A stretch of DNA of 64,000 nucleotides, from positions 9,708-73,707 of the IMG/VR virus record IMGVR_UViG_3300036795_000211; one strand, written 5' to 3'. Positions 1 through 64,000 of the stretch are shown in pieces. The position numbers were made by a program, and so were the translations under genes. Positions within the stretch are counted from its first letter, which is position 1; each line of letters begins with the position of its first letter. This DNA comes from a virus. Below the pieces are notes generated by a model. That model saw only the letters and a program-made list of their open reading frames with translations, was not told where the DNA came from and searched no databases.

Positions 1-2320
1 GGTTGTACGGGTGTCCGTGCCCTAGCGACTGCGGAATACCGTACGCCCCGGAGGACTGGTTAACGGCGTATGCGGACCAACCGGACTCCTGATTCCACAA
101 CGACAGGAGTGGCGGGAACTGCGAAGCACCCCAGCCGTAATTACCGAGAATCGACCGAGCATATGCCTGCGCGAGTGCGGCGGATGCCGAACGAGCCCCG
201 GTGTCCATAAAGCCACCGAACATCGACGGCGACAGCTGCGCATTCTTCTGCACGTACGCCGCAATAGCCTTCTGTGCCGCCGCGTTCCGCGCATTCAACT
301 GCCGAAGGAATGTCGGAACGGAGGGGTTGAACTGGTCCGCGTACTGCCAATCGCCGGTACCGCCGGCCAGTCCTCCGAGTACCTTCTTGGTCGGACCGGC
401 CGGCATCACGTGGGAGCCCTTCGGCAACCACGTGATCTCCGGACCCTCTTCACCGGTGAGGTAATAGCCGGACGCTCCGATTCCGCCTCCCCGCGCCCTA
501 CGTCCCTTAATCGGACGGGACGGGAACGACACACCGGCGGGAAGGTTCAACCCGAACGTCAGCGCGACCTTCTTGCCGTGAATTGCGTCCCAGTCGTGCT
601 GGATGTTCCGCGCCTTCTTTGCGATGTCCGCTTGGATCGCATCGGTCGTGGTCTTGATCGAGGCCTGTGCCTTTCGGAACGGCGCACCCAACGGACCCGG
701 GAGCTTCGCCATAATCCCGATGATCTTCGACACGAGCTTCAAGAAGGTCAGCTCGATTGCATCCGCCGTAAGGAAGGTGGCGTTCTTCCAGATGTCCAGC
801 GCCCGCGGAATCGTCTTCGTAAAGAAGTTGATCAGCGGTGCCGCGAAGTTGTTATAGATCGAGTGCCACGCTGAGATCCACGCTCGCTTAATCGCCGGCC
901 ACATGTTTATCAGCAGCGCGGACAAGGCGACAACGGCACCGACCACTGCCGCGATGATCAGCGGAACGCCCGCGAACGCTAGTGCTAGTGCGACGCCAAG
1001 TGCCGTAACCCCGAGGATGATTGCCAGCAGGGCGTTCGGCGACAGGTGCGCAAGGAACTTCGCGATCGCTGCGGTGATCACTAGCATTACGGCGCCGAGC
1101 GGTGCTAGTGCGATACCGAGGTTAACGAAGATGCGCAGGATGCTAAGCAGCAGCGATCCGAGAACCGGTCCGTTTGCCACAACGTATGCGATGAACGCAT
1201 TGAAGCCGGCGGAACCCGACAGTCCACTGGCCCAGTTCGCAAACTCCCGGGCCAGCGATACGATTCCGGGTAGGACAATCTGCGCCAACGGAATGAACGC
1301 GAGCAGGATCTGACCGAGTGCGTTAGCTAGCTGTACGCCAGCAAGACCGAATTCCTTGAGCGCGAACGCTCCGAACTTGCCCATCTCCTGCAGGAAGTCG
1401 TGGAACGCGGGGGAGGTAGCAACGATCTCGAACTCATCGCCGAGAGCCTTGAAGGCACCGAGCGCTGGTTTGACGATCAGCGGTAGTAGACCCAGTACCG
1501 TCTTTACGACCTGGAACCACGGCTGAAGAGCGTTCGATACCGGCCTTGCGAATTCGTTCTGCAGCTTATGCCAGAGTGCGACGACCTGCAGCAGCTCTTG
1601 GAACAAGCCCTTCTGCGTACCGGTGAGGTTCCTCGTCGCGTCCGCTTCAGCACGCAGTGCGGCCGTTCGTTGGGTCCCGGTCGTTGCAGCCTTGAGCTTC
1701 GCCTGTGCCGCCGTCAAGGCCTGGTAGTCCTTGATCAGCTTCGAGACGACCGGACCAACGGCAATCGCAATACCGCCGACAGCAAGTCCAGCGCCGGCCA
1801 ACGACGCGGTAAGTGCACCGGCAAGACCGATAACCGGAGTTAGTGCGGCAACGATCAACGGGGCTAGACCGATAATTGCGGAGACAAGACCCGACCAAAC
1901 GACGTTACCTTGCGAGATGTTGTTCGACATCCCGCTGAACGCACCACCGAGACCGCCGATAGCCGAGAGCAGACCGCCGAAACCGCCTCCGCCGCCGAAA
2001 ATCCCGCCGATGTTAAGCCGCTTCTTGTTCAGCGAGTCAACTTCGTGCTTCGTAATCTCGATCTCAGCGTCGGCTTCGGCAAACCCCTGCGCATCGACCT
2101 TGAGCTTTATCGCCTTCTGGAGGTTCTCGCGAAGAGCGTCGTACATCGCGGTAGTCGATACCGCTTCTTCCTTCGGCTGCGCAGCGTCGACCTTTAGCTC
2201 GGCCTCAAAGGTCTTACCGTCGAAGTCCGCGCCCTCTTGCTTCGCCTTTGCAACATCTCGTTCGAACTGATCACGATTGAGCTTAAGCGTCGCTTCGATC
2301 GAGCCGGCATCGAACGTCAC
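1..2320 (-). CDS. Tape measure protein (partial, runs off left edge) with lytic transglycosylase domain
   Basis: Absent from the ORF track, apparently because no stop lies in the window (I translated both ends, not every codon). GTG at 2320 overlaps the chaperone stop (GTGA); starts MTFDAGSIEATLKLNRDQF. Ala/Gly/Leu-rich helical body. Near position 1-150 it reads LWNQESGWSAYAVNQSSGAYGIPQ (SLT-like motif). Position follows the tail chaperones. Confidence 0.9.
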   Translation of the reverse strand, partial: MTFDAGSIEATLKLNRDQFERDVAKAKQEGADFDGKTFEAELKVDAAQPKEEAVSTTAMYDALRENLQKAIKLKVDAQGFAEADAEIEITKHEVDSLNKKRLNIGGIFGGGGGFGGLLSAIGGLGGAFSGMSNNISQGNVVWSGLVSAIIGLAPLIVAALTPVIGLAGALTASLAGAGLAVGGIAIAVGPVVSKLIKDYQALTAAQAKLKAATTGTQRTAALRAEADATRNLTGTQKGLFQELLQVVALWHKLQNEFARPVSNALQPWFQVVKTVLGLLPLIVKPALGAFKALGDEFEIVATSPAFHDFLQEMGKFGAFALKEFGLAGVQLANALGQILLAFIPLAQIVLPGIVSLAREFANWASGLSGSAGFNAFIAYVVANGPVLGSLLLSILRIFVNLGIALAPLGAVMLVITAAIAKFLAHLSPNALLAIILGVTALGVALALAFAGVPLIIAAVVGAVVALSALLINMWPAIKRAWISAWHSIYNNFAAPLINFFTKTIPRALDIWKNATFLTADAIELTFLKLVSKIIGIMAKLPGPLGAPFRKAQASIKTTTDAIQADIAKKARNIQHDWDAIHGKKVALTFGLNLPAGVSFPSRPIKGRRARGGGIGASGYYLTGEEGPEITWLPKGSHVMPAGPTKKVLGGLAGGTGDWQYADQFNPSVPTFLRQLNARNAAAQKAIAAYVQKNAQLSPSMFGGFMDTGARSASAALAQAYARSILGNYGWGASQFPPLLSLWNQESGWSAYAVNQSSGAYGIPQSLGHGHPYN

Positions 2321-2619
2321 TGCCAGTCCGCCTTTCCTTCGACCGCGCGGACCCGGACTCCGATGCCCTGCAGCGCCTGGTCCTTCTCCGTCTTAGCCGA
2401 ACGTTCAGGTGTCTGCGGTACCGATCCGGGCTCGTTCCCGACCTTCCCCTCTTCGCGAAGGCCTTCGATTAGCGAATACTGCTCCCACCATTCGAGCTGT
2501 TCCCATTCGTCCCACGACATCATGAACTTGACGCGGACAACGTAGTAGGTTAGGCGCGCATCCCGATACCCGGTATCCCGTTCAACTGAGGCATCGAAAC
2601 GGCGCCACCGACTTCCGGG
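2317..2619 (-). CDS. Tail assembly chaperone, -1 frameshift extension (gpGT-like)
   Basis: ORF in the -1 frame overlapping the chaperone 3' end and ending at the tape measure start; no obvious RBS of its own. Confidence 0.7.
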   Translation of the reverse strand, partial: PGSRWRRFDASVERDTGYRDARLTYYVVRVKFMMSWDEWEQLEWWEQYSLIEGLREEGKVGNEPGSVPQTPERSAKTEKDQALQGIGVRVRAVEGKADWQ

Positions 2620-2987
2620 CGCAGCTCCTTCATCAGCCACGCATAGAAGAGCATGCGGCCACGCATCGGCAACTTGTTGAGCTGAATCGTTGTCGGCTGA
2701 CCCTGACAGAGCTTTGCGAAGGCCTTTGTGTAACCGTTGATCATCTGTCCGAGGCCGACGCTCTCCTCCATGTTCGACAGTACCTTCATGATCGTCGCCG
2801 GGTCAGCATCTTCCGACAAGTCCGTCAAGCCGGACTTCGCTAGGAGCTCCTTCGATACCTTTGCGAGGTCTCGGAAGAGGGCCTCCATCGCCTTGTCCGA
2901 CGGCTCCGGAACGACCCCCTTTCCGCCTCCGTACTTCTCGAAGTTCCAGTCGAGTTCCTTGAGTACGGCGCCTGCATCGAATCCCAC
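2550..2987 (-). CDS. Tail assembly chaperone (gpG-like)
   Basis: Lies between major tail protein and tape measure; overlapping -1 ORF; GGAGG RBS. Confidence 0.75.
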   Translation of the reverse strand: MGFDAGAVLKELDWNFEKYGGGKGVVPEPSDKAMEALFRDLAKVSKELLAKSGLTDLSEDADPATIMKVLSNMEESVGLGQMINGYTKAFAKLCQGQPTTIQLNKLPMRGRMLFYAWLMKELRPEVGGAVSMPQLNGIPGIGMRA

Positions 2988-3021
2988 AGCTGCCTCCTAG
3001 CCGCTGGTTGGGTCGACCCGC

Positions 3022-3621
3022 TTACAGCGCGGTCGAGATGATGTCGATGACCTGGCAGTTAGACAGGTCGGTCAACGAGTTCAGCGTGATCGGGTACATC
3101 CGCTTGTCCGCCGCACGGCGGAAGTTCGTCTGCACCTGTCCCGCCGAGTTGATCTTCGGGATGTAGAAGACGCGGGGGAACCCGAGGTCGTTCTTCGCCA
3201 GGATCGCACAGGCGAGCGAAGCGAAGTTCGAACTCAAGGTAAGCGTCTTCTTACCGGGAACGCCGGTACCCTGCGATTGCGTGGCGATCGATCCACCGCC
3301 GCCGTACGCGAGGTTGATGTTGTTCAGCGTCTCTTCGGCCATCGAGGTCGAGATCTGGAAGGTCGCCGTTTGCACCAGCGAGGCCACCGGGATCGGCGTC
3401 TCCTCGATCTGGATGTCGTTCATGTTCGGCGAGAACTGGACCTGGACGCCCTGATCGGTACCGCCGGTATACGTCCAGCCAGTCCACTTGGAGAAGTCAC
3501 CGAGATCGACGTCCGCCGGGAGCGCCGTACCGAACGGTGACGTCCACAGGTAACCGTTACCGAATAGCACCTCCTGCGTGTTGTACGCGGGAGGCAGGAA
3601 CTCAGTACCCAAGTTCGGCAT
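3022..3621 (-). CDS. Major tail (tube) protein
   Basis: 199 aa; W.YTGGTDQGVQVQFSP..DIQIEE pattern typical of siphovirus tube proteins; synteny. Confidence 0.85.
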   Translation of the reverse strand: MPNLGTEFLPPAYNTQEVLFGNGYLWTSPFGTALPADVDLGDFSKWTGWTYTGGTDQGVQVQFSPNMNDIQIEETPIPVASLVQTATFQISTSMAEETLNNINLAYGGGGSIATQSQGTGVPGKKTLTLSSNFASLACAILAKNDLGFPRVFYIPKINSAGQVQTNFRRAADKRMYPITLNSLTDLSNCQVIDIISTAL

Positions 3622-3645
3622 TGCGGGTCACTCCTTTCCGTGTAG

Positions 3646-4023
3646 TTAGACGCCGGGAACCGGTGTCACGTTGATTAGACCGACCGAAATGGTCGAAGCA
3701 CCGGCGAAGTCGATGTACATGTTCCCATCGGCCTGCTTGTGATTCTTTGCGTTGTACGGACCGAGGACGTACGTCTTACCGGTCGGTACCGTCGCCAACG
3801 GCATCTGCGCCGCTGCCGGAACAGCCCCCTCCGGTTCGACCAGCGGACTGACGTTCCTCGTAAGGGTCAGCGTGCTACCCGACGTGTTCGTCACGACCAG
3901 CAGCATGTAGCCGTTGTTCGCGAACTGCACACCGGTAAAGCCGGTCGTAACGGTGAGTGCCGCGGTCGTGACGTCGACCCCTGCCGGACTTGCTGCGGCC
4001 GGGTTAAGCGCTAGCCTCGCCAC
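3646..4023 (-). CDS. Virion-associated beta-rich protein
   Basis: Within the head-tail module; beta-strand-rich; coupled to neighbours. Confidence 0.55.
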   Translation of the reverse strand: MARLALNPAAASPAGVDVTTAALTVTTGFTGVQFANNGYMLLVVTNTSGSTLTLTRNVSPLVEPEGAVPAAAQMPLATVPTGKTYVLGPYNAKNHKQADGNMYIDFAGASTISVGLINVTPVPGV

Positions 4024-4381
4024 CGGCTTCCTCCTCGCTCTTGTCGGTGAGCGTCACGCCCTGCGACACGGCCGCGTCACGCAAGAGTGCGGCCTGCTGC
4101 GGACTAAACGCACGGTACTCATCGGTGACCTCGGCCCCGATGATCTCGAGACCGGAGTGCGGTGAAGCCACCTTCAGCCACACGGAATCCGACTTCGGAT
4201 CCTTTTCCGCTTCATCCGGAATCGGCTGTCCGGCCGGAACGACCCCGGGAGGGTATTCCTCTGCGGGTGCCGCCCCCGCAGCTTCCGCCGGAGGCTCCGA
4301 GTCGGCATCGGAAACGGTAACCGCGGGGGCGGCAGCTTCGGTCTTCTGCGGTTCTTCGTCGTCAGCCCATGTGGAGCTCAT
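4004..4381 (-). CDS. Hypothetical acidic protein
   Basis: Overlapping start/stop with neighbours in the virion operon. Confidence 0.55.
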   Translation of the reverse strand: MSSTWADDEEPQKTEAAAPAVTVSDADSEPPAEAAGAAPAEEYPPGVVPAGQPIPDEAEKDPKSDSVWLKVASPHSGLEIIGAEVTDEYRAFSPQQAALLRDAAVSQGVTLTDKSEEEAGGEASA

Positions 4382-4770
4382 ACTCCGACCACCAATCGAT
4401 AGTTGCTTACGTACTCGAGTCGATCGCCGTCATCCGGTGGTCCCAGCGGGGTAGGCGCACTTCCGAATCGGTCGATCAATCGGATACGCGTGGTACCGAT
4501 TGTCATCGGCACGGGAGCGGCAAGCAACATCGCATCGTATGCCGTCGCCGTATTCTCGGGCCAGTCCTGTTCGTTGGCGTCCCCGCGTACCCGCATCTGG
4601 AAGTTCTGGTCGTCGAGAATCCCCTCCGTGGTAAGCCCGGCGCCTCCCGCGAACGTGAACGTGATCATCCGTCCCGGCATCTCGGGGATGAACGGACCCC
4701 GATTGATCAGTGTCTTGTCGGCACCGAGCTGCAGCAGGAAGCCGTTGAAGTCGGCCCAGATCCACGCCAT
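4378..4770 (-). CDS. Tail terminator / minor capsid-like protein
   Basis: Start moved to MAWIW (ATG overlaps upstream stop); GPFIPEMPGR..FQMRVRG..DDGDRLEYVSNY pattern; synteny. Confidence 0.7.
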   Translation of the reverse strand: MAWIWADFNGFLLQLGADKTLINRGPFIPEMPGRMITFTFAGGAGLTTEGILDDQNFQMRVRGDANEQDWPENTATAYDAMLLAAPVPMTIGTTRIRLIDRFGSAPTPLGPPDDGDRLEYVSNYRLVVGV

Positions 4771-5279
4771 TACGCACCGCCGTGATAGTTCGGCGGGTGA
4801 ATGTGTCCCTCGACGTGCCACCAGATGTAACCGAGTAGTGGACCGGGAAGCGGAATCCGCCGCGCTTTGTCCCGCAGTTCCTGCTCGGTCAAACGGCGGG
4901 CCGCGGGAGGACGATTAAAGATAAGCTTTCCGCTGCTCGTTACGCTCGGGTGTCCCGATCGTCGAAGGTCGCCCCACAACACCGGGGCATGCGTTTCCAC
5001 GCCACCTTCTCCGGCGAGGTCCTCCATCGCGTCTTCCATCCCCCGTGCACCACCGTCCTCAAGGACAGTTTCGGCGATCCCGGTGAGGTACCGATCGCGA
5101 TTGTCTAGGAGCGGTTGGCTCAGATATTTGGCCTGTCCGCCCCTGGGGTGCTTCAGGTCCAGCCCTTCGTGCTGGTACTTCGCGTAGATCTGATCCACGA
5201 CCACTTGTCCGGTAAGCGGACCGCCTTCGTCTACGATTTTCGACAGGTCGTCCATTCGCTTACCGAAGGTCCCGGCCAT
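4770..5279 (-). CDS. Neck / head-tail joining protein
   Basis: YAKYQHEGLDLKHPRGGQAKYL and APVLWGDLRRSG motifs resemble HK97 gp10-like neck proteins. Confidence 0.65.
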   Translation of the reverse strand: MAGTFGKRMDDLSKIVDEGGPLTGQVVVDQIYAKYQHEGLDLKHPRGGQAKYLSQPLLDNRDRYLTGIAETVLEDGGARGMEDAMEDLAGEGGVETHAPVLWGDLRRSGHPSVTSSGKLIFNRPPAARRLTEQELRDKARRIPLPGPLLGYIWWHVEGHIHPPNYHGGA

Positions 5280-5782
5280 CAGAAGCCCTCGTGGAGTGCA
5301 GGATCGTTCTCCAGCGATACGCCGTCAACGCCGAAGGGCGGCCGGAGCCCGAGACCGAAGTCGCTACCGGTAAACGCCGTGGCACCGTATAGCAACGGAT
5401 TGATCACCTTCGACCGTGTTTCCACGGGAACCGGATCAGTGTCGACTCCCGGAGGTACGACCTGAATCTCCCCGGCCCGGATACCCTTCAGCGTTGCTTG
5501 GGCGTCCTGGTACAGCAAGTAGACCGGATCGAACTGCGAAAGGTCCTTGCCCTTTCGGTATGCGAGGGTAGCGTAGTACGCTCCCAGCGCGATAACGAGT
5601 CCCTTAACGATCGGGGTTACGTTCGAGTCCTCGAACGGCTGACCCGTGGACCCATCGACCAGACCCTGCGCACGAGTTATGTGCTGCGACATCTGATCGT
5701 CCGTGAACGTAGCCGCGGTACCGGCGAAGTTGCCGTCCGGGGCCAGCGTTTCACGGATATCGGCTGGGAGCGCGTACGTCAC
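5279..5782 (-). CDS. Head-to-tail adaptor (Mu gp36-like)
   Basis: MTYA..DIR, I..AQGLVDG, YQDAQATLKGIRAG pattern; downstream of capsid. Confidence 0.75.
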   Translation of the reverse strand: MTYALPADIRETLAPDGNFAGTAATFTDDQMSQHITRAQGLVDGSTGQPFEDSNVTPIVKGLVIALGAYYATLAYRKGKDLSQFDPVYLLYQDAQATLKGIRAGEIQVVPPGVDTDPVPVETRSKVINPLLYGATAFTGSDFGLGLRPPFGVDGVSLENDPALHEGF

Positions 5783-5973
5783 TTCTGGTCGCTCCCCTTC
5801 GGGGCCTCAGCGGCTGAGTCCTTCTTCGTGGACTCATCGGCCTCGCGCTCTTCACGCGCGGCCGCCGCCACCGGGGCATCCGGGTCCGGCAACTTCTTCG
5901 TGCCGGCATCGGTACCGGCAGAAGCGGCCGTGGGGACGGCGTCCTTCGGGTCGTACTCGCCTTCCTTGGTCAC
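5779..5973 (-). CDS. Small hypothetical protein
   Basis: GGAGG RBS, coupled overlaps. Confidence 0.5.
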   Translation of the reverse strand: MTKEGEYDPKDAVPTAASAGTDAGTKKLPDPDAPVAAAAREEREADESTKKDSAAEAPKGSDQK

Positions 5974-6200
5974 GACTCCTCCTCCGGTTCCTCACCGAAC
6001 AGCGGTGCCTTGGCCGCGGACCGGAACGTTGCCGCCTCTTCCTTTGACGGCTTACGAACGGTACCCCGATCGCGCAGCTCCGTGGCGACGGATCGCGGGA
6101 GCTCCACGACCGTGTCGGCCCGAAGCAGCTGGCCCTGATGCGAACTGTTCCGCACCATATAGGCCTTGACCATCGGGTCCTTCTCGGCGGTGTCCGCCAT
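5970..6200 (-). CDS. Small hypothetical protein after major capsid
   Basis: AAGGAGG RBS; typical post-capsid small ORF. Confidence 0.6.
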   Translation of the reverse strand: MADTAEKDPMVKAYMVRNSSHQGQLLRADTVVELPRSVATELRDRGTVRKPSKEEAATFRSAAKAPLFGEEPEEES

Positions 6201-6238
6201 TGTTCCTCCTTTCCCGAACTACTGCTGGCGTTCCGGGA

Positions 6239-7237
6239 TCAGCCGGTCGTCAGTGCGGTGCCACCGGCAGGCGGCTGGGCCGTGGTAACGCCGGTCAGCA
6301 TGCAGACGGCCTGCGGCTGGTCGACACCCAGCGCCGATGCCCGCTGCACGTCGGAACGCCACGTCTTGCGCGGCTCATCCCGGTACAGCGGCGAGGCCAT
6401 CAGCGGGATCTCATCGGAATAGAACCCGAGGCGACCTCGCTGCACGACGAACGCCGTACCTGCCGGGCACTGTCGGGAGACCAGAACGTCGAGGTTCATG
6501 ATCTTGTTCGGCAGCAACCCGGTGTAGTAGATAGAATCGGTGGCCGCGTCGCCGATGTACGGCTTGGCGAAGTCCACCGACTTGAACAGGGCCAGCTTGG
6601 CCGTGTGGTCGATGATCAGGGTGTCCGGCTCGAAGCCGAAGAAGTTCTGACCCTGAGCGTCGTACGCGGCGTTCTCGACCAGCCAGATCGCATCGGCGAG
6701 GTGCGCCCGGATGATCCCCGAGTTCGCCGTTGACGTGCCGCCCTGCGCGATGGTGCCGTCCCACGCGTCCGCCGCCGTGATCGAGTACTGCGACCCGGAA
6801 GGGATCTGCGAAACGAGCAGGTTGAAGAACGCCGTGTTCCAGTTCTTCACCATCGTGTTCTTGACCTGCGTGAGCTGCCGGTTCACCGGGTCCACGATCT
6901 GCCGGCGCCGCATGGCATCGGAGACCTGGATTGCCAGTGCACGCTCATAGCTGTACGCCACGAGCAGTTCCCCGACGGCCCCGGTCGTGGCGGGCACTTC
7001 GGCGAACTCAGCGCGGATGTCCGAGTCGTTCTGAGCGAACAGCGGCGTGGACCGTTCGTAACGGACCGCACCGGACTCGTTCATGCCGGCATTCCGGAGC
7101 ACGGACTCGATGATGAACTCGTTCGACATCAGGTCGAGTATGAGTGCCGGAATGCGCATCGGGTCCTTGAGATAGTCGTCGACGGTAATGCGCTGGCCGT
7201 CGAACGAGCTAGCAATCGGGAACGTCTGCGTAACCAC
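6239..7237 (-). CDS. Major capsid protein
   Basis: 332 aa; strong RBS; high GC3; PDTLII and terminal GVDQPQAVCMLTG motifs; synteny after protease and decoration genes. Confidence 0.9.
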   Translation of the reverse strand: MVTQTFPIASSFDGQRITVDDYLKDPMRIPALILDLMSNEFIIESVLRNAGMNESGAVRYERSTPLFAQNDSDIRAEFAEVPATTGAVGELLVAYSYERALAIQVSDAMRRRQIVDPVNRQLTQVKNTMVKNWNTAFFNLLVSQIPSGSQYSITAADAWDGTIAQGGTSTANSGIIRAHLADAIWLVENAAYDAQGQNFFGFEPDTLIIDHTAKLALFKSVDFAKPYIGDAATDSIYYTGLLPNKIMNLDVLVSRQCPAGTAFVVQRGRLGFYSDEIPLMASPLYRDEPRKTWRSDVQRASALGVDQPQAVCMLTGVTTAQPPAGGTALTTG

Positions 7238-7275
7238 CCGGTTCCTCCTTTCCCTTCGTTGTTATCGAGTGGCGG

Positions 7276-7698
7276 TCAGAGCAGCGGACCGATTCGGGCC
7301 CGAGCCACCGTTGCTGCGCCGGCCACACCGAGAGGTTCGGTGCATCGGCCGACGACCGTGCCGAACACGTTCGCAGCGATCGTCTGGACCTGGCCAGTGG
7401 CATCTGCCGCCAGCAAGGCACCGAACGCCGTTGCGGTGTTGTACGTGACCCGGAGGTCGATCCCGTAGCCGACGGCCACGTAGTCCGGGTTCTGAGCGAT
7501 GTTCGCCGGGTTCTGGGCGTCCTGACTCGTCCGGACCCCCGCGTCATGCAGGGCAACGCCCACGCACGTTGCGGCGAGTGCGGTGCAGGTCTTAACCGCA
7601 CCACCGGTATCCGGCATCACCAGCTGGCTGCCCAGCACGGTCGAGATGACCTGATACGTGGTCGGACCCTGACGGACGTAAGGCACGAGGCCTGGCAT
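7276..7698 (-). CDS. Capsid decoration/cement protein
   Basis: 140 aa, Ala/Gly/Val-rich, VGVALHDA and GALLAADATG motifs; between scaffold and capsid. Confidence 0.7.
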   Translation of the reverse strand: MPGLVPYVRQGPTTYQVISTVLGSQLVMPDTGGAVKTCTALAATCVGVALHDAGVRTSQDAQNPANIAQNPDYVAVGYGIDLRVTYNTATAFGALLAADATGQVQTIAANVFGTVVGRCTEPLGVAGAATVARARIGPLL

Positions 7699-7756
7699 CG
7701 GCTACGGCCCTCCTTCCTTTCTGTTCTCGATGATCGCGGGAGTGGGAGCTTGCCCC

Positions 7757-9004
7757 TTACAGGGCGAACGCCGACCGCGCCGCCTTCACGAAGTCGCGCG
7801 TTTCCTGGACTTCCTGCTCGCGCTCCTCCCGCTCTTCGTCCGGCTCGAGGCCGTTCCCGATGACGCCGCTCAGGTCGAGCAGCTTGATCTGCTTGCCGAT
7901 CTCGGTCAGCACGGTTCGCATGACCTGGCCGGCATCGATCTCGTCCCCGCCGGACAGTTCGACCACGTGGCCGGACCCTTCCAGCAGTGGCCGCGCCAGG
8001 TCCACGATCGCCGGGGGGATGCCCAGCGCGTTGGCGAACTGCGTCCGTTCGTTCTGGAACGCCTGCTCGTCGAGACCGGCCTGTACCGCGTCGAGGTGCT
8101 CACCCTGCTGCACGATCAGCGCGTTCGCGTTGGCCAGTTCCAGTGCCTGCCGACGTTGCGAAGCCGAAACGGTCGCAGGAACCCGATCGGTCGGGGCCAC
8201 TTCGTCCTCCTCCTCTTCGTCCTCATCGTCGTCGGTGTCCTCGTCCTCGACCATGTCGGCTTCGGCCTGCGCGATCAGCGCGTCGAGGTCCTCGTCGCTC
8301 AGCTCCGATTCGTCGTCGCTCTCACCGTCATCGTCGTCCTCGGTGAGTTCGTCGACAAGGCCTTCCAGGTCGTCATCCGACGCGTTGCGGGCCTTCTTCA
8401 GCAGCTCGAGGAGCTGACCCTTGTCTTCCAGCGTGAACGCCACCTTGTCTCCTCCTTCCCTTTCTCCGAACGTTGCATCGGAGAGGTCGAGAACTTCGAC
8501 CGTTCCGAGCTCGTTGCTCAGCGCGACGGGCACTTCGACTTCCTGCCACGTTCGCATTCCCGCGATGTGCGGGTCGAGCGTTCCCAGCACGTGCTGTAGT
8601 GCGGCCTTCCAGTGCTTTCCATCGGAACGCTCGTAGTCCTCATAGATCCTTGCGGAGACCCCGAGTTCGGGGTTGTCTCGCAGGAGTTCATCTCCCTTCC
8701 TCGTGGCCTCCAAGATCAGATCGAGACCGTCATTCGTCATCTCGACGCCGACGATCTTTCCCCGGGTCCGTTCCGGGTCGTTGTTGTGCTTGTTGTTCCC
8801 GTCGGCCAGCTGGAACGGTACCTGACCGAACGCCTTGTCCTTGAACGAACGGACGAGGTTCTGAAGGTAGTCCTTGTCGAACTTGAGCTGCTGCCCCTTG
8901 TAGGTGATCTCGCCGAGCGGCAGCAGCTGCGTACGCCACATCCGGCGACCAAGCGATACGGTACGCCGTTTGGAGCGCGGGGTGAGGAGTCCGTTTACCG
9001 TCAT
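7757..9004 (-). CDS. Capsid maturation protease fused to scaffold (Mu I-like)
   Basis: QLLPLGEITYKG..VPFQL..H..P..G.I..GL..GVSARI..L.HVLGTLDPHIAGM N-domain, then an acidic linker and helical scaffold. Confidence 0.8.
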   Translation of the reverse strand: MTVNGLLTPRSKRRTVSLGRRMWRTQLLPLGEITYKGQQLKFDKDYLQNLVRSFKDKAFGQVPFQLADGNNKHNNDPERTRGKIVGVEMTNDGLDLILEATRKGDELLRDNPELGVSARIYEDYERSDGKHWKAALQHVLGTLDPHIAGMRTWQEVEVPVALSNELGTVEVLDLSDATFGEREGGDKVAFTLEDKGQLLELLKKARNASDDDLEGLVDELTEDDDDGESDDESELSDEDLDALIAQAEADMVEDEDTDDDEDEEEEDEVAPTDRVPATVSASQRRQALELANANALIVQQGEHLDAVQAGLDEQAFQNERTQFANALGIPPAIVDLARPLLEGSGHVVELSGGDEIDAGQVMRTVLTEIGKQIKLLDLSGVIGNGLEPDEEREEREQEVQETRDFVKAARSAFAL

Positions 9005-11067
9005 GTCGCCTTCCTCGTGATCTTCTTCCCGGGTGCGAACTGTGGAATGGCGGTCCCGTGAAGGAGCCGGGCCAGTGCGATCTTGCGGGCCTCACCCTGC
9101 GACCATCCACGAGCTTCGAGAGCGGCGGCCAACGTCCGGAGCTGCCCGACCTTCGACACGGTGATACCGAGTCGTTCGGCGAGTGCGGCGTCCTTGGCTT
9201 GCTGCTTCTCGGAGGCGATAGCGTTTGCGCCACGGTTCTTGAACAGCGTCTGCTGCAGCGTCGGATGCTTCGAGGTCGCACCGGACGCCTTGGCCGCCTT
9301 GTTCTCCGCCTTACGTACCGTGCGTCCTGCGGTGCCCTTCGGAGGAACGGCTGCGCCTCGGGCCACGGACATCGACCGCTCATGCCCGATACCTTGCAGC
9401 TTCGCCTTGTCGTAGGCCCGCTTCTGGTGCGGCTTGAGCGCTGCGTACTCGGCCTGGTGATCGGAAATCGATTTGCCGGTTGACGGTGCGGAGGTCTTAC
9501 CTTCGGGGGTAGCCGTCCTACTGGTGCGGCGGCGTGACGTCCCGGGTGCCGCTCCCGTTCGTGTCACGCCGCCACTACCGCCCTCGCCCGCCCGGCGAGT
9601 CTTTCGGGATTGTCGTACTGCGCGCTCCGCCTTCAAGCGCTCCGGATGCCCCTGCGGATACTGCGCTCGAGCTGCCGTTCGGGCCTTCAGCAAGGTTGCG
9701 TGCTCCGGAGTCCCAACCGGAGTTGGGGTCGTTGCACCCGGGGTCTTAACGGTTGCCGTGTTTCCACCCGGGGTCTTTGTCGTAGCCGCCGGCTGCTTCG
9801 GCGCATTGACCACTGGCTTCTGCGTGGTCTGCTTCGTTGCGGCCATTCGATCAAGTGCGCCGCCGTGTGACATACCGCTCGCACGCAAGGCCTTGTACTG
9901 GGGGTTACCCTGCAGCTGCGTGAGCGTCATTCCGCCGACTCCGACCGGCTCGGAGGTATCCTCACCCCGCGCTTTCCGATCCAGTAGATCGTTCGTCTGC
10001 AACGTGCTGAGGGTCGACGCACGGTGCTTTCGACTCTCGATACCGTGATTCGACAGCCCACGGCGTTGCGAGATAACGGACTCGTGATCGGCGGCGTGGT
10101 CCTCGATGAGGAGCTGATGCGAACGTCCTTCGTGTCCGTGGGTAATCCCGTGCACGTCCGACAGATGCGCTATCAGCTTGAGTCGATCCTCGTTTGAACG
10201 GGAATGCGCCGGCGTGACCTTCTGACCGGACGGTGCGTACTTTGCGGCGGCTGCTGCCGTGTCCGTGGCGGAGTGCTCAGCGCCGGTCTTCGACGGGGTC
10301 TTCGTTCCGCCGCCCTTGGTCCCGTGCTGGTAATGCGAGACCATTCCGGCGTGAATCCGAATCGTTTGACCGGACTTCGCACCCTTCGTAACTGCGACGT
10401 TGAGGTGCTCGCCGTCCTTCGAAAGGACCGTACCTTCGTGAACACCCGAGGACTGCGGGAACCGAACCTTGGAGCCGGCAGCGATCTTCGGAAGGCCGGG
10501 ACCGCCGTGGTAAATCCAGCCGTGCGAATACCCCTTCGGACCGGTGAACTCGATGGCCTCTCGGCCTCCCGCGTACTCGGCGGGTGCCTTCACCGCGCTG
10601 GGCGGGTAGCCCTTGTTCGCCGCATAGCGCTTGCACGCGGACATTGCGAACTTCGTGACAGCGTCGCCGGTCTTGCCCTGGTTCTTCGCCATTGACACGG
10701 CACGCTTGTAGACCCGGTCCATCTCACCGGCGACCGGCTGGTCCGACAACTCCCAGACGAATTCGCCTTGGGCTGCGGCGAGCTCCAGCGTTGCCCGCAA
10801 GGCCGACGACATCGCCTTTGCGGTCTGCGTGTTATCCGCCCACGAGCCCTTGACGGTTGACCACGCTCCGAGCTCACGGGCGCGCTTCCGGATCAGCCGG
10901 CCCAGTGCGGGTCGCTTACCGGGTGCCGCCCTACCGACCGCCTGAATGGCCTTCTTCAGGTACGACCGATTCGGAATCGGATACGAGTCGTCCGGGAGTG
11001 CCTTGCCGGCCTTGGCCAGCTTTCGGCGCCCTGCCGCACGCTCCGGTGCGGGGGTCTTAACGGTCAC
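9001..11067 (-). CDS. Large basic multi-module head-associated protein (N-terminal DUF6582-like module; GPKGYSHGW and GHPERLKAE tags)
   Basis: RRKLAKAGKALPDDSYPIPN..LKKAIQAVGRA module; coupled to the protease gene; own promoter and RBS. Confidence 0.7.
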   Translation of the reverse strand: MTVKTPAPERAAGRRKLAKAGKALPDDSYPIPNRSYLKKAIQAVGRAAPGKRPALGRLIRKRARELGAWSTVKGSWADNTQTAKAMSSALRATLELAAAQGEFVWELSDQPVAGEMDRVYKRAVSMAKNQGKTGDAVTKFAMSACKRYAANKGYPPSAVKAPAEYAGGREAIEFTGPKGYSHGWIYHGGPGLPKIAAGSKVRFPQSSGVHEGTVLSKDGEHLNVAVTKGAKSGQTIRIHAGMVSHYQHGTKGGGTKTPSKTGAEHSATDTAAAAAKYAPSGQKVTPAHSRSNEDRLKLIAHLSDVHGITHGHEGRSHQLLIEDHAADHESVISQRRGLSNHGIESRKHRASTLSTLQTNDLLDRKARGEDTSEPVGVGGMTLTQLQGNPQYKALRASGMSHGGALDRMAATKQTTQKPVVNAPKQPAATTKTPGGNTATVKTPGATTPTPVGTPEHATLLKARTAARAQYPQGHPERLKAERAVRQSRKTRRAGEGGSGGVTRTGAAPGTSRRRTSRTATPEGKTSAPSTGKSISDHQAEYAALKPHQKRAYDKAKLQGIGHERSMSVARGAAVPPKGTAGRTVRKAENKAAKASGATSKHPTLQQTLFKNRGANAIASEKQQAKDAALAERLGITVSKVGQLRTLAAALEARGWSQGEARKIALARLLHGTAIPQFAPGKKITRKAT

Positions 11068-11194
11068 CGATTCACCTCCATTTCGGTTGAGACGAAAGCG
11101 ACCGAGAACCCGGTATGAATCGCTACCCTACTCGGCAGTGACAACCTGGCCCTAACGGTCAATGAGGTGAACCCTAACGGAGTCCACCTTGGAT

Positions 11195-11221
11195 ATACCC
11201 CTAAATGGTGCCCACTAAACC
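11195..11221 (-). promoter_or_regulatory. SigF/SigB-type late promoter GGTTT-N16-GGGTAT
   Basis: Exact fit to GGWWT-N16-GGGTAY, intergenic, upstream of the capsid operon. Confidence 0.7.
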
Positions 11222-11240
11222 GTTTTAACATCGCTGTAGT

Positions 11241-11600
11241 TTACGTGGGGTCAACGACAAACGGTCCGAATTGCGCCGTTACCGTCTTCCCGGCTGACGT
11301 TACGTCAATGCGCCACCAGGTCGACGCTGCAGTAGTCAGATCCGCATGCGGAATGCTAAACAGCGTGATTCCGTTCGCTAGCGGTGCCTGATTAGCACCG
11401 GCGTACGACTTGAACGACGTGTCCGAGTCCAGAACATCTCGTGAAGCCTTACGAATGAACGTACAAGTCTTCCCGGTGAGGTCCAGTGGCTGCTGCTTTC
11501 CGCCGACCAACGGAAGACTCGGATCCGTCAGTGCCGCTTGAATCGTTACGTCGTTGTTCTGACGTACCGAGATCGAGACCGGATCCATTTCGCCGGACAT
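11241..11600 (-). CDS. Ig-like / BppU-N-like virion accessory protein
   Basis: PLDLTGKTCTFIRK..GITLFSIPHADL..WWRIDVT pattern. Confidence 0.55.
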   Translation of the reverse strand: MSGEMDPVSISVRQNNDVTIQAALTDPSLPLVGGKQQPLDLTGKTCTFIRKASRDVLDSDTSFKSYAGANQAPLANGITLFSIPHADLTTAASTWWRIDVTSAGKTVTAQFGPFVVDPT

Positions 11601-13741
11601 TAGTCCTCCACTACTATCGTTACGTCGAACCCTAGCGGCTCGACGGTTCCCCCGTAGGTAACTACGGTAATCGTGACCCCGTAAACTATTGGCATTGCCG
11701 ATCCTTCCACCGTGTCCGGTTGGAGAACTATCGCATACCCGAGAACCACTATACTGGCTGCCAGGGCGTTTGTCGAAATCGTACAGCCAATATCCTCCGG
11801 CGGGGGAGGTATAATGGGCGCAATTGTCGGACCGGGAAGTTCAGTGGCACGCCGTTTACGCTGGAGCGACCGCCAGAAGCGCTGGGCCAGTCGCTTGACC
11901 ACTGCAACCGGAAGGGGCGGCGGCTTCGGAGGTGGCGACGGCACCCACGGAATCGTGATTCGCCTCTTAGGTAGTGACCGCCTCGACGCTCTCGGCTGTA
12001 CTACCGGCTCCGGTGCGAACGGGACTAGCTTACTGCTTCGGGCTCTTCGGGTTCGTCCGGCCTGACCCTTCCGGGTAGTCTGCGGGGCGTACGGCACAAC
12101 GGTGGCCCGTGGTTGTCCGGGAAGCTGCGGAGGTCGTATACGTCGAAGTAGTACAATCCGCCGCATTCGGTGCGTATCCGGAACGGTCGGGGCCACCGGT
12201 ACCGTGACGGGTGGAACCGGGGTCGTAGTTGCATTCGACTTCCTTCGATACCAGCGAGTTCGGATTCGAGTCGGTGCATACGGAGCAAACGCCGCAACCG
12301 AAGGGGTAGTTGTCGGGCCCGGAAGCTGATGAATGTTCGAGCGGCGAATCCGAATTCGCCAAGTACGGTTTCGCGGCTCGTACGGAGCCGGTTGCGCCGG
12401 GGTGACCACTTGCGGAGCCGGAGGTGCCACTACGCTCTGACTTGGCTTGCGATAACGCGTTGTCCGTCTGTTCGGCTGTATCGGAATAGTCGGCTCCGGA
12501 CCGAATTGAGCTGGTGCAGCATACCGTGAACGTCGGAACCGGAATACTCGACGATACAACGACAAAGCCGGAAGTGGCTGGAATACGGCTCCGATTCCAC
12601 CGGGTATCTGCTGCACTGCCCCGCGCTGTCGCCTATACCGGGTACGCCGTACGCTAGGGGTCGCGGGAGGCGGAGCCGCACTAGTAGGCAACGGTGTCGC
12701 GTGCAGGATTCGTCGACCGCGAAGGGCCCAGCGTCGCGGTATCGGAACCGGCGGAATCGGCGGTAGGGGAACTATCACCGTCGGAACCAGCGTACCGCTC
12801 CCGTGCGAGCGCCGATAGCGGAGCTTCGAACGACTCGGCTGCGCAACCGTCTCGATTGCAGCCGGGACCTGTGTCGCACTACCCTTTCGTAGCCTACGCA
12901 TAGCTGGCCGGGTAGTTCGACCCAGCTGCGGAGGCGGAAATACGACGACCGGAGGTATCACCGCTGGAACGAACGCAGTAGCGCGTCGAACAGTTCTTGG
13001 TCGGTACGGACGCGATCTTGGCGCGACGGGTACGATACCGGCGGTGACCGCGATCACCTTGGACGGGACCGGAACCGCCCTGCGATAACCTCGTACCGAT
13101 CTCCGATTAAGCCGAGGCTGTCCCGGCGGGAGACCAAACGGAACGCGGGCAATGTAAACGCCCGCAAAGCCGTCGGTAAACGTCCCGGTATTCTTCAACG
13201 TCCAGACCAGTCCGAGACCTGATGTGTCCGTTATCGTTGCCGCACTGCTTGCGGCAACTACCAGAGCGACGAGTAGGCTACCCGGCGGCGGCGTGAACGC
13301 TGCTGTCGTAGCCGAGTTCGCATTGGCAGTGGCGAGCGCCGGCGTAGAGCCGTCCAGCGTAATCGTGCCATTCGGCAAGACCTCGAACAGACCTACGCCG
13401 ACGTTAAGAAAGGTGTTCGATGCTCCGATCGTTACCGATCCCGGCGTTCCAGTAGCCGAAGTCGCCTTTACAGCGCCGAGCTGGAAGCTGTTCTGTGCGG
13501 CCTGCGCGATAATCGTACTACTTGCCGTAGCAAGCAGCGTGGACGCTGACCCGCCTACGGCACCGTAGACCACCGAGCCGGTTACCGTAGTAGTGATTGC
13601 TTTCGAGTAGGCCGAGCTCGACTGGTTAGTGGTACTCGCTGCCGGCTGCGCCAGGGCCGTATTTCTGAGAACCTCGACCAGGATACTCGTGCCAGTCGTA
13701 ATAACCGTGCCGGCTTGCGTGGCTTTAACCGTAAACGCCAC
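11600..13741 (-). CDS. 713 aa protein: beta-rich N-domain, about 14 Arg/Pro-rich repeats, hydrophobic C-terminus
   Basis: Long ORF coupled to the downstream gene; repeat structure visible in translation. Confidence 0.7.
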   Translation of the reverse strand: MAFTVKATQAGTVITTGTSILVEVLRNTALAQPAASTTNQSSSAYSKAITTTVTGSVVYGAVGGSASTLLATASSTIIAQAAQNSFQLGAVKATSATGTPGSVTIGASNTFLNVGVGLFEVLPNGTITLDGSTPALATANANSATTAAFTPPPGSLLVALVVAASSAATITDTSGLGLVWTLKNTGTFTDGFAGVYIARVPFGLPPGQPRLNRRSVRGYRRAVPVPSKVIAVTAGIVPVAPRSRPYRPRTVRRATAFVPAVIPPVVVFPPPQLGRTTRPAMRRLRKGSATQVPAAIETVAQPSRSKLRYRRSHGSGTLVPTVIVPLPPIPPVPIPRRWALRGRRILHATPLPTSAAPPPATPSVRRTRYRRQRGAVQQIPGGIGAVFQPLPALSLYRRVFRFRRSRYAAPAQFGPEPTIPIQPNRRTTRYRKPSQSVVAPPAPQVVTPAQPAPYEPRNRTWRIRIRRSNIHQLPGPTTTPSVAAFAPYAPTRIRTRWYRRKSNATTTPVPPVTVPVAPTVPDTHRMRRIVLLRRIRPPQLPGQPRATVVPYAPQTTRKGQAGRTRRARSSKLVPFAPEPVVQPRASRRSLPKRRITIPWVPSPPPKPPPLPVAVVKRLAQRFWRSLQRKRRATELPGPTIAPIIPPPPEDIGCTISTNALAASIVVLGYAIVLQPDTVEGSAMPIVYGVTITVVTYGGTVEPLGFDVTIVVED

Positions 13742-13764
13742 TGCGCACCCAGCTCTCTCCGAAT

Positions 13765-13797
13765 GGGCCGGCGGGTCCGCATACTACCCGCCGGCCC
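13765..13797 (-). terminator. 12-bp GC-rich stem-loop (terminator or mRNA stabiliser)
   Basis: gggccggcgggt / acccgccggccc inverted repeat, intergenic. Confidence 0.55.
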
Positions 13798-13811
13798 CGC
13801 TCCCGTTCGAC

Positions 13812-14327
13812 CTACTCGTCGGTCTCCACCGTGACCACGAACAGATGCGAGGCCGGGAGTGCGTTACCGATGTTGACCAGGGCCAGTCCGTTCGCCGTTC
13901 CCTGGTCCACGATGAACATGTCGTCCGGGAATTCGAACGGCACGTCCCAGCCGACCTGCGTGTTGAACGTCAGCTTGTGCAGTGCGGTTGCGCCGATCGT
14001 CGGACCGGTCGTACCTGCGGTCGTTGCCGTGGTTACGTCCAGCCCGGTGATCACCGAAGCCGGTCCGCGCTGATCCGTGTTCTGGAACGTGGTCGTACCG
14101 AATCCGGTACCGACCACTCGAACCGTCTGACGGTACAGCGCGATCGTGTGCTGGTCCGAGGTGACGGAACCCGCCGGTCCCCGAACGCCGAGGATCAGCC
14201 GGCGCAGCTTGACGTTCGATGATGCCCCCGCGACAATCGCCGCGAAGTACCCGTTGAACGTGGTCGTTGCCGGCGTCCCAGCGAGCTGTGCGGACTGCGA
14301 TTCGAGCGACGCTACGAAGCGACCCAT
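13812..14327 (-). CDS. Beta-rich virion accessory protein
   Basis: 171 aa, Thr/Gly/Val-rich, RBS present, high GC3. Confidence 0.6.
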   Translation of the reverse strand: MGRFVASLESQSAQLAGTPATTTFNGYFAAIVAGASSNVKLRRLILGVRGPAGSVTSDQHTIALYRQTVRVVGTGFGTTTFQNTDQRGPASVITGLDVTTATTAGTTGPTIGATALHKLTFNTQVGWDVPFEFPDDMFIVDQGTANGLALVNIGNALPASHLFVVTVETDE

Positions 14328-14608
14328 TACTCGCTACCTCCCTTCCGGATCGCGAGAGCGGCCTGGAGCCGTTCCCGATTATCGCTGCCCACGACCTGCT
14401 CGCCGGAGTCGTGGAGCTCGAGGAGTCGGGCGGCGTGGTCGGCCTCCCGCATCTCCTCATCGGAGAGCTGGTCGATAAGGCTCTCGAGCGTCTTCACGTG
14501 CGACTCAATCTGCTCGAGTCGCGTTCGCAAGGCCGGTCGCGTGTACTTCGCACGCAGAGTCTCAACGAGTCCGTCGAGTACGCTGCGGTCCGACGTTTCG
14601 TCCGCCAC
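14327..14608 (-). CDS. Hypothetical helical protein
   Basis: Start moved to GTG 14608 after GGGAAAGGGAA RBS; coupled to next gene. Confidence 0.55.
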   Translation of the reverse strand: MADETSDRSVLDGLVETLRAKYTRPALRTRLEQIESHVKTLESLIDQLSDEEMREADHAARLLELHDSGEQVVGSDNRERLQAALAIRKGGSE

Positions 14609-14732
14609 TTCCCTTTCCCTTCTTCGGTTCGGGTTCGGTGTAGATAATCGGAACACCGTCAGCGTTCAACGTGATAACGGTATCCCCCGGCTCGGGTACT
14701 TCATCTTCCGGAGGCGGATCCTGCTTGGTCAT
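14562..14732 (-). CDS. 56 aa ORF coupled to the nuclease-like gene (not in ORF track)
   Basis: ATG overlaps the upstream TGA (ATGA); MTKQDPPPEDEVPEPGDTVITLNADGVPIIY... Confidence 0.45.
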   Translation of the reverse strand: MTKQDPPPEDEVPEPGDTVITLNADGVPIIYTEPEPKKGKGSGGRNVGPQRTRRTR

Positions 14733-15352
14733 ACTGCCACCGCCCTAGTGTGTCGTTTGTCCCAGTGGCCCTTCCGTTGTTGCGCCTGCCGGAAGTCCTT
14801 TTGCGTATACGTATACGACCCGATGTGTCGCATCGTCTTGACGCGCTTCGAGGTGAACTGCTCGTTCACGTATACGTGCACTTCGCCGGTGACCTGATCG
14901 ACCACCTGCACCACGATCAACGGCATCCAGCCGTTCTTTGCGGTCTCCGCCTTCTTACGGAGCTGCTCTTCGGTCTTCATCGCGATTCGCTGGTTCTTGG
15001 CGTGGACGTTTAGCGTCTTCAGCTCTCCGCCGTACTTGTGGTCGAGTCGGAAGTCGAGTGGCGTATTTCGTGCCGTTGTCTGCCCCGCCTTACGAACCCC
15101 GGCTCCGGAGATCTCGATATACGGATGCCCGAAGTGCTTCTCGAGCAGGGCCTTACCCTTTGCTGCGAACAACGCTTCGAACGTATCACCGATCTCGGTC
15201 TTGCCCATCGCCGCACCAGTAGACGGATGCGTAAAACGAGAGGCCGTCTGACCTGGATCGCTAGCAAGCGACCCGACACCCTTCTTCGTAAACTCACCGC
15301 CGCCGTGGTGATGCCCCGGAATGCGTGGGTGCAGATCCTCTTCCCACGTCAC
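14729..15352 (-). CDS. PD-(D/E)XK nuclease-like protein with N-terminal WEEDLHPR..GGEF tag
   Basis: GDTFE..PLDF..GGELKT restriction-endonuclease-fold motif order. Confidence 0.6.
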   Translation of the reverse strand: MTWEEDLHPRIPGHHHGGGEFTKKGVGSLASDPGQTASRFTHPSTGAAMGKTEIGDTFEALFAAKGKALLEKHFGHPYIEISGAGVRKAGQTTARNTPLDFRLDHKYGGELKTLNVHAKNQRIAMKTEEQLRKKAETAKNGWMPLIVVQVVDQVTGEVHVYVNEQFTSKRVKTMRHIGSYTYTQKDFRQAQQRKGHWDKRHTRAVAV

Positions 15353-16290
15353 AACGCACGCGCCCGAAGAACCAAAGCGGATGCCCTGCCCCTGAGTTGC
15401 CGAACCTGCACTTGTAGCTGCCCGATCTGGTTCCTCAAGCTATTCGCCTTAGTTGTTGCGGCACTTGACGCTGTTGAGGTGGCCTTTTTTGCCGTTGTCT
15501 TTCCGGCCTTCTTGGCCACAGTGGTGGCTGAGGCCTTAGCCTTCGTAGCAGTCTTTCCCTTGGTCGTCGTCCCGGTTGCTTTCGACCCGCCGGTCTTGGT
15601 CGACTTTCCGGAGTTCGTAACCCCCTTGAGCTCCTTCTGCAAGCCGCCGATCTTTACCTCGAGTGCGTTAGCCTGCTGCCGAAAGCCTTTCGCCCTCGTT
15701 AGCAACTGCGCCTTCTTGGCGCCCTTCGGACCGCGGGAGACCGGAGCCGTCTTTTGCCCCGGAGCCTTTTTCGCAGCAGGTGCCTTTGCCGCTGACGCAC
15801 CGCCGCTGCTTCCGGACTTTGGTGCGAACTGCCCGCCGGTAGCGCTACCGGCTCCGACGTGCATCGTGTTGAACAGCTCGATCGGTTGCGCCAAAACGTC
15901 GTCTCGTGACATAGCCTTCGCTCTCGCCGCGGTTGCCTTGAGTTCGGCGATAGCCGCTGCAGCCGCCGCCTTTACTTCGGGATGCTTGCTCGTTGCCGCA
16001 AGTCGCTTGCACGCGTTGATCGCGGTGGCCGTTGCTCGACCCTCCGCCATACCGCCACGCATCAACGCGTTACGCATGTTCTCGATGTAGTTAGGTAGCT
16101 TCGCACCCTTCATGTGGTACAAGCCGGGTCCGCCGGGCTTGCCGCGTGGCGCGGGGGTAGCCACGAGTCGAGGCGTTTCCGCCGACAACGAGATACCCTT
16201 GTGCTTCCGAATAAGCCGCATTAGCAGCTGCGTATGGGCATCCGGCTTCGGATCATGCGCATACGAGGAGTCACTGAGTTGCGTTGTCAC
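15349..16290 (-). CDS. Basic Lys/Ala-rich head-associated protein
   Basis: LPNYIENMRNALMRGG helical module; FNTMH..GGQF tag; H1-like K/A/T tract; coiled coil. Confidence 0.6.
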   Translation of the reverse strand: MTTQLSDSSYAHDPKPDAHTQLLMRLIRKHKGISLSAETPRLVATPAPRGKPGGPGLYHMKGAKLPNYIENMRNALMRGGMAEGRATATAINACKRLAATSKHPEVKAAAAAAIAELKATAARAKAMSRDDVLAQPIELFNTMHVGAGSATGGQFAPKSGSSGGASAAKAPAAKKAPGQKTAPVSRGPKGAKKAQLLTRAKGFRQQANALEVKIGGLQKELKGVTNSGKSTKTGGSKATGTTTKGKTATKAKASATTVAKKAGKTTAKKATSTASSAATTKANSLRNQIGQLQVQVRQLRGRASALVLRARAL

Positions 16291-18389
16291 GACTTCTTGA
16301 TACCTCCAAGATCGTACTCCTGCGGCATCATCTTCAGCTTTGCGTACTCCGCGTACGCTCTAGCCGCTGCCCGCGGATTCGAATTCGCCGTTGCCTCGGT
16401 CCACAGCTCGGCCATTAGCTCGCTCGGCGATTGAGATGCGTATTCCGAGATGTTCGCCTTAATCGCCGGCGCATTCGCCTCGACCCACTTCTGCAGCGTC
16501 CCCCGGTTTATCAGTGCGTCCGCGCGATCGACACTGTCCTGCGTCATTCCGGCGAACACTTTGTCGATCTCCGCCGTCATCTGCGGACGATTGGCCTTTA
16601 GCGCCTCGTACGGCGCACGCATTTCGGCCACCGTGGTATGCGACAACTCCGGTCGGGTTGCGCCGATCGAATCAGCTATCGTATTCCACAGTTCCTGCGT
16701 AAAGCCGCCTTGCGGAAGGTGACGATGTACGCCGTGTCCGATCTCGTGGGTGAAGTTCGACTGAAAGCGGCCGACCTTTTCGTTGGTCGGTACGTGAAAT
16801 CCGGAGGACTCCTCGTCGCCCTTCCCCCGAAGGGTGTGCAGCTTCGGATGCAGCGTTATCTCGCCGCCGGGTCCGTGCGTCCCCGCCGTATATGCGCCGG
16901 GGCGACTCTTCGCAGTTTCCGGATCAACGGTGCTCTGCGGCTTTTCAACGGTGACGTGCGTGGCGGAAACAACATGCGGAGCGTGCTTCGACTGAATTTC
17001 GAGAACCTTCTCGATCTTCTGCTTGAAGCGTACCTTCTCGCCGGGTGAGTATAGGAACGTACTCACCGTAGGATCGGACTCGTTTATCGTTACACCGCGA
17101 CTCTTTACCGGTTCCGGTGCAGGCGGAAGTCCGGCCCGCTGTAGGTCCGCGTTGTACCGTGCTCGCTCCTCCGGATTTAGCCGGGACGCCACCTTTTCCG
17201 TTAGCTTTTCGTTCGCCGCTCGGGCACGAGTGTTGTAATCCGCTATTGCTCCCGCGCTACCCTGCTTGTCGTTCGGTAGGGTTAGCGATACCAGCTTACC
17301 GTTCTCCTGCTGACGCTCTACTACGAAGCCATTTTCCTCGAGCTTCGCCGCGTACGCCGTTAGATTGTTGTGTACCCGATCCGCGGTAGACGAATTGCGG
17401 CTGCCCAACGAGCTACCGGTGTAGTGCTCAATTCGCACCCCGTTGTCACCGGCGGATACTTCGTGTCCCGGATCGTAATTGCGCCAGCCCTTGACGGACG
17501 TCGAATGGCTCTTCACGGCCGCGAATCCGGACGAGCTTAGCGCAGAACGCGCTCGTCGCGCATTGACTTCGGCTGCTACGCGACCCTTTCCCTTCTCCAC
17601 GGCTTGCACGTGCGCCGTCAAGGCAGTGTACTGCGAATCACCGCCGCCGAGGTAGATCTCCTTGCTGTTCCCGCTAGTGAGGAACGAGCCACCGGAGGAC
17701 TTGTTCGTGGTAACGGCACCGATGTGCTTGTCGTCATGCCGAAAAGTGGTGACCCAGTCCTTGTGCTGCGTCGGAACGACACCACGACGCTGCTCCCGTA
17801 GATTCGGATACGAGTGTCCGGTACGCTCAATCGGTTCGGAGGTCGTTACCTCGGAAGGGTGTATTCCGCCCTTGCGGCGGCGTGAGCTCCTCGGTACCCG
17901 CGGGGCCTTGACCGCGGGAGGCGAAGCCACCTGGAGGTCCTCGCGATTGGCTACCTCGGCGTGGACTTCCTTCCAGAATTCCGTCCGATGCGCTGACCCC
18001 GGGTGATCCTCGCTGAGTCCGCGATCATTCGCGTTCTGCATCGCACTAGCCACGGCGTCATCGTATGCCGCGGTTTTCGGGAACGCCGATACCTTTCGAC
18101 GCCACTCCGATTCCGTACCACCGAGACCGACCGGGGATTCACCGGGTGTCGTTTCCATCTTCGGAGCGGCTTCTTGACCCGGCTCGACCGACTTCGTGTG
18201 CATTCCGAGCTTGCGCGACTTGCGTACTGCGTTCTCGGCCTTTAGCCGTTCAGGGTGACCCGCGGGATGCGCCGCTCGAGCCTCAGTCCGAGCCGTTAGC
18301 AGCTCGGAGTGTGGCGTAACGCCGGGTATTCCGTGGAATACCCAGCCGTGGGAGTACCCTTTCGGTCCCACAAGGTCGAGCGTGCGCAT
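16287..18389 (-). CDS. 700 aa protein with N-terminal GPKGYSHGW / GHPERLKAE tags and C-terminal zincin metallopeptidase-like domain
   Basis: HEIGH (HExxH) plus downstream SEYASQSPSELMAE third-ligand motif. Confidence 0.7.
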   Translation of the reverse strand: MRTLDLVGPKGYSHGWVFHGIPGVTPHSELLTARTEARAAHPAGHPERLKAENAVRKSRKLGMHTKSVEPGQEAAPKMETTPGESPVGLGGTESEWRRKVSAFPKTAAYDDAVASAMQNANDRGLSEDHPGSAHRTEFWKEVHAEVANREDLQVASPPAVKAPRVPRSSRRRKGGIHPSEVTTSEPIERTGHSYPNLREQRRGVVPTQHKDWVTTFRHDDKHIGAVTTNKSSGGSFLTSGNSKEIYLGGGDSQYTALTAHVQAVEKGKGRVAAEVNARRARSALSSSGFAAVKSHSTSVKGWRNYDPGHEVSAGDNGVRIEHYTGSSLGSRNSSTADRVHNNLTAYAAKLEENGFVVERQQENGKLVSLTLPNDKQGSAGAIADYNTRARAANEKLTEKVASRLNPEERARYNADLQRAGLPPAPEPVKSRGVTINESDPTVSTFLYSPGEKVRFKQKIEKVLEIQSKHAPHVVSATHVTVEKPQSTVDPETAKSRPGAYTAGTHGPGGEITLHPKLHTLRGKGDEESSGFHVPTNEKVGRFQSNFTHEIGHGVHRHLPQGGFTQELWNTIADSIGATRPELSHTTVAEMRAPYEALKANRPQMTAEIDKVFAGMTQDSVDRADALINRGTLQKWVEANAPAIKANISEYASQSPSELMAELWTEATANSNPRAAARAYAEYAKLKMMPQEYDLGGIKKS

Positions 18390-18401
18390 CCCGCGCCCTT
18401 T

Positions 18402-19235
18402 CTACTGAACGCCGTTACGAGCGGCCCAACGCGTCAGTGCCTGGTACGCACCCAGCACATCGGCATCGACCGAAGGACTGGGAGTCGGTGCCGGCGGGGC
18501 CGAGGTCAGTGCCTTCGGAACGTTTACGTCGCCGTTCTCGGAAAGCAGTCGCGCCCAGGTGTCCCACGACATGTAACCGCGGCCGTCCACGCCCCAGCTC
18601 GCCCCCCACGAGTTCTGGAAGCCGACGAGCTGCGGCTCGATCACGATCTCATCGAAGCACATCTCGTGTCCACCGGCCACTCCGGAACCCGGCGAGATCG
18701 AAATGACTCCCTTCGAGTTCGGAGTGAACATCGACTCGTAGAAGTTGAAGCCGGAGATGGTCGGCTGCTTCTCCAGCGCTCCGAGTGCCGTGCTAAGCGA
18801 CAGCGCGTGAAGGTACCCGGAGATGTACCCGTCGTTCTTCGCTGCCTTGCAGGCCGACGTTCCGTCCGATCCGGTGTCCTCGGAACCCGGAGCCGTGGGA
18901 TTCTTCCAGTTGTACGTTCCCGGGAACGAGTCGAGCGCCGTGGCCTCGCCGTAGAACTCCTGTGCGAGGTTCTCGCCTCGGGTCTGCATTGCCTGCTGGA
19001 GGATCGCCGTAAGCGCGTCCCAGAGCGGACCGGATGCACAGGCACCGCCGATAGCGTTTCCGGTACACGCACCGGTCTGAAGCTGGTCGTAAATCGGAAT
19101 GTGCCGCGGCCACTTCACCGGCGTGTACGTCGCCTCGCGTGTTGCGAGGAAGTGCAGGTTACGGGAGTCGAACGCGAAGTGGCGACCCAGTCTCGGGTCA
19201 CGAACGAGCGGATATCGGGCAGTTGAGATCGTCAT
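18402..19235 (-). CDS. Papain-like (C1) cysteine peptidase
   Basis: DQLQTGACTGNA (Gln/Cys), GGHEM (His), QNSWGASWG.DG (Asn); ATG 19235 overlaps the MuF stop. Confidence 0.85.
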   Translation of the reverse strand: MTISTARYPLVRDPRLGRHFAFDSRNLHFLATREATYTPVKWPRHIPIYDQLQTGACTGNAIGGACASGPLWDALTAILQQAMQTRGENLAQEFYGEATALDSFPGTYNWKNPTAPGSEDTGSDGTSACKAAKNDGYISGYLHALSLSTALGALEKQPTISGFNFYESMFTPNSKGVISISPGSGVAGGHEMCFDEIVIEPQLVGFQNSWGASWGVDGRGYMSWDTWARLLSENGDVNVPKALTSAPPAPTPSPSVDADVLGAYQALTRWAARNGVQ

Positions 19236-19900
19236 GCGTTGCCTCCTGTTGGTAGCATTCGAGCACCCCGATGCGGAGCACCGGGGAAACACCGACAGTG
19301 AACGTGGACCGTTCCCGGCCAGCCGATCTTCGGCGGGATTAGCGCACTGAAATTCTTGCCATTAGCGTTCCGACACTCCGCCGTCGTTCGGCTATCGTTC
19401 TTGCTATACCACCCGAGAACCGTACCGTACTGCTGTCCTAGCGCGTCGATCGTGGACGCCGCTATTATCCGTTGTGCCGACGCTTGAATGTGCTGCCCGT
19501 AAAACCGTCGCTCCGCATACCGAGCAGTGTTTGCCGCTACGTTTGGGTTCTCACCGTGCGCGCGGGCTTCTGCAATTTCCCGACGCAAACGTGTAAGCGC
19601 ATTCACGAGGTACGCGGAGCGACGGAGCTCGTTCTCGCGGATCATTTCGGCTTGTGCGGCTCCGACACCTTGCATCTGCGGCATCGGGAACTCGTCGATT
19701 ATCGCTAGTGCGATCTGCAGTGCGGACATTCCGACCTTGTCGGCGACCCGAATACCGAGCAACCGCGAGAGCGCGGGAAGGGCAGCCGTTGCACTAAGGA
19801 ACATCGAACCGCCGAGGATTAGCGCTACGGTTCCGACCAGTGCGGTATTGCTTTGCTGCGGCGGAATCTGCGTTTGCGTGTTAGGCTGCACGCTGTCCAC
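19232..19900 (-). CDS. MuF-like head morphogenesis protein (short form)
   Basis: GWYSKNDSRTTAECRNANG..PGTVHVHCRC motif; directly after portal. Confidence 0.85.
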   Translation of the reverse strand: MDSVQPNTQTQIPPQQSNTALVGTVALILGGSMFLSATAALPALSRLLGIRVADKVGMSALQIALAIIDEFPMPQMQGVGAAQAEMIRENELRRSAYLVNALTRLRREIAEARAHGENPNVAANTARYAERRFYGQHIQASAQRIIAASTIDALGQQYGTVLGWYSKNDSRTTAECRNANGKNFSALIPPKIGWPGTVHVHCRCFPGAPHRGARMLPTGGNA

Positions 19901-21389
19901 CTCCGGCGGCTGCGGCTAGCTTCGATGCAGCATCTGCGGCCCCCGCGATACGTGCGGCACCTTGACCGATCGGCGAGGCGCCCATCGCACTTGCTTGCGC
20001 TGCCTGCTGTGCTCGGTAATCGGCAGCGTGGGACAGGATCGTCACTACCTTGTCCTGCGGAAGGTTGAAGATGGTCGACACCTTTTCGGCCACCAGGTCA
20101 AGGAACTCCGGCGGGATGTTCAACTTCGGAGCAGCCATTCCGGCCTGCAGCAATCCGACGATCTGTGCCGAATCGGTCTGCGACAACGGTGAGGAGACCA
20201 AGCGGGGCACCTTCGCATTCGCACCCCACTTGTTTAGGATGCACAACGGTGCCGTAACCTCGGACGTAAACTGGTCGCAGATCTCCGTTTTCACGGCCTC
20301 GCGGTGCTTGAGGAAGAAGTCGGACTGCGACTCGGACAACGCATAGGACCCGCGACCCAGCGCTGCCGCATTACCGAGCTCCAAGAACCCGGCTAGAACG
20401 CTTCGACTCTGATAGCTCTGGAGGAACTGCAGCGCGGCTTGAAACTGCTGCGCGCCCTGACCCTGCGAGGCGATTACGTCGAATAGCTTTCCACCTTGCG
20501 GCGGACGCTGAAAGCCCGCCACTCCGGAGGACTTCATCGACGCGATCGTTTCGGCTATCTCATTCGCCGAGGTCGGGTCCGGTCCGTAGGCCGCAATCTT
20601 CGGAAGCGATTGCTGCTCGAGGAACTGGAACCACAGGAACAGCAGCTTCTGCTTCTGCTTGTAGCACCAGTACGTTACGTCCATGTCGGAGATACCCGTC
20701 AATGGCTGACGGTGCATTCCGTGAATGAACACGAACGCTCTCGGCTTGTAGATCCGAATGTAACCGTCCCAGTTGTTTCCGAATCGCTCCTTGGCTTTCG
20801 GGTTCGTTGAGAACCACCACGCACGCTGACGGAATCCGGTCATCTTTGCCGTGTGTTCGTCCCGCATCACCTCACACGTCTCCGGAGGACGCCAGTTCAG
20901 CGACTCGAGCTTGACGACATTACCTTCGGGGTTCGTCCACTCCTTCTCGAAGAACGCCTTTCGGTGGTACGTACCTCCGGACATCTGACCGATGATCGTC
21001 GACATATTCGGAGTGATACCGCCGGCCTCGACCGGACTCTCGAGCTGCTCCTGCACCAGATCGAGCTCTCCGGTGTCACCCTTCTGTCCTTCGAAGCTGT
21101 ACGTAGCTGCACGTATCGGCAGGGTCAGTGCTTGCTCGATCATGATTGCGTCGCCGTCTCGACGAAGCATTTCGTCGAGGTCCCGGATCTTCCATTCGCC
21201 GGTCTCGAATACCGAACCGTCCTGGAACGAGACGAACATCCGGGTGTAGAGGTCGAACGCCGTACCCGATTCACCCTGCAGTAGCCGACGCTTCTGCGCC
21301 TTCGTAAGCTTCGGAAGGGAATCGATAACGTCCTTCGGAGCGGGAGGCGGCTTCTTCCGGGCTAGCCCGTTTCCGGCGATCGTAGCCAT
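19881..21389 (-). CDS. Portal protein (Mu gp29/DUF935-like)
   Basis: 502 aa after TerL; KAFFEKEW, PLTGIS and GSYALSESQSDFF motifs. Confidence 0.85.
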   Translation of the reverse strand: MATIAGNGLARKKPPPAPKDVIDSLPKLTKAQKRRLLQGESGTAFDLYTRMFVSFQDGSVFETGEWKIRDLDEMLRRDGDAIMIEQALTLPIRAATYSFEGQKGDTGELDLVQEQLESPVEAGGITPNMSTIIGQMSGGTYHRKAFFEKEWTNPEGNVVKLESLNWRPPETCEVMRDEHTAKMTGFRQRAWWFSTNPKAKERFGNNWDGYIRIYKPRAFVFIHGMHRQPLTGISDMDVTYWCYKQKQKLLFLWFQFLEQQSLPKIAAYGPDPTSANEIAETIASMKSSGVAGFQRPPQGGKLFDVIASQGQGAQQFQAALQFLQSYQSRSVLAGFLELGNAAALGRGSYALSESQSDFFLKHREAVKTEICDQFTSEVTAPLCILNKWGANAKVPRLVSSPLSQTDSAQIVGLLQAGMAAPKLNIPPEFLDLVAEKVSTIFNLPQDKVVTILSHAADYRAQQAAQASAMGASPIGQGAARIAGAADAASKLAAAAGGGQRAA

Positions 21390-23164
21390 CAGTCCCAGCC
21401 TCCGCTAGTGTCGTACGAATGCACGTTCGTGTGCGTATGTCCGCCGGTCCGGGTCAATCCGGCCTGCGCTAGTTGCTCAATCCGATTCCGTGCGTCATTC
21501 GCGCTTCTCCGTGAACGGGACGCGGGGGGTCCAGGAGCCCATTCGTCCAGGTCCTCTTCTCCGACGCTGTAGGCATGTATCCGCGCTCGCCCCTCCGAGC
21601 TCGAATCGGGCCAGAACGTCATCACGATTGCGTCACCGCAGTCCGGTGAGCGCTTGAGCCGCTTTACGACATTCTCTTTCGGCTCTACGGCGATGATCCC
21701 GCCGGTCTTTACCTTCCACGTCGGGATCGTGAGATCGGCAAGGAGATCCTCATCCCGCGGAAACGCCACGTTACCCGGTCCGTTTACGGGGTCCAGCAAC
21801 TCCCGGACATGCCAGTACGCTGCTGAACGGATATTTGCGAATCCGAACTCTCCGGTAACGTCACGGAGTCCCTCGGCTCGTCCGGCACCGATATACGGAA
21901 TAACCGGAAGTCGCGTATGCCGAATCTTGTTCACGACGCCAATTCCGATTCCCGTGGCGTCAACGCAGGCCAGCGCTCCGCCGATTGTCTGAAGCCGACC
22001 GATCAAACGCGAGGCCGTGGTTTCGGTGTCCTGCTGTCCGACGCGTTCCATCGACATCACGATCGGACCGACACGGTTCGTCATCACCGTCTCGTCCTTT
22101 CCGGTGTCGGCAACGTCGCACCCTAGGATCAATCGACCGTCCGGGCGTGGGCGACCCGCCTCGTCCCACAAGTCCCACCGGCGGAAGGCGGATTCGATCC
22201 ACGAGAGAGGAATGAGCCCTTCGGACCCTTCCTCCGGGGGCCTCCCGCGGACCTTGCTCCACCACAGCGCCGGTTCACGCCAGCGTACCTTACCAGTTTC
22301 GGGGTCTTCGAATCGTCTTACGCCCCAGCGCTCCATTCGCTCGTGTACCCATACGGGAGAGAGGAGAACGTCGTTCCATTCCTTGCGGATGTACAACGGG
22401 ACCTGCATCTCACGGAGCTTCTTGTCCGCCGGCGGAATACCGTTGTCGATCATGTACTGCTTCAGGTCCGGGTACTTCGAGACCGCTTTCTTCGTGAAGT
22501 TCGGGGTGCGCAAACCGTCGATCGGTACGACATTCCATCCGGACCCCGGGCGGACCACCTTCGCAAAATGCGAGTCCGCCGAATCGGGGTTACCAATAGC
22601 CAGGACATGAGCCGCACCCGAAGAGGCCAACGTGTCCGCCGCGATCCAAAGCGCCTCGGGAATGCCGTCAGCTTCCTCCAGCACGATGAGAATGAACTTC
22701 GCATGAATACCCTGGAACGATGCAACTTCGGTAGGACGACGACCAAAAGCCACGAGCTCGTCACCAATACGCCATTGCGGATATCCTGCACGGGTGAGCC
22801 TCCCCCGTAGCTTTGCCATCGTGTGGACCTTCTGCAACTCGCGCCAGAGTACGGACTCGACCTGGGCGGAGGTCGGTGCGGTCGTGACGACAAACGCACT
22901 ACCGACCGGATGCGAGTCAATGAAGTGGCCGACCTTCATTGCGGAGTAACGTGACTTACCTGCGGCGTGGCAACTGGGCACCGCCGTATAGCGATTCTCG
23001 ACGACCGATTGATTAATCGCAATCTGGGCAGGCGTTAGCCACGTTCCCAAGCGGGTCTGCGACCAGCGTTCGAACGAGTCCGTCGTTCGCGGCTGGAACA
23101 TTGCCGCTGCTAGCGCAAGTGGATCCGTGTCGATCAAGTCACTCGCGGTAAGCAATTCCGTCAA
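21389..23164 (-). CDS. terL: Terminase large subunit
   Basis: Walker A SCHAAGKS, TAPT..QV, Walker B ILIVLEEADG, IGNP, nuclease GCDVA..G.D and SPDCGDA; start uncertain. Confidence 0.95.
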   Translation of the reverse strand: MTELLTASDLIDTDPLALAAAMFQPRTTDSFERWSQTRLGTWLTPAQIAINQSVVENRYTAVPSCHAAGKSRYSAMKVGHFIDSHPVGSAFVVTTAPTSAQVESVLWRELQKVHTMAKLRGRLTRAGYPQWRIGDELVAFGRRPTEVASFQGIHAKFILIVLEEADGIPEALWIAADTLASSGAAHVLAIGNPDSADSHFAKVVRPGSGWNVVPIDGLRTPNFTKKAVSKYPDLKQYMIDNGIPPADKKLREMQVPLYIRKEWNDVLLSPVWVHERMERWGVRRFEDPETGKVRWREPALWWSKVRGRPPEEGSEGLIPLSWIESAFRRWDLWDEAGRPRPDGRLILGCDVADTGKDETVMTNRVGPIVMSMERVGQQDTETTASRLIGRLQTIGGALACVDATGIGIGVVNKIRHTRLPVIPYIGAGRAEGLRDVTGEFGFANIRSAAYWHVRELLDPVNGPGNVAFPRDEDLLADLTIPTWKVKTGGIIAVEPKENVVKRLKRSPDCGDAIVMTFWPDSSSEGRARIHAYSVGEEDLDEWAPGPPASRSRRSANDARNRIEQLAQAGLTRTGGHTHTNVHSYDTSGGWD

Positions 23165-23205
23165 CGAGGTCCAATAGGCCGGAGGTGCAGGTATATAACT
23201 GCATC

Positions 23206-23232
23206 ATACCCCTGTCGGTAGCTTTCCAAACC
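23206..23232 (-). promoter_or_regulatory. SigF/SigB-type promoter GGTTT-N16-GGGTAT upstream of terL
   Basis: Exact GGWWT-N16-GGGTAY in the terS-terL gap. Confidence 0.6.
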
Positions 23233-23829
23233 TCAGCTACCTAGCACTTTTCCTTCGATTGGCAGGACCTTATTCGTTTCCGGCTCACCGCCAGTCGTGG
23301 CGAGTACCAGCCAGCGGTAGATCGTGGCCCGAACCTGGTCGTCATCGGCATCGATTCCGAGATCGCCAAGCATACCGATAATTGCCCGACCCAGGTTCTC
23401 GGCCTGTCGTTCGGCGAGTCGGACGCGTCGTTCCTCAATCCCCGCCGCCAACGCGGTACGACAGATACTCGCGAGGTGCTTCCGTTCCTGCAGGTATAGG
23501 TCAACCCACAACGACCCAGCGTCCGAAAAGGAACTGAGGTCGATCTCCCGCGGATTGATGTAACCGGACTGCCTCCGGACAAGCCACAGCGACTTGACGA
23601 ATGTCAGCGGATCGCTTAGCTGGATCTGCTCGCGCAGCCATTCGATGTGTCCGGCGGTACGGCGGATCTCCTGCAGCAGCACTTCGGCCGGATCCGTGAT
23701 ATCCGAATCGTCACCGTAGAACGCTCTCGCCTTGGACCGGTAGCTTCGGGCCAGCGACGTATCGCCGTTTACCGACCGTGCCGTTCGGCGTACCTTGCGT
23801 GCGCCCGGGGTCATGTTCTTCGCAGCCAT
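23233..23829 (-). CDS. terS: Terminase small subunit
   Basis: DPAEVLLQEI..ER..L...ALAAGIEERRVRLAE actinophage TerS pattern; first gene of the late arm. Confidence 0.75.
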   Translation of the reverse strand: MAAKNMTPGARKVRRTARSVNGDTSLARSYRSKARAFYGDDSDITDPAEVLLQEIRRTAGHIEWLREQIQLSDPLTFVKSLWLVRRQSGYINPREIDLSSFSDAGSLWVDLYLQERKHLASICRTALAAGIEERRVRLAERQAENLGRAIIGMLGDLGIDADDDQVRATIYRWLVLATTGGEPETNKVLPIEGKVLGS

Positions 23830-23838
23830 ATCCTGGTT

Positions 23839-23865
23839 GTACCCCGAAATGGCTTAACGTATTCC
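23839..23865 (-). promoter_or_regulatory. SigF/SigB-type late promoter GGAAT-N16-GGGTAC with overlapping dyad
   Basis: Exact GGWWT-N16-GGGTAY 9 nt before the terS ATG; cccgaaatgg-N11-ccgtttcggg inverted repeat. Confidence 0.7.
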
Positions 23866-23887
23866 GTTTCGGGTAAGACAAAAACTT

Positions 23888-23916
23888 TTGCCGATTCGAA
23901 AATCTTCTGCTATAAT
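23888..23916 (+). promoter_or_regulatory. SigA/HrdB-type promoter TTGCCG-N17-TATAAT (leaderless HNH mRNA)
   Basis: ATG lies 6 nt after the -10 element. Confidence 0.75.
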
Positions 23917-23922
23917 AGCGGT

Positions 23923-24306
23923 ATGGAAACGGAAACGTATGCGCACTACCACAAACGACACGTTCGAGTCTATAAGATTCGCGGCAAGGCGCGTGCGCAG
24001 CCGTGTTTCGTTTGTCACGGAGCAGCAACGGAGTGGGCGACGCTACACTGGTCAAACGGTTCCGATCCACTTAACGACTACGTTCCGATGTGTCCACTCT
24101 GCCACGGCTGGTACGATTCAACTGAGAAGGACGGTCAGATGAAGATTGTCTACCCGCCGAGTTCGAAGCGTCGTCGCATAACCGTTGATAAACCGTGCAC
24201 GAATTGCTTGGAGCCGACGCATTCGCAAATCGGAATCTGCTACCGTCCTAGCTGTCGTCAAGCGTATCGCCGAACGTGGTCGCGGATACGACGCACTCGA
24301 AGCTGA
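23923..24306 (+). CDS. HNH-like endonuclease
   Basis: Y..YH.R..RGKA..CFVC..A.EWA..YVPMCPLCH..YD; paralog at 51407. Confidence 0.7.
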   Translation: METETYAHYHKRHVRVYKIRGKARAQPCFVCHGAATEWATLHWSNGSDPLNDYVPMCPLCHGWYDSTEKDGQMKIVYPPSSKRRRITVDKPCTNCLEPTHSQIGICYRPSCRQAYRRTWSRIRRTRS

Positions 24307-24308
24307 CG

Positions 24309-24337
24309 TTGCCGGCCGCCTGCAGGCATGATATACT
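24309..24337 (+). promoter_or_regulatory. SigA-type promoter TTGCCG-N17-TATACT
   Basis: Consensus match, intergenic, TGn extended -10. Confidence 0.7.
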
Positions 24338-24363
24338 CACGGTGTGAGAGGGAGGTGGCGCAT

Positions 24364-24615
24364 ATGGCCGACAACGGCCCAGCTGCGATACTGAAGGACA
24401 TCGAGGAGTTCACGAGGGCGCTCGGCAACCAGGCCTCGCAGGACGTCCTCGAGATGCATCTCAAGGACCTGACCCCGGACGACATCAAGCTGCGATACCT
24501 GTTCGCATGCCAGATGATGGCTTCGTTCCTCGAGCCGGCGGTCCGTAAGGACATGCACATCGGCATGATCAAGATGATGGCGGCGCATGACGGAGTGGAC
24601 CTCGATGACGAGTAA
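24364..24615 (+). CDS. Hypothetical protein
   Basis: GGAGGT RBS; high GC3. Confidence 0.6.
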   Translation: MADNGPAAILKDIEEFTRALGNQASQDVLEMHLKDLTPDDIKLRYLFACQMMASFLEPAVRKDMHIGMIKMMAAHDGVDLDDE

Positions 24616-24869
24616 AGCGGAGCACTGGGACGCAACGCCCGGCGTACTGTACGATCTCGATTGGCGACAGTGCCGGTCGTGCCTGCACTGGCACCAGGTC
24701 ACGCAGGAGGACCTGGACGGCAGCGCTGATGCGATCCCGGACCCGGAGCACCCGGACACGGTAATGCTGACCAACGAGCCCGGGAACACCTGTCCGGACT
24801 GCGGTGGCGAACTCGGCGAATGGCTGCCCCGCAATGCGACGGGTCGCGACGAGAACGGAGAGCTGACCT

Positions 24870-25142
24870 ATGAGTAACGCGGTCGAGGAGTGGGTCAAGC
24901 GACACGGTCCGAACGTTACGGACGTGATACCGGGGACGGTCGAGTTCGCAATCGAAACGGACTACGAGTGCGCCCCGACGCTTTCGATAAGTTGGTCGCA
25001 GAAGGTGACTCGCCGGGGACCGAAGTACCACGGAGAAGCTGAGCGACGAACGCGGGAGATGACCGAACATACAACCTGGCATCTCGGCGTTTCCGAGATC
25101 GACCTCACGGCGATGATCAACGAGATCGTGGACGGGACATGA
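24870..25142 (+). CDS. Hypothetical protein
   Basis: Coupled ORF chain. Confidence 0.5.
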   Translation: MSNAVEEWVKRHGPNVTDVIPGTVEFAIETDYECAPTLSISWSQKVTRRGPKYHGEAERRTREMTEHTTWHLGVSEIDLTAMINEIVDGT

Positions 25143-25390
25143 GCACCTGTCGGCGACACACGTCAATCACCGTCACGGTACGCGGGAGGCCCCGCTGCGG
25201 GTGGTGTGGCCACCGGGTCCCGGACGCTGCGGGTGTCGCGCCAGGTCAAACCCGGGACATGATGCTGTCGCACCCCGCAGGAGCTGCTCGGATCGCAGTC
25301 ACGGAGTTGCTGGACCGCCGTCGCGCTCGGAGGCGCGCCCAGGACAGCGGACAGCAGCGCAACGTCGCATAAAGAGCCAGCTCAGGCCGC

Positions 25391-25419
25391 TTGACACGCC
25401 GCCCGGCTGCATGTAGTCT
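25391..25419 (+). promoter_or_regulatory. SigA-type promoter TTGACA-N17-TAGTCT
   Basis: Consensus match, intergenic. Confidence 0.75.
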
Positions 25420-25474
25420 TGAGAGGTGGGCAAGAGCCCACGACCCAGACACCCACGAGATGGGAAGGCACGAG

Positions 25475-26218
25475 ATGCCTACACACATCCGCCTGCCGCA
25501 CAATGTCCCCGACACCCGGTCGAATGAGGCCAGCCCCAAGCAGATCGCGTTGCTGGAGCGCTTGATCGAAGAGCGCGAGATGACGGACGAGCAGGCGTCC
25601 TGGTACATCGACAGGATCTACCGGCACCGCAACCAGACAAACCCGTACCTCATCTCGAAGACCGAGATCAGCAAGTGGTTCGGCAAGCGCGAGCTCGGAA
25701 CCGGCCTGTTTGGTCGGCCACTACGGACCGGGATGGTTCCGGACCACAAGAAGGCGTTCGTGGCCGAACCGTTCGGAACCCCGGTCCAGGACGTCGGAGA
25801 GCAGCACCTGGCAGTTCCGGCGAACTTCACCGAGGTCGCCCGTACCCGTCCCCGTCCGCCTGTTCAGCCAGTGCGTAACCGAGTGGCCGCCGAGGTTGGC
25901 GTGTACCGGCACAACGGTAAGGTGTACGTGGTCCGCAAGCGGCGGGGCCGCGAGTACCGTTACGCCACCGTCCTGGTCGAACTCGGCCTCCCGCGTTTGA
26001 ACGAGCACGGCCAGACAGTTACCCACGATTTCGTGCAGGCGCACGGAATGCAGTACGAGCTCAGTGCCGAAGAGCGCATCACGGACGACGAGGAGATCAA
26101 GGCGCTGTGCATTCAGGTGGGCCGTTGCATCATGTGTAGCCACGCCATCTGGCAGGCCAAGTCGGTCGCGCGGATGATGGGAACCCGTTGCTACAAGCGG
26201 GCGCACGGCCTGATCTGA
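25475..26218 (+). CDS. Hypothetical protein with C-terminal Cys-rich (DUF6011-like) domain
   Basis: ASPKQIALL N-motif; CIMC..SVARMMGTRC C-motif; RBS GGGAAGG. Confidence 0.6.
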   Translation: MPTHIRLPHNVPDTRSNEASPKQIALLERLIEEREMTDEQASWYIDRIYRHRNQTNPYLISKTEISKWFGKRELGTGLFGRPLRTGMVPDHKKAFVAEPFGTPVQDVGEQHLAVPANFTEVARTRPRPPVQPVRNRVAAEVGVYRHNGKVYVVRKRRGREYRYATVLVELGLPRLNEHGQTVTHDFVQAHGMQYELSAEERITDDEEIKALCIQVGRCIMCSHAIWQAKSVARMMGTRCYKRAHGLI

Positions 26219-26256
26219 ACCGAGAGCGTGAGGTGCCCCGGGGCCTACAACCCGGG

Positions 26257-26406
26257 GGCCTTGCGGTCCGGCTTCAAGGGAAAGTACGAAAGCTAGCGGG
26301 TCGGCCTGGCAAGCCGGTATAGTACCTCTCGCTGCCGAGCGAAACGTTCGCGCAATCGGTGGTCTACCGAGGGTCCCGTTTCCCCTTGAAGCCGGTCCGG
26401 AAGGCC
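26257..26406 (+). ncRNA. Predicted structured intergenic RNA
   Basis: Perfect 13-bp helix 26268-80/26383-95 extended by ggcctt/aaggcc; internal helices ctgccga/tcggtgg, gcgaa/ttcgc, tcggc/gccgg. Confidence 0.5.
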
Positions 26407-26424
26407 GAGAAGAAAGGAACACTG

Positions 26425-26964
26425 ATGCCTACACCCGGAGGTCTGCCGAAGCGAGGCGACCGCATGGAGAACGACATGTACCCGAACGTCCTATTCGAGG
26501 TGATCGAGAGGACGTCACCGACCGTCCCGTTCATCGCGTGGATTCGCCGAGTCGACGGAAAGGAGCTCCCGCCGGGATTCGGCAGCAATCACACCCGCAA
26601 CAACCGCCGCGAGTGGTCGTTGCTCTGGGAGACATCGGAGATGCCCGGAAAGTGGCACTTCTCCGATGCAATTCCGCCACGAGTGATTCCGCTGGAGGAG
26701 AAGAAGAACGTCACGATGGTGACCGGTCCGCCGCAGTTCACGGTGTCGATCACCGAACGCGAGGAGTACTTCTCCTTTCAGCCGCAGCGTCGCATCCCGA
26801 CCATTGCCTCCCGCGCCAACTGGGAGGACTACATGGACTCGCACAACACGCCGGCCGCAGCGTACGAGGCCTGTGACCGGTCGCAGAAAGCGTTCGGCGA
26901 GAACGTAGAGTGGCGCGTGGTGCTCAAGCGTACGACGGTCGATGTCGTACACCGCACCAGTTAA
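26425..26964 (+). CDS. Hypothetical protein
   Basis: AAAGGAA RBS before ATG 26425. Confidence 0.6.
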   Translation: MPTPGGLPKRGDRMENDMYPNVLFEVIERTSPTVPFIAWIRRVDGKELPPGFGSNHTRNNRREWSLLWETSEMPGKWHFSDAIPPRVIPLEEKKNVTMVTGPPQFTVSITEREEYFSFQPQRRIPTIASRANWEDYMDSHNTPAAAYEACDRSQKAFGENVEWRVVLKRTTVDVVHRTS

Positions 26965-26982
26965 ACCAGCCCCTGGTTCCCG

Positions 26983-27012
26983 TTGACAAGCCCCGTCCAC
27001 ATCGGATAGGCT
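26983..27012 (+). promoter_or_regulatory. SigA-type promoter TTGACA-N18-TAGGCT
   Basis: Consensus match upstream of the histone-like gene. Confidence 0.7.
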
Positions 27013-27059
27013 GGTGTCCAGAGCACCAGTTATCGCCCACCACAGGAGGCACTACCCAG

Positions 27060-27917
27060 ATGGTTACCGTCAAGGAGCAGCTGGCCGAGAAGAAGAGGCT
27101 CGCTGCTGAGGCCGAGGCAACCCCGGCCGCCAAGCCCGCCCGCAAGACCCGGTCCGCGAAGGCCGCGACCACCGAGACCGCACCGGCCGCGAAGACCAAG
27201 ACCCGTTCCGCCAAGGCCAAGGCCGCCCCGGCGAAGGAGACCGAGGCCCCGGCCGCCAAGCCCAAGCTGACGGACGAGGAGAAGCAGGCCCGCAAGGAGG
27301 CCGCATTCGCCAAGCTCAAGGCCGCCGCAGCGGTCAAGCGTGAGGAGAAGCGGAAGGCCATCGCCGCGGCCCTGGTCCAGACCAAGAAGTCGCTCAAGAA
27401 GGGTGCGAAGCTGTACCTCACCCGGGCCAGTTACTACGGCTGCAAGGTCGTGGTCGTGGGCTCCGAGGAGGTCCGGGGCCGCATCCTCGTCACCGTCCGG
27501 CTCGTGACCAAGAAGGACGGCACCGAGCCCTGGCCGATCGAGAACGACACCCGCCGGGTCAGCCCCGACTTCCTGCAGGCCGAGAAGCCCGGCCCCCGCG
27601 AGAAGCGCGAGAGCAAGAAGCAGCGGGAGCGTCGCGAGGCGCGGGAGGCCAAGGCCGAGGCGAAGGGCAGCAAGCGCCGGTCCAAGAAGGCCGCCGATGA
27701 GGCCGAGGCGGAGGACGAGAGCGAGGACCTGGAGGACGAGCTCGAGGTCGAGGATGAGGACGAAGAGGACCTCGAGGAGGACGACACCGAGGACGAGGAA
27801 GACGAAGAGGTGGACGAGCCCGAGGAGGCCGATGACGAGGCCGACACGGATGAGGACGATGACGAAGAGGAGGACGACGACGACGAAGAGGACGATGAGG
27901 ACTCCTGGGAGGAGTAA
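27060..27917 (+). CDS. Histone H1-like (PAAK) protein with very acidic C-terminal tail
   Basis: AGGAGG RBS; K/A/P repeats; about 75 aa D/E tail; extreme GC3; own promoter and terminator. Confidence 0.75.
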   Translation: MVTVKEQLAEKKRLAAEAEATPAAKPARKTRSAKAATTETAPAAKTKTRSAKAKAAPAKETEAPAAKPKLTDEEKQARKEAAFAKLKAAAAVKREEKRKAIAAALVQTKKSLKKGAKLYLTRASYYGCKVVVVGSEEVRGRILVTVRLVTKKDGTEPWPIENDTRRVSPDFLQAEKPGPREKRESKKQRERREAREAKAEAKGSKRRSKKAADEAEAEDESEDLEDELEVEDEDEEDLEEDDTEDEEDEEVDEPEEADDEADTDEDDDEEEDDDDEEDDEDSWEE

Positions 27918-27929
27918 CCTCTAATCCCC

Positions 27930-27971
27930 TGCCGGGGGCCGGTCGCGATGACCGGCCCTTTCGGCATCTTT
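27930..27971 (+). terminator. Rho-independent terminator
   Basis: tgccggggg-ccggtc..gaccggcc-ctttcggca stem followed by tcttt. Confidence 0.65.
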
Positions 27972-27990
27972 GCCGGAAAGGAGAATCGGA

Positions 27991-28425
27991 ATGGCGAATC
28001 GGACTACAACCCGGCCACTTGCGCCGATCGAAAAGAAGGCGGTCGCCGGTCCAACGGCCGCAGTTCTCGGCGGTTACATCGTGTGGCTCGTATTCACGAT
28101 CTGGCCCAACCTCAAGACATACGTCACGCCCGAAGCGGCGGCGCAGATGCCGGTCGTGGTCGGAGGCATCCTGGCCGCCCTTGCGGCATACGTGGCACCG
28201 CACACCTCGCGACCCGACCTACCTTCGGTACAACCCGCCCCAGCTCAGGCACTCGGCGGACAAGGTGGACAATCGTCCTTCCGAAGCGGAACCGGCCAAA
28301 CGCACATCGTCGTACACGGTGGTGACCCGGTAAGTCCGTCCGGCGGTGCCGGTGGAGGTGGGGTCCCCCTGCGTCCGGGTCCCGATTCGACACCGGAAGC
28401 TGGCGGGGCCTGGCCGGCGGAATGA
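27991..28425 (+). CDS. Holin-like two-TM membrane protein
   Basis: PIEKKAVA..two hydrophobic helices..AYVAPHT.R, resembling actinophage holins. Confidence 0.55.
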   Translation: MANRTTTRPLAPIEKKAVAGPTAAVLGGYIVWLVFTIWPNLKTYVTPEAAAQMPVVVGGILAALAAYVAPHTSRPDLPSVQPAPAQALGGQGGQSSFRSGTGQTHIVVHGGDPVSPSGGAGGGGVPLRPGPDSTPEAGGAWPAE

Positions 28426-29771
28426 AGCCCGACGTACACCAGGAGAAGGCAATCGACCTGTTCGTCGCCAATCGAACGTTCGGTTGCTTTGACGTGCCGG
28501 GGAGCGGTAAGACAGCTATTGCGATTAACGCACTTGATCGCTTGGGCCGCTTCCCGGCAGTGATTACCGCTCCGGCGCACCTCGTTCCGCAATGGCGACA
28601 GCAGTTCATCGACTGGGGCTTTCCGGAGGACGAGATCGCGTACACCCCGCGCGGATGCGGTCCGGAACATCGACTCGACGTGCTGTTTAGCGACGCTGCC
28701 TTTAAAGTGGTGTCGTACGACATGTGGGCAACGGATCGCTATCGGAAGTACCTCCTCGATCGGGAGTACGAAGCATACGTATTCGATGAAGCACACCGTC
28801 TGAGGCGCGGGGGACGGAGGAAGCGACGATCCGTTGAAGGTGGCGCGTACAAGGCCGTGAAGTGGCTGCGGACGAAGACCCGTTCGAAGCACATGAACAC
28901 GCCGGTCTGGTGGCTCACCGGTACCCCGATAATCAAGGACGCGACCGACGTCTGGCCGTTCCTCGCAATGGCGAATCCGTATCGCTTCACCTCCCGCGAA
29001 CGCTTTGCACAGGACACGTGCTATACGTCGTATTCACCGTACGGTCTCGTGATCGGTAAGGTGAAGGAGCCCGAGAAGTTCCAGCGGCTACTCGGAAAGT
29101 ATTCGATCCGCCGCACCTGGTCCGACATTCCGGAGCTCGCCGATCTGTCGATTCGACATATCGAGGTACCGGTGGAGCTCGCACCGCGTGAGCTGCATCG
29201 TCACCGAACGATAAAGCAGGACTATCGTGATCCGCTTACCGGCGAACCGCTGTTCTCGTCCGGGTCGATGGTCCGTGCTCTCCGACAATTGACCGTACCA
29301 GCCAAACTAGACGCACTGTCCGAGGTGCTGGAGGACCACCCCGGACGCTGGTTGCTCCTCGCTTGGTACAAGAAGAGCGCGAGGGACATTGAAGCGCTGG
29401 TCAAGAAGACCGGTCGTCCTGTCGGGTACATCGACGGAACGGTGAAGGAGCGTGATCGTCAGGAAGCATTCAAGCTATACCGACGTAATCCGCAGGCCGT
29501 AATGGTCGCGACGATCGGATCGACGAAGGAGGGATTCGACGGCCTGCAGGTGGGCAACCAGGTCGGGTTCGTCGAACAGCACTACCTATCCGAAGACAAC
29601 GCGCAGGCGTTTGGCCGCCTCCTGCGGCGCGGGCAGGGCCAGCCCGTACTCGCTTACTGGTTCTATGCTCGCAGGTCATTCGACATGCGCGTTCGTCGAG
29701 TAGCACTAAACCGGGGAAAGGGTATCGCCGAAGCACTCGGTGAGTACCTCGAAGAGGAGGAATGGGAATGA
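28422..29771 (+). CDS. SNF2-like DEAH helicase
   Basis: PGSGKT, DEAH, LTGTP, QAFGRLLRRGQ. Confidence 0.9.
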   Translation: MKPDVHQEKAIDLFVANRTFGCFDVPGSGKTAIAINALDRLGRFPAVITAPAHLVPQWRQQFIDWGFPEDEIAYTPRGCGPEHRLDVLFSDAAFKVVSYDMWATDRYRKYLLDREYEAYVFDEAHRLRRGGRRKRRSVEGGAYKAVKWLRTKTRSKHMNTPVWWLTGTPIIKDATDVWPFLAMANPYRFTSRERFAQDTCYTSYSPYGLVIGKVKEPEKFQRLLGKYSIRRTWSDIPELADLSIRHIEVPVELAPRELHRHRTIKQDYRDPLTGEPLFSSGSMVRALRQLTVPAKLDALSEVLEDHPGRWLLLAWYKKSARDIEALVKKTGRPVGYIDGTVKERDRQEAFKLYRRNPQAVMVATIGSTKEGFDGLQVGNQVGFVEQHYLSEDNAQAFGRLLRRGQGQPVLAYWFYARRSFDMRVRRVALNRGKGIAEALGEYLEEEEWE

Positions 29772-29949
29772 GGTACCGCATCGCAAAATGGAAGGACGCA
29801 CTGATTCGCAAGGTCGTGTGGCACCTACCGCGCCGAGTCGTGATGTGGAGCTACATTCGGGTAGCCGCTCACGCAACTACCGGTAAGTTCGGTGACACGG
29901 TCGTACCGGAGCTGTCGATGATGGACGCACTCAAACGATGGGACGAACG

Positions 29950-30558
29950 ATGAATGACATCGCACATCGTACGGAGAACGACAACGACCTGCACGGTGAC
30001 CCCGACGCGACGCACTGGGCCGAACGCTTTATCGCCGTTCGCAAGGAGATCCGATTTCAGAAGCTGCGGGATATCGCGGACGACGAAGGTGCGATGCTAG
30101 CGTGGTTCGCCGGAGCAATCGAGACCGGCCGAATGGCGGAACACGAACTGTTCGACCGCCCTTTCGGCTCCGATGCGCCGTCGGACGGGGACACTGCCGA
30201 AGTCCCTGCTGGTGATCGTCCGGAGTATATCACCTTCTTCGATGCGTTCAGCGGATGGGCGCACCTGCAGGAGCTCTGGCCGGAGAACGGACAGTGGTGT
30301 CGACGACACTGGTCTCCGTGTCCGGCAGGCGGTTACAACGGAATCGGCGCAGCGGTCGCAATGATGGAAGCGTTCGCACAGGACAGCGAGTTGTCCGGAG
30401 ATGCACTTACGCCCGAAGGACTCAATCGGTCACTACTGCGGGTCGTAAAGGAGCACGGCGCAATCTGCTGCGCTCTCGGCGACCAAGAGATGTACCGTAT
30501 CTGGCAGGACTGGCCCGGCGCAACGAAGCTACCGGGCCAGGTAGACGCTTCCGAATAG
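29950..30558 (+). CDS. Hypothetical protein
   Basis: DATHWAERF..MLAWFAGAIETG N-module; coupled ORF. Confidence 0.5.
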   Translation: MNDIAHRTENDNDLHGDPDATHWAERFIAVRKEIRFQKLRDIADDEGAMLAWFAGAIETGRMAEHELFDRPFGSDAPSDGDTAEVPAGDRPEYITFFDAFSGWAHLQELWPENGQWCRRHWSPCPAGGYNGIGAAVAMMEAFAQDSELSGDALTPEGLNRSLLRVVKEHGAICCALGDQEMYRIWQDWPGATKLPGQVDASE

Positions 30559-30568
30559 GAGAGAGAAC

Positions 30569-31165
30569 ATGCCACTCGCAGGAACGAACATTCCGAAGGC
30601 CGTCCGTGCCGGTGACTTCTTCTGCGTGCAGGGCTCATCGAGCTCCGGACGGTGGATTAAAGGCGCCGAGATCATCGACGACGCTTCACCCGATGCTGCC
30701 GAGTTCCAGCACGCCGGAATCGTCACAAAGGTTACGTGGCCGACCGCCGGAGTCCCGAACGTCACGATTCTCGAAGCCGAAGGTGACGGCGCAATCGAGA
30801 CTGCGTACCACTACGACGGTGCGCATATAATTTGGTCGACCGGCGCAATCGTGCCGTCCGCGGTTCAGCGTCCGAACATCGTGGCAGGCGCACTCACGCT
30901 AAAGGGTGCGAAGTACGGCTATCTCGATTACGCAGCGCTTGGGCTGCATCACTACCACGTCGACATCCCCGGCCTTCGTGCTTACATCGGCTGGTCGAAG
31001 CGGCTCATCTGCTCGCAGCTCGTAGACCGGGCATACGAACTCGGCGATTACCATCTGTTCGTCAAGCCGCCACGCTGGAACGGCTACGTAAAGCCCTCCG
31101 ATCTGTCGCAGCTGCTGATCAATCTTGGCGTAACGGCACTCGGGCCGGCCCACGACAGTTGGTGA
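30569..31165 (+). CDS. Permuted papain-like NlpC/P60 (YiiX/YaeF-like) enzyme
   Basis: GDFF, FQHAGIV (His), G.KYGYLDY, LICSQLVD.AY (Cys) in permuted order. Confidence 0.75.
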   Translation: MPLAGTNIPKAVRAGDFFCVQGSSSSGRWIKGAEIIDDASPDAAEFQHAGIVTKVTWPTAGVPNVTILEAEGDGAIETAYHYDGAHIIWSTGAIVPSAVQRPNIVAGALTLKGAKYGYLDYAALGLHHYHVDIPGLRAYIGWSKRLICSQLVDRAYELGDYHLFVKPPRWNGYVKPSDLSQLLINLGVTALGPAHDSW

Positions 31166-31166
31166 G

Positions 31167-31195
31167 TTGACATGCCTGTAGTTTCGGTATAGACT
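31167..31195 (+). promoter_or_regulatory. SigA-type promoter TTGACA-N17-TAGACT
   Basis: Consensus match. Confidence 0.75.
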
Positions 31196-31216
31196 GGGAT
31201 CTGAGGAGGCATCTAT

Positions 31217-32449
31217 ATGGCCGAGGAAGTCACTTACCCGCCGCGCTGGAAGCCGCGTCCGCCGGCACGGTTGCCCGGGGTGAACGGTAAGGCACCGTTC
31301 GAGATCACCGTGAACGAGCTAAACTCGTACCTCCACTGTCGCCGACAGTGGCACATTACATCCGCAAACCGACAGTCGCTGCTGAAGATCGGCGCTCCGA
31401 CCCCCGCGCTGCACATCGGGTCCGCATTCCACTATGCAACGGCGATGCACTCGCATCACGGACAGGACCCCGAGCAGGCCGTTCGCGAGTTCTTCTCCGA
31501 CTCGATTGAGCGACTCCAGGCGCAGTACCTGCAGCGCGTCGGCGCCTATATGTCGACACAGGAGCTCAACCTGATCGACGAGCAGCGAATGATGGCGCTG
31601 CACCTCATCCGTGTCTACTACGAACGTCACGGGCTCAAGAACCCGATCCGACCGTTCAAGCACATCGCGTCCGAGGTTACCTTTCGCTTGCCGCTCGTCA
31701 AGGAATACGACGTGTGGCTCGTTGGCACGATCGACGAGATCGGTATTGATCCGGACGGAAATCCGGTGCCGATTGAGCGAAAGACCTACACGCGGAAGCC
31801 GGACAAGAAGAACTGGCGGTTCAACCACCAGATCTACGGTTACGCGTGCGCGCTCAGCATCCTTACCGGCAAGCCGGTTAACTACGCGGCATATGACGGC
31901 ATCCGCAAGAAGGAGCCGACCGTCCCGCAGCTCTTGAAGTCCGGTGAGCTGTCCCGCAAGTGGATCGACACCACCTACGACGTGTACAAAGGGGCGGTGC
32001 TGGCCACCTATCACGGTGAGGTCCCGATCGAGTTCCTCGACATCCTGAACCGCCTTCAGGCGCGGGACCAGGGACCTGAGAACGCGTTCACGCACCGCTT
32101 CCGCATTCCGATCTCCCGGTACGCGATGTCGAAGTGGTGGGACGACGCGCAGGCCGTTGCGATGGAGGCCTCGCACCAGCCACGGATCATTCCGAACTTC
32201 GAGTGGCAGGGCTGCCCGATGTGTCGGCAGAAGGACCTGTGCCACGCGATTCAGGCCGGTGACCGTAACGCGCAGACCGAGATCATCCGTTCCGAGTATC
32301 GGAAGGGTACGACGCCGACCATTACCACCGTTCGTTCCGGCGTTCCGATAGCGGAGAAGCGGGTCAAGGACGTCAGCCAACTGGCGAAGTACAGCCAGGT
32401 GTCGATGGGCCACGATCCGGACTACACCACGGAGGTCGTTCCGTCATGA
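31217..32449 (+). CDS. Cas4/RecB-like PD-(D/E)XK exonuclease
   Basis: CRRQW, GSAFH, GTIDEI, IERKT, QIYGY, CPMC..LC. Confidence 0.85.
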   Translation: MAEEVTYPPRWKPRPPARLPGVNGKAPFEITVNELNSYLHCRRQWHITSANRQSLLKIGAPTPALHIGSAFHYATAMHSHHGQDPEQAVREFFSDSIERLQAQYLQRVGAYMSTQELNLIDEQRMMALHLIRVYYERHGLKNPIRPFKHIASEVTFRLPLVKEYDVWLVGTIDEIGIDPDGNPVPIERKTYTRKPDKKNWRFNHQIYGYACALSILTGKPVNYAAYDGIRKKEPTVPQLLKSGELSRKWIDTTYDVYKGAVLATYHGEVPIEFLDILNRLQARDQGPENAFTHRFRIPISRYAMSKWWDDAQAVAMEASHQPRIIPNFEWQGCPMCRQKDLCHAIQAGDRNAQTEIIRSEYRKGTTPTITTVRSGVPIAEKRVKDVSQLAKYSQVSMGHDPDYTTEVVPS

Positions 32450-33187
32450 GGAAGCTCGATTTCGAAGGCGATTGGCGTCAGCAGCTTCGCGATCTAATCG
32501 ACCCACTTCTCGAGAAGGGTGCGAATCGCGAGACCGTTGACTTCGAGACCTCCCGCGTTTTCGGCATTCAGCTCGGACAAGGCGGACAAGGTCCGAACCC
32601 CGTCCCGGAGTGCAAGTACTGCGGGGCATACGGAGGCGGAGGCCACGGCGGCTTCTGTCCGAACGGAGGATGAAGTGGCAACTGAACTGGTCCGACACGC
32701 ATTCGAGTTCGCGCACGAGGCTCCCGACCTCTCGCAGCTACCGCCGGGAGGTCACTTCGACGTGGAGATCGTCAAGGTCGAGCTGCGTCAGGACCGCGCT
32801 ACCGGGCAGCTCATCGTTACCGAGATCGCGCGGATCATCCGTGCACGGGACGCGGGAGGCCAAGTGATCGAGTGGCCGCCGAAGCAGGGGATGCCGTACA
32901 CGTCGAGGACCGAATGAAGTACCGCTTCCGAGGCGGTCCGCTTGACGGCCAGGACTGGGACGTTACTCGCGACGCTGACGGTTTTCTTCCGTACCACATC
33001 TGCGCACTACAACCGATGTCGCTCCCGGTGCCGACCGAGCTCACACCCGCCGTCTCGACCCCCGACGTGCGTGAACCGGTCACGTACACCCTCGGCAAGC
33101 TGGTCACCGGCGAGTACGTGTACACGTGTCGTCCCGAAGACCTCGCAGAAATCTTCGGTAGCGGCAGCTCAGGACCGCCGGAGTAGC

Positions 33188-33216
33188 TTGCCGTCCGGAC
33201 CGGCATCGTCTATACT
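33188..33216 (+). promoter_or_regulatory. SigA-type promoter TTGCCG-N17-TATACT
   Basis: Consensus match. Confidence 0.7.
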
Positions 33217-33245
33217 CAGAGGGTAGTCAAGCAACCGCGAAGGAG

Positions 33246-33506
33246 GTGAGTGCAGTGCGAGTTTGGATTCCGTGGCCCGTCTGGGTGCTGATCATCGTGT
33301 TCGGCATCCCGTTGTACCTGATCTGGGCGTGTATCGCGACCGGCGTATTTATTGTCGTGTCGCTGATCGCGTGGGCCGTGTCCCGCTCGTGGCGTCGGGG
33401 ACTTCGGATCGGCGGACTTACCTTCGCCGCGATGATTGCTCCCGGTCACATGACTAGGGCGCACAACGACCGCAACCGTGTCGTCAACGTAAGGGTCGTA
33501 GCATGA
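33246..33506 (+). CDS. Small membrane protein
   Basis: Long hydrophobic stretch; AAGGAGG RBS. Confidence 0.55.
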   Translation: MSAVRVWIPWPVWVLIIVFGIPLYLIWACIATGVFIVVSLIAWAVSRSWRRGLRIGGLTFAAMIAPGHMTRAHNDRNRVVNVRVVA

Positions 33507-33751
33507 GATTGCGTGACCGGTTCCGTCTCGTCGTAACGTGGGATCCGATGCCCGAATTCCACGCCTGCCCGGCCTGCCAAGGTCGGTGCTATATGCGATC
33601 AGTGACAGACGGAACCGGTCACCAGTATCTGATCCCGGTGTGGCCGGGGAACCGGCACAAGGCCTGCTTCCCGTGTCACGCATGCAAAGGGAAGGGATCG
33701 GTTCCGACCATCGGATCGGACAACCGGATCCTCGAGAAGAAAGGCTTCTAA
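33503..33751 (+). CDS. DnaJ-type Zn-finger small protein
   Basis: CPACQGR and CHACKGKG repeats. Confidence 0.5.
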   Translation: MRLRDRFRLVVTWDPMPEFHACPACQGRCYMRSVTDGTGHQYLIPVWPGNRHKACFPCHACKGKGSVPTIGSDNRILEKKGF

Positions 33752-33752
33752 C

Positions 33753-34025
33753 ATGGCGCTGGACCAACGAGAGCTGATTATCGCATTCACCTCCGTGCAG
33801 TTCTGCGCTCAGCCGGAGATCTATCCGATATGGCAAGCGTTCAACCGTGCGGTCCTGAAGGAGTCATTCGGTGACGAGGCCATCGAGATGCCGAGTCGCG
33901 AAGAGCTCGTGGCGGCAGCAGCTACGCTAATGCGGGCGATCTTCGAGTTGCTAACGCCGGGAGAGCGCGACTCGGTCTTCACGGAAGCCGCGAAGATAGT
34001 TAACAGGAGGAGGCAGACCCGATGA
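33753..34025 (+). CDS. Hypothetical protein
   Basis: Coupled ORF chain. Confidence 0.5.
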   Translation: MALDQRELIIAFTSVQFCAQPEIYPIWQAFNRAVLKESFGDEAIEMPSREELVAAAATLMRAIFELLTPGERDSVFTEAAKIVNRRRQTR

Positions 34026-34609
34026 GCGCTGTTGTAGTCCTCGCATTCGCCAAGCGTGCGGAGGCCGCGAGGTTCGTAAAGGCGATGTACGCCGAAGACC
34101 CGAGTGCGGGTGAAATCGGCGATGCAGTGTTCGCGTCGGAGGTCGCGGCAACGATAGCGCGTCCCGATTACTGGTGTACCTGCGAAGGACAGCAGGACCC
34201 CGGCGGAACTCGCAAGGCGAGGCGCGGGAGACCGAAGCGTGAGCTCGGATGGACGCGCGATGAAAAGACCGGAATGTTCGTGTGCGTACATTGCGGTAAG
34301 CCGGCAAAGGCGACCGTGATCCACTTCATCTCGTCCATGCTGATCGGCTCGAAGGACATGACGCCGCAGATCCTCGGTACCGGCGAGGCAACGACGCTAT
34401 TCGAGCAGCGCGTGATGGAAGCGGTCACGAACGCTATTGCCGAAGGACACGAGCCCGATATCGACACCCTCACGTCGTTCGAGCGCACGCACCTTGCGCA
34501 TACGCCGAACGGACTTGCCGATCCGACACACGGTGGCACCGGCCTGTCGTCCACCGGAACGCCACGCAGCATCAACCGCAAGCGAAAGGAAAGGCCGCGT
34601 CGTGGCTGA
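34022..34609 (+). CDS. Hypothetical Zn-binding protein
   Basis: CTC and CVHC; GGAGG RBS. Confidence 0.55.
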   Translation: MSAVVVLAFAKRAEAARFVKAMYAEDPSAGEIGDAVFASEVAATIARPDYWCTCEGQQDPGGTRKARRGRPKRELGWTRDEKTGMFVCVHCGKPAKATVIHFISSMLIGSKDMTPQILGTGEATTLFEQRVMEAVTNAIAEGHEPDIDTLTSFERTHLAHTPNGLADPTHGGTGLSSTGTPRSINRKRKERPRRG

Positions 34610-35490
34610 CGAACCAGTGCTAAGTCGCAATGGCTTCGAAACCGAGGAGATCACCGAGTTCGAGTGCACGATTCGCTTTCCGACCGGAACGCTTACGTTC
34701 AAGGGGAAGCATCTCCGTGCCGCCGTCGAACTAGTCCGCTTGATCCAGCCGGTAGAGCACTTCGATGCACTCGAAATTACGGCTCAGCGTGCCGTACTCC
34801 CGAGCGAAGCTGCCGCAAAGGAACTCGTGATCACCGTCAAGCGTCCGGGCAATCACGGAGATACTACGTTCGAAATGGAGTACAACGATGGTCGCGAGGA
34901 GCGACGACGCAAGCGAATTCGGCTTCCGGGTATTCACGCGGATATCGTTCTCGAACTAATGTCGAAGCATCCGGCCGGCGGCGAAGGCGTCGACATGACG
35001 GTGATTGATAGCGGAAATCGTGCCGTCGGGACGGCGGAGGTCGAGATGACCCTTGAAGGCGTAAAACACCTGGTTGCTGCCCTGCAAGAGGTCGCAGGTC
35101 TCTGAGAACTGCCCTTGCCTGACCCGACCTTACCCGATCCGACAATCGGAGGAGACGCCGATGAATCCCAGCAACCCCCCGCTCTGTCAGGAGTGCGGAG
35201 AACATGAAGTGGCGTACTCCGACTTCGTCTGCCGGTTCTGCTTTGCCAAGCTCCCGAATCACCACAAACGTGCCCTTCGTTTGAGCGTAGGGCGAGAAGA
35301 TGAACGACACACGAGGGAGCGAGCACTGCAGTGGCTAAAGCGGAACCGCCGAAGTACTGGGACGAAAGGTCGGAGCGAATCGCGAATGCGAACGAGCTCG
35401 CGTCGGGGATGAACTTCGTAGTCCCGGACGTCGTACCGCCACCGAGGGCGCAGATACGCTGGGCCCTCCAGCAACTAAGGAGCAAGTACA

Positions 35491-35754
35491 GTGTCAACCG
35501 AACCCGACCGTAGCGGGATCATGGACGTCGGAAATCCGTTTCTCGCCGTAGTCCCGTCCCGGGTGGACACCGGTACCGTGCAAACGGCGCAGGGAATGCG
35601 TGGCGTCGTGACAACGCGGACGTCCTCCGCAACGGTGACCGAGTTCCTCACGAAGGCCGATCTCCTCACCCGAGCTCGAGTCTTCAACGAGCTCGCTGAC
35701 AAGGTCAGCGACACCGGCATCATCGTCGTAGGAGGTTCACTCAATGGCGGCTAA
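35491..35754 (+). CDS. Hypothetical protein
   Basis: AAGGAG RBS; coupled. Confidence 0.5.
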   Translation: MSTEPDRSGIMDVGNPFLAVVPSRVDTGTVQTAQGMRGVVTTRTSSATVTEFLTKADLLTRARVFNELADKVSDTGIIVVGGSLNGG

Positions 35755-36364
35755 CGTACGGCGGATGTTCTACGCCCCCGAATCGCTTTCCGCGGAAGTC
35801 GTGCAGATGGTCCTCGAACTTATCTCCGTGGACGTAAAGCTCGGAATCGTGGAACGCTGGACGCCGCATGAGCTCCTCGTTGCCTACGACTACGCGATGC
35901 GTGCGCACCTGCGTGCGTCCGACAATCCGACTCACCTACGTCCGCAACCGTGGTTCGTCACTACTGCAGCCGCGATGTCGAAGGCGGCACCGTTCCACGA
36001 TCCGACCGAGGCGTTTCACTCCGGTTCACGCACGGCGGAAAGCGACACCGGTCGCATTACGGTCAACGACCATATTCGCGTTACGACTCCCGGCGTTTCG
36101 GCTGAGTACCGCATTAACGGCGTACGAATCGTGTACGACACGGAGCACCTCACGTTCATGTCGGACGAACTCGACAAAGCCGGAATCACCGAGATCGAGA
36201 TGGCGAACTACGCCGGAATGTGCTCTCGGGACCAACGCGTCACCGCACGCGGGAGGAAGGACGATAAAGCTCCGTGGCTGTTCCTCCACGCTAGCGGAAC
36301 GGTGTGTACGCACGACTTTCGTCCCGCCGAATCGCACATGTTCGGCGAATGGGAGCCCTCTTGA
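35744..36364 (+). CDS. Hypothetical protein
   Basis: AGGAGG RBS. Confidence 0.55.
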   Translation: MAANVRRMFYAPESLSAEVVQMVLELISVDVKLGIVERWTPHELLVAYDYAMRAHLRASDNPTHLRPQPWFVTTAAAMSKAAPFHDPTEAFHSGSRTAESDTGRITVNDHIRVTTPGVSAEYRINGVRIVYDTEHLTFMSDELDKAGITEIEMANYAGMCSRDQRVTARGRKDDKAPWLFLHASGTVCTHDFRPAESHMFGEWEPS

Positions 36365-37158
36365 GCTCCGCGATACCGAACGCGGGCTGGTACATCGAGT
36401 TCTACAACGCCGAAGGCGAAAAGATCGGCGATTCGATCCCGTTTCCCGATCCGGCTCCGTTCGAGTACAGCCTTCCGGTCCCGGAGGGTACGGAATACAT
36501 GCGCCACGTATTCATCTTTCGTGCGCCGGAACCGATGATCCCGCCGTACTTCGACGAAGATGCGAGGCCGAGTTGAGCTGCGGTAAAGATCTGCCGGGCC
36601 GAATCGCACGCGTTCCCGGCGCAGCAATGCGAATGATCTTTCCCGAAGTGCGTGATGCGGACAACGACAAGATCTGGGGCTCGGCATGGGACAACGAAGC
36701 CTCGGCGAAGGAGAGTTGTCGCCTTAACGCAACGGAGCACGGTCATCTCGGAGCCACGCTCGGTCCGTTGCATACCGAGATCGGCTGGATCACCGGTGTC
36801 GACCTACGAGGCGCAATATCGAGAAACGGCGGTAGAGATGCTCACATATGACACCGAGGAAGTCACGTATCTGCTTACCGCAGCTGCGAAGAGCCGCGGG
36901 AGGAAGGAGATGTACTGCGGTAGTGCGGTTCTCGAATGGCTCAAGGAAACGACACCGGAAGCCGAATCGGACCCGCCCGGAAGTGTCATGTCGTATGCAA
37001 CGCTCACCGGTGTGTCGATCATTCTTAAGGACGACTATGCTCCTTCCGAGTTCCGCATCATCAAGCACGATAGCTGCACCGTGTCGGGAAGCGATGTGTC
37101 GCACGGAATGTGCTTGCCTATCGCTGACGGCTACCTGGCGTTGTAGGACAAATCGAAT

Positions 37159-37185
37159 GGCTTCCCAGTTTGCCAGCCAGGGTAT
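37159..37185 (+). promoter_or_regulatory. Possible SigF/SigB-type promoter GGCTT-N16-GGGTAT upstream of primase leader
   Basis: One mismatch to GGWWT-N16-GGGTAY; intergenic. Confidence 0.4.
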
Positions 37186-37212
37186 ATGATCATTCTTCTA
37201 TGGGCATAGCGC

Positions 37213-37255
37213 ACAGGAACCCCAGCTCACTGTTGCCGCAAGCTGGGGTTCCTGT
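37213..37255 (+). terminator. Perfect 15-bp hairpin in primase leader
   Basis: acaggaaccccagct / agctggggttcctgt. Confidence 0.55.
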
Positions 37256-37311
37256 TAGGCCGAGGAAGGCCACTGCGATGTCCGCCTACCGCGTTAGGAG
37301 GATCACCACTC

Positions 37312-37371
37312 ATGAGCCTACCCGATCCCTTTCCGTCTGTCAAGCTGCTATGTGATGGCGCACTTCGGTGA
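37312..37371 (+). CDS. 19 aa leader ORF coupled to primase
   Basis: AGGAGG RBS; MSLPDPFPSVKLLCDGALR; TGA overlaps primase GTG. Confidence 0.45.
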   Translation: MSLPDPFPSVKLLCDGALR

Positions 37372-39581
37372 AGGCAGCGTCGGTACCGAAGGAGCTTACT
37401 GACGCCCTCGATAAGCTAGAGGACGTATCGCAGGAAGGTGATCAGTACCGTGCTATCTGCCCGGTGCATAACGGACACGGTCTAACCGTTCGATGGAACT
37501 CCGAATCGAACGTCCTCGTAGTGCATTGTCACGCGGGGTGCGAGAAGGACGATGTCGTAACGGAGCTGCGTAAGCTCGGGATTCATCTCGGTAGTGCACG
37601 CCACCGTTATGAATATCGCGACGCCGATGGCGTGCTTAAGTGGACGAAGATCCGTTCACGCAGCAAAGAGGGACGTCGCTTCACCTACTATATGTGTCAC
37701 TCCGTCAAGGGCAAGGTGCCGGTAGAGGGAGTTCATCTCGGTAAGAAGACACGCAAACCCGATGGAACTTGTCGTTTCTGCGGCTCAGCGGAGCATCCCC
37801 GCGGAATGCTGTACAACGCAGCATCCGTAGTCGCAGCGATCGCTAATGGCGACGAGATATGGCTTGTCGAAGGCGAGAAGGATGTCGATGCGTTGACGTC
37901 GAAAGGTGTCATCGCAACAACGGCAATGAACGGCGTGGACGATTGGGGACCGATATACGTCGATCAGCTCGCCGGAGCACGCAGTGTCGTAATCGTCGCG
38001 GACAATGACGCACACTCACACGGTAAGCGCGGTGCGTACAGTCGCTACCTATCACTCACCGGACACGTAGACACGGTGTGCGTAAAGGTCGCGAAGACCG
38101 GTAAAGACAGCTTCGATCACCTGCATGCGGGCTATACGGTAAACGACTTCGTAGATGTACCGATTGACGAACTCGAAGCACTTGCGCAGATAACTACGGA
38201 AAGCGTAGATGCTGACGATCCGTTGTTCGATGAACGATGGACGCAGTACGGCTATGCGAAACGCTTCATTGAGCTACACGGCACGGAGGTCGTATTCGAC
38301 GGCAGATGGTGGCGCTATTGGGACGGTGCATACTGGCGAAAGGACGAACACGGTAGAGTGCTGCGTATGTCTGCGCGTCTCTCTCGGCGTATGTCGCAAG
38401 TGTCGGACAAGGTGCTAGGGACGAACGACAAACCGTTGTACGGAGCATTCGCAGCGAAGCAGGAAGGCGCAGGTGCTATTGCGTCAACGATGGCGCTCGC
38501 TAAGTCGGAGCTATCACTGCCGCAAGAAGAGTTCGATACCGATACAACGCTACTCGTATGCCGTTCCGGTATGTACGCTGGAGGCGGCGCATTCGCACCG
38601 CATGATCCGTTGAAGCTATACACGAAGTGCGTACCGGTTGATCACGATCCGAATGCCGAAGCACCGCAATGGGAACGCTTTCTCCGTAGCAGCATTCCCG
38701 ACCGTGATCAGCGTCGCTACCTGCAAACGCTCATCGGCTTTGCGCTTGTTGGCGGCGACCGAAAGAAGAAGCGCATCGTAAACCTGATCGGCCCGAAGGA
38801 CACCGGTAAGTCAACGTTCCTCAGGTACATCGGCGAATTGCTTGCTCCGTACATCAGTACGCCGGCAGTAGAAGAACTCGTCTCGCACAAGTCGCGTAGA
38901 CAGTCCGACAAGTTCGCACTAAGCGAGCTCCGAGGTTCGCGCATGGCCGTCGTGTCCGAGATCGAAGCGCACAGCACGTTCCGCGTTGCACCGTTGAAGG
39001 CATTGACCGGCGGTGACGTGATACAAACGCAATCGAAGAACCGTGATCCCGTCGAATGGCGTGCGTCAATTATGCTGCTGATCGCTACGAATGAACGCAT
39101 TGCATTCGACGTCACGGACGACGCATTCGCTGAGCGTCAGATTGATATCGTGTTCCGGCGCAAGCGTAAGATTGATCGCAGCTTGTCGGTAAAGCTTGAT
39201 GCCGAGAAACCCGGGATATGGAACTGGATCCTAGCCGGTGTCGATTCGTACCTACGTGACGAACTCGTTGAACCGCAGTCCGTAAAGGATGCGCGGGAGA
39301 CCGCAGAGACTGAGATCTCGATCCCGTTCCAGTTCATTCAGCAGGGACTCGAATCCGGTATGCTCGTTGCAACGAAGGACGACTTCCCGGTCGTCAAGTG
39401 CTGCGGCGTTACGAAGCTGTTCGCCGACTTCGATGCATGGTGCAAGAACGAAGGTATGCGCGGTCCACGCCTACGCGAGTTCAGTAGAATCGTGCAGCGT
39501 CGCTATCGCAAGCATCACAACGCAAGCGACGGTCGCGATCACTTCGTCGGAATTGCGCCCTCTCGCAATGCAGAGAAGTAA
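37368..39581 (+). CDS. DNA primase-helicase (Zn finger, TOPRIM, D5-like SF3 helicase)
   Basis: CPVH..HCHAGC; VEGEKD, IVADND; GPKDTGKST Walker A; LLIATN. Confidence 0.9.
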   Translation: MKAASVPKELTDALDKLEDVSQEGDQYRAICPVHNGHGLTVRWNSESNVLVVHCHAGCEKDDVVTELRKLGIHLGSARHRYEYRDADGVLKWTKIRSRSKEGRRFTYYMCHSVKGKVPVEGVHLGKKTRKPDGTCRFCGSAEHPRGMLYNAASVVAAIANGDEIWLVEGEKDVDALTSKGVIATTAMNGVDDWGPIYVDQLAGARSVVIVADNDAHSHGKRGAYSRYLSLTGHVDTVCVKVAKTGKDSFDHLHAGYTVNDFVDVPIDELEALAQITTESVDADDPLFDERWTQYGYAKRFIELHGTEVVFDGRWWRYWDGAYWRKDEHGRVLRMSARLSRRMSQVSDKVLGTNDKPLYGAFAAKQEGAGAIASTMALAKSELSLPQEEFDTDTTLLVCRSGMYAGGGAFAPHDPLKLYTKCVPVDHDPNAEAPQWERFLRSSIPDRDQRRYLQTLIGFALVGGDRKKKRIVNLIGPKDTGKSTFLRYIGELLAPYISTPAVEELVSHKSRRQSDKFALSELRGSRMAVVSEIEAHSTFRVAPLKALTGGDVIQTQSKNRDPVEWRASIMLLIATNERIAFDVTDDAFAERQIDIVFRRKRKIDRSLSVKLDAEKPGIWNWILAGVDSYLRDELVEPQSVKDARETAETEISIPFQFIQQGLESGMLVATKDDFPVVKCCGVTKLFADFDAWCKNEGMRGPRLREFSRIVQRRYRKHHNASDGRDHFVGIAPSRNAEK

Positions 39582-39810
39582 ATTCCTGTAGTAATCCGTA
39601 ATCCTGTGGACTTCTATGTAGCCGCCTTCTCCTTTCTACATGGTATCTACAGTTCTACAGATGATAGGTATGATAATGTGTCACACCTGAGGCAGGTAAT
39701 GGAGACAGCATATGCCTCAGGTATGGGCCTCCTTATAGGAACTGTAATCCTGTAGTGGCTCTACCGGACTCCGCAATACTTTGAGCTGCTCGGATAGCCA
39801 CAGTATTGTA
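39582..39810. other. Probable replication origin
   Basis: AT-richer, CpG-poor non-coding region after primase with GTAATCC x3, TCCTGTAGT x2, TCTACA x3 and two inverted repeats. Confidence 0.5.
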
Positions 39811-40121
39811 AACCTGTGACAGATGAACGGAAGGACATACGATGGACGAGAGAATAGCGAAGCTACTCGAAGCGCAGAACAAGCTTCTCGCAGCAATCGC
39901 AACCGAGATCAGCTATACCGGTCACTCCGGAGAGTACTACACGTCGTATAGTACGAACGAGAATGGCACCGCCGTGTATCGGCGTAACATGCCGGACACG
40001 AGAGAAACGGAGTTGTAACGACATTCCGGAAGGACAGCCGATTGCGACGAGCTTTTCCGTACGAAACGAAGACTCTTAGCCGTCTCTATCTCCGCTTGTC
40101 TAGGTGCTACATTCTCACCGT

Positions 40122-40150
40122 TTGACATCACGGCAATTCACTGATAGGCT
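40122..40150 (+). promoter_or_regulatory. SigA-type promoter TTGACA-N17-TAGGCT
   Basis: Consensus match, TGn extended -10. Confidence 0.75.
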
Positions 40151-40155
40151 TCTGA

Positions 40156-40275
40156 TGCCGGGCAGCCATACGAGCAGCGAGCGACGGCAACGCACCCAGC
40201 ATCCGATATCCGACATGGCGCGATTGAGGATGGCGTTGCCTGGCCTGATCGTGTAGTTCGCGTGGCTGTCCGGCA
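40156..40275 (+). ncRNA. Rod-like structured leader or sRNA
   Basis: Nested helices tgccgggcagcca/tggctgtccggca, ggcaacgc/gcgttgcc, catcc/ggatg starting at the predicted TSS. Confidence 0.45.
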
Positions 40276-40293
40276 CACCGAGGAAGGAAGACC

Positions 40294-40917
40294 ATGAACG
40301 ACCCCACCGGACCAATCGCCGCACCACGGAGACGTTGGCCACGCCGCCATCCAATCATCACTGGCGTGCTAACAGCAATCGTTGCCTTCATTGCTGTCGG
40401 AATCGCACTTGCGCCGAGCGGCCAACAGCAGGTCGTTACGCCGCCCGCCGCAGCACCGGCAAGCCCGGTTTCCGCACCTTCGCCATCCGCAGCACCGTCA
40501 CCGACTGGCGTCCCCCGCGCTGTCATCGGAACGGCCGAGGAGTTCACTCAGTCCGGTGTCCCCGCGCTAACCATCACGCCGTATGCACCGGTTATCGCAA
40601 CCGGTCCGATCGATATGTACAGCGACGGGCCCCAGAATGGCTACTTCGTGTCGTTCAAGCTTGTTGCCGCCGGCCTGACGGACAACACGGAGGTCGATTC
40701 GACCGAGTTCTACGTCAAGCAGGGTGCCGATCGCTATGACGAGGGTGACGGAAACGCATACGAAGGACCGCATGCCGGTTCCGAGCTGTCGTACAGCGAA
40801 CTGAACACCGGCGACGTTACGACCGGATGGCTCACCTTCGACCTGCACTCACCGCACGGAAAGCTCGTGTATGCGCCGAACCTTGATGGCGGGCCACTGC
40901 AGATCTGGCGGTTCTAG
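40294..40917 (+). CDS. Membrane-anchored Ig-like protein (DUF4352/Mpt63-like)
   Basis: Basic N-terminus, one TM helix, Pro/Ala/Ser linker, LNTGDVTTGWLTFD..KLVYAP C-motif. Confidence 0.65.
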   Translation: MNDPTGPIAAPRRRWPRRHPIITGVLTAIVAFIAVGIALAPSGQQQVVTPPAAAPASPVSAPSPSAAPSPTGVPRAVIGTAEEFTQSGVPALTITPYAPVIATGPIDMYSDGPQNGYFVSFKLVAAGLTDNTEVDSTEFYVKQGADRYDEGDGNAYEGPHAGSELSYSELNTGDVTTGWLTFDLHSPHGKLVYAPNLDGGPLQIWRF

Positions 40918-40951
40918 CTCCGCCATTCCGAACCGGCTACCACTGAATAGC

Positions 40952-40980
40952 TTGACAGGGTGCTAGCCATCGGATATGCT
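40952..40980 (+). promoter_or_regulatory. SigA-type promoter TTGACA-N17-TATGCT
   Basis: Consensus match. Confidence 0.75.
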
Positions 40981-41021
40981 GCGGTAACAGTTTAATCCAC
41001 ACCGAGGAAGGGCAAGTTGCT

Positions 41022-41582
41022 ATGCGCAAGACCTTGATCGCCGCGTTCGGTCTGTTGACCGCCGTGGGAATCTCACTGGGTGTCGTTCAGTCCAACTCGG
41101 CCGGAGCGGCCACTCGTGCCTGCACCGAAGCCGTGACCACGCACAATGGCGTGACCGCGAACTGGTGCGCCAGCCAGGACCTCACCGGGTCGTCGCCCCT
41201 GCTGCAGCTCGCGACCACGAACAAGGTCGGTGTCTACTCCCGGCTGACGCTGAAGGTGGCCGGCGAGAACAAGCAGACCGACTTCCAGTTCTACCCCGTG
41301 GTCGCCGGCGGTTCCGCCAAGAAGTTCAACTGGTCGCCCCGTGGCGCGGCCTCAAACCTCTGCATGGACGTCTCGAATAACCGCACGGTACCGGTCCTGA
41401 AGTTCTGCGTCGCGAACAAGCTCTCCCAGCAGTGGGACGCCATTCAGATCGGCGACACGAACAGCTTCGACTGGGTCAACGCTGCCACCGGCACTGCTCT
41501 CACGGCCCCGGTCCACGCTCAGTACGAGCGCTTGATCATGGGTAACGGTTCCGGCTTCACCTTCGATCAGTCCGGCTCATAA
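41022..41582 (+). CDS. Secreted ricin-B (beta-trefoil) lectin-like protein
   Basis: Sec signal ending AGA-A; NLCMDV..LKFC..SQQW repeat. Confidence 0.65.
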   Translation: MRKTLIAAFGLLTAVGISLGVVQSNSAGAATRACTEAVTTHNGVTANWCASQDLTGSSPLLQLATTNKVGVYSRLTLKVAGENKQTDFQFYPVVAGGSAKKFNWSPRGAASNLCMDVSNNRTVPVLKFCVANKLSQQWDAIQIGDTNSFDWVNAATGTALTAPVHAQYERLIMGNGSGFTFDQSGS

Positions 41583-41665
41583 CCGTCCCGACAATTCCGA
41601 TGGCGGCCGCATCCCGAATCGCGACGGGGTTCGGTCGCCTCGGCATCTTTTAACGACATAGGAGC

Positions 41666-41878
41666 ATGATGAATCTGCAGTCAGCACTCAACGTCGTTTC
41701 CGCCGGCGGAAGGGTTCGGCGTCCGACATGGCCGGAGAACGAAGTGATGCTGCAACGGATGGAAGGCGACGTTCCACGAATGACGTTCTGGAACACCGAC
41801 ACGGACGAGGAGGTCCCGCGCGGATTCGCGATCCAAGACATCAACGCCGATGACTATATCGAGGTGGAAACGCCATGA
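41666..41878 (+). CDS. Small protein, possibly DUF2829/Tad2-like
   Basis: MNLQSAL..GGRVRRPTW..DINADDY resembles the MNF..AL..G..V.R..W..D..A.DW pattern. Confidence 0.5.
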   Translation: MMNLQSALNVVSAGGRVRRPTWPENEVMLQRMEGDVPRMTFWNTDTDEEVPRGFAIQDINADDYIEVETP

Positions 41879-42305
41879 CGGAACCCGAGCCGCAAAGCGT
41901 ATTTACCGCCGAAATGGTACGTGAAAGCGAAGAGATCGCCATGCTCCGGCAGATCCGAACCATGATCCGCTTGATGGCCGTAGGACTCGGGCTACTCACG
42001 TTCGGCTGCCTTGTCATGTTCGTCACCGTAATCGTTACGGCGATCCAATATGGCGGCTGACGATACACCGCCGATGCCTGAAGCCGTGATTGCGGTATCA
42101 CGGTTTCAGGCCGATGGAACGGTAACCGTCCTCTCGTGGGAAGTCAGTGCGAGTGCCGCAAACGGGATGGAGGCCGGGATGCGATACCAGTTCGGCGATC
42201 CGGTATCCGGAATGGTTCCGATAGCCGCACTCGAGCAACTCGAGACTTACCCGGGATTCATCTCCGACGAATAGCGCGGGGGCCGACAGCACCGGTGCTA
42301 TTTCC

Positions 42306-42334
42306 TTGACACCCACCTAGGTGACTGATAGGCT
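42306..42334 (+). promoter_or_regulatory. SigA-type promoter TTGACA-N17-TAGGCT
   Basis: Consensus match. Confidence 0.75.
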
Positions 42335-42371
42335 TTACCCAATCGCGGAGGTACCGCGAGAAGGAGGCATC

Positions 42372-42839
42372 ATGTTCCGCAGAAGAATCGCAATCGGATT
42401 GGCGAGTCTCGGACTCGTCGCCGGCGGCGCACTGGCAACGGTGTCCGCTTCGCCGGCAAGTGCGGCAACGACCTACCAGATCACGCTGCACGTGGACTCC
42501 CGGTTCGGAATCGTCACGCACGGCACCGGGAACCAGGTAACCGTTCAGCTCAACGGGCACACGCTGTTCTACAAAACGGCGACGTCCGATGGCTTCACGA
42601 AGCTGCACGTGAACGGCGGCTCGAACTGCCTCGAGGCGCTGAACAGCAACATCGTGGTCGTCAACCCCTGCTCGGCCGGAAACGACCAGCAGAAGTGGCA
42701 CATCACCCCGGCAAGTCCGGCGTGCAACTACCAGGTCAAGTCGAACAACAACTTCATGGCCGTGGCCTCGGCAAGCGACGGACAAGGTGTCGTGATGAAC
42801 GCCGGCCAGGGCGACATCCGATGGGATTGCGGGCCGTAG
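42372..42839 (+). CDS. Secreted ricin-B lectin-like protein
   Basis: AAGGAGG RBS; signal peptide ending ASA-A; SNCLEA..VNPC..QQKW repeat. Confidence 0.65.
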   Translation: MFRRRIAIGLASLGLVAGGALATVSASPASAATTYQITLHVDSRFGIVTHGTGNQVTVQLNGHTLFYKTATSDGFTKLHVNGGSNCLEALNSNIVVVNPCSAGNDQQKWHITPASPACNYQVKSNNNFMAVASASDGQGVVMNAGQGDIRWDCGP

Positions 42840-42936
42840 TTCGGTAAGCGCCCCCCTAGCGTCAGGTCCGGGTCTCGCCGAAATGAGATGGCTCGGACCT
42901 GGCCCCCGGGGAACGACTCCGGAGAGAGAAGGTACC

Positions 42937-43497
42937 ATGCGCCGAATACTAACACTGATTTCCGGTGTCGCAATGGCGATCGGAATCGGAGCGGCTGCCG
43001 CCCCCGCGCACGCATCAACGGCCCCGGCCAAGCAGGTCGGATACGCTATCACGCAGACCAATCCGACGACCTACATCACGCCGCTCGACACGGCGATCCC
43101 GGCTGCTCCGCTCATTGCCGCGTGGCGGATCTGCACTCGGTCGACGCCAACTCGCTGCGCAACCGGCAAGGGCGCTGGCGAGCAGTTCCAGATGCAGGCC
43201 TCGGGCTATAGCACGTTCAACCGGATCAGCGCTCCGTACGGCGTCATGTTCAAGACGCCTAACGGTCTCTGCCCGCATGCGAAGGACGGCGCGAATGGCT
43301 GGGTCGTCCTGGGTGACGTGGGTTGTGACCCGAACAACCAGTCCTACCAGTGGTTCATCACGACCGATAACCCGAATCGGCTGCTGAACCCGCTCTACGA
43401 CCGTTACCTCGGCGTGCTGTTCAACAACCAGGACGGAGCCCGCACGACAACGCAGCCCGGGACCGGCGCCTTCTATCTCGGGGAGTTCGGGAGCTAA
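42937..43497 (+). CDS. Secreted ricin-B lectin-like protein
   Basis: Signal peptide ending AHA-S; NGLCPHA..GCDPNNQSYQW repeat. Confidence 0.6.
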   Translation: MRRILTLISGVAMAIGIGAAAAPAHASTAPAKQVGYAITQTNPTTYITPLDTAIPAAPLIAAWRICTRSTPTRCATGKGAGEQFQMQASGYSTFNRISAPYGVMFKTPNGLCPHAKDGANGWVVLGDVGCDPNNQSYQWFITTDNPNRLLNPLYDRYLGVLFNNQDGARTTTQPGTGAFYLGEFGS

Positions 43498-43522
43498 CCC
43501 GGGCGCACAACCGAAACCCCAG

Positions 43523-43551
43523 TTGACATCAGTGTAGTTCGCTGCTATACT
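43523..43551 (+). promoter_or_regulatory. SigA-type promoter TTGACA-N17-TATACT
   Basis: Consensus match. Confidence 0.75.
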
Positions 43552-43556
43552 GGGAT

Positions 43557-43620
43557 GGCCGGCCCCGGTGTGGGTTCTGGAACCCCCCCTCCACTCCACT
43601 ACACCGGGGTCGGCCTTCTT
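43557..43620 (+). ncRNA. Short hairpin RNA with C-rich loop directly after promoter
   Basis: ggccggccccggtgt/acaccggggtcggcc stem, loop with C7-TCCACTCCACT, followed by TTCTT. Confidence 0.4.
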
Positions 43621-43646
43621 GCCGCTATACCGAGGAAGGAAACGCA

Positions 43647-44141
43647 ATGTCGTTGTCCGGAATGGACCGTGAGTCCGCCGAAGCGTTGATGGCCGCCACT
43701 GGCCGGGTACTCGCGAAGTTCGACCGCTTGACCGAGAAGTACGGTACCGAGCCCCCGATGGGCTCCGTGGTCCGCTGGCAGAAGGTGTTCGGTGACGGCA
43801 AGGTCTACTCCTACGCCGCGATCCACACCGAGAATGGCTGGTACACCACCGGCCCGCGCTCCCCGAAGAGAATCGGCTGGGAGCCACTGATCGAGTGGAT
43901 CGACGCGGGAGGCACCGCGTTCAACTTCGCGCAGATCGCCGGACCGTTCCCCATTCCGCACCGCGTGGTAACGACCGCCGGTTCGATCCTTGGCCCGTTT
44001 CCGCCGCCATTCCCGGCTGCTGATCTCGGCGAGGACATGATTACCCGTCGCAGTCCCGATCAGTCCGATGACGACATGCTGGATGACGAGCAGTCCGATG
44101 GCGAGCCGAATGACGGTGTCGGCTGGAAAGACCACAACTAA
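43647..44141 (+). CDS. Hypothetical protein
   Basis: GAGGAAGG RBS; YSYAAI..WYTTG motif. Confidence 0.6.
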   Translation: MSLSGMDRESAEALMAATGRVLAKFDRLTEKYGTEPPMGSVVRWQKVFGDGKVYSYAAIHTENGWYTTGPRSPKRIGWEPLIEWIDAGGTAFNFAQIAGPFPIPHRVVTTAGSILGPFPPPFPAADLGEDMITRRSPDQSDDDMLDDEQSDGEPNDGVGWKDHN

Positions 44142-44178
44142 CCCGCACCATTAACTCCGACAAGGGGGCATCAGCCCA

Positions 44179-45420
44179 GTGTCAATCACGCCCACTCCTG
44201 ATCAGCGTCGTGCACTCGACGCGATAATGACTTGGTACGCCGAAGGCGGCGATCCGCCACTGACTCTCGGCGGTTTCGCGGGGACCGGGAAGACAACGCT
44301 ACTCGGCCAGGTCCGTAGGCGCATCCCCGCCAAGCGAGTCGTGTTCGCGAGTTACACCGGTAAGGCCGTTTCGGTGTTGAAGTCCAAGCTTCCGCCGGGT
44401 TCCGATGTGACCACGCTTCATCGCCTCCTGTACACGCCGACCCATCGTCTGGTCTGCAAGGACTCCGGCGACAACCTGACGAACGCTCTCGGGACGCCGG
44501 CCTCGTTCTGCGACACACACCGGCCGAACCTCAAGGGTGCGGATGCGGACCATTCAATCCTGCAGGGTCGCGATCCGTGTACGCCGCAACGAAAGCTCGA
44601 TTGGCTGCAGAACCTGAGCCCGCTCGATGGTATCGACCTGGTCGTTGTCGATGAAGCATCAATGGTCTCCGACAAGATCTGGGGCGACCTCACGAAGTGG
44701 GGTGTCCCGGTGCTGGCGGTCGGCGATCACGGCCAGTTGCCGCCGATCAAGTCAACGTTCAACCTGATGCAGCACCCGCAGATCAAGCTCGAGACCATCG
44801 TGCGTCAGGCCGCCGAATCGCCGATCATCCAGATGTCGATCATGGCTCGCGAAGGGCGGCCTATCCCGCGCAAGGACTTCGGTAACGGTGTCGTGAAGGT
44901 GCCACGGCACAAGCTCGGAAGGTACGAGCTCGATCCCGACTCGCAGGAGCAGTTGATCATCGTTGGCTACAACGCCACTCGAAACGACACCAACGAGATG
45001 CTCCGGCGACAGTGCGACCGGAAAGGTGAGCCGCAGCCCGGTGACGTGGTCATCTGCCTCCGTAACTCCTACGAGAACGGTGTCTTCAACGGGATGCGGG
45101 GTCGCATACTGCATCTCGAACCCGAACCGTGGCGCGAGGGCTACATGGCCGACATTCAGGTGTTCGGCGAGGACGAGATCTACACCGCAATGATCGCGGC
45201 CGACCAGTTCGGCAAGCCGAAGACCATGTCGGAGATGAATCGGCGATTCGGCCTGTGGGACTATGGCTATGCGATGACGTGTCACAAGGCCCAGGGCAGC
45301 CAAGCGGACAAAGTGGTCGTGATCGAGGAACGGATGCCGTCCGCCTCGGACGCGATGCACGCACGCTGGCTCTACACCGCCATTACGCGGGCCGCCAAGG
45401 AGTTGATCCTGGTCGGATGA
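44179..45420 (+). CDS. Dda/RecD-like SF1B helicase
   Basis: GFAGTGKT, TLHRLLY, VDEASMV, GDHGQLPP, YAMTCHKAQGS, LYTAITRA. Confidence 0.93.
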   Translation: MSITPTPDQRRALDAIMTWYAEGGDPPLTLGGFAGTGKTTLLGQVRRRIPAKRVVFASYTGKAVSVLKSKLPPGSDVTTLHRLLYTPTHRLVCKDSGDNLTNALGTPASFCDTHRPNLKGADADHSILQGRDPCTPQRKLDWLQNLSPLDGIDLVVVDEASMVSDKIWGDLTKWGVPVLAVGDHGQLPPIKSTFNLMQHPQIKLETIVRQAAESPIIQMSIMAREGRPIPRKDFGNGVVKVPRHKLGRYELDPDSQEQLIIVGYNATRNDTNEMLRRQCDRKGEPQPGDVVICLRNSYENGVFNGMRGRILHLEPEPWREGYMADIQVFGEDEIYTAMIAADQFGKPKTMSEMNRRFGLWDYGYAMTCHKAQGSQADKVVVIEERMPSASDAMHARWLYTAITRAAKELILVG

Positions 45421-45675
45421 CTCCCGAGATGAAAGCGTTTATCGAGCAGGGACTCGCCTCGATGGAATTCACGGTTGAAGTGACCGGCTTCCTCCCCCGC
45501 GGTACCGACACCGAATGGTTCATGCTGCTCTGCACGCAATGCGGTGACCCGGCCGAGCCACTGTGGATGCCATTCGAGAGTGCCGAAGCACGAGGTAAGT
45601 GGGCCGCTGCACACACCGAGCTCGCTCACCACGACAAATACCGCGTTATCGATGTACCGAAGGGAGCTACAACGA

Positions 45676-46008
45676 ATGGCTAACTCGCCCGCCCGGCAGA
45701 TGGTCGCATTCCGCAAGCAACTGGCCGAGATGCCAACCGAGTACCTGTTCTGCCACAACTTCGGGCACCAGGTAACGCCGTCCACGATTAACCCGGACGG
45801 TCAGATCTTCGTTATCGGCCTGCTCTGCGGGTCATGCGGAATGGAGATCGACCGATTCCGCGACTCGTACACCGGAAAGGTGTCCAGCCGGTACTGGCAC
45901 CCGAAGGGTGACTACTACTTCCGGGGTACCGGTCCGATAACGCCGCAGATGAAACTCGAGATCGAGGAAGCATGGCGCAACTCGGTCGATCTACCGAAAG
46001 CTGGCTGA
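45676..46008 (+). CDS. Hypothetical Zn-binding protein
   Basis: CHNFGH and CGSC motifs; RBS. Confidence 0.55.
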   Translation: MANSPARQMVAFRKQLAEMPTEYLFCHNFGHQVTPSTINPDGQIFVIGLLCGSCGMEIDRFRDSYTGKVSSRYWHPKGDYYFRGTGPITPQMKLEIEEAWRNSVDLPKAG

Positions 46009-46377
46009 TGATGCAGCGCGAATACACGTTTAGCCTGTTTTATTGGCTGCTCGCCAACTGGAACTGGGCAACGGTAGCAGTACTCGCCGTTATCTCCGGA
46101 GTACTACTCAAGGTGGCGGACTGAATGACGGTCGAGGAGCTCCTTCCCGGAACGCGAATCACGCTCGAAGGGTCACCGTTGATCGGCACCTACATCGAGC
46201 AGACCCGCCATCCGCTCTACCCGCAACTACGGCTGGTCGTATGGGTACTCAGTGACGACGTAATATCGCTGGACGCACTAAGTCCGCAGCAAGAAATCGG
46301 TAACCCGATCGACCCGCAGAATCTCAAGGCACGGACGTACTGGCTGCGACAAGCACTCAACGCTGGAGGTAGATAGT

Positions 46378-46788
46378 ATGCCGCTCTCGAGGATGGCCCT
46401 GAAGTGGGGCTTCAATGATGCCGGCCTCGGTGACATTCCGGGTCTCGATTACGACAAGATGGTCCACGCCATCGTGATCAAGCTCGCCGAGAACGATATC
46501 ACGCAGTTCTTCGGCAAGATCCAGAACGCGATCGACAAGTGGCAGCGAGAGAACGCTCGGATCTTTCCGTCCGAGTACGCGGTAATACGTATTCACCCGT
46601 ACGCGTACCGTGGCTACCTAAAGATGTGGCCGCAAACGATGGTGAGCCCCCTGCCGTTCGGCAGCAAGCCGAATTCCGTGTTCGGCGTCCCGATCGACGA
46701 GGACCAGCGAATGTTCCGTACCTCGTGGGAGCTTCAGCTCGGCGGAAAGCTCCTCGAGTCCGGCGAAGTATTGGAGATTGTCGAATGA
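46378..46788 (+). CDS. Hypothetical protein
   Basis: GGAGGT RBS. Confidence 0.5.
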   Translation: MPLSRMALKWGFNDAGLGDIPGLDYDKMVHAIVIKLAENDITQFFGKIQNAIDKWQRENARIFPSEYAVIRIHPYAYRGYLKMWPQTMVSPLPFGSKPNSVFGVPIDEDQRMFRTSWELQLGGKLLESGEVLEIVE

Positions 46789-47286
46789 GCTCCTATCTGT
46801 TTATCGGCGGGCCACTGGACGGTGAATACCGCGAGGTCGAGGACCCGCCGCCAACGTGTGTCCCGTACCTCTCAGCGGCACCGTGGACTTCGGAATACCA
46901 GCCGTACGCGATTCCGTACATCGCACTTCCAGCGGATACGGCTGACGGTACCTACGTGGTCTACACCGTTTTCGATGAAGCCGAGCTGTCCACGGCTCTC
47001 CGATGTCCGGTGTGCGTAAGCGCGGGGATCTACTCGGTCGAGCACCTCCCCTATTCCGATGCAAGACCCGGTGACGATTACCACGGCCAGTTCCCAATTC
47101 CGACGCCGTGGAACGATCCGAAGGCTGCCGTCCTCGAGGACATTCATCGCACTCTCGGAGTGAGTGGCGGACCATTCGGAATTGATGACGAGTTCCCGAC
47201 ACGTGAACCGCAGACCTTTACGTTCGGATACGACGACACCTCCGAAACAGCGCAGATTGAGCCACTACCCGACCAAAAGGGAGACG

Positions 47287-47625
47287 ATGAGAATTGACAT
47301 CGACGAATACGAGGTCACATATCGGCAGTTCGACCACTGGTGCCGCCAGAAATGGATTCGTTCCACCGGTAAAGGTGGCTCCGGAATCGATCGTGACTTC
47401 GAAGAGGACGAGGTAAAGATCTTCAAGATTATGGCTCCGCTCGTCAAGCTCGGCTTGTCCCCCCGCGTTGCAGCTGCGTTGGCGCGTACGCACGTTGAAA
47501 ACGGCTTCACCGGCGCATTGACACTTCGGGACGGTGAACTGGAGCTCAGTGGCATCTTTGCCTCGGTACGCGCTGACGCAGTTACCCGGCGGGGTGGTCA
47601 CCCGGGAGAGATGTTCTTCCGCTGA
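47287..47625 (+). CDS. MerR-like HTH DNA-binding protein
   Basis: VTYRQFDHWCR..GSG..RDF..E...LVKLGLS pattern. Confidence 0.75.
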   Translation: MRIDIDEYEVTYRQFDHWCRQKWIRSTGKGGSGIDRDFEEDEVKIFKIMAPLVKLGLSPRVAAALARTHVENGFTGALTLRDGELELSGIFASVRADAVTRRGGHPGEMFFR

Positions 47626-48621
47626 CGTCACCTGCCCTGTCTGGGCCATATTGGGATACATGGGATTCGGCCTAGAATATCGGAACGGGACAGGTCGGGT
47701 TGCCTAGGGGCAATGGTACAGGGACTCTGGAGGTGCTATAGGGTGTGTCAGTGGAATATGGCTCTGGCCCAAGCATTCGTCGGTGTCCGCAGGTCGGACA
47801 CTTCGTGTGCCCGAGTTGCGGTGGTAACGGAATAATGCTGATGATCCGCCATGCGAATACCGGACAAGCGGTCGGTACCGAAGTGTGCAACGTATGCGGC
47901 GGATCCGGACAACTAGGGAGTGGTAATGCGACAGACGCGTGGCCGCAAGATCTCGGGTTCGGCAAAGGCCTCCCCGGAACTGGCCTCTCTTAGCCGGATC
48001 CGCGGGATGGCGAGTTGGATTCGCCGAACCAGTGGAACGCCAAACGAATACCCGAAGATTTCGGCGATGAGTGGTCGCGAGATCTTCGATGCAAGGCAAT
48101 TCGCAGTGGGCGGCTATCCGTGGCCCGCCAAGTGGACCCAACGACTCGTGGAGATGGCACGCAGTGGCTGAGTACCCGGAGGTGAATAGCGGTCCGCTCT
48201 GCAACGCCGAGGAGTCCGGCTACCTGGATAGTACCGAGGTGTTCTGCCCATTCGCAGCTGGACCGTGCACGTCGGAATGTCCGACCAATCGAGAACGAGC
48301 CTGCATTATCGGAGAGGACTAATCGCATGGCTGACACCGACAAGAAGCCGTTCGACATCACGACCCGCGTAAACGGTAAAACTACTGACTTTCAGGTGCC
48401 GATTGACGATCCCTTCATTCGTCATACCGTGTGGACGGAATGGCGGCTAATCTCGTGGCTCCCGTTCCCCCGCGTCCGGACCAGGGTCGAGGTTATCGTC
48501 GGAGCCGACCGCGACATCATCTACGCCGTAATGCACGCAGTTAGCGAACATCGAGCCACGGTTCCGCTAAACGATCCGATTCCGCCGCCGGACTCCACCG
48601 TTTTCGGATTCGAGTCCGCCG

Positions 48622-48975
48622 GTGACTAAGCCGCTGGAGGTACACCATTTCGTCGAAGGTGACCAGATCGACATTAAGTACCTCCTCGCTCCCGCGGTGG
48701 TCGAAGGTCACGAAGTAACGGAGCCGACCATGCTCTGGGTCGCCAATTCCGGCGGACCGGCCACCGTTACCGTGATGCAGTACGGCTGGAACCCGAAGAA
48801 GCCGGGTGACGTGATCACGGAGCCGAAAACGATTACCGTGCGGCGTCGGCGGTCACCGGATGACGGAGCATCCGAGACGCTCATCGGAATGTTCGCACCC
48901 GGTCCGATCAAGTACGACCGCCACTTCCGCAACCTTACCGTGTGCGCTTTTCGCTTTGACCCGAAGCCTGGTTGA
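48622..48975 (+). CDS. Hypothetical protein
   Basis: Coupled ORF chain. Confidence 0.45.
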   Translation: MTKPLEVHHFVEGDQIDIKYLLAPAVVEGHEVTEPTMLWVANSGGPATVTVMQYGWNPKKPGDVITEPKTITVRRRRSPDDGASETLIGMFAPGPIKYDRHFRNLTVCAFRFDPKPG

Positions 48976-49000
48976 CCTATCGGGATCACTCGGGTATCCT
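48972..49000 (+). promoter_or_regulatory. SigA-type promoter TTGACC-N17-TATCCT (overlaps GGTTG-N17-GGGTAT)
   Basis: Consensus-like; upstream of the recombination genes. Confidence 0.55.
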
Positions 49001-49379
49001 ATAGGTGGAGGCCCCCGGTACACACGGCCCGTATCCGCAGACATCTGCGGGTCCTGCAGCGTGGCGGGGGCCTCTCCAACTTTAGCGAAGAGAGACCGAA
49101 TGTCCGACATGCAAGGTACCACGTCGCAGCGTAACCGAGAGCGAAACGAGGCAGTACAGGCTGAGCGACGTAGACGCAATCCTCCGATACCTACCGAAGG
49201 TGGCGGACACGCATCGAAGGTGTTTCCGCACTTCTCGGTGGCGAATGGCTTGTGCATGTGTCTTGCCGGTTGCTGTCTCGGAGTAAATGGCTGCCGCTGT
49301 CACGAATGTCCGTGTGACCGACCTGGTTCCCGCGGATACGGTAAACACTCGGGCAAGCTCCGCCCGGAAGGAGAATTCA

Positions 49380-50189
49380 GTGGCACTCGCAAAAGCAGGT
49401 AGCAGTACCCTCGATCTGCCGTGGGGCAAGCCCGATGAAGTCGAAGGCGGAATCGGGGTCAATGCCGCCATCTTCGGGTTCGCGGGGAGTGGGAAGTCCA
49501 CCGTGGCGGCATCCGCCGTTTCCGCCGAAAGCGGTAAGCCACTGCTGGTCGTCAACTTCGATGGCGAGGTCAACTCCCTTCGGGGACGCACCGACATTGA
49601 CATCTGGCCGCGGAAAGGCGGAGTGCGCAGCTGGGAACGAATCGCTGCGTTCACTGATCGGCTGGCCACCGGCAAGCACCCGTTCAAGACTATCGTGTTC
49701 GACACCGGGAACAACATGTACCGGTATGCACTAGCGCACGTGAAAGCGTCGGGTTCGCCGAACCGGGACCCCCGGCAGATCTTTGGCGGCGCAAACGACC
49801 TGGTCAACGAGGTAATCGTCAAGTTCGTGCAGATCGCTAACGAGCGGGGAATCAACGTCATCTGGAACTGGCACGCCGAGGAGGTCAAGGAAGGTGTCGG
49901 CGACGCGGTAAAGCTGTTCATTCGGCCGGATGCTACTCCCGGGGTACTGAAGACCATCTACCAGCAGCACTCCACGATCGGCTATCTCGAAGAGCGAATG
50001 GCGGGTAAGCGTCGGCTCTACCTGCACAACACGCTGAAGCTCATCGCAAAGGTACACCAGCCGCAGGGCGAAGGTGCATTGGCGGTCGAGATTGACGATC
50101 CAGACTTCGGCAAGGTAATCGACCACCTGAGGGGCGTGGCCAAGTATGACGCAGGGAAGAAGTCAACGATACGTACCCGGTCCGCTTGA
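49380..50189 (+). CDS. AAA_24 / Sak4-like ATPase recombinase
   Basis: IFGFAGSGKST Walker A, TIVFDT, VIWNWHAEE; GGAG RBS before GTG 49380. Confidence 0.8.
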   Translation: MALAKAGSSTLDLPWGKPDEVEGGIGVNAAIFGFAGSGKSTVAASAVSAESGKPLLVVNFDGEVNSLRGRTDIDIWPRKGGVRSWERIAAFTDRLATGKHPFKTIVFDTGNNMYRYALAHVKASGSPNRDPRQIFGGANDLVNEVIVKFVQIANERGINVIWNWHAEEVKEGVGDAVKLFIRPDATPGVLKTIYQQHSTIGYLEERMAGKRRLYLHNTLKLIAKVHQPQGEGALAVEIDDPDFGKVIDHLRGVAKYDAGKKSTIRTRSA

Positions 50190-50290
50190 GGGTCGACGCG
50201 ACGTCCTAACGTGCTTGGACTGCGGAGCGATGGTTCCGTATCCGTTCGTTGATCGGCACGACAACCACCATTCTTCGTTGGAGGCACTCC

Positions 50291-51028
50291 GTGAACGGTT
50301 GGACCTGGTTCTTCGCGATCGTCAGCCTCTTGCTGGCAGTAATTATCGCAGTACTGACCTGGATCCTTCGCAGGGATCGGTCCAATCACCCTTCGGGCCT
50401 ATCCTTGCCGGAATCGTCCGTCCCCAGTATCCCCACCGCTGAGGTCGAGCAGCTTCGGCGTGACCTGCATGAAGCCGGTGGATCGGTCGCGCGACTGACC
50501 AAGGAACTTTCGCTGGAGCGAGAGCAGACCGGTCGAAACCTCGAGACCATTGCCAAGCGGGCCGAGGTCGAAATACAGCAACGAGTGGCGTTGGCCCGAA
50601 CGGAGCTGGAACGCGAATTTGCCGAGCGGAAACGGACTGACCGCCAGGTGTCGAACCAGCTTTCTCGAGCTGCGTTGCTGGCCAAGGTGGCGGAGCACAT
50701 GGGTCCGTTGTTCCCCGGCTTCCCGTACAACCTTAAGGAATGTCGTCACGTCGGTGAGGTATTCGATTACCTGGTCTATGAAGGGCTGGAAGCCGGCGGA
50801 GATATCTCGGTGATCTTCCTCGAGATCAAGTCCTCGGCGTCCGGGCGTACTCGCCGGGTAACCAATCCGCGGGAGAAGGCGCTCCGGGACGCAATTAAAG
50901 CGGGTCGGGTCCACTACAAGGTCTGGCAGCCGCCAAACGCCGCCGAGCTGGAAAGGCTGGCTCGGGAGGCGATCGAATCGCTGGAGGTCCCAGCGCTCAC
51001 CGAAGGAGGAGACAATGCCGATAGTTGA
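50291..51028 (+). CDS. Membrane-anchored Holliday-junction-resolvase-like endonuclease (Endonuc_Holl type)
   Basis: N-terminal TM, coiled coil, KVAEHMGPLFPGFPYN..C..VG..DYLVY..FLEIKS. Confidence 0.7.
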   Translation: MNGWTWFFAIVSLLLAVIIAVLTWILRRDRSNHPSGLSLPESSVPSIPTAEVEQLRRDLHEAGGSVARLTKELSLEREQTGRNLETIAKRAEVEIQQRVALARTELEREFAERKRTDRQVSNQLSRAALLAKVAEHMGPLFPGFPYNLKECRHVGEVFDYLVYEGLEAGGDISVIFLEIKSSASGRTRRVTNPREKALRDAIKAGRVHYKVWQPPNAAELERLAREAIESLEVPALTEGGDNADS

Positions 51029-51323
51029 GGAACCGGGTCCGGAGAAGCGAGTCCTCGGGCGACACCACGCACCACTGGGTCAGCCGATCAGCCCGTTCAA
51101 GTACACCGTAACGCGGAACGATGGCGGTAAGCCGATTCCGCTGGACGAGCCGTGCCTGGTAATCCGCGCGCAGGACGCCTTTGCGCTCGTGTTCATTCAG
51201 ATGTACATCAATCACACCCTCGATACCGTTAGTCCGGCCCTGACTAACGAGCTGCTCGCCCACCGGGAACGGATCCGGCGGTGGCAGGACGAACATCGGG
51301 ATAAGGTAAAGCTCCCTGATTGA
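51015..51323 (+). CDS. Hypothetical protein
   Basis: DEPCLVIRAQDAFA..KLPD phage family motif. Confidence 0.6.
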   Translation: MPIVEEPGPEKRVLGRHHAPLGQPISPFKYTVTRNDGGKPIPLDEPCLVIRAQDAFALVFIQMYINHTLDTVSPALTNELLAHRERIRRWQDEHRDKVKLPD

Positions 51324-51348
51324 CAAACTTCCAGCCATTCTATAGACT
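51320..51348 (+). promoter_or_regulatory. SigA-type promoter TTGACA-N17-TAGACT
   Basis: Consensus match. Confidence 0.75.
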
Positions 51349-51406
51349 GGGTAATCCAAGGGGCCGCTGCCGCCCCGCAAGGCAGCAAAGAAGGAGGTAC
51401 TCAGAT

Positions 51407-51850
51407 GTGGCGCAGCGACTAGAAGCGCATCACGGCTGGAAGGGCGACAAAGCTGGCTATCATGCGCAGCTACATCGTGTACGAAGAGCACGTGGTCGCG
51501 CCAAAGAGCACCTTTGCGTGAAGCACGCAGAGAAGGGTAAGCAGGTACGAGCGAATGACTGGGCACACGTTCACGGTGAAAGTGGCTTTGACGTGTACGC
51601 GGATTTCGTTCCGCTCTGCGATCCCTGTCACGAAGAGTACGACAATCCCACGAAGGCACGCGGTGCGAGAGTGCAACTTGCTGCCGGGAAGCTAGCCGAA
51701 CAGGACGTCATTCGTATTCGAGAACTGCTAGCGAAGAAGGTTCCGCAGCAGCGTATCGCAACGGAGTTCGGTGTCGTACAAACGGCAATTAGCAAGATTA
51801 ACACGGGTCGCACGTACGCAAACGTGGGACGAACCGAAGGAAGTGGTTAG
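51407..51850 (+). CDS. HNH-like endonuclease with C-terminal HTH
   Basis: YHAQLHRVRRARGRA..DWAH..PLCDPCH..YD; KL...V..IR..IA.EFGV..AISKI..GR. Confidence 0.75.
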   Translation: MAQRLEAHHGWKGDKAGYHAQLHRVRRARGRAKEHLCVKHAEKGKQVRANDWAHVHGESGFDVYADFVPLCDPCHEEYDNPTKARGARVQLAAGKLAEQDVIRIRELLAKKVPQQRIATEFGVVQTAISKINTGRTYANVGRTEGSG

Positions 51851-52253
51851 CATACCTGCAACGATTGACCTCACCGGCGTTAGCACCGAGGGCAAGCCGC
51901 CCCTGGAGCCAGACGTTTACCCGGCGGTCATCACGAAGGCCGACATTCACGACTCGAAGAGTGCCGGAGAGCCCACGCTCTACCTCGAGCTCTCCGTGAG
52001 TGACGAAGGCCGAAACGGTCGGTGGAGCACGTCACTGCAGCCCCAGTCGCTATGGCGGGTCAAGCGACTTCTGGTCAACCTCGGTCTCGAAGTCCCGGAA
52101 GGGGAGTTCGAATTCGACGAGGAGGACCTGATCGGCGTCGAGTGCCAGGTGCGGACGATCCAGGAGCCGCACTACCAGGACAAGAAGCGGAAGACCTGGC
52201 GCATCGCCGAGATCCTCAACGAGGACGGCGAAACCGGCGAGGGCTGGGGGTAG
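51843..52253 (+). CDS. DUF669-like single-strand DNA-binding protein
   Basis: IDLTGV..P..Y.A.I..SKSAG..L..SLWRVK.LL..LG..DLIG..C; acidic tail; start uncertain. Confidence 0.7.
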   Translation: MVSIPATIDLTGVSTEGKPPLEPDVYPAVITKADIHDSKSAGEPTLYLELSVSDEGRNGRWSTSLQPQSLWRVKRLLVNLGLEVPEGEFEFDEEDLIGVECQVRTIQEPHYQDKKRKTWRIAEILNEDGETGEGWG

Positions 52254-52325
52254 CAAGCACCGGTCCGAATTGCTGCACCCGACACGGATCGGGCGTCCTA
52301 GGGCGTGCAGCCGGACCGGGTAGTA

Positions 52326-52374
52326 CCCGGCGGGGATTCGGGATCGGAGCTGACGGGTCCCCGCCGGGCTTTTT
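52326..52374 (+). terminator. Rho-independent terminator preceded by a structured element
   Basis: cccggcggggattcg/cgggtccccgccggg stem plus CTTTTT. Confidence 0.75.
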
Positions 52375-52389
52375 CGATCGGAGGGACGA

Positions 52390-52773
52390 ATGCGTGTTAT
52401 CGGGGTTGACCCGGGGGCAGTATATACCGGTGTCGCGATACTGGACAGCGACGGCAAGTTCATCTACTGGAACGAGTCCGATGACCCGGTTGTCATCTGG
52501 GTCGCCATCGAAGAAGCTTGCCGTTACGGTGAAGGTGTCGTTGTCGTTGAGGACTTCCTCGGGTCCGGTCGCCGAAACGAATACACGCAACGGACCACCG
52601 AAGCACTCGGGTACATCTACCACCGCTGTCGCGAGGAAGGCATTACGGTCGAACGGGTACCGCAGCAAGCTCGACTGGCCAACGTGATGAACGTCCCGAA
52701 GGAGATATCCCGCAAGGACGAGAAAGCTGCGGCGGCCCACGCACTCTCATACCGCGAAAGGAAACGGACTTGA
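52390..52773 (+). CDS. RuvC-like resolvase
   Basis: MRVIGVDPG..TGVA, VVVEDF, KDEKAAAAH. Confidence 0.75.
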   Translation: MRVIGVDPGAVYTGVAILDSDGKFIYWNESDDPVVIWVAIEEACRYGEGVVVVEDFLGSGRRNEYTQRTTEALGYIYHRCREEGITVERVPQQARLANVMNVPKEISRKDEKAAAAHALSYRERKRT

Positions 52774-53306
52774 GTCCTAAGCGTACGGTCGATCTTACGC
52801 ATTATGCGCAGATCGCACACCGGTTGTTCTTGACGCCGGGAAAGTGCCAGCGTATCCACGGGCACTCGTTGACGATTAACCTCGAGCTGGTCGGGGAGGT
52901 GGACGGTACCGGGAAGATTGTCGGTCTCGATTTCGCCGCAATAAAGAGCGCCTTTCGGTCATTCGTGGACGCCTATCTCGATCACAGCTTGCTGCTGAAT
53001 GAGATCGACCCGTTCGCTCGTCAGCTTCTTACGAACCCGCAGTATGGCGCAGAAGGCGGAACGTGGATCAGCGAAGTCGAACCCGCCGATCTTCCCGGGT
53101 TGCGAAGGTGCGCGGGAGACCCGACCACGGAGAACATAGCGATGTGGATCGCCGAATGGGCCGCGCTAACGTTCACGGTACTCGGTCTCTATAGCGTGTC
53201 CGTCCACGTTGACGAGACCGACACCAACGGTTCCGGGTACGAATGCGCCGTGGACCACCTTACCCGTAAGCGAGAGCTCACCGATGTACTCGGGAGGTGG
53301 AAGTGA
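52770..53306 (+). CDS. queD: 6-carboxy-5,6,7,8-tetrahydropterin synthase
   Basis: AHRL, CQRIHGHS, LDH, PTTEN, ET motifs. Confidence 0.9.
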   Translation: MSPKRTVDLTHYAQIAHRLFLTPGKCQRIHGHSLTINLELVGEVDGTGKIVGLDFAAIKSAFRSFVDAYLDHSLLLNEIDPFARQLLTNPQYGAEGGTWISEVEPADLPGLRRCAGDPTTENIAMWIAEWAALTFTVLGLYSVSVHVDETDTNGSGYECAVDHLTRKRELTDVLGRWK

Positions 53307-54070
53307 TCGACTTCGAAGCGCGTCCGTCGCGTGACTGGCTGCTGGTCTCGGAGATGTTCGGTCCTACCTTTCAAGGCGAAGGGCCGTCAACCGGACAGTT
53401 GGCGATGTTCATTCGCCTCGGCGGGTGCAATCAGCACTGCGGCTTCTGTGACACGCCGCACACCTGGGTCTTCACCGATCGTCAGGTCGAACAGCATGAC
53501 CTATCGCTGGTACCGTTCAGTCCGAAGGAGGAGCTAACCCGGTACACGATTCGCGATGTCGCCGCCGAGATCATCGCGTCCGGTGTCGATCTTATCGTGA
53601 TTACCGGTGGCGAGCCACTGCTGCAAGCCGAACAGGTGGCGAAGCTAATCTCAGCGGTGAACGAGGAATCGGCACACCACTTCGAAATCGAAACGGCCGG
53701 GACGGTCTCCCCCGCGCCCCTAGTGATGTTCGAGAACGTCCGCTTCAACGTATCGCCGAAATTGGCGTCCAGCGGTAACGAGCTCGAGCTGCGCCGGAAT
53801 ATCCCGGTACTTTCCGAGCTGCGTGACTTCCCGGGTACCGCATTCAAGTTCGTAATGGGCTACGAATACGGTGCCGATCTGGCCGAAGTACTTGAGCTGC
53901 AGAAACTCGTCGGCTTCAATAACGATCGAGTCTGGCTGATGCCGGAGGGAATCACGGAGAAGGGTATTCTCGACGGAATGAAGCGGCTGTCCTCAGTGGC
54001 GTTGTTCAACTACTGGCATCTCTCCACCCGCATGCACGTACTCCTTTGGGGGAATGAACGTGGCCGTTAA
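53297..54070 (+). CDS. queE: 7-carboxy-7-deazaguanine synthase (radical SAM)
   Basis: EMFGPTFQGEG, CNQHCGFCDT, ITGGEPLLQ, IET.G, VSPK, RMH. Confidence 0.95.
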   Translation: MEVIDFEARPSRDWLLVSEMFGPTFQGEGPSTGQLAMFIRLGGCNQHCGFCDTPHTWVFTDRQVEQHDLSLVPFSPKEELTRYTIRDVAAEIIASGVDLIVITGGEPLLQAEQVAKLISAVNEESAHHFEIETAGTVSPAPLVMFENVRFNVSPKLASSGNELELRRNIPVLSELRDFPGTAFKFVMGYEYGADLAEVLELQKLVGFNNDRVWLMPEGITEKGILDGMKRLSSVALFNYWHLSTRMHVLLWGNERGR

Positions 54071-54635
54071 TCTTCGTATGCAAGCCGCCGTTGAGATACT
54101 ACTCAGCGAACTCGGGTACGACCTGTCGGATGCGCACTTCCGGCGGACCCCCGAACGCGTAGCGGAGGCACTCAACGGGTTCAGCAAGTCGCGTCACGAT
54201 CGCGCGCACGACATTCTCGATGTCTCCTTCGAGGACGGGTTCTCGAGTCTGGTACTGGTCGGACCGATCGAGTACACGAGCATGTGCGCCCATCACCTCC
54301 TACCCGTGCAGGGTAAAGCATACGTGGGTTACCTTGCCGACGGGAGGATCTGCGGACTGTCCAAGCTCGCACGGCTGGTCGATCACTACGCCAGGCAGCT
54401 TACCGTTCAGGAACGCGTTACCGACCAGGTAGCGGATGCGCTGGAGGAACAGCTCAAACCGAAGGGCTGTATGGTCGTCATTCGGGCCGTTCACGGGTGC
54501 ATGTCGATTCGCGGGGTCCAGGACCACGACGCGCAGACCACCACGTCCGCCGTTCGGGGACTGCACAAGGACTCCGATAGTGCGCGCTCCGAGTTTCTGT
54601 CCCTGGTCGGGATGCGAGAAAGGATGCTCGGGTGA
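54054..54635 (+). CDS. folE: GTP cyclohydrolase I
   Basis: TPERVA, CAHHLLP, GLSKLAR, QER, HGCM..RG. Confidence 0.95.
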   Translation: MNVAVNLRMQAAVEILLSELGYDLSDAHFRRTPERVAEALNGFSKSRHDRAHDILDVSFEDGFSSLVLVGPIEYTSMCAHHLLPVQGKAYVGYLADGRICGLSKLARLVDHYARQLTVQERVTDQVADALEEQLKPKGCMVVIRAVHGCMSIRGVQDHDAQTTTSAVRGLHKDSDSARSEFLSLVGMRERMLG

Positions 54636-55423
54636 AGCTCGCACACATCGTTCCGCACTCACTGCTGGAGTGTGCCCGCGACTCGGAGGCGTTCCTGTGC
54701 CTCTCGAACCTCGTGGTCCGCAATCCGTTCTACGCCGAATTCCATCGGCGAATGGCGCGGGAGGGTAAGCTCGTCATCCTCGACAACCCGGTACACGAGA
54801 ACGGGGAACTCGATCTCCGCGAGTGGGCCGAAGCCGCAAAGCTGATAACGCCAACGGTGGCGATTATCCCGGACGTGATTGACGATGCTAACGCCACCGT
54901 TATGTACGCTCGGGAGTTTCGTGGTGTCATTCGGGAATGGTCTCCGAGTACGCGGCTGATGGCCGTCCCGCATGGCGTGGAGCAGATCGATTTCCTTCGG
55001 TGTGCGCAGGAACTGCTTCGGCTGAAGAACCCCTCGATTCACTGGTTCGGCGTGTCCCTGGAGCGACGGTTGGACGATGACCCTTACGCGTTTCAGCGGC
55101 GGGTCCAGCGCGTACGAATGCTGACGTCGGAGCCGTCCTTTCGGTACCGCAGCATTCACCTGCTCGGCGTCTCGGAGGCAGCTTCGGAGTTCCTGCACCC
55201 CGCGTTCCTCAATGTCGCGAGTGCGGATACGTCCAAGTTCGCCGTGTGGTGGTTGAACGGCACGGCACCGCTACCCCCGTCACCGATCAAGCAGCCATAT
55301 CCGGGTCGGGCCTCCCTCGGTGGAAGTACTCGTTACTTCGACTTTGAACCGCAGGAAGCATTCCTGCGTGACCGCCTCGCCGAGTACCTCTTGGCGTGGA
55401 CCAACTACGCAATACATAGGTAG
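54632..55423 (+). CDS. Divergent TGT-fold protein (DpdA-like base-exchange enzyme candidate)
   Basis: LVILDN, IPDVI, MAVPHG, IHLLG, SADTS in TGT motif order; embedded in the que cluster. Confidence 0.7.
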   Translation: MKLAHIVPHSLLECARDSEAFLCLSNLVVRNPFYAEFHRRMAREGKLVILDNPVHENGELDLREWAEAAKLITPTVAIIPDVIDDANATVMYAREFRGVIREWSPSTRLMAVPHGVEQIDFLRCAQELLRLKNPSIHWFGVSLERRLDDDPYAFQRRVQRVRMLTSEPSFRYRSIHLLGVSEAASEFLHPAFLNVASADTSKFAVWWLNGTAPLPPSPIKQPYPGRASLGGSTRYFDFEPQEAFLRDRLAEYLLAWTNYAIHR

Positions 55424-55429
55424 GTAGCA

Positions 55430-56758
55430 GTGAGTGGAATCTTTGCCGCATCCGTTTCGTCGGATTCGGCGGGTATTCGGTCTGAGCTGAAGCTGCTTTC
55501 GCAGCGTGCGTCAGCGCGGGGGAAGGACGCAATCAAGATAGCGTCGTTCCGCGATGACGGGACCATCGGCTATGTCGGCGCAACCGGCCACGTACAGGTT
55601 GGCGTTGATCGCGCACTAACCGATGCGCGCCACTACACCCTGGTCGGGTGTGCCTACGGGGCACCGTCCGGGGCTCAGATCGAGACGATCTTCGACGTTC
55701 CGCCATTCACCAGCAAGGACTCGCAGTGGCTGGTCACGATCGATGGAATCGTTACCGGCTACACCGGGCAGCAGGTTGCCGACATTATCTCCCGGGAAGG
55801 CTGGAGTACGGTCGAGACGCTGCACGGTCAGTTCGCGATCATCGGCGTGGAGCGTTCTTCGGACGGTATCTACTGGGCGTGCAAGGCGAAGCCGCTATAC
55901 GGACTGCACCACCCGTATGACGGAATCACGATGGTCGCGTCACAGCGGGATGACCTGTACGGGTTCTACCACGAAACCCGCACTTCCTCGCCGTTCGCAC
56001 TAGAGCCGTACACGCGCGGTCGCATCTCGCGGGAAGGTACCTTCGGGTCGCACCCGCTCAATCGCAAGTCGAGTAACGGATCGCTCGTCCTTTCGGGTGG
56101 CGGACTGGATACCGCCGTAGCCGCGTGGGACAACGCAGCAACGTACTCGGAAGAGCCGACCGTACTGCTGCACATCGATTACGGCCAGAAGGCACGGGTC
56201 GCCGAATGGCACGCGACGCAGGAACTGTCGGTTCGAATGCGAAAGCACCTCGGGGTGACGACAAGTGCGATTCGGCTCAAGTTCAATCTCGGACTGCTGG
56301 CCGGCGACAGTTCACCGTTGACCGGTGACAAGGATGTCGAGTCGAATCCGCAGGCCGGACAGGCACACGAATGGTTCCCCGCACGTAACACCGTGCTGAT
56401 GTCGATGGGACTCTCGTGGGCCGAAGCGAACGGGATGGCCCGGATCGTTACCGGGATCAATATGGAGGCCGCCGGTGCGTACCCGGACAACGAGCAGGAA
56501 TGGCTGATCCGCTGGCAGTCACTGGTTCCGTATGCGGTCGGCGATTCCGTGTCGATTGATCTCGAAGCACCACTGGTCGGGATGTCGAAGAAGGACATCG
56601 TCAAGCTCGGGGACAAGCTCGGCTTTCCGTTCGAAACGTTCTCGTGGTCGTGCTACAACGGCGGGGTAATCCACTGCGGAACGTGCAGCTCATGCCGCTG
56701 TCGCCGGGCTGCCTTCGTGTCGGCCGGCGTTACCGATCCTACGGAGTACAAGGACTAA
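55430..56758 (+). CDS. queC: Gat-QueC fusion (Ntn amidotransferase-like domain plus preQ0 synthase)
   Basis: N-terminus MSGIFA..RG.DA..GQFA; C-terminus SGGGLDT, YGQ, PARN, YPD, SCY..HCGTCSSC. Confidence 0.88.
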   Translation: MSGIFAASVSSDSAGIRSELKLLSQRASARGKDAIKIASFRDDGTIGYVGATGHVQVGVDRALTDARHYTLVGCAYGAPSGAQIETIFDVPPFTSKDSQWLVTIDGIVTGYTGQQVADIISREGWSTVETLHGQFAIIGVERSSDGIYWACKAKPLYGLHHPYDGITMVASQRDDLYGFYHETRTSSPFALEPYTRGRISREGTFGSHPLNRKSSNGSLVLSGGGLDTAVAAWDNAATYSEEPTVLLHIDYGQKARVAEWHATQELSVRMRKHLGVTTSAIRLKFNLGLLAGDSSPLTGDKDVESNPQAGQAHEWFPARNTVLMSMGLSWAEANGMARIVTGINMEAAGAYPDNEQEWLIRWQSLVPYAVGDSVSIDLEAPLVGMSKKDIVKLGDKLGFPFETFSWSCYNGGVIHCGTCSSCRCRRAAFVSAGVTDPTEYKD

Positions 56759-56932
56759 TGGCGAATACGGTACCGGTGTACATTCGCATCGGGAACAGAC
56801 CTGAACGCCACGTCGGAAACGTGGTAATCGACGACCGGGTGTACACGGGCGAGGGCCCCCGCGTTGTCGCCAATCTGCTTCGCAGTGCGGCTGACGCAAT
56901 CGAAGTAGACCTACCCGAACTGGAGGACGAAG

Positions 56933-57103
56933 ATGACCCGACACACCCGGCTACAGCATAAGCTCAGCAGTTCGCACCGGGATGCTAGACGGCGTAAGCT
57001 GTCCCGGCGGTATCCCGGACCCCGCGCCCAGGAGTACAAAGCGCGGCGAATTAACGTCGAAAGCCTCTGGCAGGTCTTCTTCGGACGGAAGGCGAAGTCG
57101 TGA
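56933..57103 (+). CDS. 56 aa basic ORF (not in track)
   Basis: GGAGG RBS; stop overlaps next GTG. Confidence 0.4.
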   Translation: MTRHTRLQHKLSSSHRDARRRKLSRRYPGPRAQEYKARRINVESLWQVFFGRKAKS

Positions 57104-57249
57104 TCTGTCCCCCGTGTCGTGATGCCGGCGAAGAGACGACTCTCGGTAATACCTCGGGTGCGGAGATGTTTCACCAGCACTGCGCCGATCCGCTTACGTG
57201 TCCGTGTCAGCACAAACTAGAGTCGGTTGTCATTCAACCCGATAACTGA
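57100..57249 (+). CDS. 49 aa Cys/His-rich ORF (not in track)
   Basis: MICPPCR..H..C..CPCQH pattern seen in actinophage small proteins. Confidence 0.5.
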   Translation: MICPPCRDAGEETTLGNTSGAEMFHQHCADPLTCPCQHKLESVVIQPDN

Positions 57250-57255
57250 TAGGCT
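57227..57255 (+). promoter_or_regulatory. SigA-type promoter TTGTCA-N17-TAGGCT (near-leaderless polymerase mRNA)
   Basis: ATG 8 nt after the -10 element; no SD. Confidence 0.65.
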
Positions 57256-57263
57256 GGTTACCT

Positions 57264-59816
57264 ATGGTCAGATATCGCGCAAGTGCCAGCTCAGGGTGCG
57301 CCTCTTGCCCGTTGAAGAGCCTAGCGGGTAATCACCGTTGGGTCCCGGGTAGCGGTCCGGCGAAGGCACGCTTGGTCATTGTCGGGGAAGGACCCGGAGA
57401 GACGGAGTTGATCACCGGCAAGCCGTTCATGGGTCGCAGTGGCGAGCTGCTGAATGCCACGCTCAATGCGAATGGCTTGGCGCGTCCCGATATCTACCTG
57501 ACGAACGCCAACGAGTGCAACGTCAAGGCCACGAAGGCCTACCAGGAGGCGTGTCACGATCGTCTCTTCGGGGAGATAGGGGCGCGGGAGCCCGATCTCG
57601 TAATCACCCTCGGTAAACCGGCGTTCCAAGCGGTATGCCAGACCAGCGATTCATTGGCGAATGCGGAAGGGGCATTGCAGTGGAGCCCGACCCTCGGGAC
57701 GTGGGTATTGCCTACCTGGCACCCCGCGGCCGCCCTCCGCGCGGACTCTTTCTATCCGCCGATCGCCAACACATTCTGGCGTGCCTCCCGGTTCCTGGAT
57801 GGTACGACCCCCCTCCCGCAGCCCGGTGGCGCAAAGCGGAACTTTCGCTGGACCTTCTTCCGTTCACCGGAGGGAGCGATCAAAGGTATCCGGTACTACC
57901 TCAATCGGGCGCGGGAGAAGAAGATCACGGTCTCGATAGACACCGAGTCGTGGACGAAGATGTCCCCGTACGAGATCGCGCACAACCTGAAACCGAAGGG
58001 TAAAGGTCGACCGCATCCGGAGCGCGATGAGTGGATCATGCTCCAGCTTTACGACGGGAAACGCGCATGCGCAATCGACATGACGGCGATGAACGATGAG
58101 TCACGAAAGTGGATCAAGCGACTCATCACCTCGCCTCGGATTCTCTATACGGGTCATAACATCTGCACATATGACACCCGGGTCTTTCGCCATAATCTCG
58201 GTGTATGTCCCGCTGACGAAAGCATCCGTGATACGCTCCTCCTGGGGCTGGGACTGTCCGAAAGAGCTAGTGCAATTGGCTTGGAGCCGCTATCTCGGAC
58301 GTGGCTCAACGCTCCGGCGTATAAGCAAGGACTACGGGACAGCGGCTACCGACATCAGAAAGGACCACAGAACGACGAGCAATGGCGGCACCTAGCCAGG
58401 TATGGAGTTGACGATGTCTACAACGGATACGAGCTCAACCGCATCCTCCCAGGTATGGTGCGTGACGAAGGAACAATGGGCTTGGTTCGCAACGTCCTTC
58501 AGCCCCTCGCGCTCACGTGCGGGCGAATTGCGTCTCGTGGCCTCCCCGTTGACACCACGCAGTTCGACAACCTCCAAGAGCACTGGGGCGCAAAGGTAAC
58601 GCACTTCGCGGACCAACTAGATGCGCTGGCCACGGAAGCCGGTTTCCCGTTGGACCCCGCGGTCAAGAAGGGTGATACGTTCAACCCGAACAGTCACCCG
58701 CAATTGGCGCATCTCGCCTTCGACGTCCTGGGCTTGAGTGCAACGGACGGCGCGACAAACCGTAAGTTCACTTCGAAGTTCAATCGGGCGCGTAATCCCC
58801 GGTCAGTGGACGCTGACTTCCTCATCGGACACGAAGACACCGAGTTCTCGCAATTGATGCAGCAGTACCGCATATACTTCAAGCTATATCGTACCTACGT
58901 CCTCGGCTTGCTAAGGGAGATCGATCCCGATGGGCTCATTCACCCCGATTTCAATCTCGCCGGAACAGCCACTGGGCGGCTGGTGGTCAAGCCCCTGCTA
59001 CAGGTACTTCCGCACTACGGCGCACACCGACTTTTGGCTGACGAGGATTTCGCAACCGAGACACGTCGCCTTTTCCCTGCCCGACCGGGTTATCTTCTCG
59101 TCGCCGCCGACTTCAAGCAGCTGGAGATGCGAGTTGCTGCTGCCCTATCTGGTGACCCGCAACTTGCTCGAACACTCGAGGCTAGTGACCCCCATGCTGT
59201 AACCGCACGGTATATGTTCCAGCGGGAAGGCGTTGACGATGCCGACCGCCATGCGGCCAAGCGAGTAACCTTCGGGGTGATGTATAACCGATCGGCATTC
59301 ACGTTGTGCCGTGGTCCCCTACTGGACGTTCTCGGGGGAATCGCGATCCCGGAGGCCGTTCGGTATAAGAAGGCGCAGGAGTTCATCGATGCGTTCTGGA
59401 AGGTCTACCCGCAGTACTGGGACTGGCAGCTCGCGAAGAAGGAAGAAGCACTTACGCGCGGCGAGCTAACTACCCCGTTCGGTCGGAAGCGTCGTTGGCC
59501 GTTGATCACGCACCAGAACAAGCGAGAGATCGAGAACCAAGCGGTCAACTACCCGATCCAATCGGCGGCCTCCGATATGTGCTCAATGGCCCTGGTTCAC
59601 CTCGAGCCGGCCTTGCAGGGTGTCGGCTATCCGCTTTACACGGTACACGACCAAGTGGTAGCGGAGATCAAGGAGGAGCGGCTGGAGGACGGTATTCGGA
59701 TCATGCGTGAGGTAATGATGACCCCGTTGTTCGAAACGCACGGGGTCGCGTTTGACGTAACCGTGGAAGTCGGCCCTAACCTGGGCGACGTAAAGAAGTG
59801 GACGGTAGCAGCATGA
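57264..59816 (+). CDS. polA: Family A DNA polymerase with N-terminal family-4 UDG-like domain and 3'-5' exonuclease
   Basis: UDG4: CASC, VGEGPG, FMGRSG, TN..EC, WHPAA; exonuclease: DTE, HN..YD, YGVDD; polymerase: TATGRL, DFKQLEMR, KRVTFGVMY, VHDQ. Confidence 0.93.
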   Translation: MVRYRASASSGCASCPLKSLAGNHRWVPGSGPAKARLVIVGEGPGETELITGKPFMGRSGELLNATLNANGLARPDIYLTNANECNVKATKAYQEACHDRLFGEIGAREPDLVITLGKPAFQAVCQTSDSLANAEGALQWSPTLGTWVLPTWHPAAALRADSFYPPIANTFWRASRFLDGTTPLPQPGGAKRNFRWTFFRSPEGAIKGIRYYLNRAREKKITVSIDTESWTKMSPYEIAHNLKPKGKGRPHPERDEWIMLQLYDGKRACAIDMTAMNDESRKWIKRLITSPRILYTGHNICTYDTRVFRHNLGVCPADESIRDTLLLGLGLSERASAIGLEPLSRTWLNAPAYKQGLRDSGYRHQKGPQNDEQWRHLARYGVDDVYNGYELNRILPGMVRDEGTMGLVRNVLQPLALTCGRIASRGLPVDTTQFDNLQEHWGAKVTHFADQLDALATEAGFPLDPAVKKGDTFNPNSHPQLAHLAFDVLGLSATDGATNRKFTSKFNRARNPRSVDADFLIGHEDTEFSQLMQQYRIYFKLYRTYVLGLLREIDPDGLIHPDFNLAGTATGRLVVKPLLQVLPHYGAHRLLADEDFATETRRLFPARPGYLLVAADFKQLEMRVAAALSGDPQLARTLEASDPHAVTARYMFQREGVDDADRHAAKRVTFGVMYNRSAFTLCRGPLLDVLGGIAIPEAVRYKKAQEFIDAFWKVYPQYWDWQLAKKEEALTRGELTTPFGRKRRWPLITHQNKREIENQAVNYPIQSAASDMCSMALVHLEPALQGVGYPLYTVHDQVVAEIKEERLEDGIRIMREVMMTPLFETHGVAFDVTVEVGPNLGDVKKWTVAA

Positions 59817-60244
59817 CGAACGAGGATATTAACGTGGCCGCAGCAACGTCTCGTGACGCTACGGAGTACGCGAATCCCCTCCCAAACGAGTACGTACCGC
59901 CGGTTAACCCGAGAGCACTCGAATACTTCGGCGCAAAAAAGGTCGAAGAGCGCACCCTTCAGCTACTTGCGGGACTACCGAACGGTCAGACCGCATCTTA
60001 CGCAGTGCTGCAGAACGCCGCAATTGCGGAATTGGCACTGGAGGAGATACTCGGTGAACCGACGTGATCTATACGACCGCATCGACCATCTGGCATAACC
60101 CGCGAGAGTACCGCTGGGAGTTCGTTGACGAACGTGCTCGGGTAGTAGCGTGGATCGCCGATGAGATGCTCGCTAGGACGTATCCGGAACTACTACTGAC
60201 CCATCATAACGGCGTAATACGTCGAATCGCCTCGGAGGCATTCA

Positions 60245-60772
60245 GTGCAGACACTGCAGGTACCCGATCATCTGTTCCCCGCGCTGCAGAAGATGGTCGT
60301 GACGCTGACCAAGAAGGGGCATGACTACTCGAACTCCGATGAGGACTGGGGCTCGAACTTCGCGACCACGTCCGACCACTTCGGGATGCACCCGTGGGAG
60401 GCCGCCGATTTCAACGAACTGCAGAAGCTGGCCCGACTCCGTGCCCTTCGAAGGCGTCCACACGGTCCCCGGAACGAATCGGTCGAGGATTCGTACCTTG
60501 ACAAGGCGAATTTCGCCCTGCTGGCGTACGCGCTGTACCTACTCGCATACCCGCCGCAGCAGGAGTTCGACCTCTCGAATCCGGAAGTCACCGCAGCTGC
60601 GAAAGCAAATTTGGCGCATTCCGCCGGCGCATACGGTATCCCCCAGCGAATGACGGACACGGATGCCTACGCTCGTGGTCCGTACCAGTCCGGTGGCCGC
60701 AACGAGGTTCACCACGCAACCCCCGAGGAGCAGCGGATCCTGGCCCGTCGCGAGCAGACAGACCACACCTGA
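60245..60772 (+). CDS. Nmad1/DUF1599-like all-alpha nucleotide-modification-associated protein
   Basis: KKGHDY..NF..KLARL..NESVEDSYLD.ANF pattern. Confidence 0.65.
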   Translation: MQTLQVPDHLFPALQKMVVTLTKKGHDYSNSDEDWGSNFATTSDHFGMHPWEAADFNELQKLARLRALRRRPHGPRNESVEDSYLDKANFALLAYALYLLAYPPQQEFDLSNPEVTAAAKANLAHSAGAYGIPQRMTDTDAYARGPYQSGGRNEVHHATPEEQRILARREQTDHT

Positions 60773-60787
60773 CCTGCAGTTTCTCGC

Positions 60788-60816
60788 TTGCCGGCACCAG
60801 GCGTCTCTGCTAGACT
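60788..60816 (+). promoter_or_regulatory. SigA-type promoter TTGCCG-N17-TAGACT
   Basis: Consensus match. Confidence 0.7.
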
Positions 60817-60840
60817 GGTGGTTGGAGAGGGAGGTGCGCG

Positions 60841-61113
60841 GTGTCAGCACTCGAGCACAAGAGGACCGCATCGAGGTACTACCGGGAAGGCCGCAAGTGG
60901 GCCCGACACGCAAAGGAATGGGCGCAGGCAGCGCGGGACACCGAAGTCAGCCTGTCGAAGGCCGAGCCCGAGGACGTTGAGTTCTACACGTCGCAGCTTT
61001 CGTCCTGGGAGAGGCTGGCCGCTAGTGCCGCCTCGTGGACCGAAGAGTGCCGCCGCCAGGCTCGATTCTATCGGGGCCTCCAGCGTGACGCCGCTAAGCG
61101 GGAGGCAGCATGA
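60841..61113 (+). CDS. Hypothetical protein
   Basis: GGAGGT RBS after promoter. Confidence 0.55.
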   Translation: MSALEHKRTASRYYREGRKWARHAKEWAQAARDTEVSLSKAEPEDVEFYTSQLSSWERLAASAASWTEECRRQARFYRGLQRDAAKREAA

Positions 61114-61243
61114 TCGACACCGACAAGCTCGCCCGAGAGATCGTGTGGCTCGCCCTGTATTGGGCAGACGGCGATCCCAAGAAGCTGGACGAAGCCGAAG
61201 AGATATTGCGCCGGACCCCGGTGCTCGAACACAAGGAGAAGTA

Positions 61244-61771
61244 ATGGCCGCCAAGATCCATACCGTTGCGAAGTCGATGAAGGAGGTGGAGTGCACGAAG
61301 TGCCACGACACGATCCCCGTGGGCTCGCCCTACCAGTACTTCAAGCCCGGATATCGCGGGAGGCTGAAAGTGCGCCGGTGTATGAAGCCGGACTGCACCC
61401 CGAAGCGTTCCGAGCTGGACACCAGTAAACTGGCGGAGGTATACGCGGCCCAGGAGGACGCCACGGACACGATTGCGAATGCGACAACGATCGCCGATGT
61501 CACGGAGGCCGTTGACGCCGTTCACGAGGAAGCGGAACGCATCCAGCAGGAATACCAGGACGCGGTCGATGCCTCGCCGATGATGTCCGGTCAGATGGAG
61601 GACCGGATGAGCGCCCTCGACACCTACATCAGTGAGCTCGAAGGGTTCGACCCCGGAGAGACCGAGGAACTCGGTGACGACCCCGATGACGAGGCCCAAG
61701 CCGAATACGACGAAGCACTCAGCCGGGCCCGTGACGAGGCCCTCGACCTTATTGGATCATTCGAGTTCTAA
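61244..61771 (+). CDS. Hypothetical Zn-ribbon plus acidic helical protein
   Basis: CTKC..I..G..Y..C; AAGGAG RBS. Confidence 0.6.
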   Translation: MAAKIHTVAKSMKEVECTKCHDTIPVGSPYQYFKPGYRGRLKVRRCMKPDCTPKRSELDTSKLAEVYAAQEDATDTIANATTIADVTEAVDAVHEEAERIQQEYQDAVDASPMMSGQMEDRMSALDTYISELEGFDPGETEELGDDPDDEAQAEYDEALSRARDEALDLIGSFEF

Positions 61772-61792
61772 CCACGAGGAAGGACCACTGCG

Positions 61793-62536
61793 ATGGCTAC
61801 CGATTCCGCGATCAACCGCCTTGCAAAGATGCTCCAGTACGCCGAGCGTGGCGACACCCCGGGTGAGCGAGATGCCGCAACTGAGAAGGCACTCGCATTC
61901 GCCAAGAAGCACCAGATCGACATTGCCGTCGCGATGTCCAAGAAGGGGACGGACCACTCCGTAAAGAAGGAGAAGACGCGGTTCGCGATTCCGCTCAAGC
62001 GACCGATGATGCAGCAGATGACGCTCGCGACCCACGTGTTCCGCTTCGCCGGGTGCCAGGTGCTTCGCTTCGGGCGGGGTCGTGACCTTCGTCTGGTCGC
62101 ATTCGGCTTCGAATCGGACATTGACACCGGGCGGATGCTGTTTGCGTCCCTGGTCGTGCAGGCCGAGCGCCGCTGCGCAGCCGAATGGAAGGCGCACCTC
62201 GCGGCCCCCGTGTATTTCCAGGAGAAGCCGCGTACCTTCCGCCGCGGTTTCTACGAGCGCTATGCCGATGAGATCTTCTGGCGCCTCGACGCCATCTCCC
62301 GCGCCGCCGAAAAAGCGGCCGAACTTGACGCCCCCGGTACCGGCCTCGCTATCCGCAGTAAGGACGACGAGATGAAGGCCTGGATCGCCGAGATGTTCGG
62401 GACACTGGGCAAGGCGCGTAAGCAGACCGGTACCCGCCTTTCCTCCGCGGGTAGGAGCGCGGGGGCCCGAGCCGGTCGCGAAGCAGATCTCGGCCAGAGC
62501 ACCCTTGCCAAGGAGCACCCGGGGATTGAGGGCTGA
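61793..62536 (+). CDS. DUF2786-like protein
   Basis: INRLAKML..AE..TPGE.DAA..KA..KHQID N-motif; FRRGF; G..AG..ADLG. Confidence 0.7.
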   Translation: MATDSAINRLAKMLQYAERGDTPGERDAATEKALAFAKKHQIDIAVAMSKKGTDHSVKKEKTRFAIPLKRPMMQQMTLATHVFRFAGCQVLRFGRGRDLRLVAFGFESDIDTGRMLFASLVVQAERRCAAEWKAHLAAPVYFQEKPRTFRRGFYERYADEIFWRLDAISRAAEKAAELDAPGTGLAIRSKDDEMKAWIAEMFGTLGKARKQTGTRLSSAGRSAGARAGREADLGQSTLAKEHPGIEG

Positions 62537-62545
62537 GACCCGGTT

Positions 62546-62585
62546 CGGGCACCTCCGGGGTGTGCTAAAGGTCCGGAGGTGCCCG
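62546..62585 (+). terminator. 13-bp stem-loop after DUF2786 gene
   Basis: cgggcacctccgg / ccggaggtgcccg. Confidence 0.55.
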
Positions 62586-62631
62586 GTGCGGTATCCGGTG
62601 CCGGACCTGCCGCTATGGTTCTGGGTCCCGG

Positions 62632-62660
62632 TTGACAGGACCAGTGATGTCTGCTAGACT
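62632..62660 (+). promoter_or_regulatory. SigA-type promoter TTGACA-N17-TAGACT
   Basis: Consensus match. Confidence 0.75.
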
Positions 62661-62689
62661 TGGTGTACCGAGGAAGAGGGAGGCCAAGG

Positions 62690-63082
62690 ATGGCAGCCAG
62701 AAGGACCCGCAGCGGTACAACCCGGCCGGTCAGTGCCCGCACCGCGAAGAGGCGAGCCGCGAAACTCGCAGCCTCGAAGGTGGCCGCAGGCCGGTCCGAG
62801 CGCAACGAGCAGGGTGTCGAGTCAATGGCGCAGGCCCGTGCGTTCGATCGCAAGAAGAAGCGTTATCGCCGGCTCGGCCTGTGTCACCCGTGCGCATCGC
62901 AGGCGGCGTGGGGACACCAGTGCGGATTCGGTAAGGGGCGCATTCACGACCCGTGCGCAACCTGTGCCCCGATCGTCGCAGGGTTCCCGGACGCGGGGCC
63001 GACCGACAGCAAGTGGCGCAAGTGCCTCGCCAAGGTGGAGTACCTGACCAAGGCCGAGGCTCGGGAGTTGGGGCTCATATGA
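62690..63082 (+). CDS. Hypothetical Cys-rich basic protein
   Basis: GLCHPCASQAAWGHQ..PCATC motif; GGAGG RBS. Confidence 0.55.
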   Translation: MAARRTRSGTTRPVSARTAKRRAAKLAASKVAAGRSERNEQGVESMAQARAFDRKKKRYRRLGLCHPCASQAAWGHQCGFGKGRIHDPCATCAPIVAGFPDAGPTDSKWRKCLAKVEYLTKAEARELGLI

Positions 63083-63327
63083 GTGCAATCGAAAAGGCGT
63101 TCGCACAGCACGGGATCACCGTGGAAAGCGTCGGGGACGGTGTGCTGATCCCCGAGGCCGAAGCGTACGAGCTCATCGGGTACCTGGAGCTAATGCACGG
63201 TCAACTCTACAAGCGCGGGCTGTGCGCAAACGGTTCGCCGATCCTCCCGGGTGACCACGTAGCGCCCCTCGCAACTGAAACTCCCGAGTAGCGCCAGTTC
63301 ACGGGGGCGGCCGGCACTACAACCACG

Positions 63328-63356
63328 TTGCCGGCCGCCCCGCAGTCTGCTAGACT
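63328..63356 (+). promoter_or_regulatory. SigA-type promoter TTGCCG-N17-TAGACT overlapping a terminator hairpin
   Basis: Consensus match; the -35 lies in the ggggcggccggca/tgccggccgcccc inverted repeat. Confidence 0.65.
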
Positions 63357-63714
63357 GGAGGGGAAGAGGGAGAGTGACGGACATGACAGCAACGAAGTAT
63401 CGCGTGTGGCGCCGCAACGACGGATACATCTCGGCAACCGCGTACAACGTTTCGACACGGGAGTTCGAGATCCTTCTCGTGACCGAGGACTGGACCGAGG
63501 CCCGCGACCTGATTGCGTCCGAGCGCAAGGCCGCCGGTCACCCGGAGAACGGGTGGCTCTGGACGTGCCAGATGGCGGACTGCGAAAACGATGCCAAGCC
63601 CCGTCCGGTGTACGACGCGAACCCGAACCCCGCCGCCAGAAAGCAGATCGGAACCACGTCGATTTGCACCCCGTGTCAGACCGCGATCGACAACCTGAAT
63701 GCGAAGGTGACCCG

Positions 63715-63939
63715 ATGACGCTAACCGCTGGCGAACTCAAGGAACTGCTCGAGGACGTGTCGGACGAAACGCCGATTCACTTGGCGCACCAGCCGCGTTA
63801 CCCACTGGAGTACACCGCACAGCAGGCCGTCCTTTCCGAGGACGAGGACGGCAACCCGGTCGTGTTCATCGCCGAAGGTATCCAGGTCGGGTACCTTTCC
63901 GGTGTCGCAGGCCTCGAACTGGGATGGAGCGAACGATGA
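63715..63939 (+). CDS. Hypothetical protein
   Basis: LTAGEL.ELLE..LAHQPRYPLEY..VFIAEG.Q.GYL actinophage family motif. Confidence 0.55.
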   Translation: MTLTAGELKELLEDVSDETPIHLAHQPRYPLEYTAQQAVLSEDEDGNPVVFIAEGIQVGYLSGVAGLELGWSER

Positions 63940-64000
63940 CCGAGTTCAGTGACGAGACCATCCGCAAGGGAACGGCGGACTGGTTCAACCGCGAAGGACC

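Follow-up and report, generated by a model that had tools for sequence, protein, structure and literature searches.

A candidate head-cargo module with header-marked units between the MuF and prohead-protease genes of a phage genome

Phage-type polyvalent proteins carry ADP-ribosyltransferase (ART), NUDIX, 2H, zincin and papain-like peptidase domains fused to MuF or portal proteins and are encoded with the packaging genes, and processing of the multidomain chain by embedded zincins has been proposed (Iyer, Burroughs, Anand, de Souza and Aravind 2017, PMC5512222). In the MuF polymorphic toxins of temperate phages, MuF itself carries variable C-terminal effector domains (Jamet et al. 2017, PMC5576092). 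Stand-alone cargo is exemplified by the T4 internal proteins, which are encoded with the head genes and bear a short N-terminal capsid-targeting sequence (CTS) beside a prohead-protease site (PMC3012670, PMC9958956), and by the Dar system of phage P1, where head loading of several stand-alone anti-defence proteins is tied to morphogenesis (PMC9024508, PMC12810830); the Dar protein DdrB has a C-terminal zincin (PMC5512222). The ejection proteins of phiKZ/SPN3US-like jumbo phages are processed by the prohead protease at one short consensus, with several matching motifs within the propeptides, and the protease also cuts itself (PMC10052503, PMC7411985). In polymorphic toxins, a short invariant motif or pre-toxin domain borders the constant delivery part and the swappable effector cassettes (Zhang et al. 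2012, PMC3482391).

The window analysed here, a stretch of 64,000 nucleotides, belongs to a virus record of 73.7 kb that is complete and has direct terminal repeats, and all genes of its head module lie on the minus strand:

21389-23164, minus strand: TerL
19881-21389, minus strand: Mu-type portal (context; PF06074, 1e-28)
19232-19900, minus strand: short stand-alone MuF, 222 aa (weak PF04233 match at aa 157-204, E 8e-4; phrog_115, minor head protein)
18402-19235, minus strand: papain-like (C1) cysteine peptidase (phrog_16701, peptidase, 2e-34)
16287-18389, minus strand: p700, with a 6-residue leader, header 1, tag 2, variable middle and C-terminal HEIGH zincin
15349-16290, minus strand: p313, with a conserved N-module, site and header 2, Lys/Ala/Thr-rich basic tail and coiled coil; pI 11.3
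14729-15352, minus strand: p207, with an N-terminal HPR-type header, disordered linker and PD-(D/E)XK nuclease-like core (aa ~41-207)
14327-14656, minus strand: p109, untagged
13812-14327, minus strand: p171, untagged
11600-13741, minus strand: p713, Arg-rich, untagged
11241-11600, minus strand: p119, untagged (phrog_1084)
9001-11067, minus strand: p688, with an N-module (SYPI motif), ACKR helix module, site and header 1, SH3-like stretch, tag 2 and basic C-terminus
7757-9004, minus strand: p415, prohead protease (aa ~8-144) fused to an acidic helical scaffold
6239-7698, minus strand: p140 (scaffold/decoration-like, phrog_673) and the major capsid protein (context)
6239-7237, minus strand: major capsid protein (MCP)

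The most fitting reading of the ~10.2 kb gap from MuF to p415 is a head-cargo protein of the polyvalent kind whose parts are split among separate genes. Related uncultured phages have giant polyvalent proteins fused to portal or MuF, and the gap would hold their stand-alone-gene counterpart. The domain repertoire is that of the polyvalent proteins, but their domains are fused and those of the window are separate genes. MuF ends 18 residues past HVHCRC with no effector fused, and homologues of this MuF adjoin the portal in 16 loci. Unlike the MuF toxins, the window has a toxin-free MuF and effectors in genes of their own, no tyrosine integrase turned up in the complete genome, and no conserved immunity gene was seen.

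The enzymatic assignments of the original prediction hold. The C1 peptidase gene, whose start, probably the ATG at 19235, shares ATGA with the MuF stop codon, has a Pfam C1 match of only E 0.1, and its active-site Q/C and His/Asn motifs align with PDB 3ois (E 0.013); the header tag was not found in its sequence, and it has no counterpart in the relative L017. The zincin of p700 contains the HEIGH motif, and its nearest cluster in the atlas is Pro-Pro endopeptidase-like (score 0.96). In the nuclease core of p207, D100, E110 and K112 are invariant, Hjc resolvases are the top Foldseek matches (2e-3, prob 1.0), and the AF2 model has a pLDDT of ~90 in the core and <50 for aa 8-37. The protease of p415 adopts the fold of T4 gp21 (Foldseek to 5jbl, 2.5e-4, prob 1.0, herpesvirus proteases next) with H73, S117 and H138 invariant; p415 of the window falls below the Pfam and PHROG thresholds, PF10123 (Mu-like_Pro) is detected in 2 of 18 relatives, and hhalign with Mu gpI is weak (probability 3.8%). 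Where two very basic proteins had been claimed in the interval, three are counted: p313 (net +42), p688 (+62) and p713 (+74).

Short elements recur within these proteins:

18330-18383, minus strand: p700 aa 3-20, EL-type putative protease site and header 1 (TLDL followed by VGPKGYSHGWVFHG)
18210-18311, minus strand: tag 2 in p700, aa 27-60 (HSELLTARTEARAAHPAGHPERLKAENAVRKSRK)
16290-17018, minus strand: zincin metallopeptidase domain, p700 aa ~458-700 (HEIGH at 16734-16748, ELMAE at 16407-16421)
15817-15885, minus strand: p313 aa 136-158, EL-type putative site and degenerate header 2 (PIEL followed by FNTMHVGAGSATGGQFAPK)
15281-15346, minus strand: HPR-type header of p207, aa 3-24
10504-10557, minus strand: p688 aa 171-188, EL-type putative site and header 1 (AIEF followed by TGPKGYSHGWIYHG)
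9601-9702, minus strand: tag 2 in p688, aa 456-489
8477-8494, 8129-8146, 7949-7966 and 7865-7882, minus strand: four conserved phi-phi-[DE]-L-[SA]-[GDN] sites in p415, at aa 171, 287, 347 and 375

All three tags that had been proposed are real. The degenerate DNA pattern of GPKGYxHGW (header 1) matches exactly 10516-10542 and 18342-18368 and nowhere else in the whole genome (0 expected, 100 shuffles); the p700 copy follows an ATG at 18389 with an SD-like AAAGGG 7-12 nt upstream. Tag 2 (LLxARTxARAxxPxGHPERLKAE) joins p688 aa 452-511 to p700 aa 23-85 at E 2e-11, and the p700 copy is 85% identical to that of L017, compared with ~50-57% for flanking genes. The third codon base is shared at only 10 of the 26 residues identical between the two in-genome copies, and such synonymous differences indicate selection on the peptide. 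The third motif, in p207 aa 3-24 and p313 aa 136-158, belongs to a family F-[ND]-[PE]-x-x-H...G-[QEKR]-F (header 2) that recurs in 33 of 35 pattern matches.

Header 1 extends beyond this phage. A profile search returned 488 protein clusters at E<=1e-3, all metagenomic and often with 2-3 copies per protein, and 77 stretches of viral contigs match its DNA pattern; no cultured phage or isolate among those searched carries the tag, and no Pfam family covers it. The seven pattern matches in 596 Gb of genomes, of which only two contain the extended motif, are about the yield of chance, since roughly eight are expected by our own estimate from pattern degeneracy. Header 1 lies 20-35 residues upstream of effector domains (ARTs, NUDIX, 2H, zincin, nuclease) and is preceded by a portal, MuF or protease-scaffold domain or, in stand-alone proteins, occupies the very N-terminus. 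It is always followed by at least 93 residues, and copies are at least 80 residues apart (median 228). At least two copies occur in 64 of the 150 best profile matches, and in 51 of the 86 single-copy proteins the tag is inside the first 60 residues. Thirty-five loci could be placed through a homologue of the portal, MuF, protease or MCP of the window, and in every one the tags fall in the interval from MuF to the protease. The tags recur, with clear domain shuffling, on many unrelated effector domains, which supports the portable cargo tags originally proposed. That headers of this kind also join such enzymes to portal and MuF proteins elsewhere suggests a reusable code for capsid loading.

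The proposal of tagged separate effector genes stands in part: such genes exist, but the tag is not specific to them, and portal- or MuF-containing polypeptides carry two to four copies of header 1, one just upstream of each effector domain. With header positions in brackets, P0004 reads Portal-[700]-Arr(721)-MuF-[1706]-ART(1729)-NUDIX and P0009 reads Portal-[749]-ART-PolyVal(782)-MuF-NUDIX-[1408]-[1781]-ART, both textbook polyvalent proteins; L010 is Portal-MuF(to 1049)-[1058]-ART(1089), and L004, MuF-[header]-ART, uses MuF as a carrier as the MuF toxins do. The window's own nuclease, zincin and p313 domains are found elsewhere fused behind headers: L061 joins Portal-[762, GPKGY header] to the p207 nuclease domain in one polypeptide, P0053, P0038 and L016 have HExxH modules homologous to the p700 zincin after a header or between headers, and in L017 and L087 the p700 orthologue is a single gene (tags, X, p313-like part) without the zincin. 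An insert led by a header occupies precisely the protease/scaffold junction of L076. With these cargo domains joined covalently to portal or MuF elsewhere, delivery in the virion is reasonably inferred.

The residues before the headers fall into two classes: among 270 distinct pre-header octamers, 141 read [AP][DE]-phi-x-K-V, 122 phi-phi-[ED]-L-V and 7 neither. The protease-scaffold proteins of the EL lineage contain 77 EL-type sites against 18 expected (K-type 15 against 10), those of the K lineage 48 K-type sites against 16 (EL-type 12 against 8), and the cross-lineage control gives only 1.5-fold enrichment, all counts being taken over homologous and hence not independent proteins. In the window, all six matches to the site pattern, which was defined after data inspection, fall in p415 (four), p700 and p688, with 0.37 expected. 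Because each class matches sites repeated in its own lineage's protease-scaffold protein, the segment before the tag probably serves as a site for the prohead protease. Sites 171 and 375 of p415 lie at order-disorder borders of the model. Amphipathic scaffold helices may mimic such site patterns, the low cross-lineage enrichment notwithstanding. The link between prohead-protease-type sites and polyvalent-type cargo is new here.

It is rather likely that the interval is a head-cargo module whose header-marked units are cut by p415. A unit would comprise a carrier or start codon, a short site similar to the prohead-protease sites of that lineage, an invariant header (VGPKGYxHGW(I/V)xVG, or FNPxH..GGQF / HPR..GxF), a linker of 10-30 residues and a cargo domain, here the zincin (p700), the basic histone-H1-like tail (p313), the PD-(D/E)XK nuclease (p207) or basic p688. 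The units would be taken into the procapsid alongside portal, MuF and p415, the protease-scaffold protein, which would cut at phi-phi-[D/E]-L immediately before the header, putatively between L6 and V7 (p700), F174 and T175 (p688) and L139 and F140 (p313). The header would be retained as the new N-terminus of each cargo domain, and the cargo would exit along with the DNA.

The likeness to the T4 internal proteins lies in stand-alone cargo, a short peptide by a protease site and a gp21-fold protease, but the order is reversed: the T4 CTS is upstream of the cut and removed, whereas the header is downstream of the putative cut, and, unlike the CTS, also internal and multi-copy. As in phiKZ/SPN3US-like phages, many head proteins would share one short consensus; there, however, the propeptides are long and N-terminal, no common header is retained, and both the protease motif and the phage lineage are different, and cleavage here is putative. 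The Dar proteins are likewise stand-alone and head-loaded, with a DdrB zincin placed C-terminally as in p700, but no common header motif is known for them, nor any sequence relation to the window's proteins. With polymorphic toxins the likeness is a short invariant motif bordering swappable cassettes. VENN in CdiA is such a boundary motif, with a suggested role in the recombination of cassettes as DNA. These toxins, however, are secreted by bacteria, and a role via DNA contrasts with the two in-genome copies here, which differ at synonymous sites.

The header could instead be a capsid-targeting address that recognizes the scaffold-protease, MuF, portal or inner capsid wall as its procapsid partner and so brings in stand-alone proteins in trans, like encapsulin cargo-loading peptides or the T4 CTS, a possibility that we regard as rather doubtful. 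The p700 leader has only six residues, and in 14 of 87 header ORFs an in-frame stop within 40 codons makes an upstream carrier impossible, so cleavage there would gain little; this speaks for a function of the header as such. GPKGYxHGW also stays invariant across lineages differing in pre-header sites and portal families, as expected of a binding motif, and in many relatives a header gene is directly upstream of the protease-scaffold gene. Two to four copies within portal or MuF fusions would nevertheless be redundant and argue against a simple address, the header would be kept rather than removed, and no conserved partner was found: the p313 N-module, present in 25 loci, is absent from one complete header-bearing genome.

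Less probable still, the tags would serve only to link or cap small folded domains, for instance as the opening strand of an SH3-like unit, and would have spread by cassette shuffling with no part in processing or packaging. SH3-like stretches (GxxVxHPxHGxGTV; GSKVRF..EGTVL) do follow many headers, and polyvalent proteins typically show mosaic networks of common modules (PMC5512222), a text in which the word 'linker' is absent. Nine near-invariant residues adjoin wholly unrelated downstream domains, however, the strict pre-header dichotomy matches lineage-specific scaffold sites, and the header 2 region is disordered in the p207 model. Moreover, the p313 junction aligns with IEL/IDL followed by FNPYHAPPG..GGQFTT in homologues, yet L025 has VDL followed by VGPKGYIHGW there, so that headers 1 and 2 are interchangeable at one aligned junction.

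That the interval holds late-expressed accessory genes (host takeover, lysis, exclusion) of the head operon and no virion components is very improbable, given the conserved MuF-protease position and the nuclease, zincin and p313 domains joined elsewhere to portal, MuF or header chains, even though neither header nor head-protein fusion was found for pep_296, p109, p171, p713 and p119. Family searches with the four untagged proteins at 11241-14656 gave nothing except the PHROG of p119; the p713 N-domain and p119 are conserved in L017.

The virus record is complete, with direct terminal repeats, and 73.7 kb long. The window covers most of it, and the head genes are arranged as follows (proteins are named by their length in amino acids):

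21389-23164, minus strand: TerL
19881-21389, minus strand: Mu-type portal (PF06074, 1e-28)
19232-19900, minus strand: short MuF (222 aa)
about 10.2 kb, minus strand: interval from MuF to p415, with ten ORFs
7757-9004, minus strand: putative protease-scaffold protein p415, followed by p140
6239-7237, minus strand: major capsid protein, with adaptor and tail genes next

The interval had been described as encoding a papain peptidase, a zincin, a nuclease-like protein and two very basic proteins, and this description largely holds. The peptidase pep_296, whose gene follows MuF, is papain-like: it matches phrog_16701 at 2e-34, and its active-site stretches YDQLQTGACTGNA and GGHE...NSWGASWG, which contain the Gln/Cys and His/Asn motifs, align to the cysteine protease 3ois in the PDB, the match to Pfam C1 being below threshold (E 0.1). 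The only candidate found for a fused form of pep_296 is its sole long homologue, P0183 (626 aa), which bears Hint/intein domains (PF07591 and PF14890) and was set aside. The HEIGH zincin of p700 is supported by an Atlas match and by homologous modules in other proteins; p700 used as a query for related loci found no relatives. The PD-(D/E)XK fold of p207 (14729-15352) is supported by residues D100, E110, and K112, which are invariant in 26 sequences, and by an AF2 model with a core pLDDT of about 90, whose best fold matches include Hjc resolvases, RecU, and HincII; a sequence search of the PDB gave no significant match, with one at E 1.3. Directly after the p207 gene lies p109 (14327-14656), a small acidic helical ORF without homologues in the fetched loci, whose product could be an inhibitor or a chaperone. 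The basic proteins are indeed very basic, and number three (p313, p688, and p713) rather than two. The largest, p713 (11600-13741; 713 aa, pI 12, net charge +74), consists of a beta-rich N-domain followed by Arg clusters with Pro-rich linkers between them, and the N-domain alone is conserved in the related locus L017. At most one catalytic domain is recognisable in each window gene.

The peptide GPKGYxHGW (header 1), originally noted at 10516-10542 and 18342-18368, is found at these two places and nowhere else in the whole genome; they are the sole matches to a degenerate DNA pattern, which gave 0 matches in 100 shuffles. The in-genome copies of header 1 and of a second shared peptide, tag 2, differ at most synonymous positions, indicating that the peptides are under selection and that neither a recent duplication nor a DNA recombination joint explains the copies. 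Its recurrence in sequence databases shows header 1 to be a module header of wide distribution. The DNA pattern matches 77 stretches among viral contigs and 7 in 596 Gb of prokaryote genomes; 2 of the latter, on Streptosporangiaceae and Mycobacterium MAG contigs, have the extended motif, and the other 5 look like chance, which calibrates the pattern. A 41-column profile recovers 488 clusters (E<=1e-3) among 1.84 billion representatives, and all ten of those looked up are metagenomic only. No description of header 1 was found in Pfam, PHROGs, or the searched literature, which likewise gave nothing relevant on the HPR motif, and isolate phages showed no match, by DNA or by protein, to the region, p700, the header peptide, an HPR peptide, or the N-module of p313; the portal-MuF fusion of Arthrobacter phage Sonali ends right after HPRCRC, without a header.

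Among the best 150 proteins of the profile search, 64 carry at least two copies of header 1, the copies being spaced by at least 80 residues (median 228), and the last copy is never followed by fewer than 93 residues; among the 86 single-copy proteins, 51 have a header that starts no later than residue 60. A variant, VGPEGYIHG[FY]ICVRPPCG, in which two conserved Cys replace W..VG, is found in P0009, P0038, P0063, P0071, P0113, and P0124, usually as a later copy in large polyvalent proteins. A self-cleaving motif was considered and rejected, as the residues adjoining the header include no nucleophile (Ser, Thr, Cys, Asn, or Asp) that is conserved. Within the window, pep_296, p109, p171, p713, and p119 have no header.

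The original prediction proposed that the tags, if they address separate effectors to the prohead, should recur on diverse effector domains in the head interval, and header 1 is indeed shuffled among diverse domains. In 35 of the 35 loci with a placeable homologue of the window's portal, MuF, protease, or MCP, headers occupy the MuF-to-protease interval on the same strand. A Pfam tally over 71 header proteins includes portal (9), MuF (4), several ART families, 2H, NUDIX, Zeta toxin, and PI3/4-kinase-like domains, and per-protein maps place the header 20–35 residues before the next enzymatic domain, often directly after MuF. Representative orders, with residue positions, are:

P0004: portal, header (700), Arr (721), MuF, header (1706), ART (1729), NUDIX
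P0009: portal, header (749), ART-PolyVal (782), MuF, NUDIX, header (1408), header (1781), ART
L010: portal, MuF (to 1049), header (1058), ART (1089)
L061: portal (134-515), header (762), p207-type nuclease (791-940)

Zincins of the p700 type likewise stand behind or between headers in P0053, P0038, and L016. From these portal and MuF fusions of the same domains, we infer that the window proteins with such fused counterparts would be packaged and delivered with the DNA; that they are non-virion proteins is less likely. In L017 and L087 a single gene holds header 1, tag 2, a spacer, and a p313-like protein, so that the p700/p313 pair looks like a gene of this type split by a zincin-bearing insert. 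The N-module of p688 (aa 25-115; window 10723-10995; ALPDDSYPIP...LKKAIQAVGRA) recurs at aa ~1241-1325 of gp84, a hypothetical 1,534-aa protein without header tags from the head module of Microbacterium jumbo phages, e.g., phage Pumpernickel.

Immediately ahead of the header stand residues that resemble prohead-protease sites. The 270 distinct octamers from this position comprise 141 of the form [AP][DE]-phi-x-K-V (K class), 122 of the form phi-phi-[ED]-L-V (EL class), and 7 that fit neither. The EL class corresponds to the lineage of the window, with a Mu-type portal and a p415-type protease, and its pattern occurs 6 times in the 15 head proteins of the window against 0.37 expected, all in p415, p700, and p688. 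In phages of the K class the protease-scaffold protein belongs to another family (phrog_80, phrog_21715), whose sites include ADLEKG and PDLVKG. When sites are scored at positions -6 to -2 only, with header-adjacent sites masked, EL-type sites number 77 in the protease proteins of the EL lineage, against 18 expected, and K-type sites 15, against 10; in those of the K lineage, K-type sites number 48, against 16 expected, and EL-type sites 12, against 8, these being post hoc statistics on related, phylogenetically non-independent proteins. Such reciprocal enrichment is what lineage-specific protease sites would give.

By its predicted structure, p415 is a prohead protease fused to a scaffold. 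The model of its N-terminal domain matches T4 gp21 (5jbl) in Foldseek (E 2.5e-4, prob 1.0, TM 0.55 on the target), the next matches being herpesvirus proteases (assemblins), and H73, S117, and H138, candidates for the catalytic His and Ser, are invariant in sequence across 18 homologues. At the sequence level, p415 itself does not match PF10123 (Mu-like_Pro), which 2 of the 18 homologues match (best 4.6e-5); hhalign relates it weakly to Mu gpI (probability 3.8%), and a PDB sequence search found no match. Outside the protease domain the protein is acidic and helical, and its homologues have conserved EL-form sites at four positions: aa 171, where protease and scaffold join, and aa 287, 347, and 375. 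The homologue in L076 (5036-6640, minus strand) contains a header-led insert of 120 residues, beginning VDLAGPKGYVHGW, exactly at the protease/scaffold junction, and in L044 and L082 a header lies inside the N-terminal part of the K-lineage protease protein.

The motif originally noted in p207 and p313 is real and constitutes a second header family (header 2; FNPxH..GGQF or HPR..GxF). Leaders of p207 homologues read [FW]DExxHPR..GGGEF, FNPxExRDxxGxW, or EHVRTxxGAxxF, and the leader stretch of p207 is disordered in the AF2 model. The public gene call of p207 starts at Met49 (159 aa, P0153), so the HPR header is cut off; it is kept in homologues of 207–212 aa at 65–87% identity. In the p313 family, an N-module is followed by IEL/IDL|FNPYHAPPG..GGQFTT, which is degenerate in the window protein (PIEL|FNTMHVG..GGQF), and at the aligned position L025 has VDL|VGPKGYIHGW, so that headers 1 and 2 are interchangeable at this junction. 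A scan for FNP[YN]H[AS]PxG gave 35 matches, preceded by phi-[ED]-L or x-R, with the GQF extension in 33 of the 35. The form FNPNHAPxG..GGQF after x-R (AER|F, VRR|F) lies near the N-terminus of proteins of 170–600 aa in L097, L099, L102, L103, L105, and others, and the preceding x-R hints at a further protease specificity, the third, in which P1 would be basic. The p313 N-module itself (aa 33-125; window 15916-16194) occurs in 25 loci and gave nothing in the Atlas; it is preceded by phi-[ED]-L-S-A and includes GKPGGPGLYxVKG, which may be a third header variant. The module as an obligatory header receptor was rejected, as one complete header-bearing genome is without it. Tag 2 (LLxART...GHPERLKAE) is a genuine module common to p688 and p700 (E 2e-11), but not a widespread tag: its 12 stretches are all close relatives except for one partial match, and they always occupy the same two places, one directly behind header 1 in the gene that comes first after MuF, the other within the p688-like gene or at its end.

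These observations are probably best accounted for if the MuF-protease interval corresponds to a polyvalent head-cargo protein distributed over separate genes. The cargo unit would run from a carrier or start through a protease site, the header, and a linker to the cargo; p415 would cleave just ahead of the header, which would be kept as the N-terminus of the cargo. A broader proposal, which is possible but doubtful, is that a modular packaging code uses GPKGYxHGW and FNPxH..GGQF/HPR..GxF interchangeably as universal headers, which, once exposed by the protease, retain or order the cargo or export it via portal and tail into the host, and load carrier-less proteins in trans; any domain behind a header would then become a capsid-delivered protein. 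It is rather unlikely that the header is simply an address for capsid loading. In favour of an address role, the header is invariant across lineages that differ in their sites and portals, and carrier-less proteins have it at their extreme N-terminus (the p700 leader has 6 residues and a good SD upstream, and 14 of 87 ORFs have an in-frame stop within 40 codons). Against a simple address, several copies lie inside portal and MuF fusions, and the header is downstream of the putative cut. A role as a structural linker is less likely.

The window resembles several known systems in part. As in polyvalent proteins, its genes lie among packaging genes, with TerL, portal, and MuF upstream and protease and MCP downstream, and include a zincin (HEIGH of p700) and a papain-like peptidase (pep_296). 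Header-bearing relatives such as P0004 and P0009 qualify as polyvalent proteins, with at least two effector or enzymatic domains per polypeptide (PMC5512222), whereas window genes have at most one catalytic domain each (Iyer et al. 2017). Similarly, header relatives with MuF fusions fit MuF polymorphic toxins (PMC5576092), unlike the window MuF, which has 222 aa, ends 18 residues past HVHCRC, and has no toxin fused (Jamet et al. 2017). Such toxins have a cognate immunity gene directly downstream; in the window, the gene after nuclease p207 is that of the acidic p109. As a search with PF00589 also found no tyrosine integrase in the complete genome, the window belongs to neither class as defined. 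The nearest systems in functioning are the T4 internal proteins and the ejection proteins of phiKZ and SPN3US, both of them substrates of the prohead protease (PMC3012670, PMC10052503). In those phages the conserved element is removed; in T4 the capsid-targeting sequence lies upstream of the cut and is lost on maturation, whereas the header here is downstream of the putative site and would be retained. Its internal and multi-copy placement also differs from that of encapsulin cargo-loading peptides.

The sequence grammar is present in at least 488 protein clusters. From it one would predict where cargo begins and ends, what two prohead-protease lineages are likely to cleave, and which orphan head-operon genes encode injected effectors; it would also unite giant polyvalent proteins and operons of small separate genes in a single system with two forms. 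Only in a few model phages (T4, P1, phiKZ-like) is it understood how capsid-riding proteins are chosen. If the header suffices for loading or delivery, it would provide a compact tool to package chosen proteins into phage particles and a query with which new anti-defence effectors could be sought in metagenomes. The host probably belongs to the Actinomycetota, based on the two MAG matches and partial modules in Microbacterium and Arthrobacter phages, and one header-bearing contig is classed as a provirus.

Follow-up and report, generated by a model that had tools for sequence, protein, structure and literature searches.

A probable DpdA3-type 7-deazaguanine DNA-modification module in an uncultivated soil phage, and the level at which its guanine exchange may act

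Introduction

Phages widely counter restriction and some CRISPR nucleases by replacing guanine in their DNA with 7-deazaguanines. A gene cluster of an uncultivated soil phage raises the questions of which base such a system would deliver and whether guanine is exchanged in finished DNA or on a free nucleotide before replication. The cluster is located in a stretch of 64,000 nucleotides (the window; positions 9,708 to 73,707 of IMG/VR record IMGVR_UViG_3300036795_000211) belonging to a complete 73.7-kb genome. The virus, which looks virulent, was present in one short-read soil metagenome run only.

Results

Gene content of the locus

Positions 52770 to 56758 of the plus strand form one overlapping operon. 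Its first four genes overlap by 4 to 17 nt and the fifth starts 6 nt after the fourth. A polymerase gene and a gene for a weakly Nmad1/DUF1599-like protein follow on its 3' side:

52770..53306, plus strand: QueD (6-carboxytetrahydropterin synthase, PTPS family; Pfam PF01242, E 1.6e-21), overlapping the QueE gene by 10 nt
53297..54070, plus strand: QueE (7-carboxy-7-deazaguanine synthase, radical SAM; Pfam Radical_SAM, E 1.7e-11)
54054..54635, plus strand: FolE (GTP cyclohydrolase I; Pfam PF01227, E 1.1e-56)
54632..55423, plus strand: predicted DpdA3-type TGT-fold base-exchange enzyme (P0001, 263 aa, minimal TIM barrel; AF2, Foldseek, VIA-align, hhalign)
55430..56758, plus strand: Gat-like domain fused to QueC (P0003, 442 aa; Pfam QueC E 1e-41, residues 219-432; N-terminal domain of 215 aa)
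57264..59816, plus strand: DNA polymerase with family-4 UDG (residues 28-161), 3'-5' exonuclease (254-395) and family A polymerase (469-841) domains (Pfam)
60245..60772, plus strand: Nmad1/DUF1599-like helical protein (P0002, 175 aa, conserved core at about residues 8-100; Pfam DUF1599, E 0.034)

The genes named in the original prediction (queD-queE-folE-TGT-like-gat-queC and UDG4-PolA) were all recovered on the plus strand by Pfam searches and a fold model. The same gene order was seen again in ten related IMG/VR contigs, which excludes a chance arrangement.

The sequence matches of QueE in the PDB were limited to 7-carboxy-7-deazaguanine (CDG) synthases (5TGS, E 4.5e-14; 6NHL; 4NJG), and the protein shares 34% identity with the complemented phage 9g QueE, with the CxxxCxxC motif in register. 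By homology, FolE, QueD, and QueE would convert GTP into CDG, from which the QueC domain would form preQ0. The presence of a complete preQ0 pathway beside a TGT-fold base exchanger bears out the earlier reading of the locus as a 7-deazaguanine DNA-modification system, and we consider a DpdA3-type module of this kind to be the probable identity of the locus (probability of about 0.85).

Assignment and active site of the TGT-fold protein

P0001, encoded between FolE and QueC, had a single Pfam match, to DUF6610 (E 3.4e-4, 20.8 bits for a gathering score of 27). Its AlphaFold (AF2) model had a pLDDT of 95.3, and the top Foldseek matches were all TGT or ArcTGT (probability 1.0). Structural alignment by VIA-align gave Z scores of 16.6 for ArcTGT, 16.0 for TGT, and 15.9 for the bacterial DpdA 7UI4, the best unrelated barrel scoring 14.7. 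A profile built from 57 members of the P0001 family aligned by hhalign with the DpdA3 protein of phage phiST (CGPG_00065) over residues 1-258 of 259 (99.7%, E 1.9e-25). The same profile retrieved CPT_0056 of Campylobacter phage CP220 (E 2e-19) and matched BSTP10_071 of a Bacillus phage (99.3%). By profile comparison P0001 is a full-length homologue of DpdA3. The proposed placement of the protein among the DpdA subfamilies thereby has an answer: the enzyme described as an atypical TGT is atypical relative to DpdA1 and DpdA2, but it can be assigned. At E<=1e-3, the DpdA3-like family comprises 983 representative clusters, which are uncultivated.

Membership of DpdA4 (DUF6610) was considered and rejected, the Pfam score lying below the gathering threshold and hhalign to gp69 of Halovirus HVTV-1 giving 53% (E 1.3e-4) over 114 columns. 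Matches to DUF6610 at E<0.01 were found for 14 of the 57 family members. The PD, VPHG, HLLG, and Asp motifs are collinear in the two proteins, but gp69 is longer (386 aa) and carries an acidic extension at its N-terminus.

P0001 shares with bacterial DpdA and the tRNA-guanine transglycosylases the TIM barrel and an Asp/Asp/His-Gly/Asp active-site set, at about 13% identity. Its sequence has no zinc-binding Cys/His motif, containing three scattered cysteines and no CxCxxC...H. P0001 is about 150 aa shorter than 7UI4 (413 aa), leaving no room for partner domains or for the large insertion that the authors of that structure assign to DNA binding (PMC10164549). The founding DpdA3 proteins are as short as P0001.

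In bacterial DpdA, roles have been described for Asp95, Phe99, Asp130, His181-Gly182, and the nucleophile Asp256 (PMC10164549). The corresponding positions of P0001 were assigned as follows:

54779..54799, plus strand: LDNPVHE motif at residues 50-56, with D51 standing in for the Asp of DSG as predicted general acid/base
54872..54874, plus strand: codon of D81 in a PD motif; predicted to recognize the base, its position being matched to Asp130 of bacterial DpdA by the order of motifs
54971..54976, plus strand: H114-G115 (VPHG), counterpart of His181-Gly182, aligned to VAHG of 7UI4 in a profile search
55226..55228, plus strand: codon of D199 within SADTSK; the predicted nucleophile of the reaction, in alignment with the Asp of SIDST in 7UI4

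The SIDST Asp is Asp256 after allowing for a 22-residue tag. D199 and H114-G115 were aligned to 7UI4, whereas the roles of D51 and D81 follow from motif order only. D51, E56, D81, G179, and D199 are invariant among the 57 family members, in which H114 and G115 are nearly invariant. LDNPVHE had been noted as standing where a DSG motif is usual; it does occupy that site, but the Asp of the position is retained as D51. The family consensus there is ILDxxAFE, H55 of P0001 taking a position that is Phe in the wider family. The motif is collinear with LDSGAF of the 317-aa DpdA1 exchanger of phage 9g in an alignment that is weak (profile probability of only 2%). The predicted reaction is the double displacement of TGT and DpdA enzymes, in which D199 would act as nucleophile and D51 as acid/base while D81 and H114 would read the base. 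In this way the protein would replace guanine by preQ0 on a deoxyribose.

Since the fold is common to tRNA transglycosylases, the protein might instead act on tRNA or on a protein, or the operon might boost the supply of queuosine precursor to the host. Cap10 of CBASS (9NTN), a protein-modifying TGT-like enzyme, was among the fold matches (Z 14.0), and for the window phage DNA modification is a prediction from its genes. Yet the Cap10 score is no better than that of unrelated TIM barrels, and P0001 is devoid of the C-terminal domains with which TGT and ArcTGT bind tRNA. It is homologous over its full length to DpdA3, the sole TGT-like protein of phages whose DNA has been found experimentally to be substituted by 7-deazaguanines, and its gene is tightly coupled to a polymerase gene throughout the family. 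We regard these other targets as highly improbable.

Nature of the modified base

The N-terminal domain of P0003 and the class-II amidotransferase domain of phage 9g Gat-QueC are homologous, as judged from an alignment that also took in Vibrio phage BA3, L011, and L012, and the QueC domain of P0003 has an SGGxDS-type motif and a C-terminal CxxCxxC in register with 9g. In E. coli, Gat-QueC of 9g together with DpdA yields archaeosine, dG+ (PMC6884629). In the 9g system (DpdA1 and Gat-QueC; Hutinet et al., 2019, PMC6884629), as in the window, FolE, QueD, QueE, and the Gat-QueC fusion are encoded in one cluster. The two systems differ in that the 9g Gat domain retains Cys1 and HNG and its polymerase belongs to family B, that of the window belonging to family A.

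The Gat-like domains of P0003, P0210, L011, and L012 read (M)SGIF in place of MC(G/S)IF, and IDG in place of HNG, 9g and BA3 having MCSIF and HNG; the N-terminus of P0210 is VSGIF. Ser is found in place of Cys1 and Asp in place of the oxyanion Asn, and the stretch of P0003 aligned to DSAAI of 9g is shortened. Pfam GATase_7 matched P0003 at E 0.13 only. To our knowledge, class-II amidotransferases require Cys1. In addition, the closest relatives (L003-L010) encode a plain QueC of 227-240 aa devoid of a Gat domain. The link drawn earlier from Gat-QueC to dG+ is sound as to homology and fusion, but the substitutions, present in all four lineage members, make dG+ doubtful as the product.

A route to dG+ as in 9g, differing from the explanation that we prefer in product alone, draws on the homology of the domain and on its retention in four lineage members, which implies some selection. 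Ser can also serve as N-terminal nucleophile in other Ntn hydrolases. We nevertheless find this route unlikely. With neither Cys1 nor the oxyanion Asn in the Gat-like domain, dPreQ0 is the likelier base and, judged from the gene sequences, most likely the product. In comparison to the DpdA3 phages phiST and CP220 (PMC10516641), it is the QueC with a degenerate Gat-like domain that distinguishes the window, and its presence leads us to expect preQ0 instead of CDG-derived bases. The phage DNA would then carry dPreQ0 in place of dG and would resist restriction enzymes that read guanine.

Gene neighbourhood and the level of guanine exchange

The Pfam matches of the polymerase had E values of 1.4e-23 (UDG), 4e-4 (3'-5' exonuclease), and 3.6e-61 (DNA_pol_A). 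The motifs of family-4 uracil-DNA glycosylases, GE(G/A)PG, HP(S/A), and four Fe-S cysteines, are found in its N-terminal domain, which is predicted to belong to that family; GEGPGE, HPA, and the four cysteines are in register with Thermus UDG 1UI0 (E 4.3e-22). Polymerase homologues were located 3' of DpdA3-like genes at 69 of 89 loci and started within -150 to +500 nt downstream of that gene at 49 of these 69. DpdA3-like genes usually directly precede the polymerase, an order that phiST, CP220, and Bacillus phage BSTP10 also have. The polymerase of the window, earlier taken as dedicated to the modification, does adjoin the DpdA3 gene, but such adjacency is common in the family and is nothing special to this phage. 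DpdA3-polymerase loci also have AAA_24, DUF669, PD-(D/E)XK, and SNF2 genes in common, and the synteny may reflect descent from a common replication module without a functional tie.

P0002, put forward in the original prediction as an Nmad1-like protein and a possible dNTP pyrophosphatase, gained no support for the latter role. Its match to DUF1599 (14.9 bits) is below the cut-off of 25, and hhalign comparisons with phiST MazG, the MazG alignment A6, and the PF18909-bearing P0193 gave probabilities of 0.1-1%. Its AF2 model (pLDDT only 68.5) had no fold match above background. In the ESM Atlas, the protein resembled an Nmad1 cluster (structure TM 0.69, feature score 0.95), the clusters partly carrying PF07659; these likenesses are leads only, and the Nmad1/DUF1599 label is the weakest item of the annotation. 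Thirteen homologues were found, four of them on contigs shared with P0001 homologues, and a P0002 homologue lay 3' of PolA in six of ten related loci.

Kinases and pyrophosphatases do accompany DpdA3-like genes elsewhere in the family. Among the 150 best family representatives, 13 were fusions (about 435 aa) of a deoxynucleoside kinase- or thymidylate kinase-like domain to the DpdA3-like domain. The best solved relative of the fused kinase domain was YorR of SPbeta (E 7e-23), ahead of thymidylate and deoxynucleoside kinases. One fusion contains a domain of the dATP/dGTP diphosphohydrolase type (PF18909, E 1e-14). Among IMG/VR loci, which are not independent since 12 sets share identical DpdA3-like domain sequences, a MazG gene lay just upstream of the DpdA3-like gene in 40 of 90, a kinase was fused to or abutted that gene in 14, and QueE, FolE, and QueD were found in 56-60 of 90. 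MazG-kinase fusions occur at two loci (L046 and L078), and HD/MazZ-like genes are also fused to or abut DpdA3-like genes. Phages with reportedly full replacement have the same kind of arrangement: the gene order is MazG, one gene, P-loop protein, and DpdA3 in phiST, and HD+P-loop protein, DpdA3, and P-loop protein in CP220. About half of the family loci have neither a kinase nor a pyrophosphatase partner within 10 kb. In the complete genome of the window phage and in its five nearest relatives, family HMMs run on all ORFs of at least 40 aa detected no kinase, MazG, or HD gene, and Pfam detected no kinase or pyrophosphatase among 30 early-arm ORFs of the window phage.

The fusions, the neighbours, and the placement of the polymerase lend support to a pre-replicative step against the published model, in which post-replicative insertion is proposed for all DpdA subfamilies, DpdA3 included (PMC10516641). 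According to the same study, G is completely replaced in DpdA3 phages, activity of DpdA3 on DNA could not be shown in E. coli, and free ADG nucleoside is found in CP220-infected cells. We count these three observations for a pre-replicative step, as we do the missing zinc-motif residues and the lack of room for a large insertion. The absence of kinase, MazG, and HD genes from the window phage and its five relatives counts against it, as does that of a dGTP-removing enzyme, since a route through the nucleotide pool would then give partial replacement only. The earlier idea of incorporation at the nucleotide level accordingly gains from the family and loses from the window phage itself.

The main alternative keeps the module and the product but has preQ0 exchanged into finished double-stranded DNA after replication, kinase and MazG neighbours elsewhere serving nucleotide supply or house-cleaning. 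Polynucleotides are the substrate of every biochemically characterized TGT or DpdA, and P0001 has the same catalytic residues; an enzyme that needs only the free base and DNA fits a phage and clade devoid of kinase and dNTP pyrophosphatase, and a position beside the polymerase in the replication module would also be expected of it. Such an enzyme does not readily account for fusions to kinase-like and dGTP diphosphohydrolase-like domains, for the recurrence of the order MazG, kinase, DpdA3 in unrelated phage types, or for the published complete replacement and failed DNA modification, and P0001 lacks both the zinc-motif residues and the space for the proposed DNA-binding insertion. Exchange in finished DNA is a substantial possibility, if short of an even chance.

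Discussion

From gene content we infer the product, the substrate level, and the anti-restriction role. We give an even chance to a module that would make dPreQ0 by exchange on free dGMP (a deoxynucleotide) or dGuo (a deoxynucleoside) ahead of replication. In the window phage, host kinases would phosphorylate the product of the exchange, and the adjacent UDG-exo-PolA polymerase would build it into DNA. Tentatively, and at slightly under even odds, we extend this reading to DpdA3-type proteins in general, P0001 included, which would be the first TGT-fold enzymes to act on mononucleotides or nucleosides, the modified G entering DNA from the dNTP pool. The window phage would represent a minimal form of such a pathway, using host kinases.

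As analogies only, base replacement before replication is known from phage T4, which uses a dCTPase, a dCMP hydroxymethylase, and a dNMP kinase, and from the Z-genome set of MazZ, PurZ, DatZ, and DpoZ (PMC8342488). At the level of the DpdA3-like family the parallel holds, with a dNTP phosphohydrolase, a candidate mononucleotide base-changing enzyme, and a kinase of its own, next to a polymerase gene. The family departs from these systems in that the base changer would be a TGT-fold transglycosylase, unprecedented for mononucleotides, and in that the phosphohydrolase and kinase present in many relatives are absent from the complete genome of the window phage.

Among DpdA3-like loci, that of the window is a stripped-down variant retaining the preQ0 genes, DpdA3, and the polymerase while kinase and pyrophosphatase are absent. 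It resembles those of phiST and CP220 (PMC10516641) in the full-length homology of the exchanger, its minimal size (258-263 aa), and the clustering of FolE, QueD, and QueE. It differs from them in the absence of a MazG/HD gene and a P-loop kinase, in LDNPVHE and VPHG where theirs read LDNGAGD and CPQG, and in that its phage is of high GC content, comes from soil, and has a UDG-PolA polymerase. The two small proteins encoded between MazG and DpdA3 in phiST also have no homologue in the window. The clade of the window phage is on a long branch and is too diverged for tblastn to reach a cultured phage.

A similar architecture is seen in the cultured Bacillus subtilis phages of the BSTP10/BSTP5/BSP7 group and Weizmannia phage Youna2, in which, as in the window, the DpdA3-like gene is directly upstream of a UDG-exo-PolA gene and QueC, QueD, and FolE genes are nearby. 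BSTP10_071, the DpdA3-like gene, is mis-annotated as a polynucleotide kinase, and the records give it no 7-deazaguanine annotation. In these phages the DpdA3-like gene is abutted by one for a YorR-like kinase (BSTP10_072; E 3e-20 with the kinase HMM) that has no counterpart in the window phage.

The type of system was already known; the present analysis adds to the DpdA3 subfamily both high-GC soil phages and a family that is uncultivated and very large. It bears on how some phages replace every G, and the fusions and neighbours make the substrate question directly testable in the cultured Bacillus phages. If the route through the nucleotide pool proved true, the enzymes would be new tools for the enzymatic synthesis of 7-deaza-dNTPs. 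Whichever mechanism holds, the locus displays a minimal working set composed of preQ0 genes, DpdA3, and a polymerase.

A compact 7-deazaguanine module in a complete phage genome

The gene module in the window is a DpdA3-type 7-deazaguanine DNA-modification system with a probability of about 0.85. The IMG/VR virus record harboring it (73,707 bp, direct terminal repeats, rated complete), of which the window covers bases 9708–73707, belongs to a tailed phage with a GC content of about 60%. The genes for the HK97-type major head protein, the portal, and the large terminase are on the minus strand, and those for the helicases and the primase on the plus strand. No tRNA genes were found. A single sequencing run holds this phage, a soil metagenome DNA run that is probably its source; no RNA run holding it is listed, and long reads are lacking. 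The nearest cultured phages are remote (capsid protein at most 39% identical, polymerase at most 26%). Searches of 50,697 phage records with the 8-kb region (megablast) and with P0001, the TGT-like protein (tblastn), gave no match, and cultured relatives were found by tblastn only by way of more remote family members.

The early arm contains five overlapping or abutting genes, from QueD to a QueC fusion, followed by the polymerase gene after a gap of 0.5 kb and by the gene for P0002, the Nmad1-like protein, after a further 0.4 kb. The genes announced by the original prediction were all recovered, including the LDNPVHE motif at residues 50–56 of P0001. Promoter and terminator scans gave counts at or under shuffle expectation.

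Genes of the module (window coordinates)
52770–53306, plus strand: QueD (Pfam)
53297–54070, plus strand: QueE (Pfam; PDB matches are exclusively CDG synthases)
54054–54635, plus strand: FolE (Pfam)
54632–55423, plus strand: P0001, 263 aa
55430–56758, plus strand: P0003, QueC fusion, 442 aa
57264–59816, plus strand: polymerase, 850 aa, with UDG, 3'-5' exonuclease, and family A polymerase domains (Pfam)
60245–60772, plus strand: P0002, 175 aa

Three nuclease genes lie in a row right upstream from the que operon. They encode an archaeal-type Holliday-junction-resolvase-like endonuclease (50249–51028; PF10107, E 8e-24), an HNH endonuclease-like ORF (51320–51850; PHROG matches), and a RuvC-like resolvase (52390–52773), whose stop codon overlaps the QueD start. 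Immediately 3' of P0002, a 327-aa ORF (60788–61771) had no Pfam or PHROG match and no homologue in ten related loci. It is followed by a gene for a DUF2786 and DUF7168 protein (61793–62536; phrog_421), which is kept in two related loci, L006 and L011, 3' of the polymerase and Nmad1-like genes.

Placement of P0001 among DpdA subfamilies

The P0001 family takes in 983 of 1.8 billion cluster representatives at E≤1e-3, and its members are nearly all metagenomic. The family profile matched the founding DpdA3, phiST CGPG_00065, over its full length (99.7%, E 1.9e-25), and also Bacillus phage BSTP10_071 (99.3%) and CP220 CPT_0056 (E 2e-19). On the basis of these matches, P0001 is classified as a DpdA3-type protein, which gives the TGT-like protein of the original prediction its place among the DpdA subfamilies. 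The sole Pfam family touched by P0001, below threshold, was DUF6610, which corresponds to DpdA4 and is said to occur only in archaeal viruses (PMC10516641). The match of the family profile to HVTV-1 gp69, however, reached only 53% probability. In a quick tree of DpdA3-like proteins, in which deep nodes are not resolved, P0001 belongs to a clade of six distinct sequences on a long branch (SH-aLRT 100).

Searching the PDB with the P0001 sequence alone returned only noise. The AlphaFold model, based on an alignment of 57 homologues, is a confident TIM barrel (pLDDT 95.3), and the first 50 Foldseek matches were all tRNA-guanine transglycosylases (probability 1.0). Exhaustive comparison by VIA-align ranked ArcTGT (Z 16.6), TGT (Z 16.0), and the DNA preQ0 insertase DpdA (7UI4, Z 15.9) at the top, with unrelated barrels at Z 14.7 or less. 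Cap10 of CBASS (9NTN), a TGT-like protein that attaches 7-deazaguanine to protein, was discarded as a likeness of P0001 (Z 14.0, no better than unrelated TIM barrels).

Residues P8, D51, E56, D81, G179, and D199 are invariant in the 57 family sequences. The best match of the family profile in the PDB was 7UI4, with VPHG aligned to VAHG and SADTS to SIDST. After allowing for a 22-residue tag, VAHG and SIDST mark, in DpdA, His181-Gly182 and Asp256, the nucleophile (PMC10164549). By motif order, D51 would be the counterpart of Asp95 (acid/base) and D81 that of Asp130 (base recognition). The motif LDNPVHE had been reported to stand in place of DSG. Since D51 falls at the position of Asp95, the aspartate of that motif is retained, and it is the context that differs (DNPVHE here, DxxAFE in the wider family). 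P0001 lacks a zinc motif, and bacterial DpdA exceeds it in length by about 150 residues. The pI of the family (median 5.6) has no discriminating power because DpdA1 proteins are equally acidic.

Expected product of the module

The N-terminal 215 residues of P0003 align with the Gat domain of the Gat-QueC proteins of phage 9g and of a Vibrio phage. In 9g, Gat-QueC and DpdA lead to dG+ (PMC6884629). The lineage comprising P0003, P0210, L011, and L012 differs from these proteins by starting with (M)SGIF rather than MCSIF and by having IDG rather than HNG. The nearest relatives (L003–L010) have QueC alone. A working glutaminase is unlikely in the Gat-like domain of P0003, judging from these motifs, and the predicted product is for this reason likely to be dPreQ0, with dG+ and dADG as lesser options. 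The link to archaeosine (dG+) proposed from Gat-QueC is thereby demoted, owing to the replacement of Cys by Ser and of HNG by IDG.

Neighbours of DpdA3-like genes

The neighbours of DpdA3-like genes were scored by HMMs in 90 IMG/VR loci. The phages concerned are related and have further replication genes in common, and several of the loci have identical DpdA3-like sequences. QueE was detected in 60 of the loci, FolE in 58, QueD in 56, and QueC in 45. A homologue of the window polymerase was present in 69, a UDG domain in 62, and the polymerase started between -150 and +500 nt from the DpdA3-like stop codon in 49 of the 69. In the UDG domain of the window polymerase, neither the family-4 motifs nor any of the four Fe-S cysteines have been lost, and the domain is probably a real uracil glycosylase. 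This type of fusion is already known, family-4 UDGs being labelled "phage SPO1 DNA polymerase-related" in PDB entries. The idea of a polymerase dedicated to the modified nucleotide was not borne out: there is no sign of specialisation for 7-deaza-dGTP, and the UDG-PolA fusion is common to most DpdA3-like loci.

Genes for MazG-type pyrophosphohydrolases lie right upstream from the DpdA3-like gene in 40 of the 90 loci. A P-loop kinase related to deoxynucleoside and thymidylate kinases occurs in 18, and in 14 of these it either adjoins the DpdA3-like gene directly or forms a fusion with it. Such fusions, of about 435 aa, account for 13 of the best 150 family representatives; among solved structures, the kinase is closest to SPbeta YorR, and thymidylate and deoxynucleoside kinases come next. 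In P0193, a metagenomic family protein of 417 aa, the C-terminal extension contains a dATP/dGTP diphosphohydrolase N-terminal domain (PF18909, E 1e-14). No loci related to P0193 or to a second fusion protein, P0099, were found in a dedicated search. Transporters of the YhhQ/Vut_1 family were detected in 18 of the 90 loci. About half of the loci have neither kinase nor MazG within 10 kb.

The MazG neighbourhoods include MazG-kinase fusions and an arrangement devoid of que genes. Single proteins with MazG and dNK/thymidylate-kinase-like domains are encoded upstream from the DpdA3-like gene in L046 (6388–7359, 2.6 kb away) and L078 (9132–10010, abutting). In L023 (6445–11871), as in L019, L022, L026, and L027, the genes for DNA polymerase III alpha and an unknown protein of 120 aa are followed by MazG, DpdA3-like, and YhhQ/Vut_1 transporter genes, in this order, and que biosynthesis genes are absent within 10 kb. 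This arrangement reads like a salvage-only version taking its base from the host. FolE, QueD, and QueE are present in L016 (7548–8852), L021, L025, L031, L034, and L035, loci in which a kinase is fused to the DpdA3-like gene or adjoins it. As QueC was not detected in these loci, their expected base is CDG-derived, like that of phiST and CP220, and not preQ0. In some DpdA3-like loci, such as L030 (7652–8500), FolE is replaced by the type I GTP cyclohydrolase FolE2 (PF02649, E 3e-71).

Cultured phages show the same pattern. The order is MazG, one gene, P-loop protein, and DpdA3 in phiST, and HD+P-loop protein, DpdA3, and P-loop protein in CP220; full replacement has been published for both. In Bacillus phage BSTP10, a kinase gene and the DpdA3-like gene precede UDG-PolA.

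Level at which the base is exchanged

The original prediction raised the possibility of incorporation at the nucleotide level. In such a pathway, dNTP would be converted to dNMP, the base changed on the mononucleotide, and the product re-phosphorylated before use by the polymerase. Judged from gene content, the neighbours and fusions of DpdA3-like genes are a putative signature of this pool-level pathway. In contrast, a 2023 paper reporting complete replacement with DpdA3 proposed post-replicative insertion (PMC10516641). The same study detected free ADG nucleoside in infected cells and could not show DpdA3 activity in E. coli (PMC10516641). We found no paper proposing a pool route for 7-deazaguanine.

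The gene content of the window phage itself fits exchange on DNA. HMMs for the kinase and MazG detected nothing among all 702 ORFs of at least 40 aa of the complete genome, and neither gene is present in the clade comprising this phage and L003–L012. Pfam analysis of 30 early-arm ORFs revealed no nucleotide-metabolism enzyme, only a PD-(D/E)XK nuclease, AAA_24, Endonuc_Holl, and DUF7168/DUF2786. The kinase and PF18909 fusions and the MazG neighbours found across the DpdA3-like family speak against exchange on DNA, which we regard as a serious but less probable alternative. Because the family-wide fusions outweigh the missing accessory enzymes, we favour exchange on free nucleotides, at roughly even odds. 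The nucleotide-level idea thus draws its support from the family, and not from the window phage or its clade.

P0002 had been proposed as a possible dNTP pyrophosphatase. This role found no support: P0002 showed no relation to the MazG of phiST, to the MazG alignment, or to P0193. A helical core of 100 residues is common to its 13 homologues, and the invariant positions are K24, D27, Y28, N38, F39, K61, R64, E78, D82, and D86. The AF2 model is of moderate confidence, too uncertain for fold assignment; it had no Foldseek match at E≤0.001, and VIA-align returned helical-hairpin matches only (Z≤5.4). A PDB profile search gave no match, the Nmad1/DUF1599 label is weak, and nothing relevant was found in the literature on Nmad1. 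Four of the 13 homologues share a contig with a homologue of P0001, and six of the ten related loci have a P0002 gene. P0002 may plausibly be linked to the base exchanger. P0180, a 361-aa metagenomic DpdA3-like protein with a C-terminal helical extension, may be a fusion to a P0002-like domain, a lead only (52% probability, E 1.4e-4).

The DpdA3-like gene BSTP10_071 (L097, 5929–6717) has homologues in BSTP5, BSTP8, BSTP12, BSP7, and BSP19, which are also cultured B. subtilis phages. These genes are labelled 'polynucleotide kinase', 'integrase/recombinase', 'NadR', or hypothetical in GenBank, and the phages are seemingly not recognised in their records as 7-deazaguanine phages.

Within the DpdA3-like family, the window locus is a minimal variant, with neither kinase nor pyrophosphatase, a Gat-like domain with Ser in place of Cys, and an Nmad1-like partner. 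The cultured B. subtilis phages harboring DpdA3-like genes would offer convenient laboratory models.
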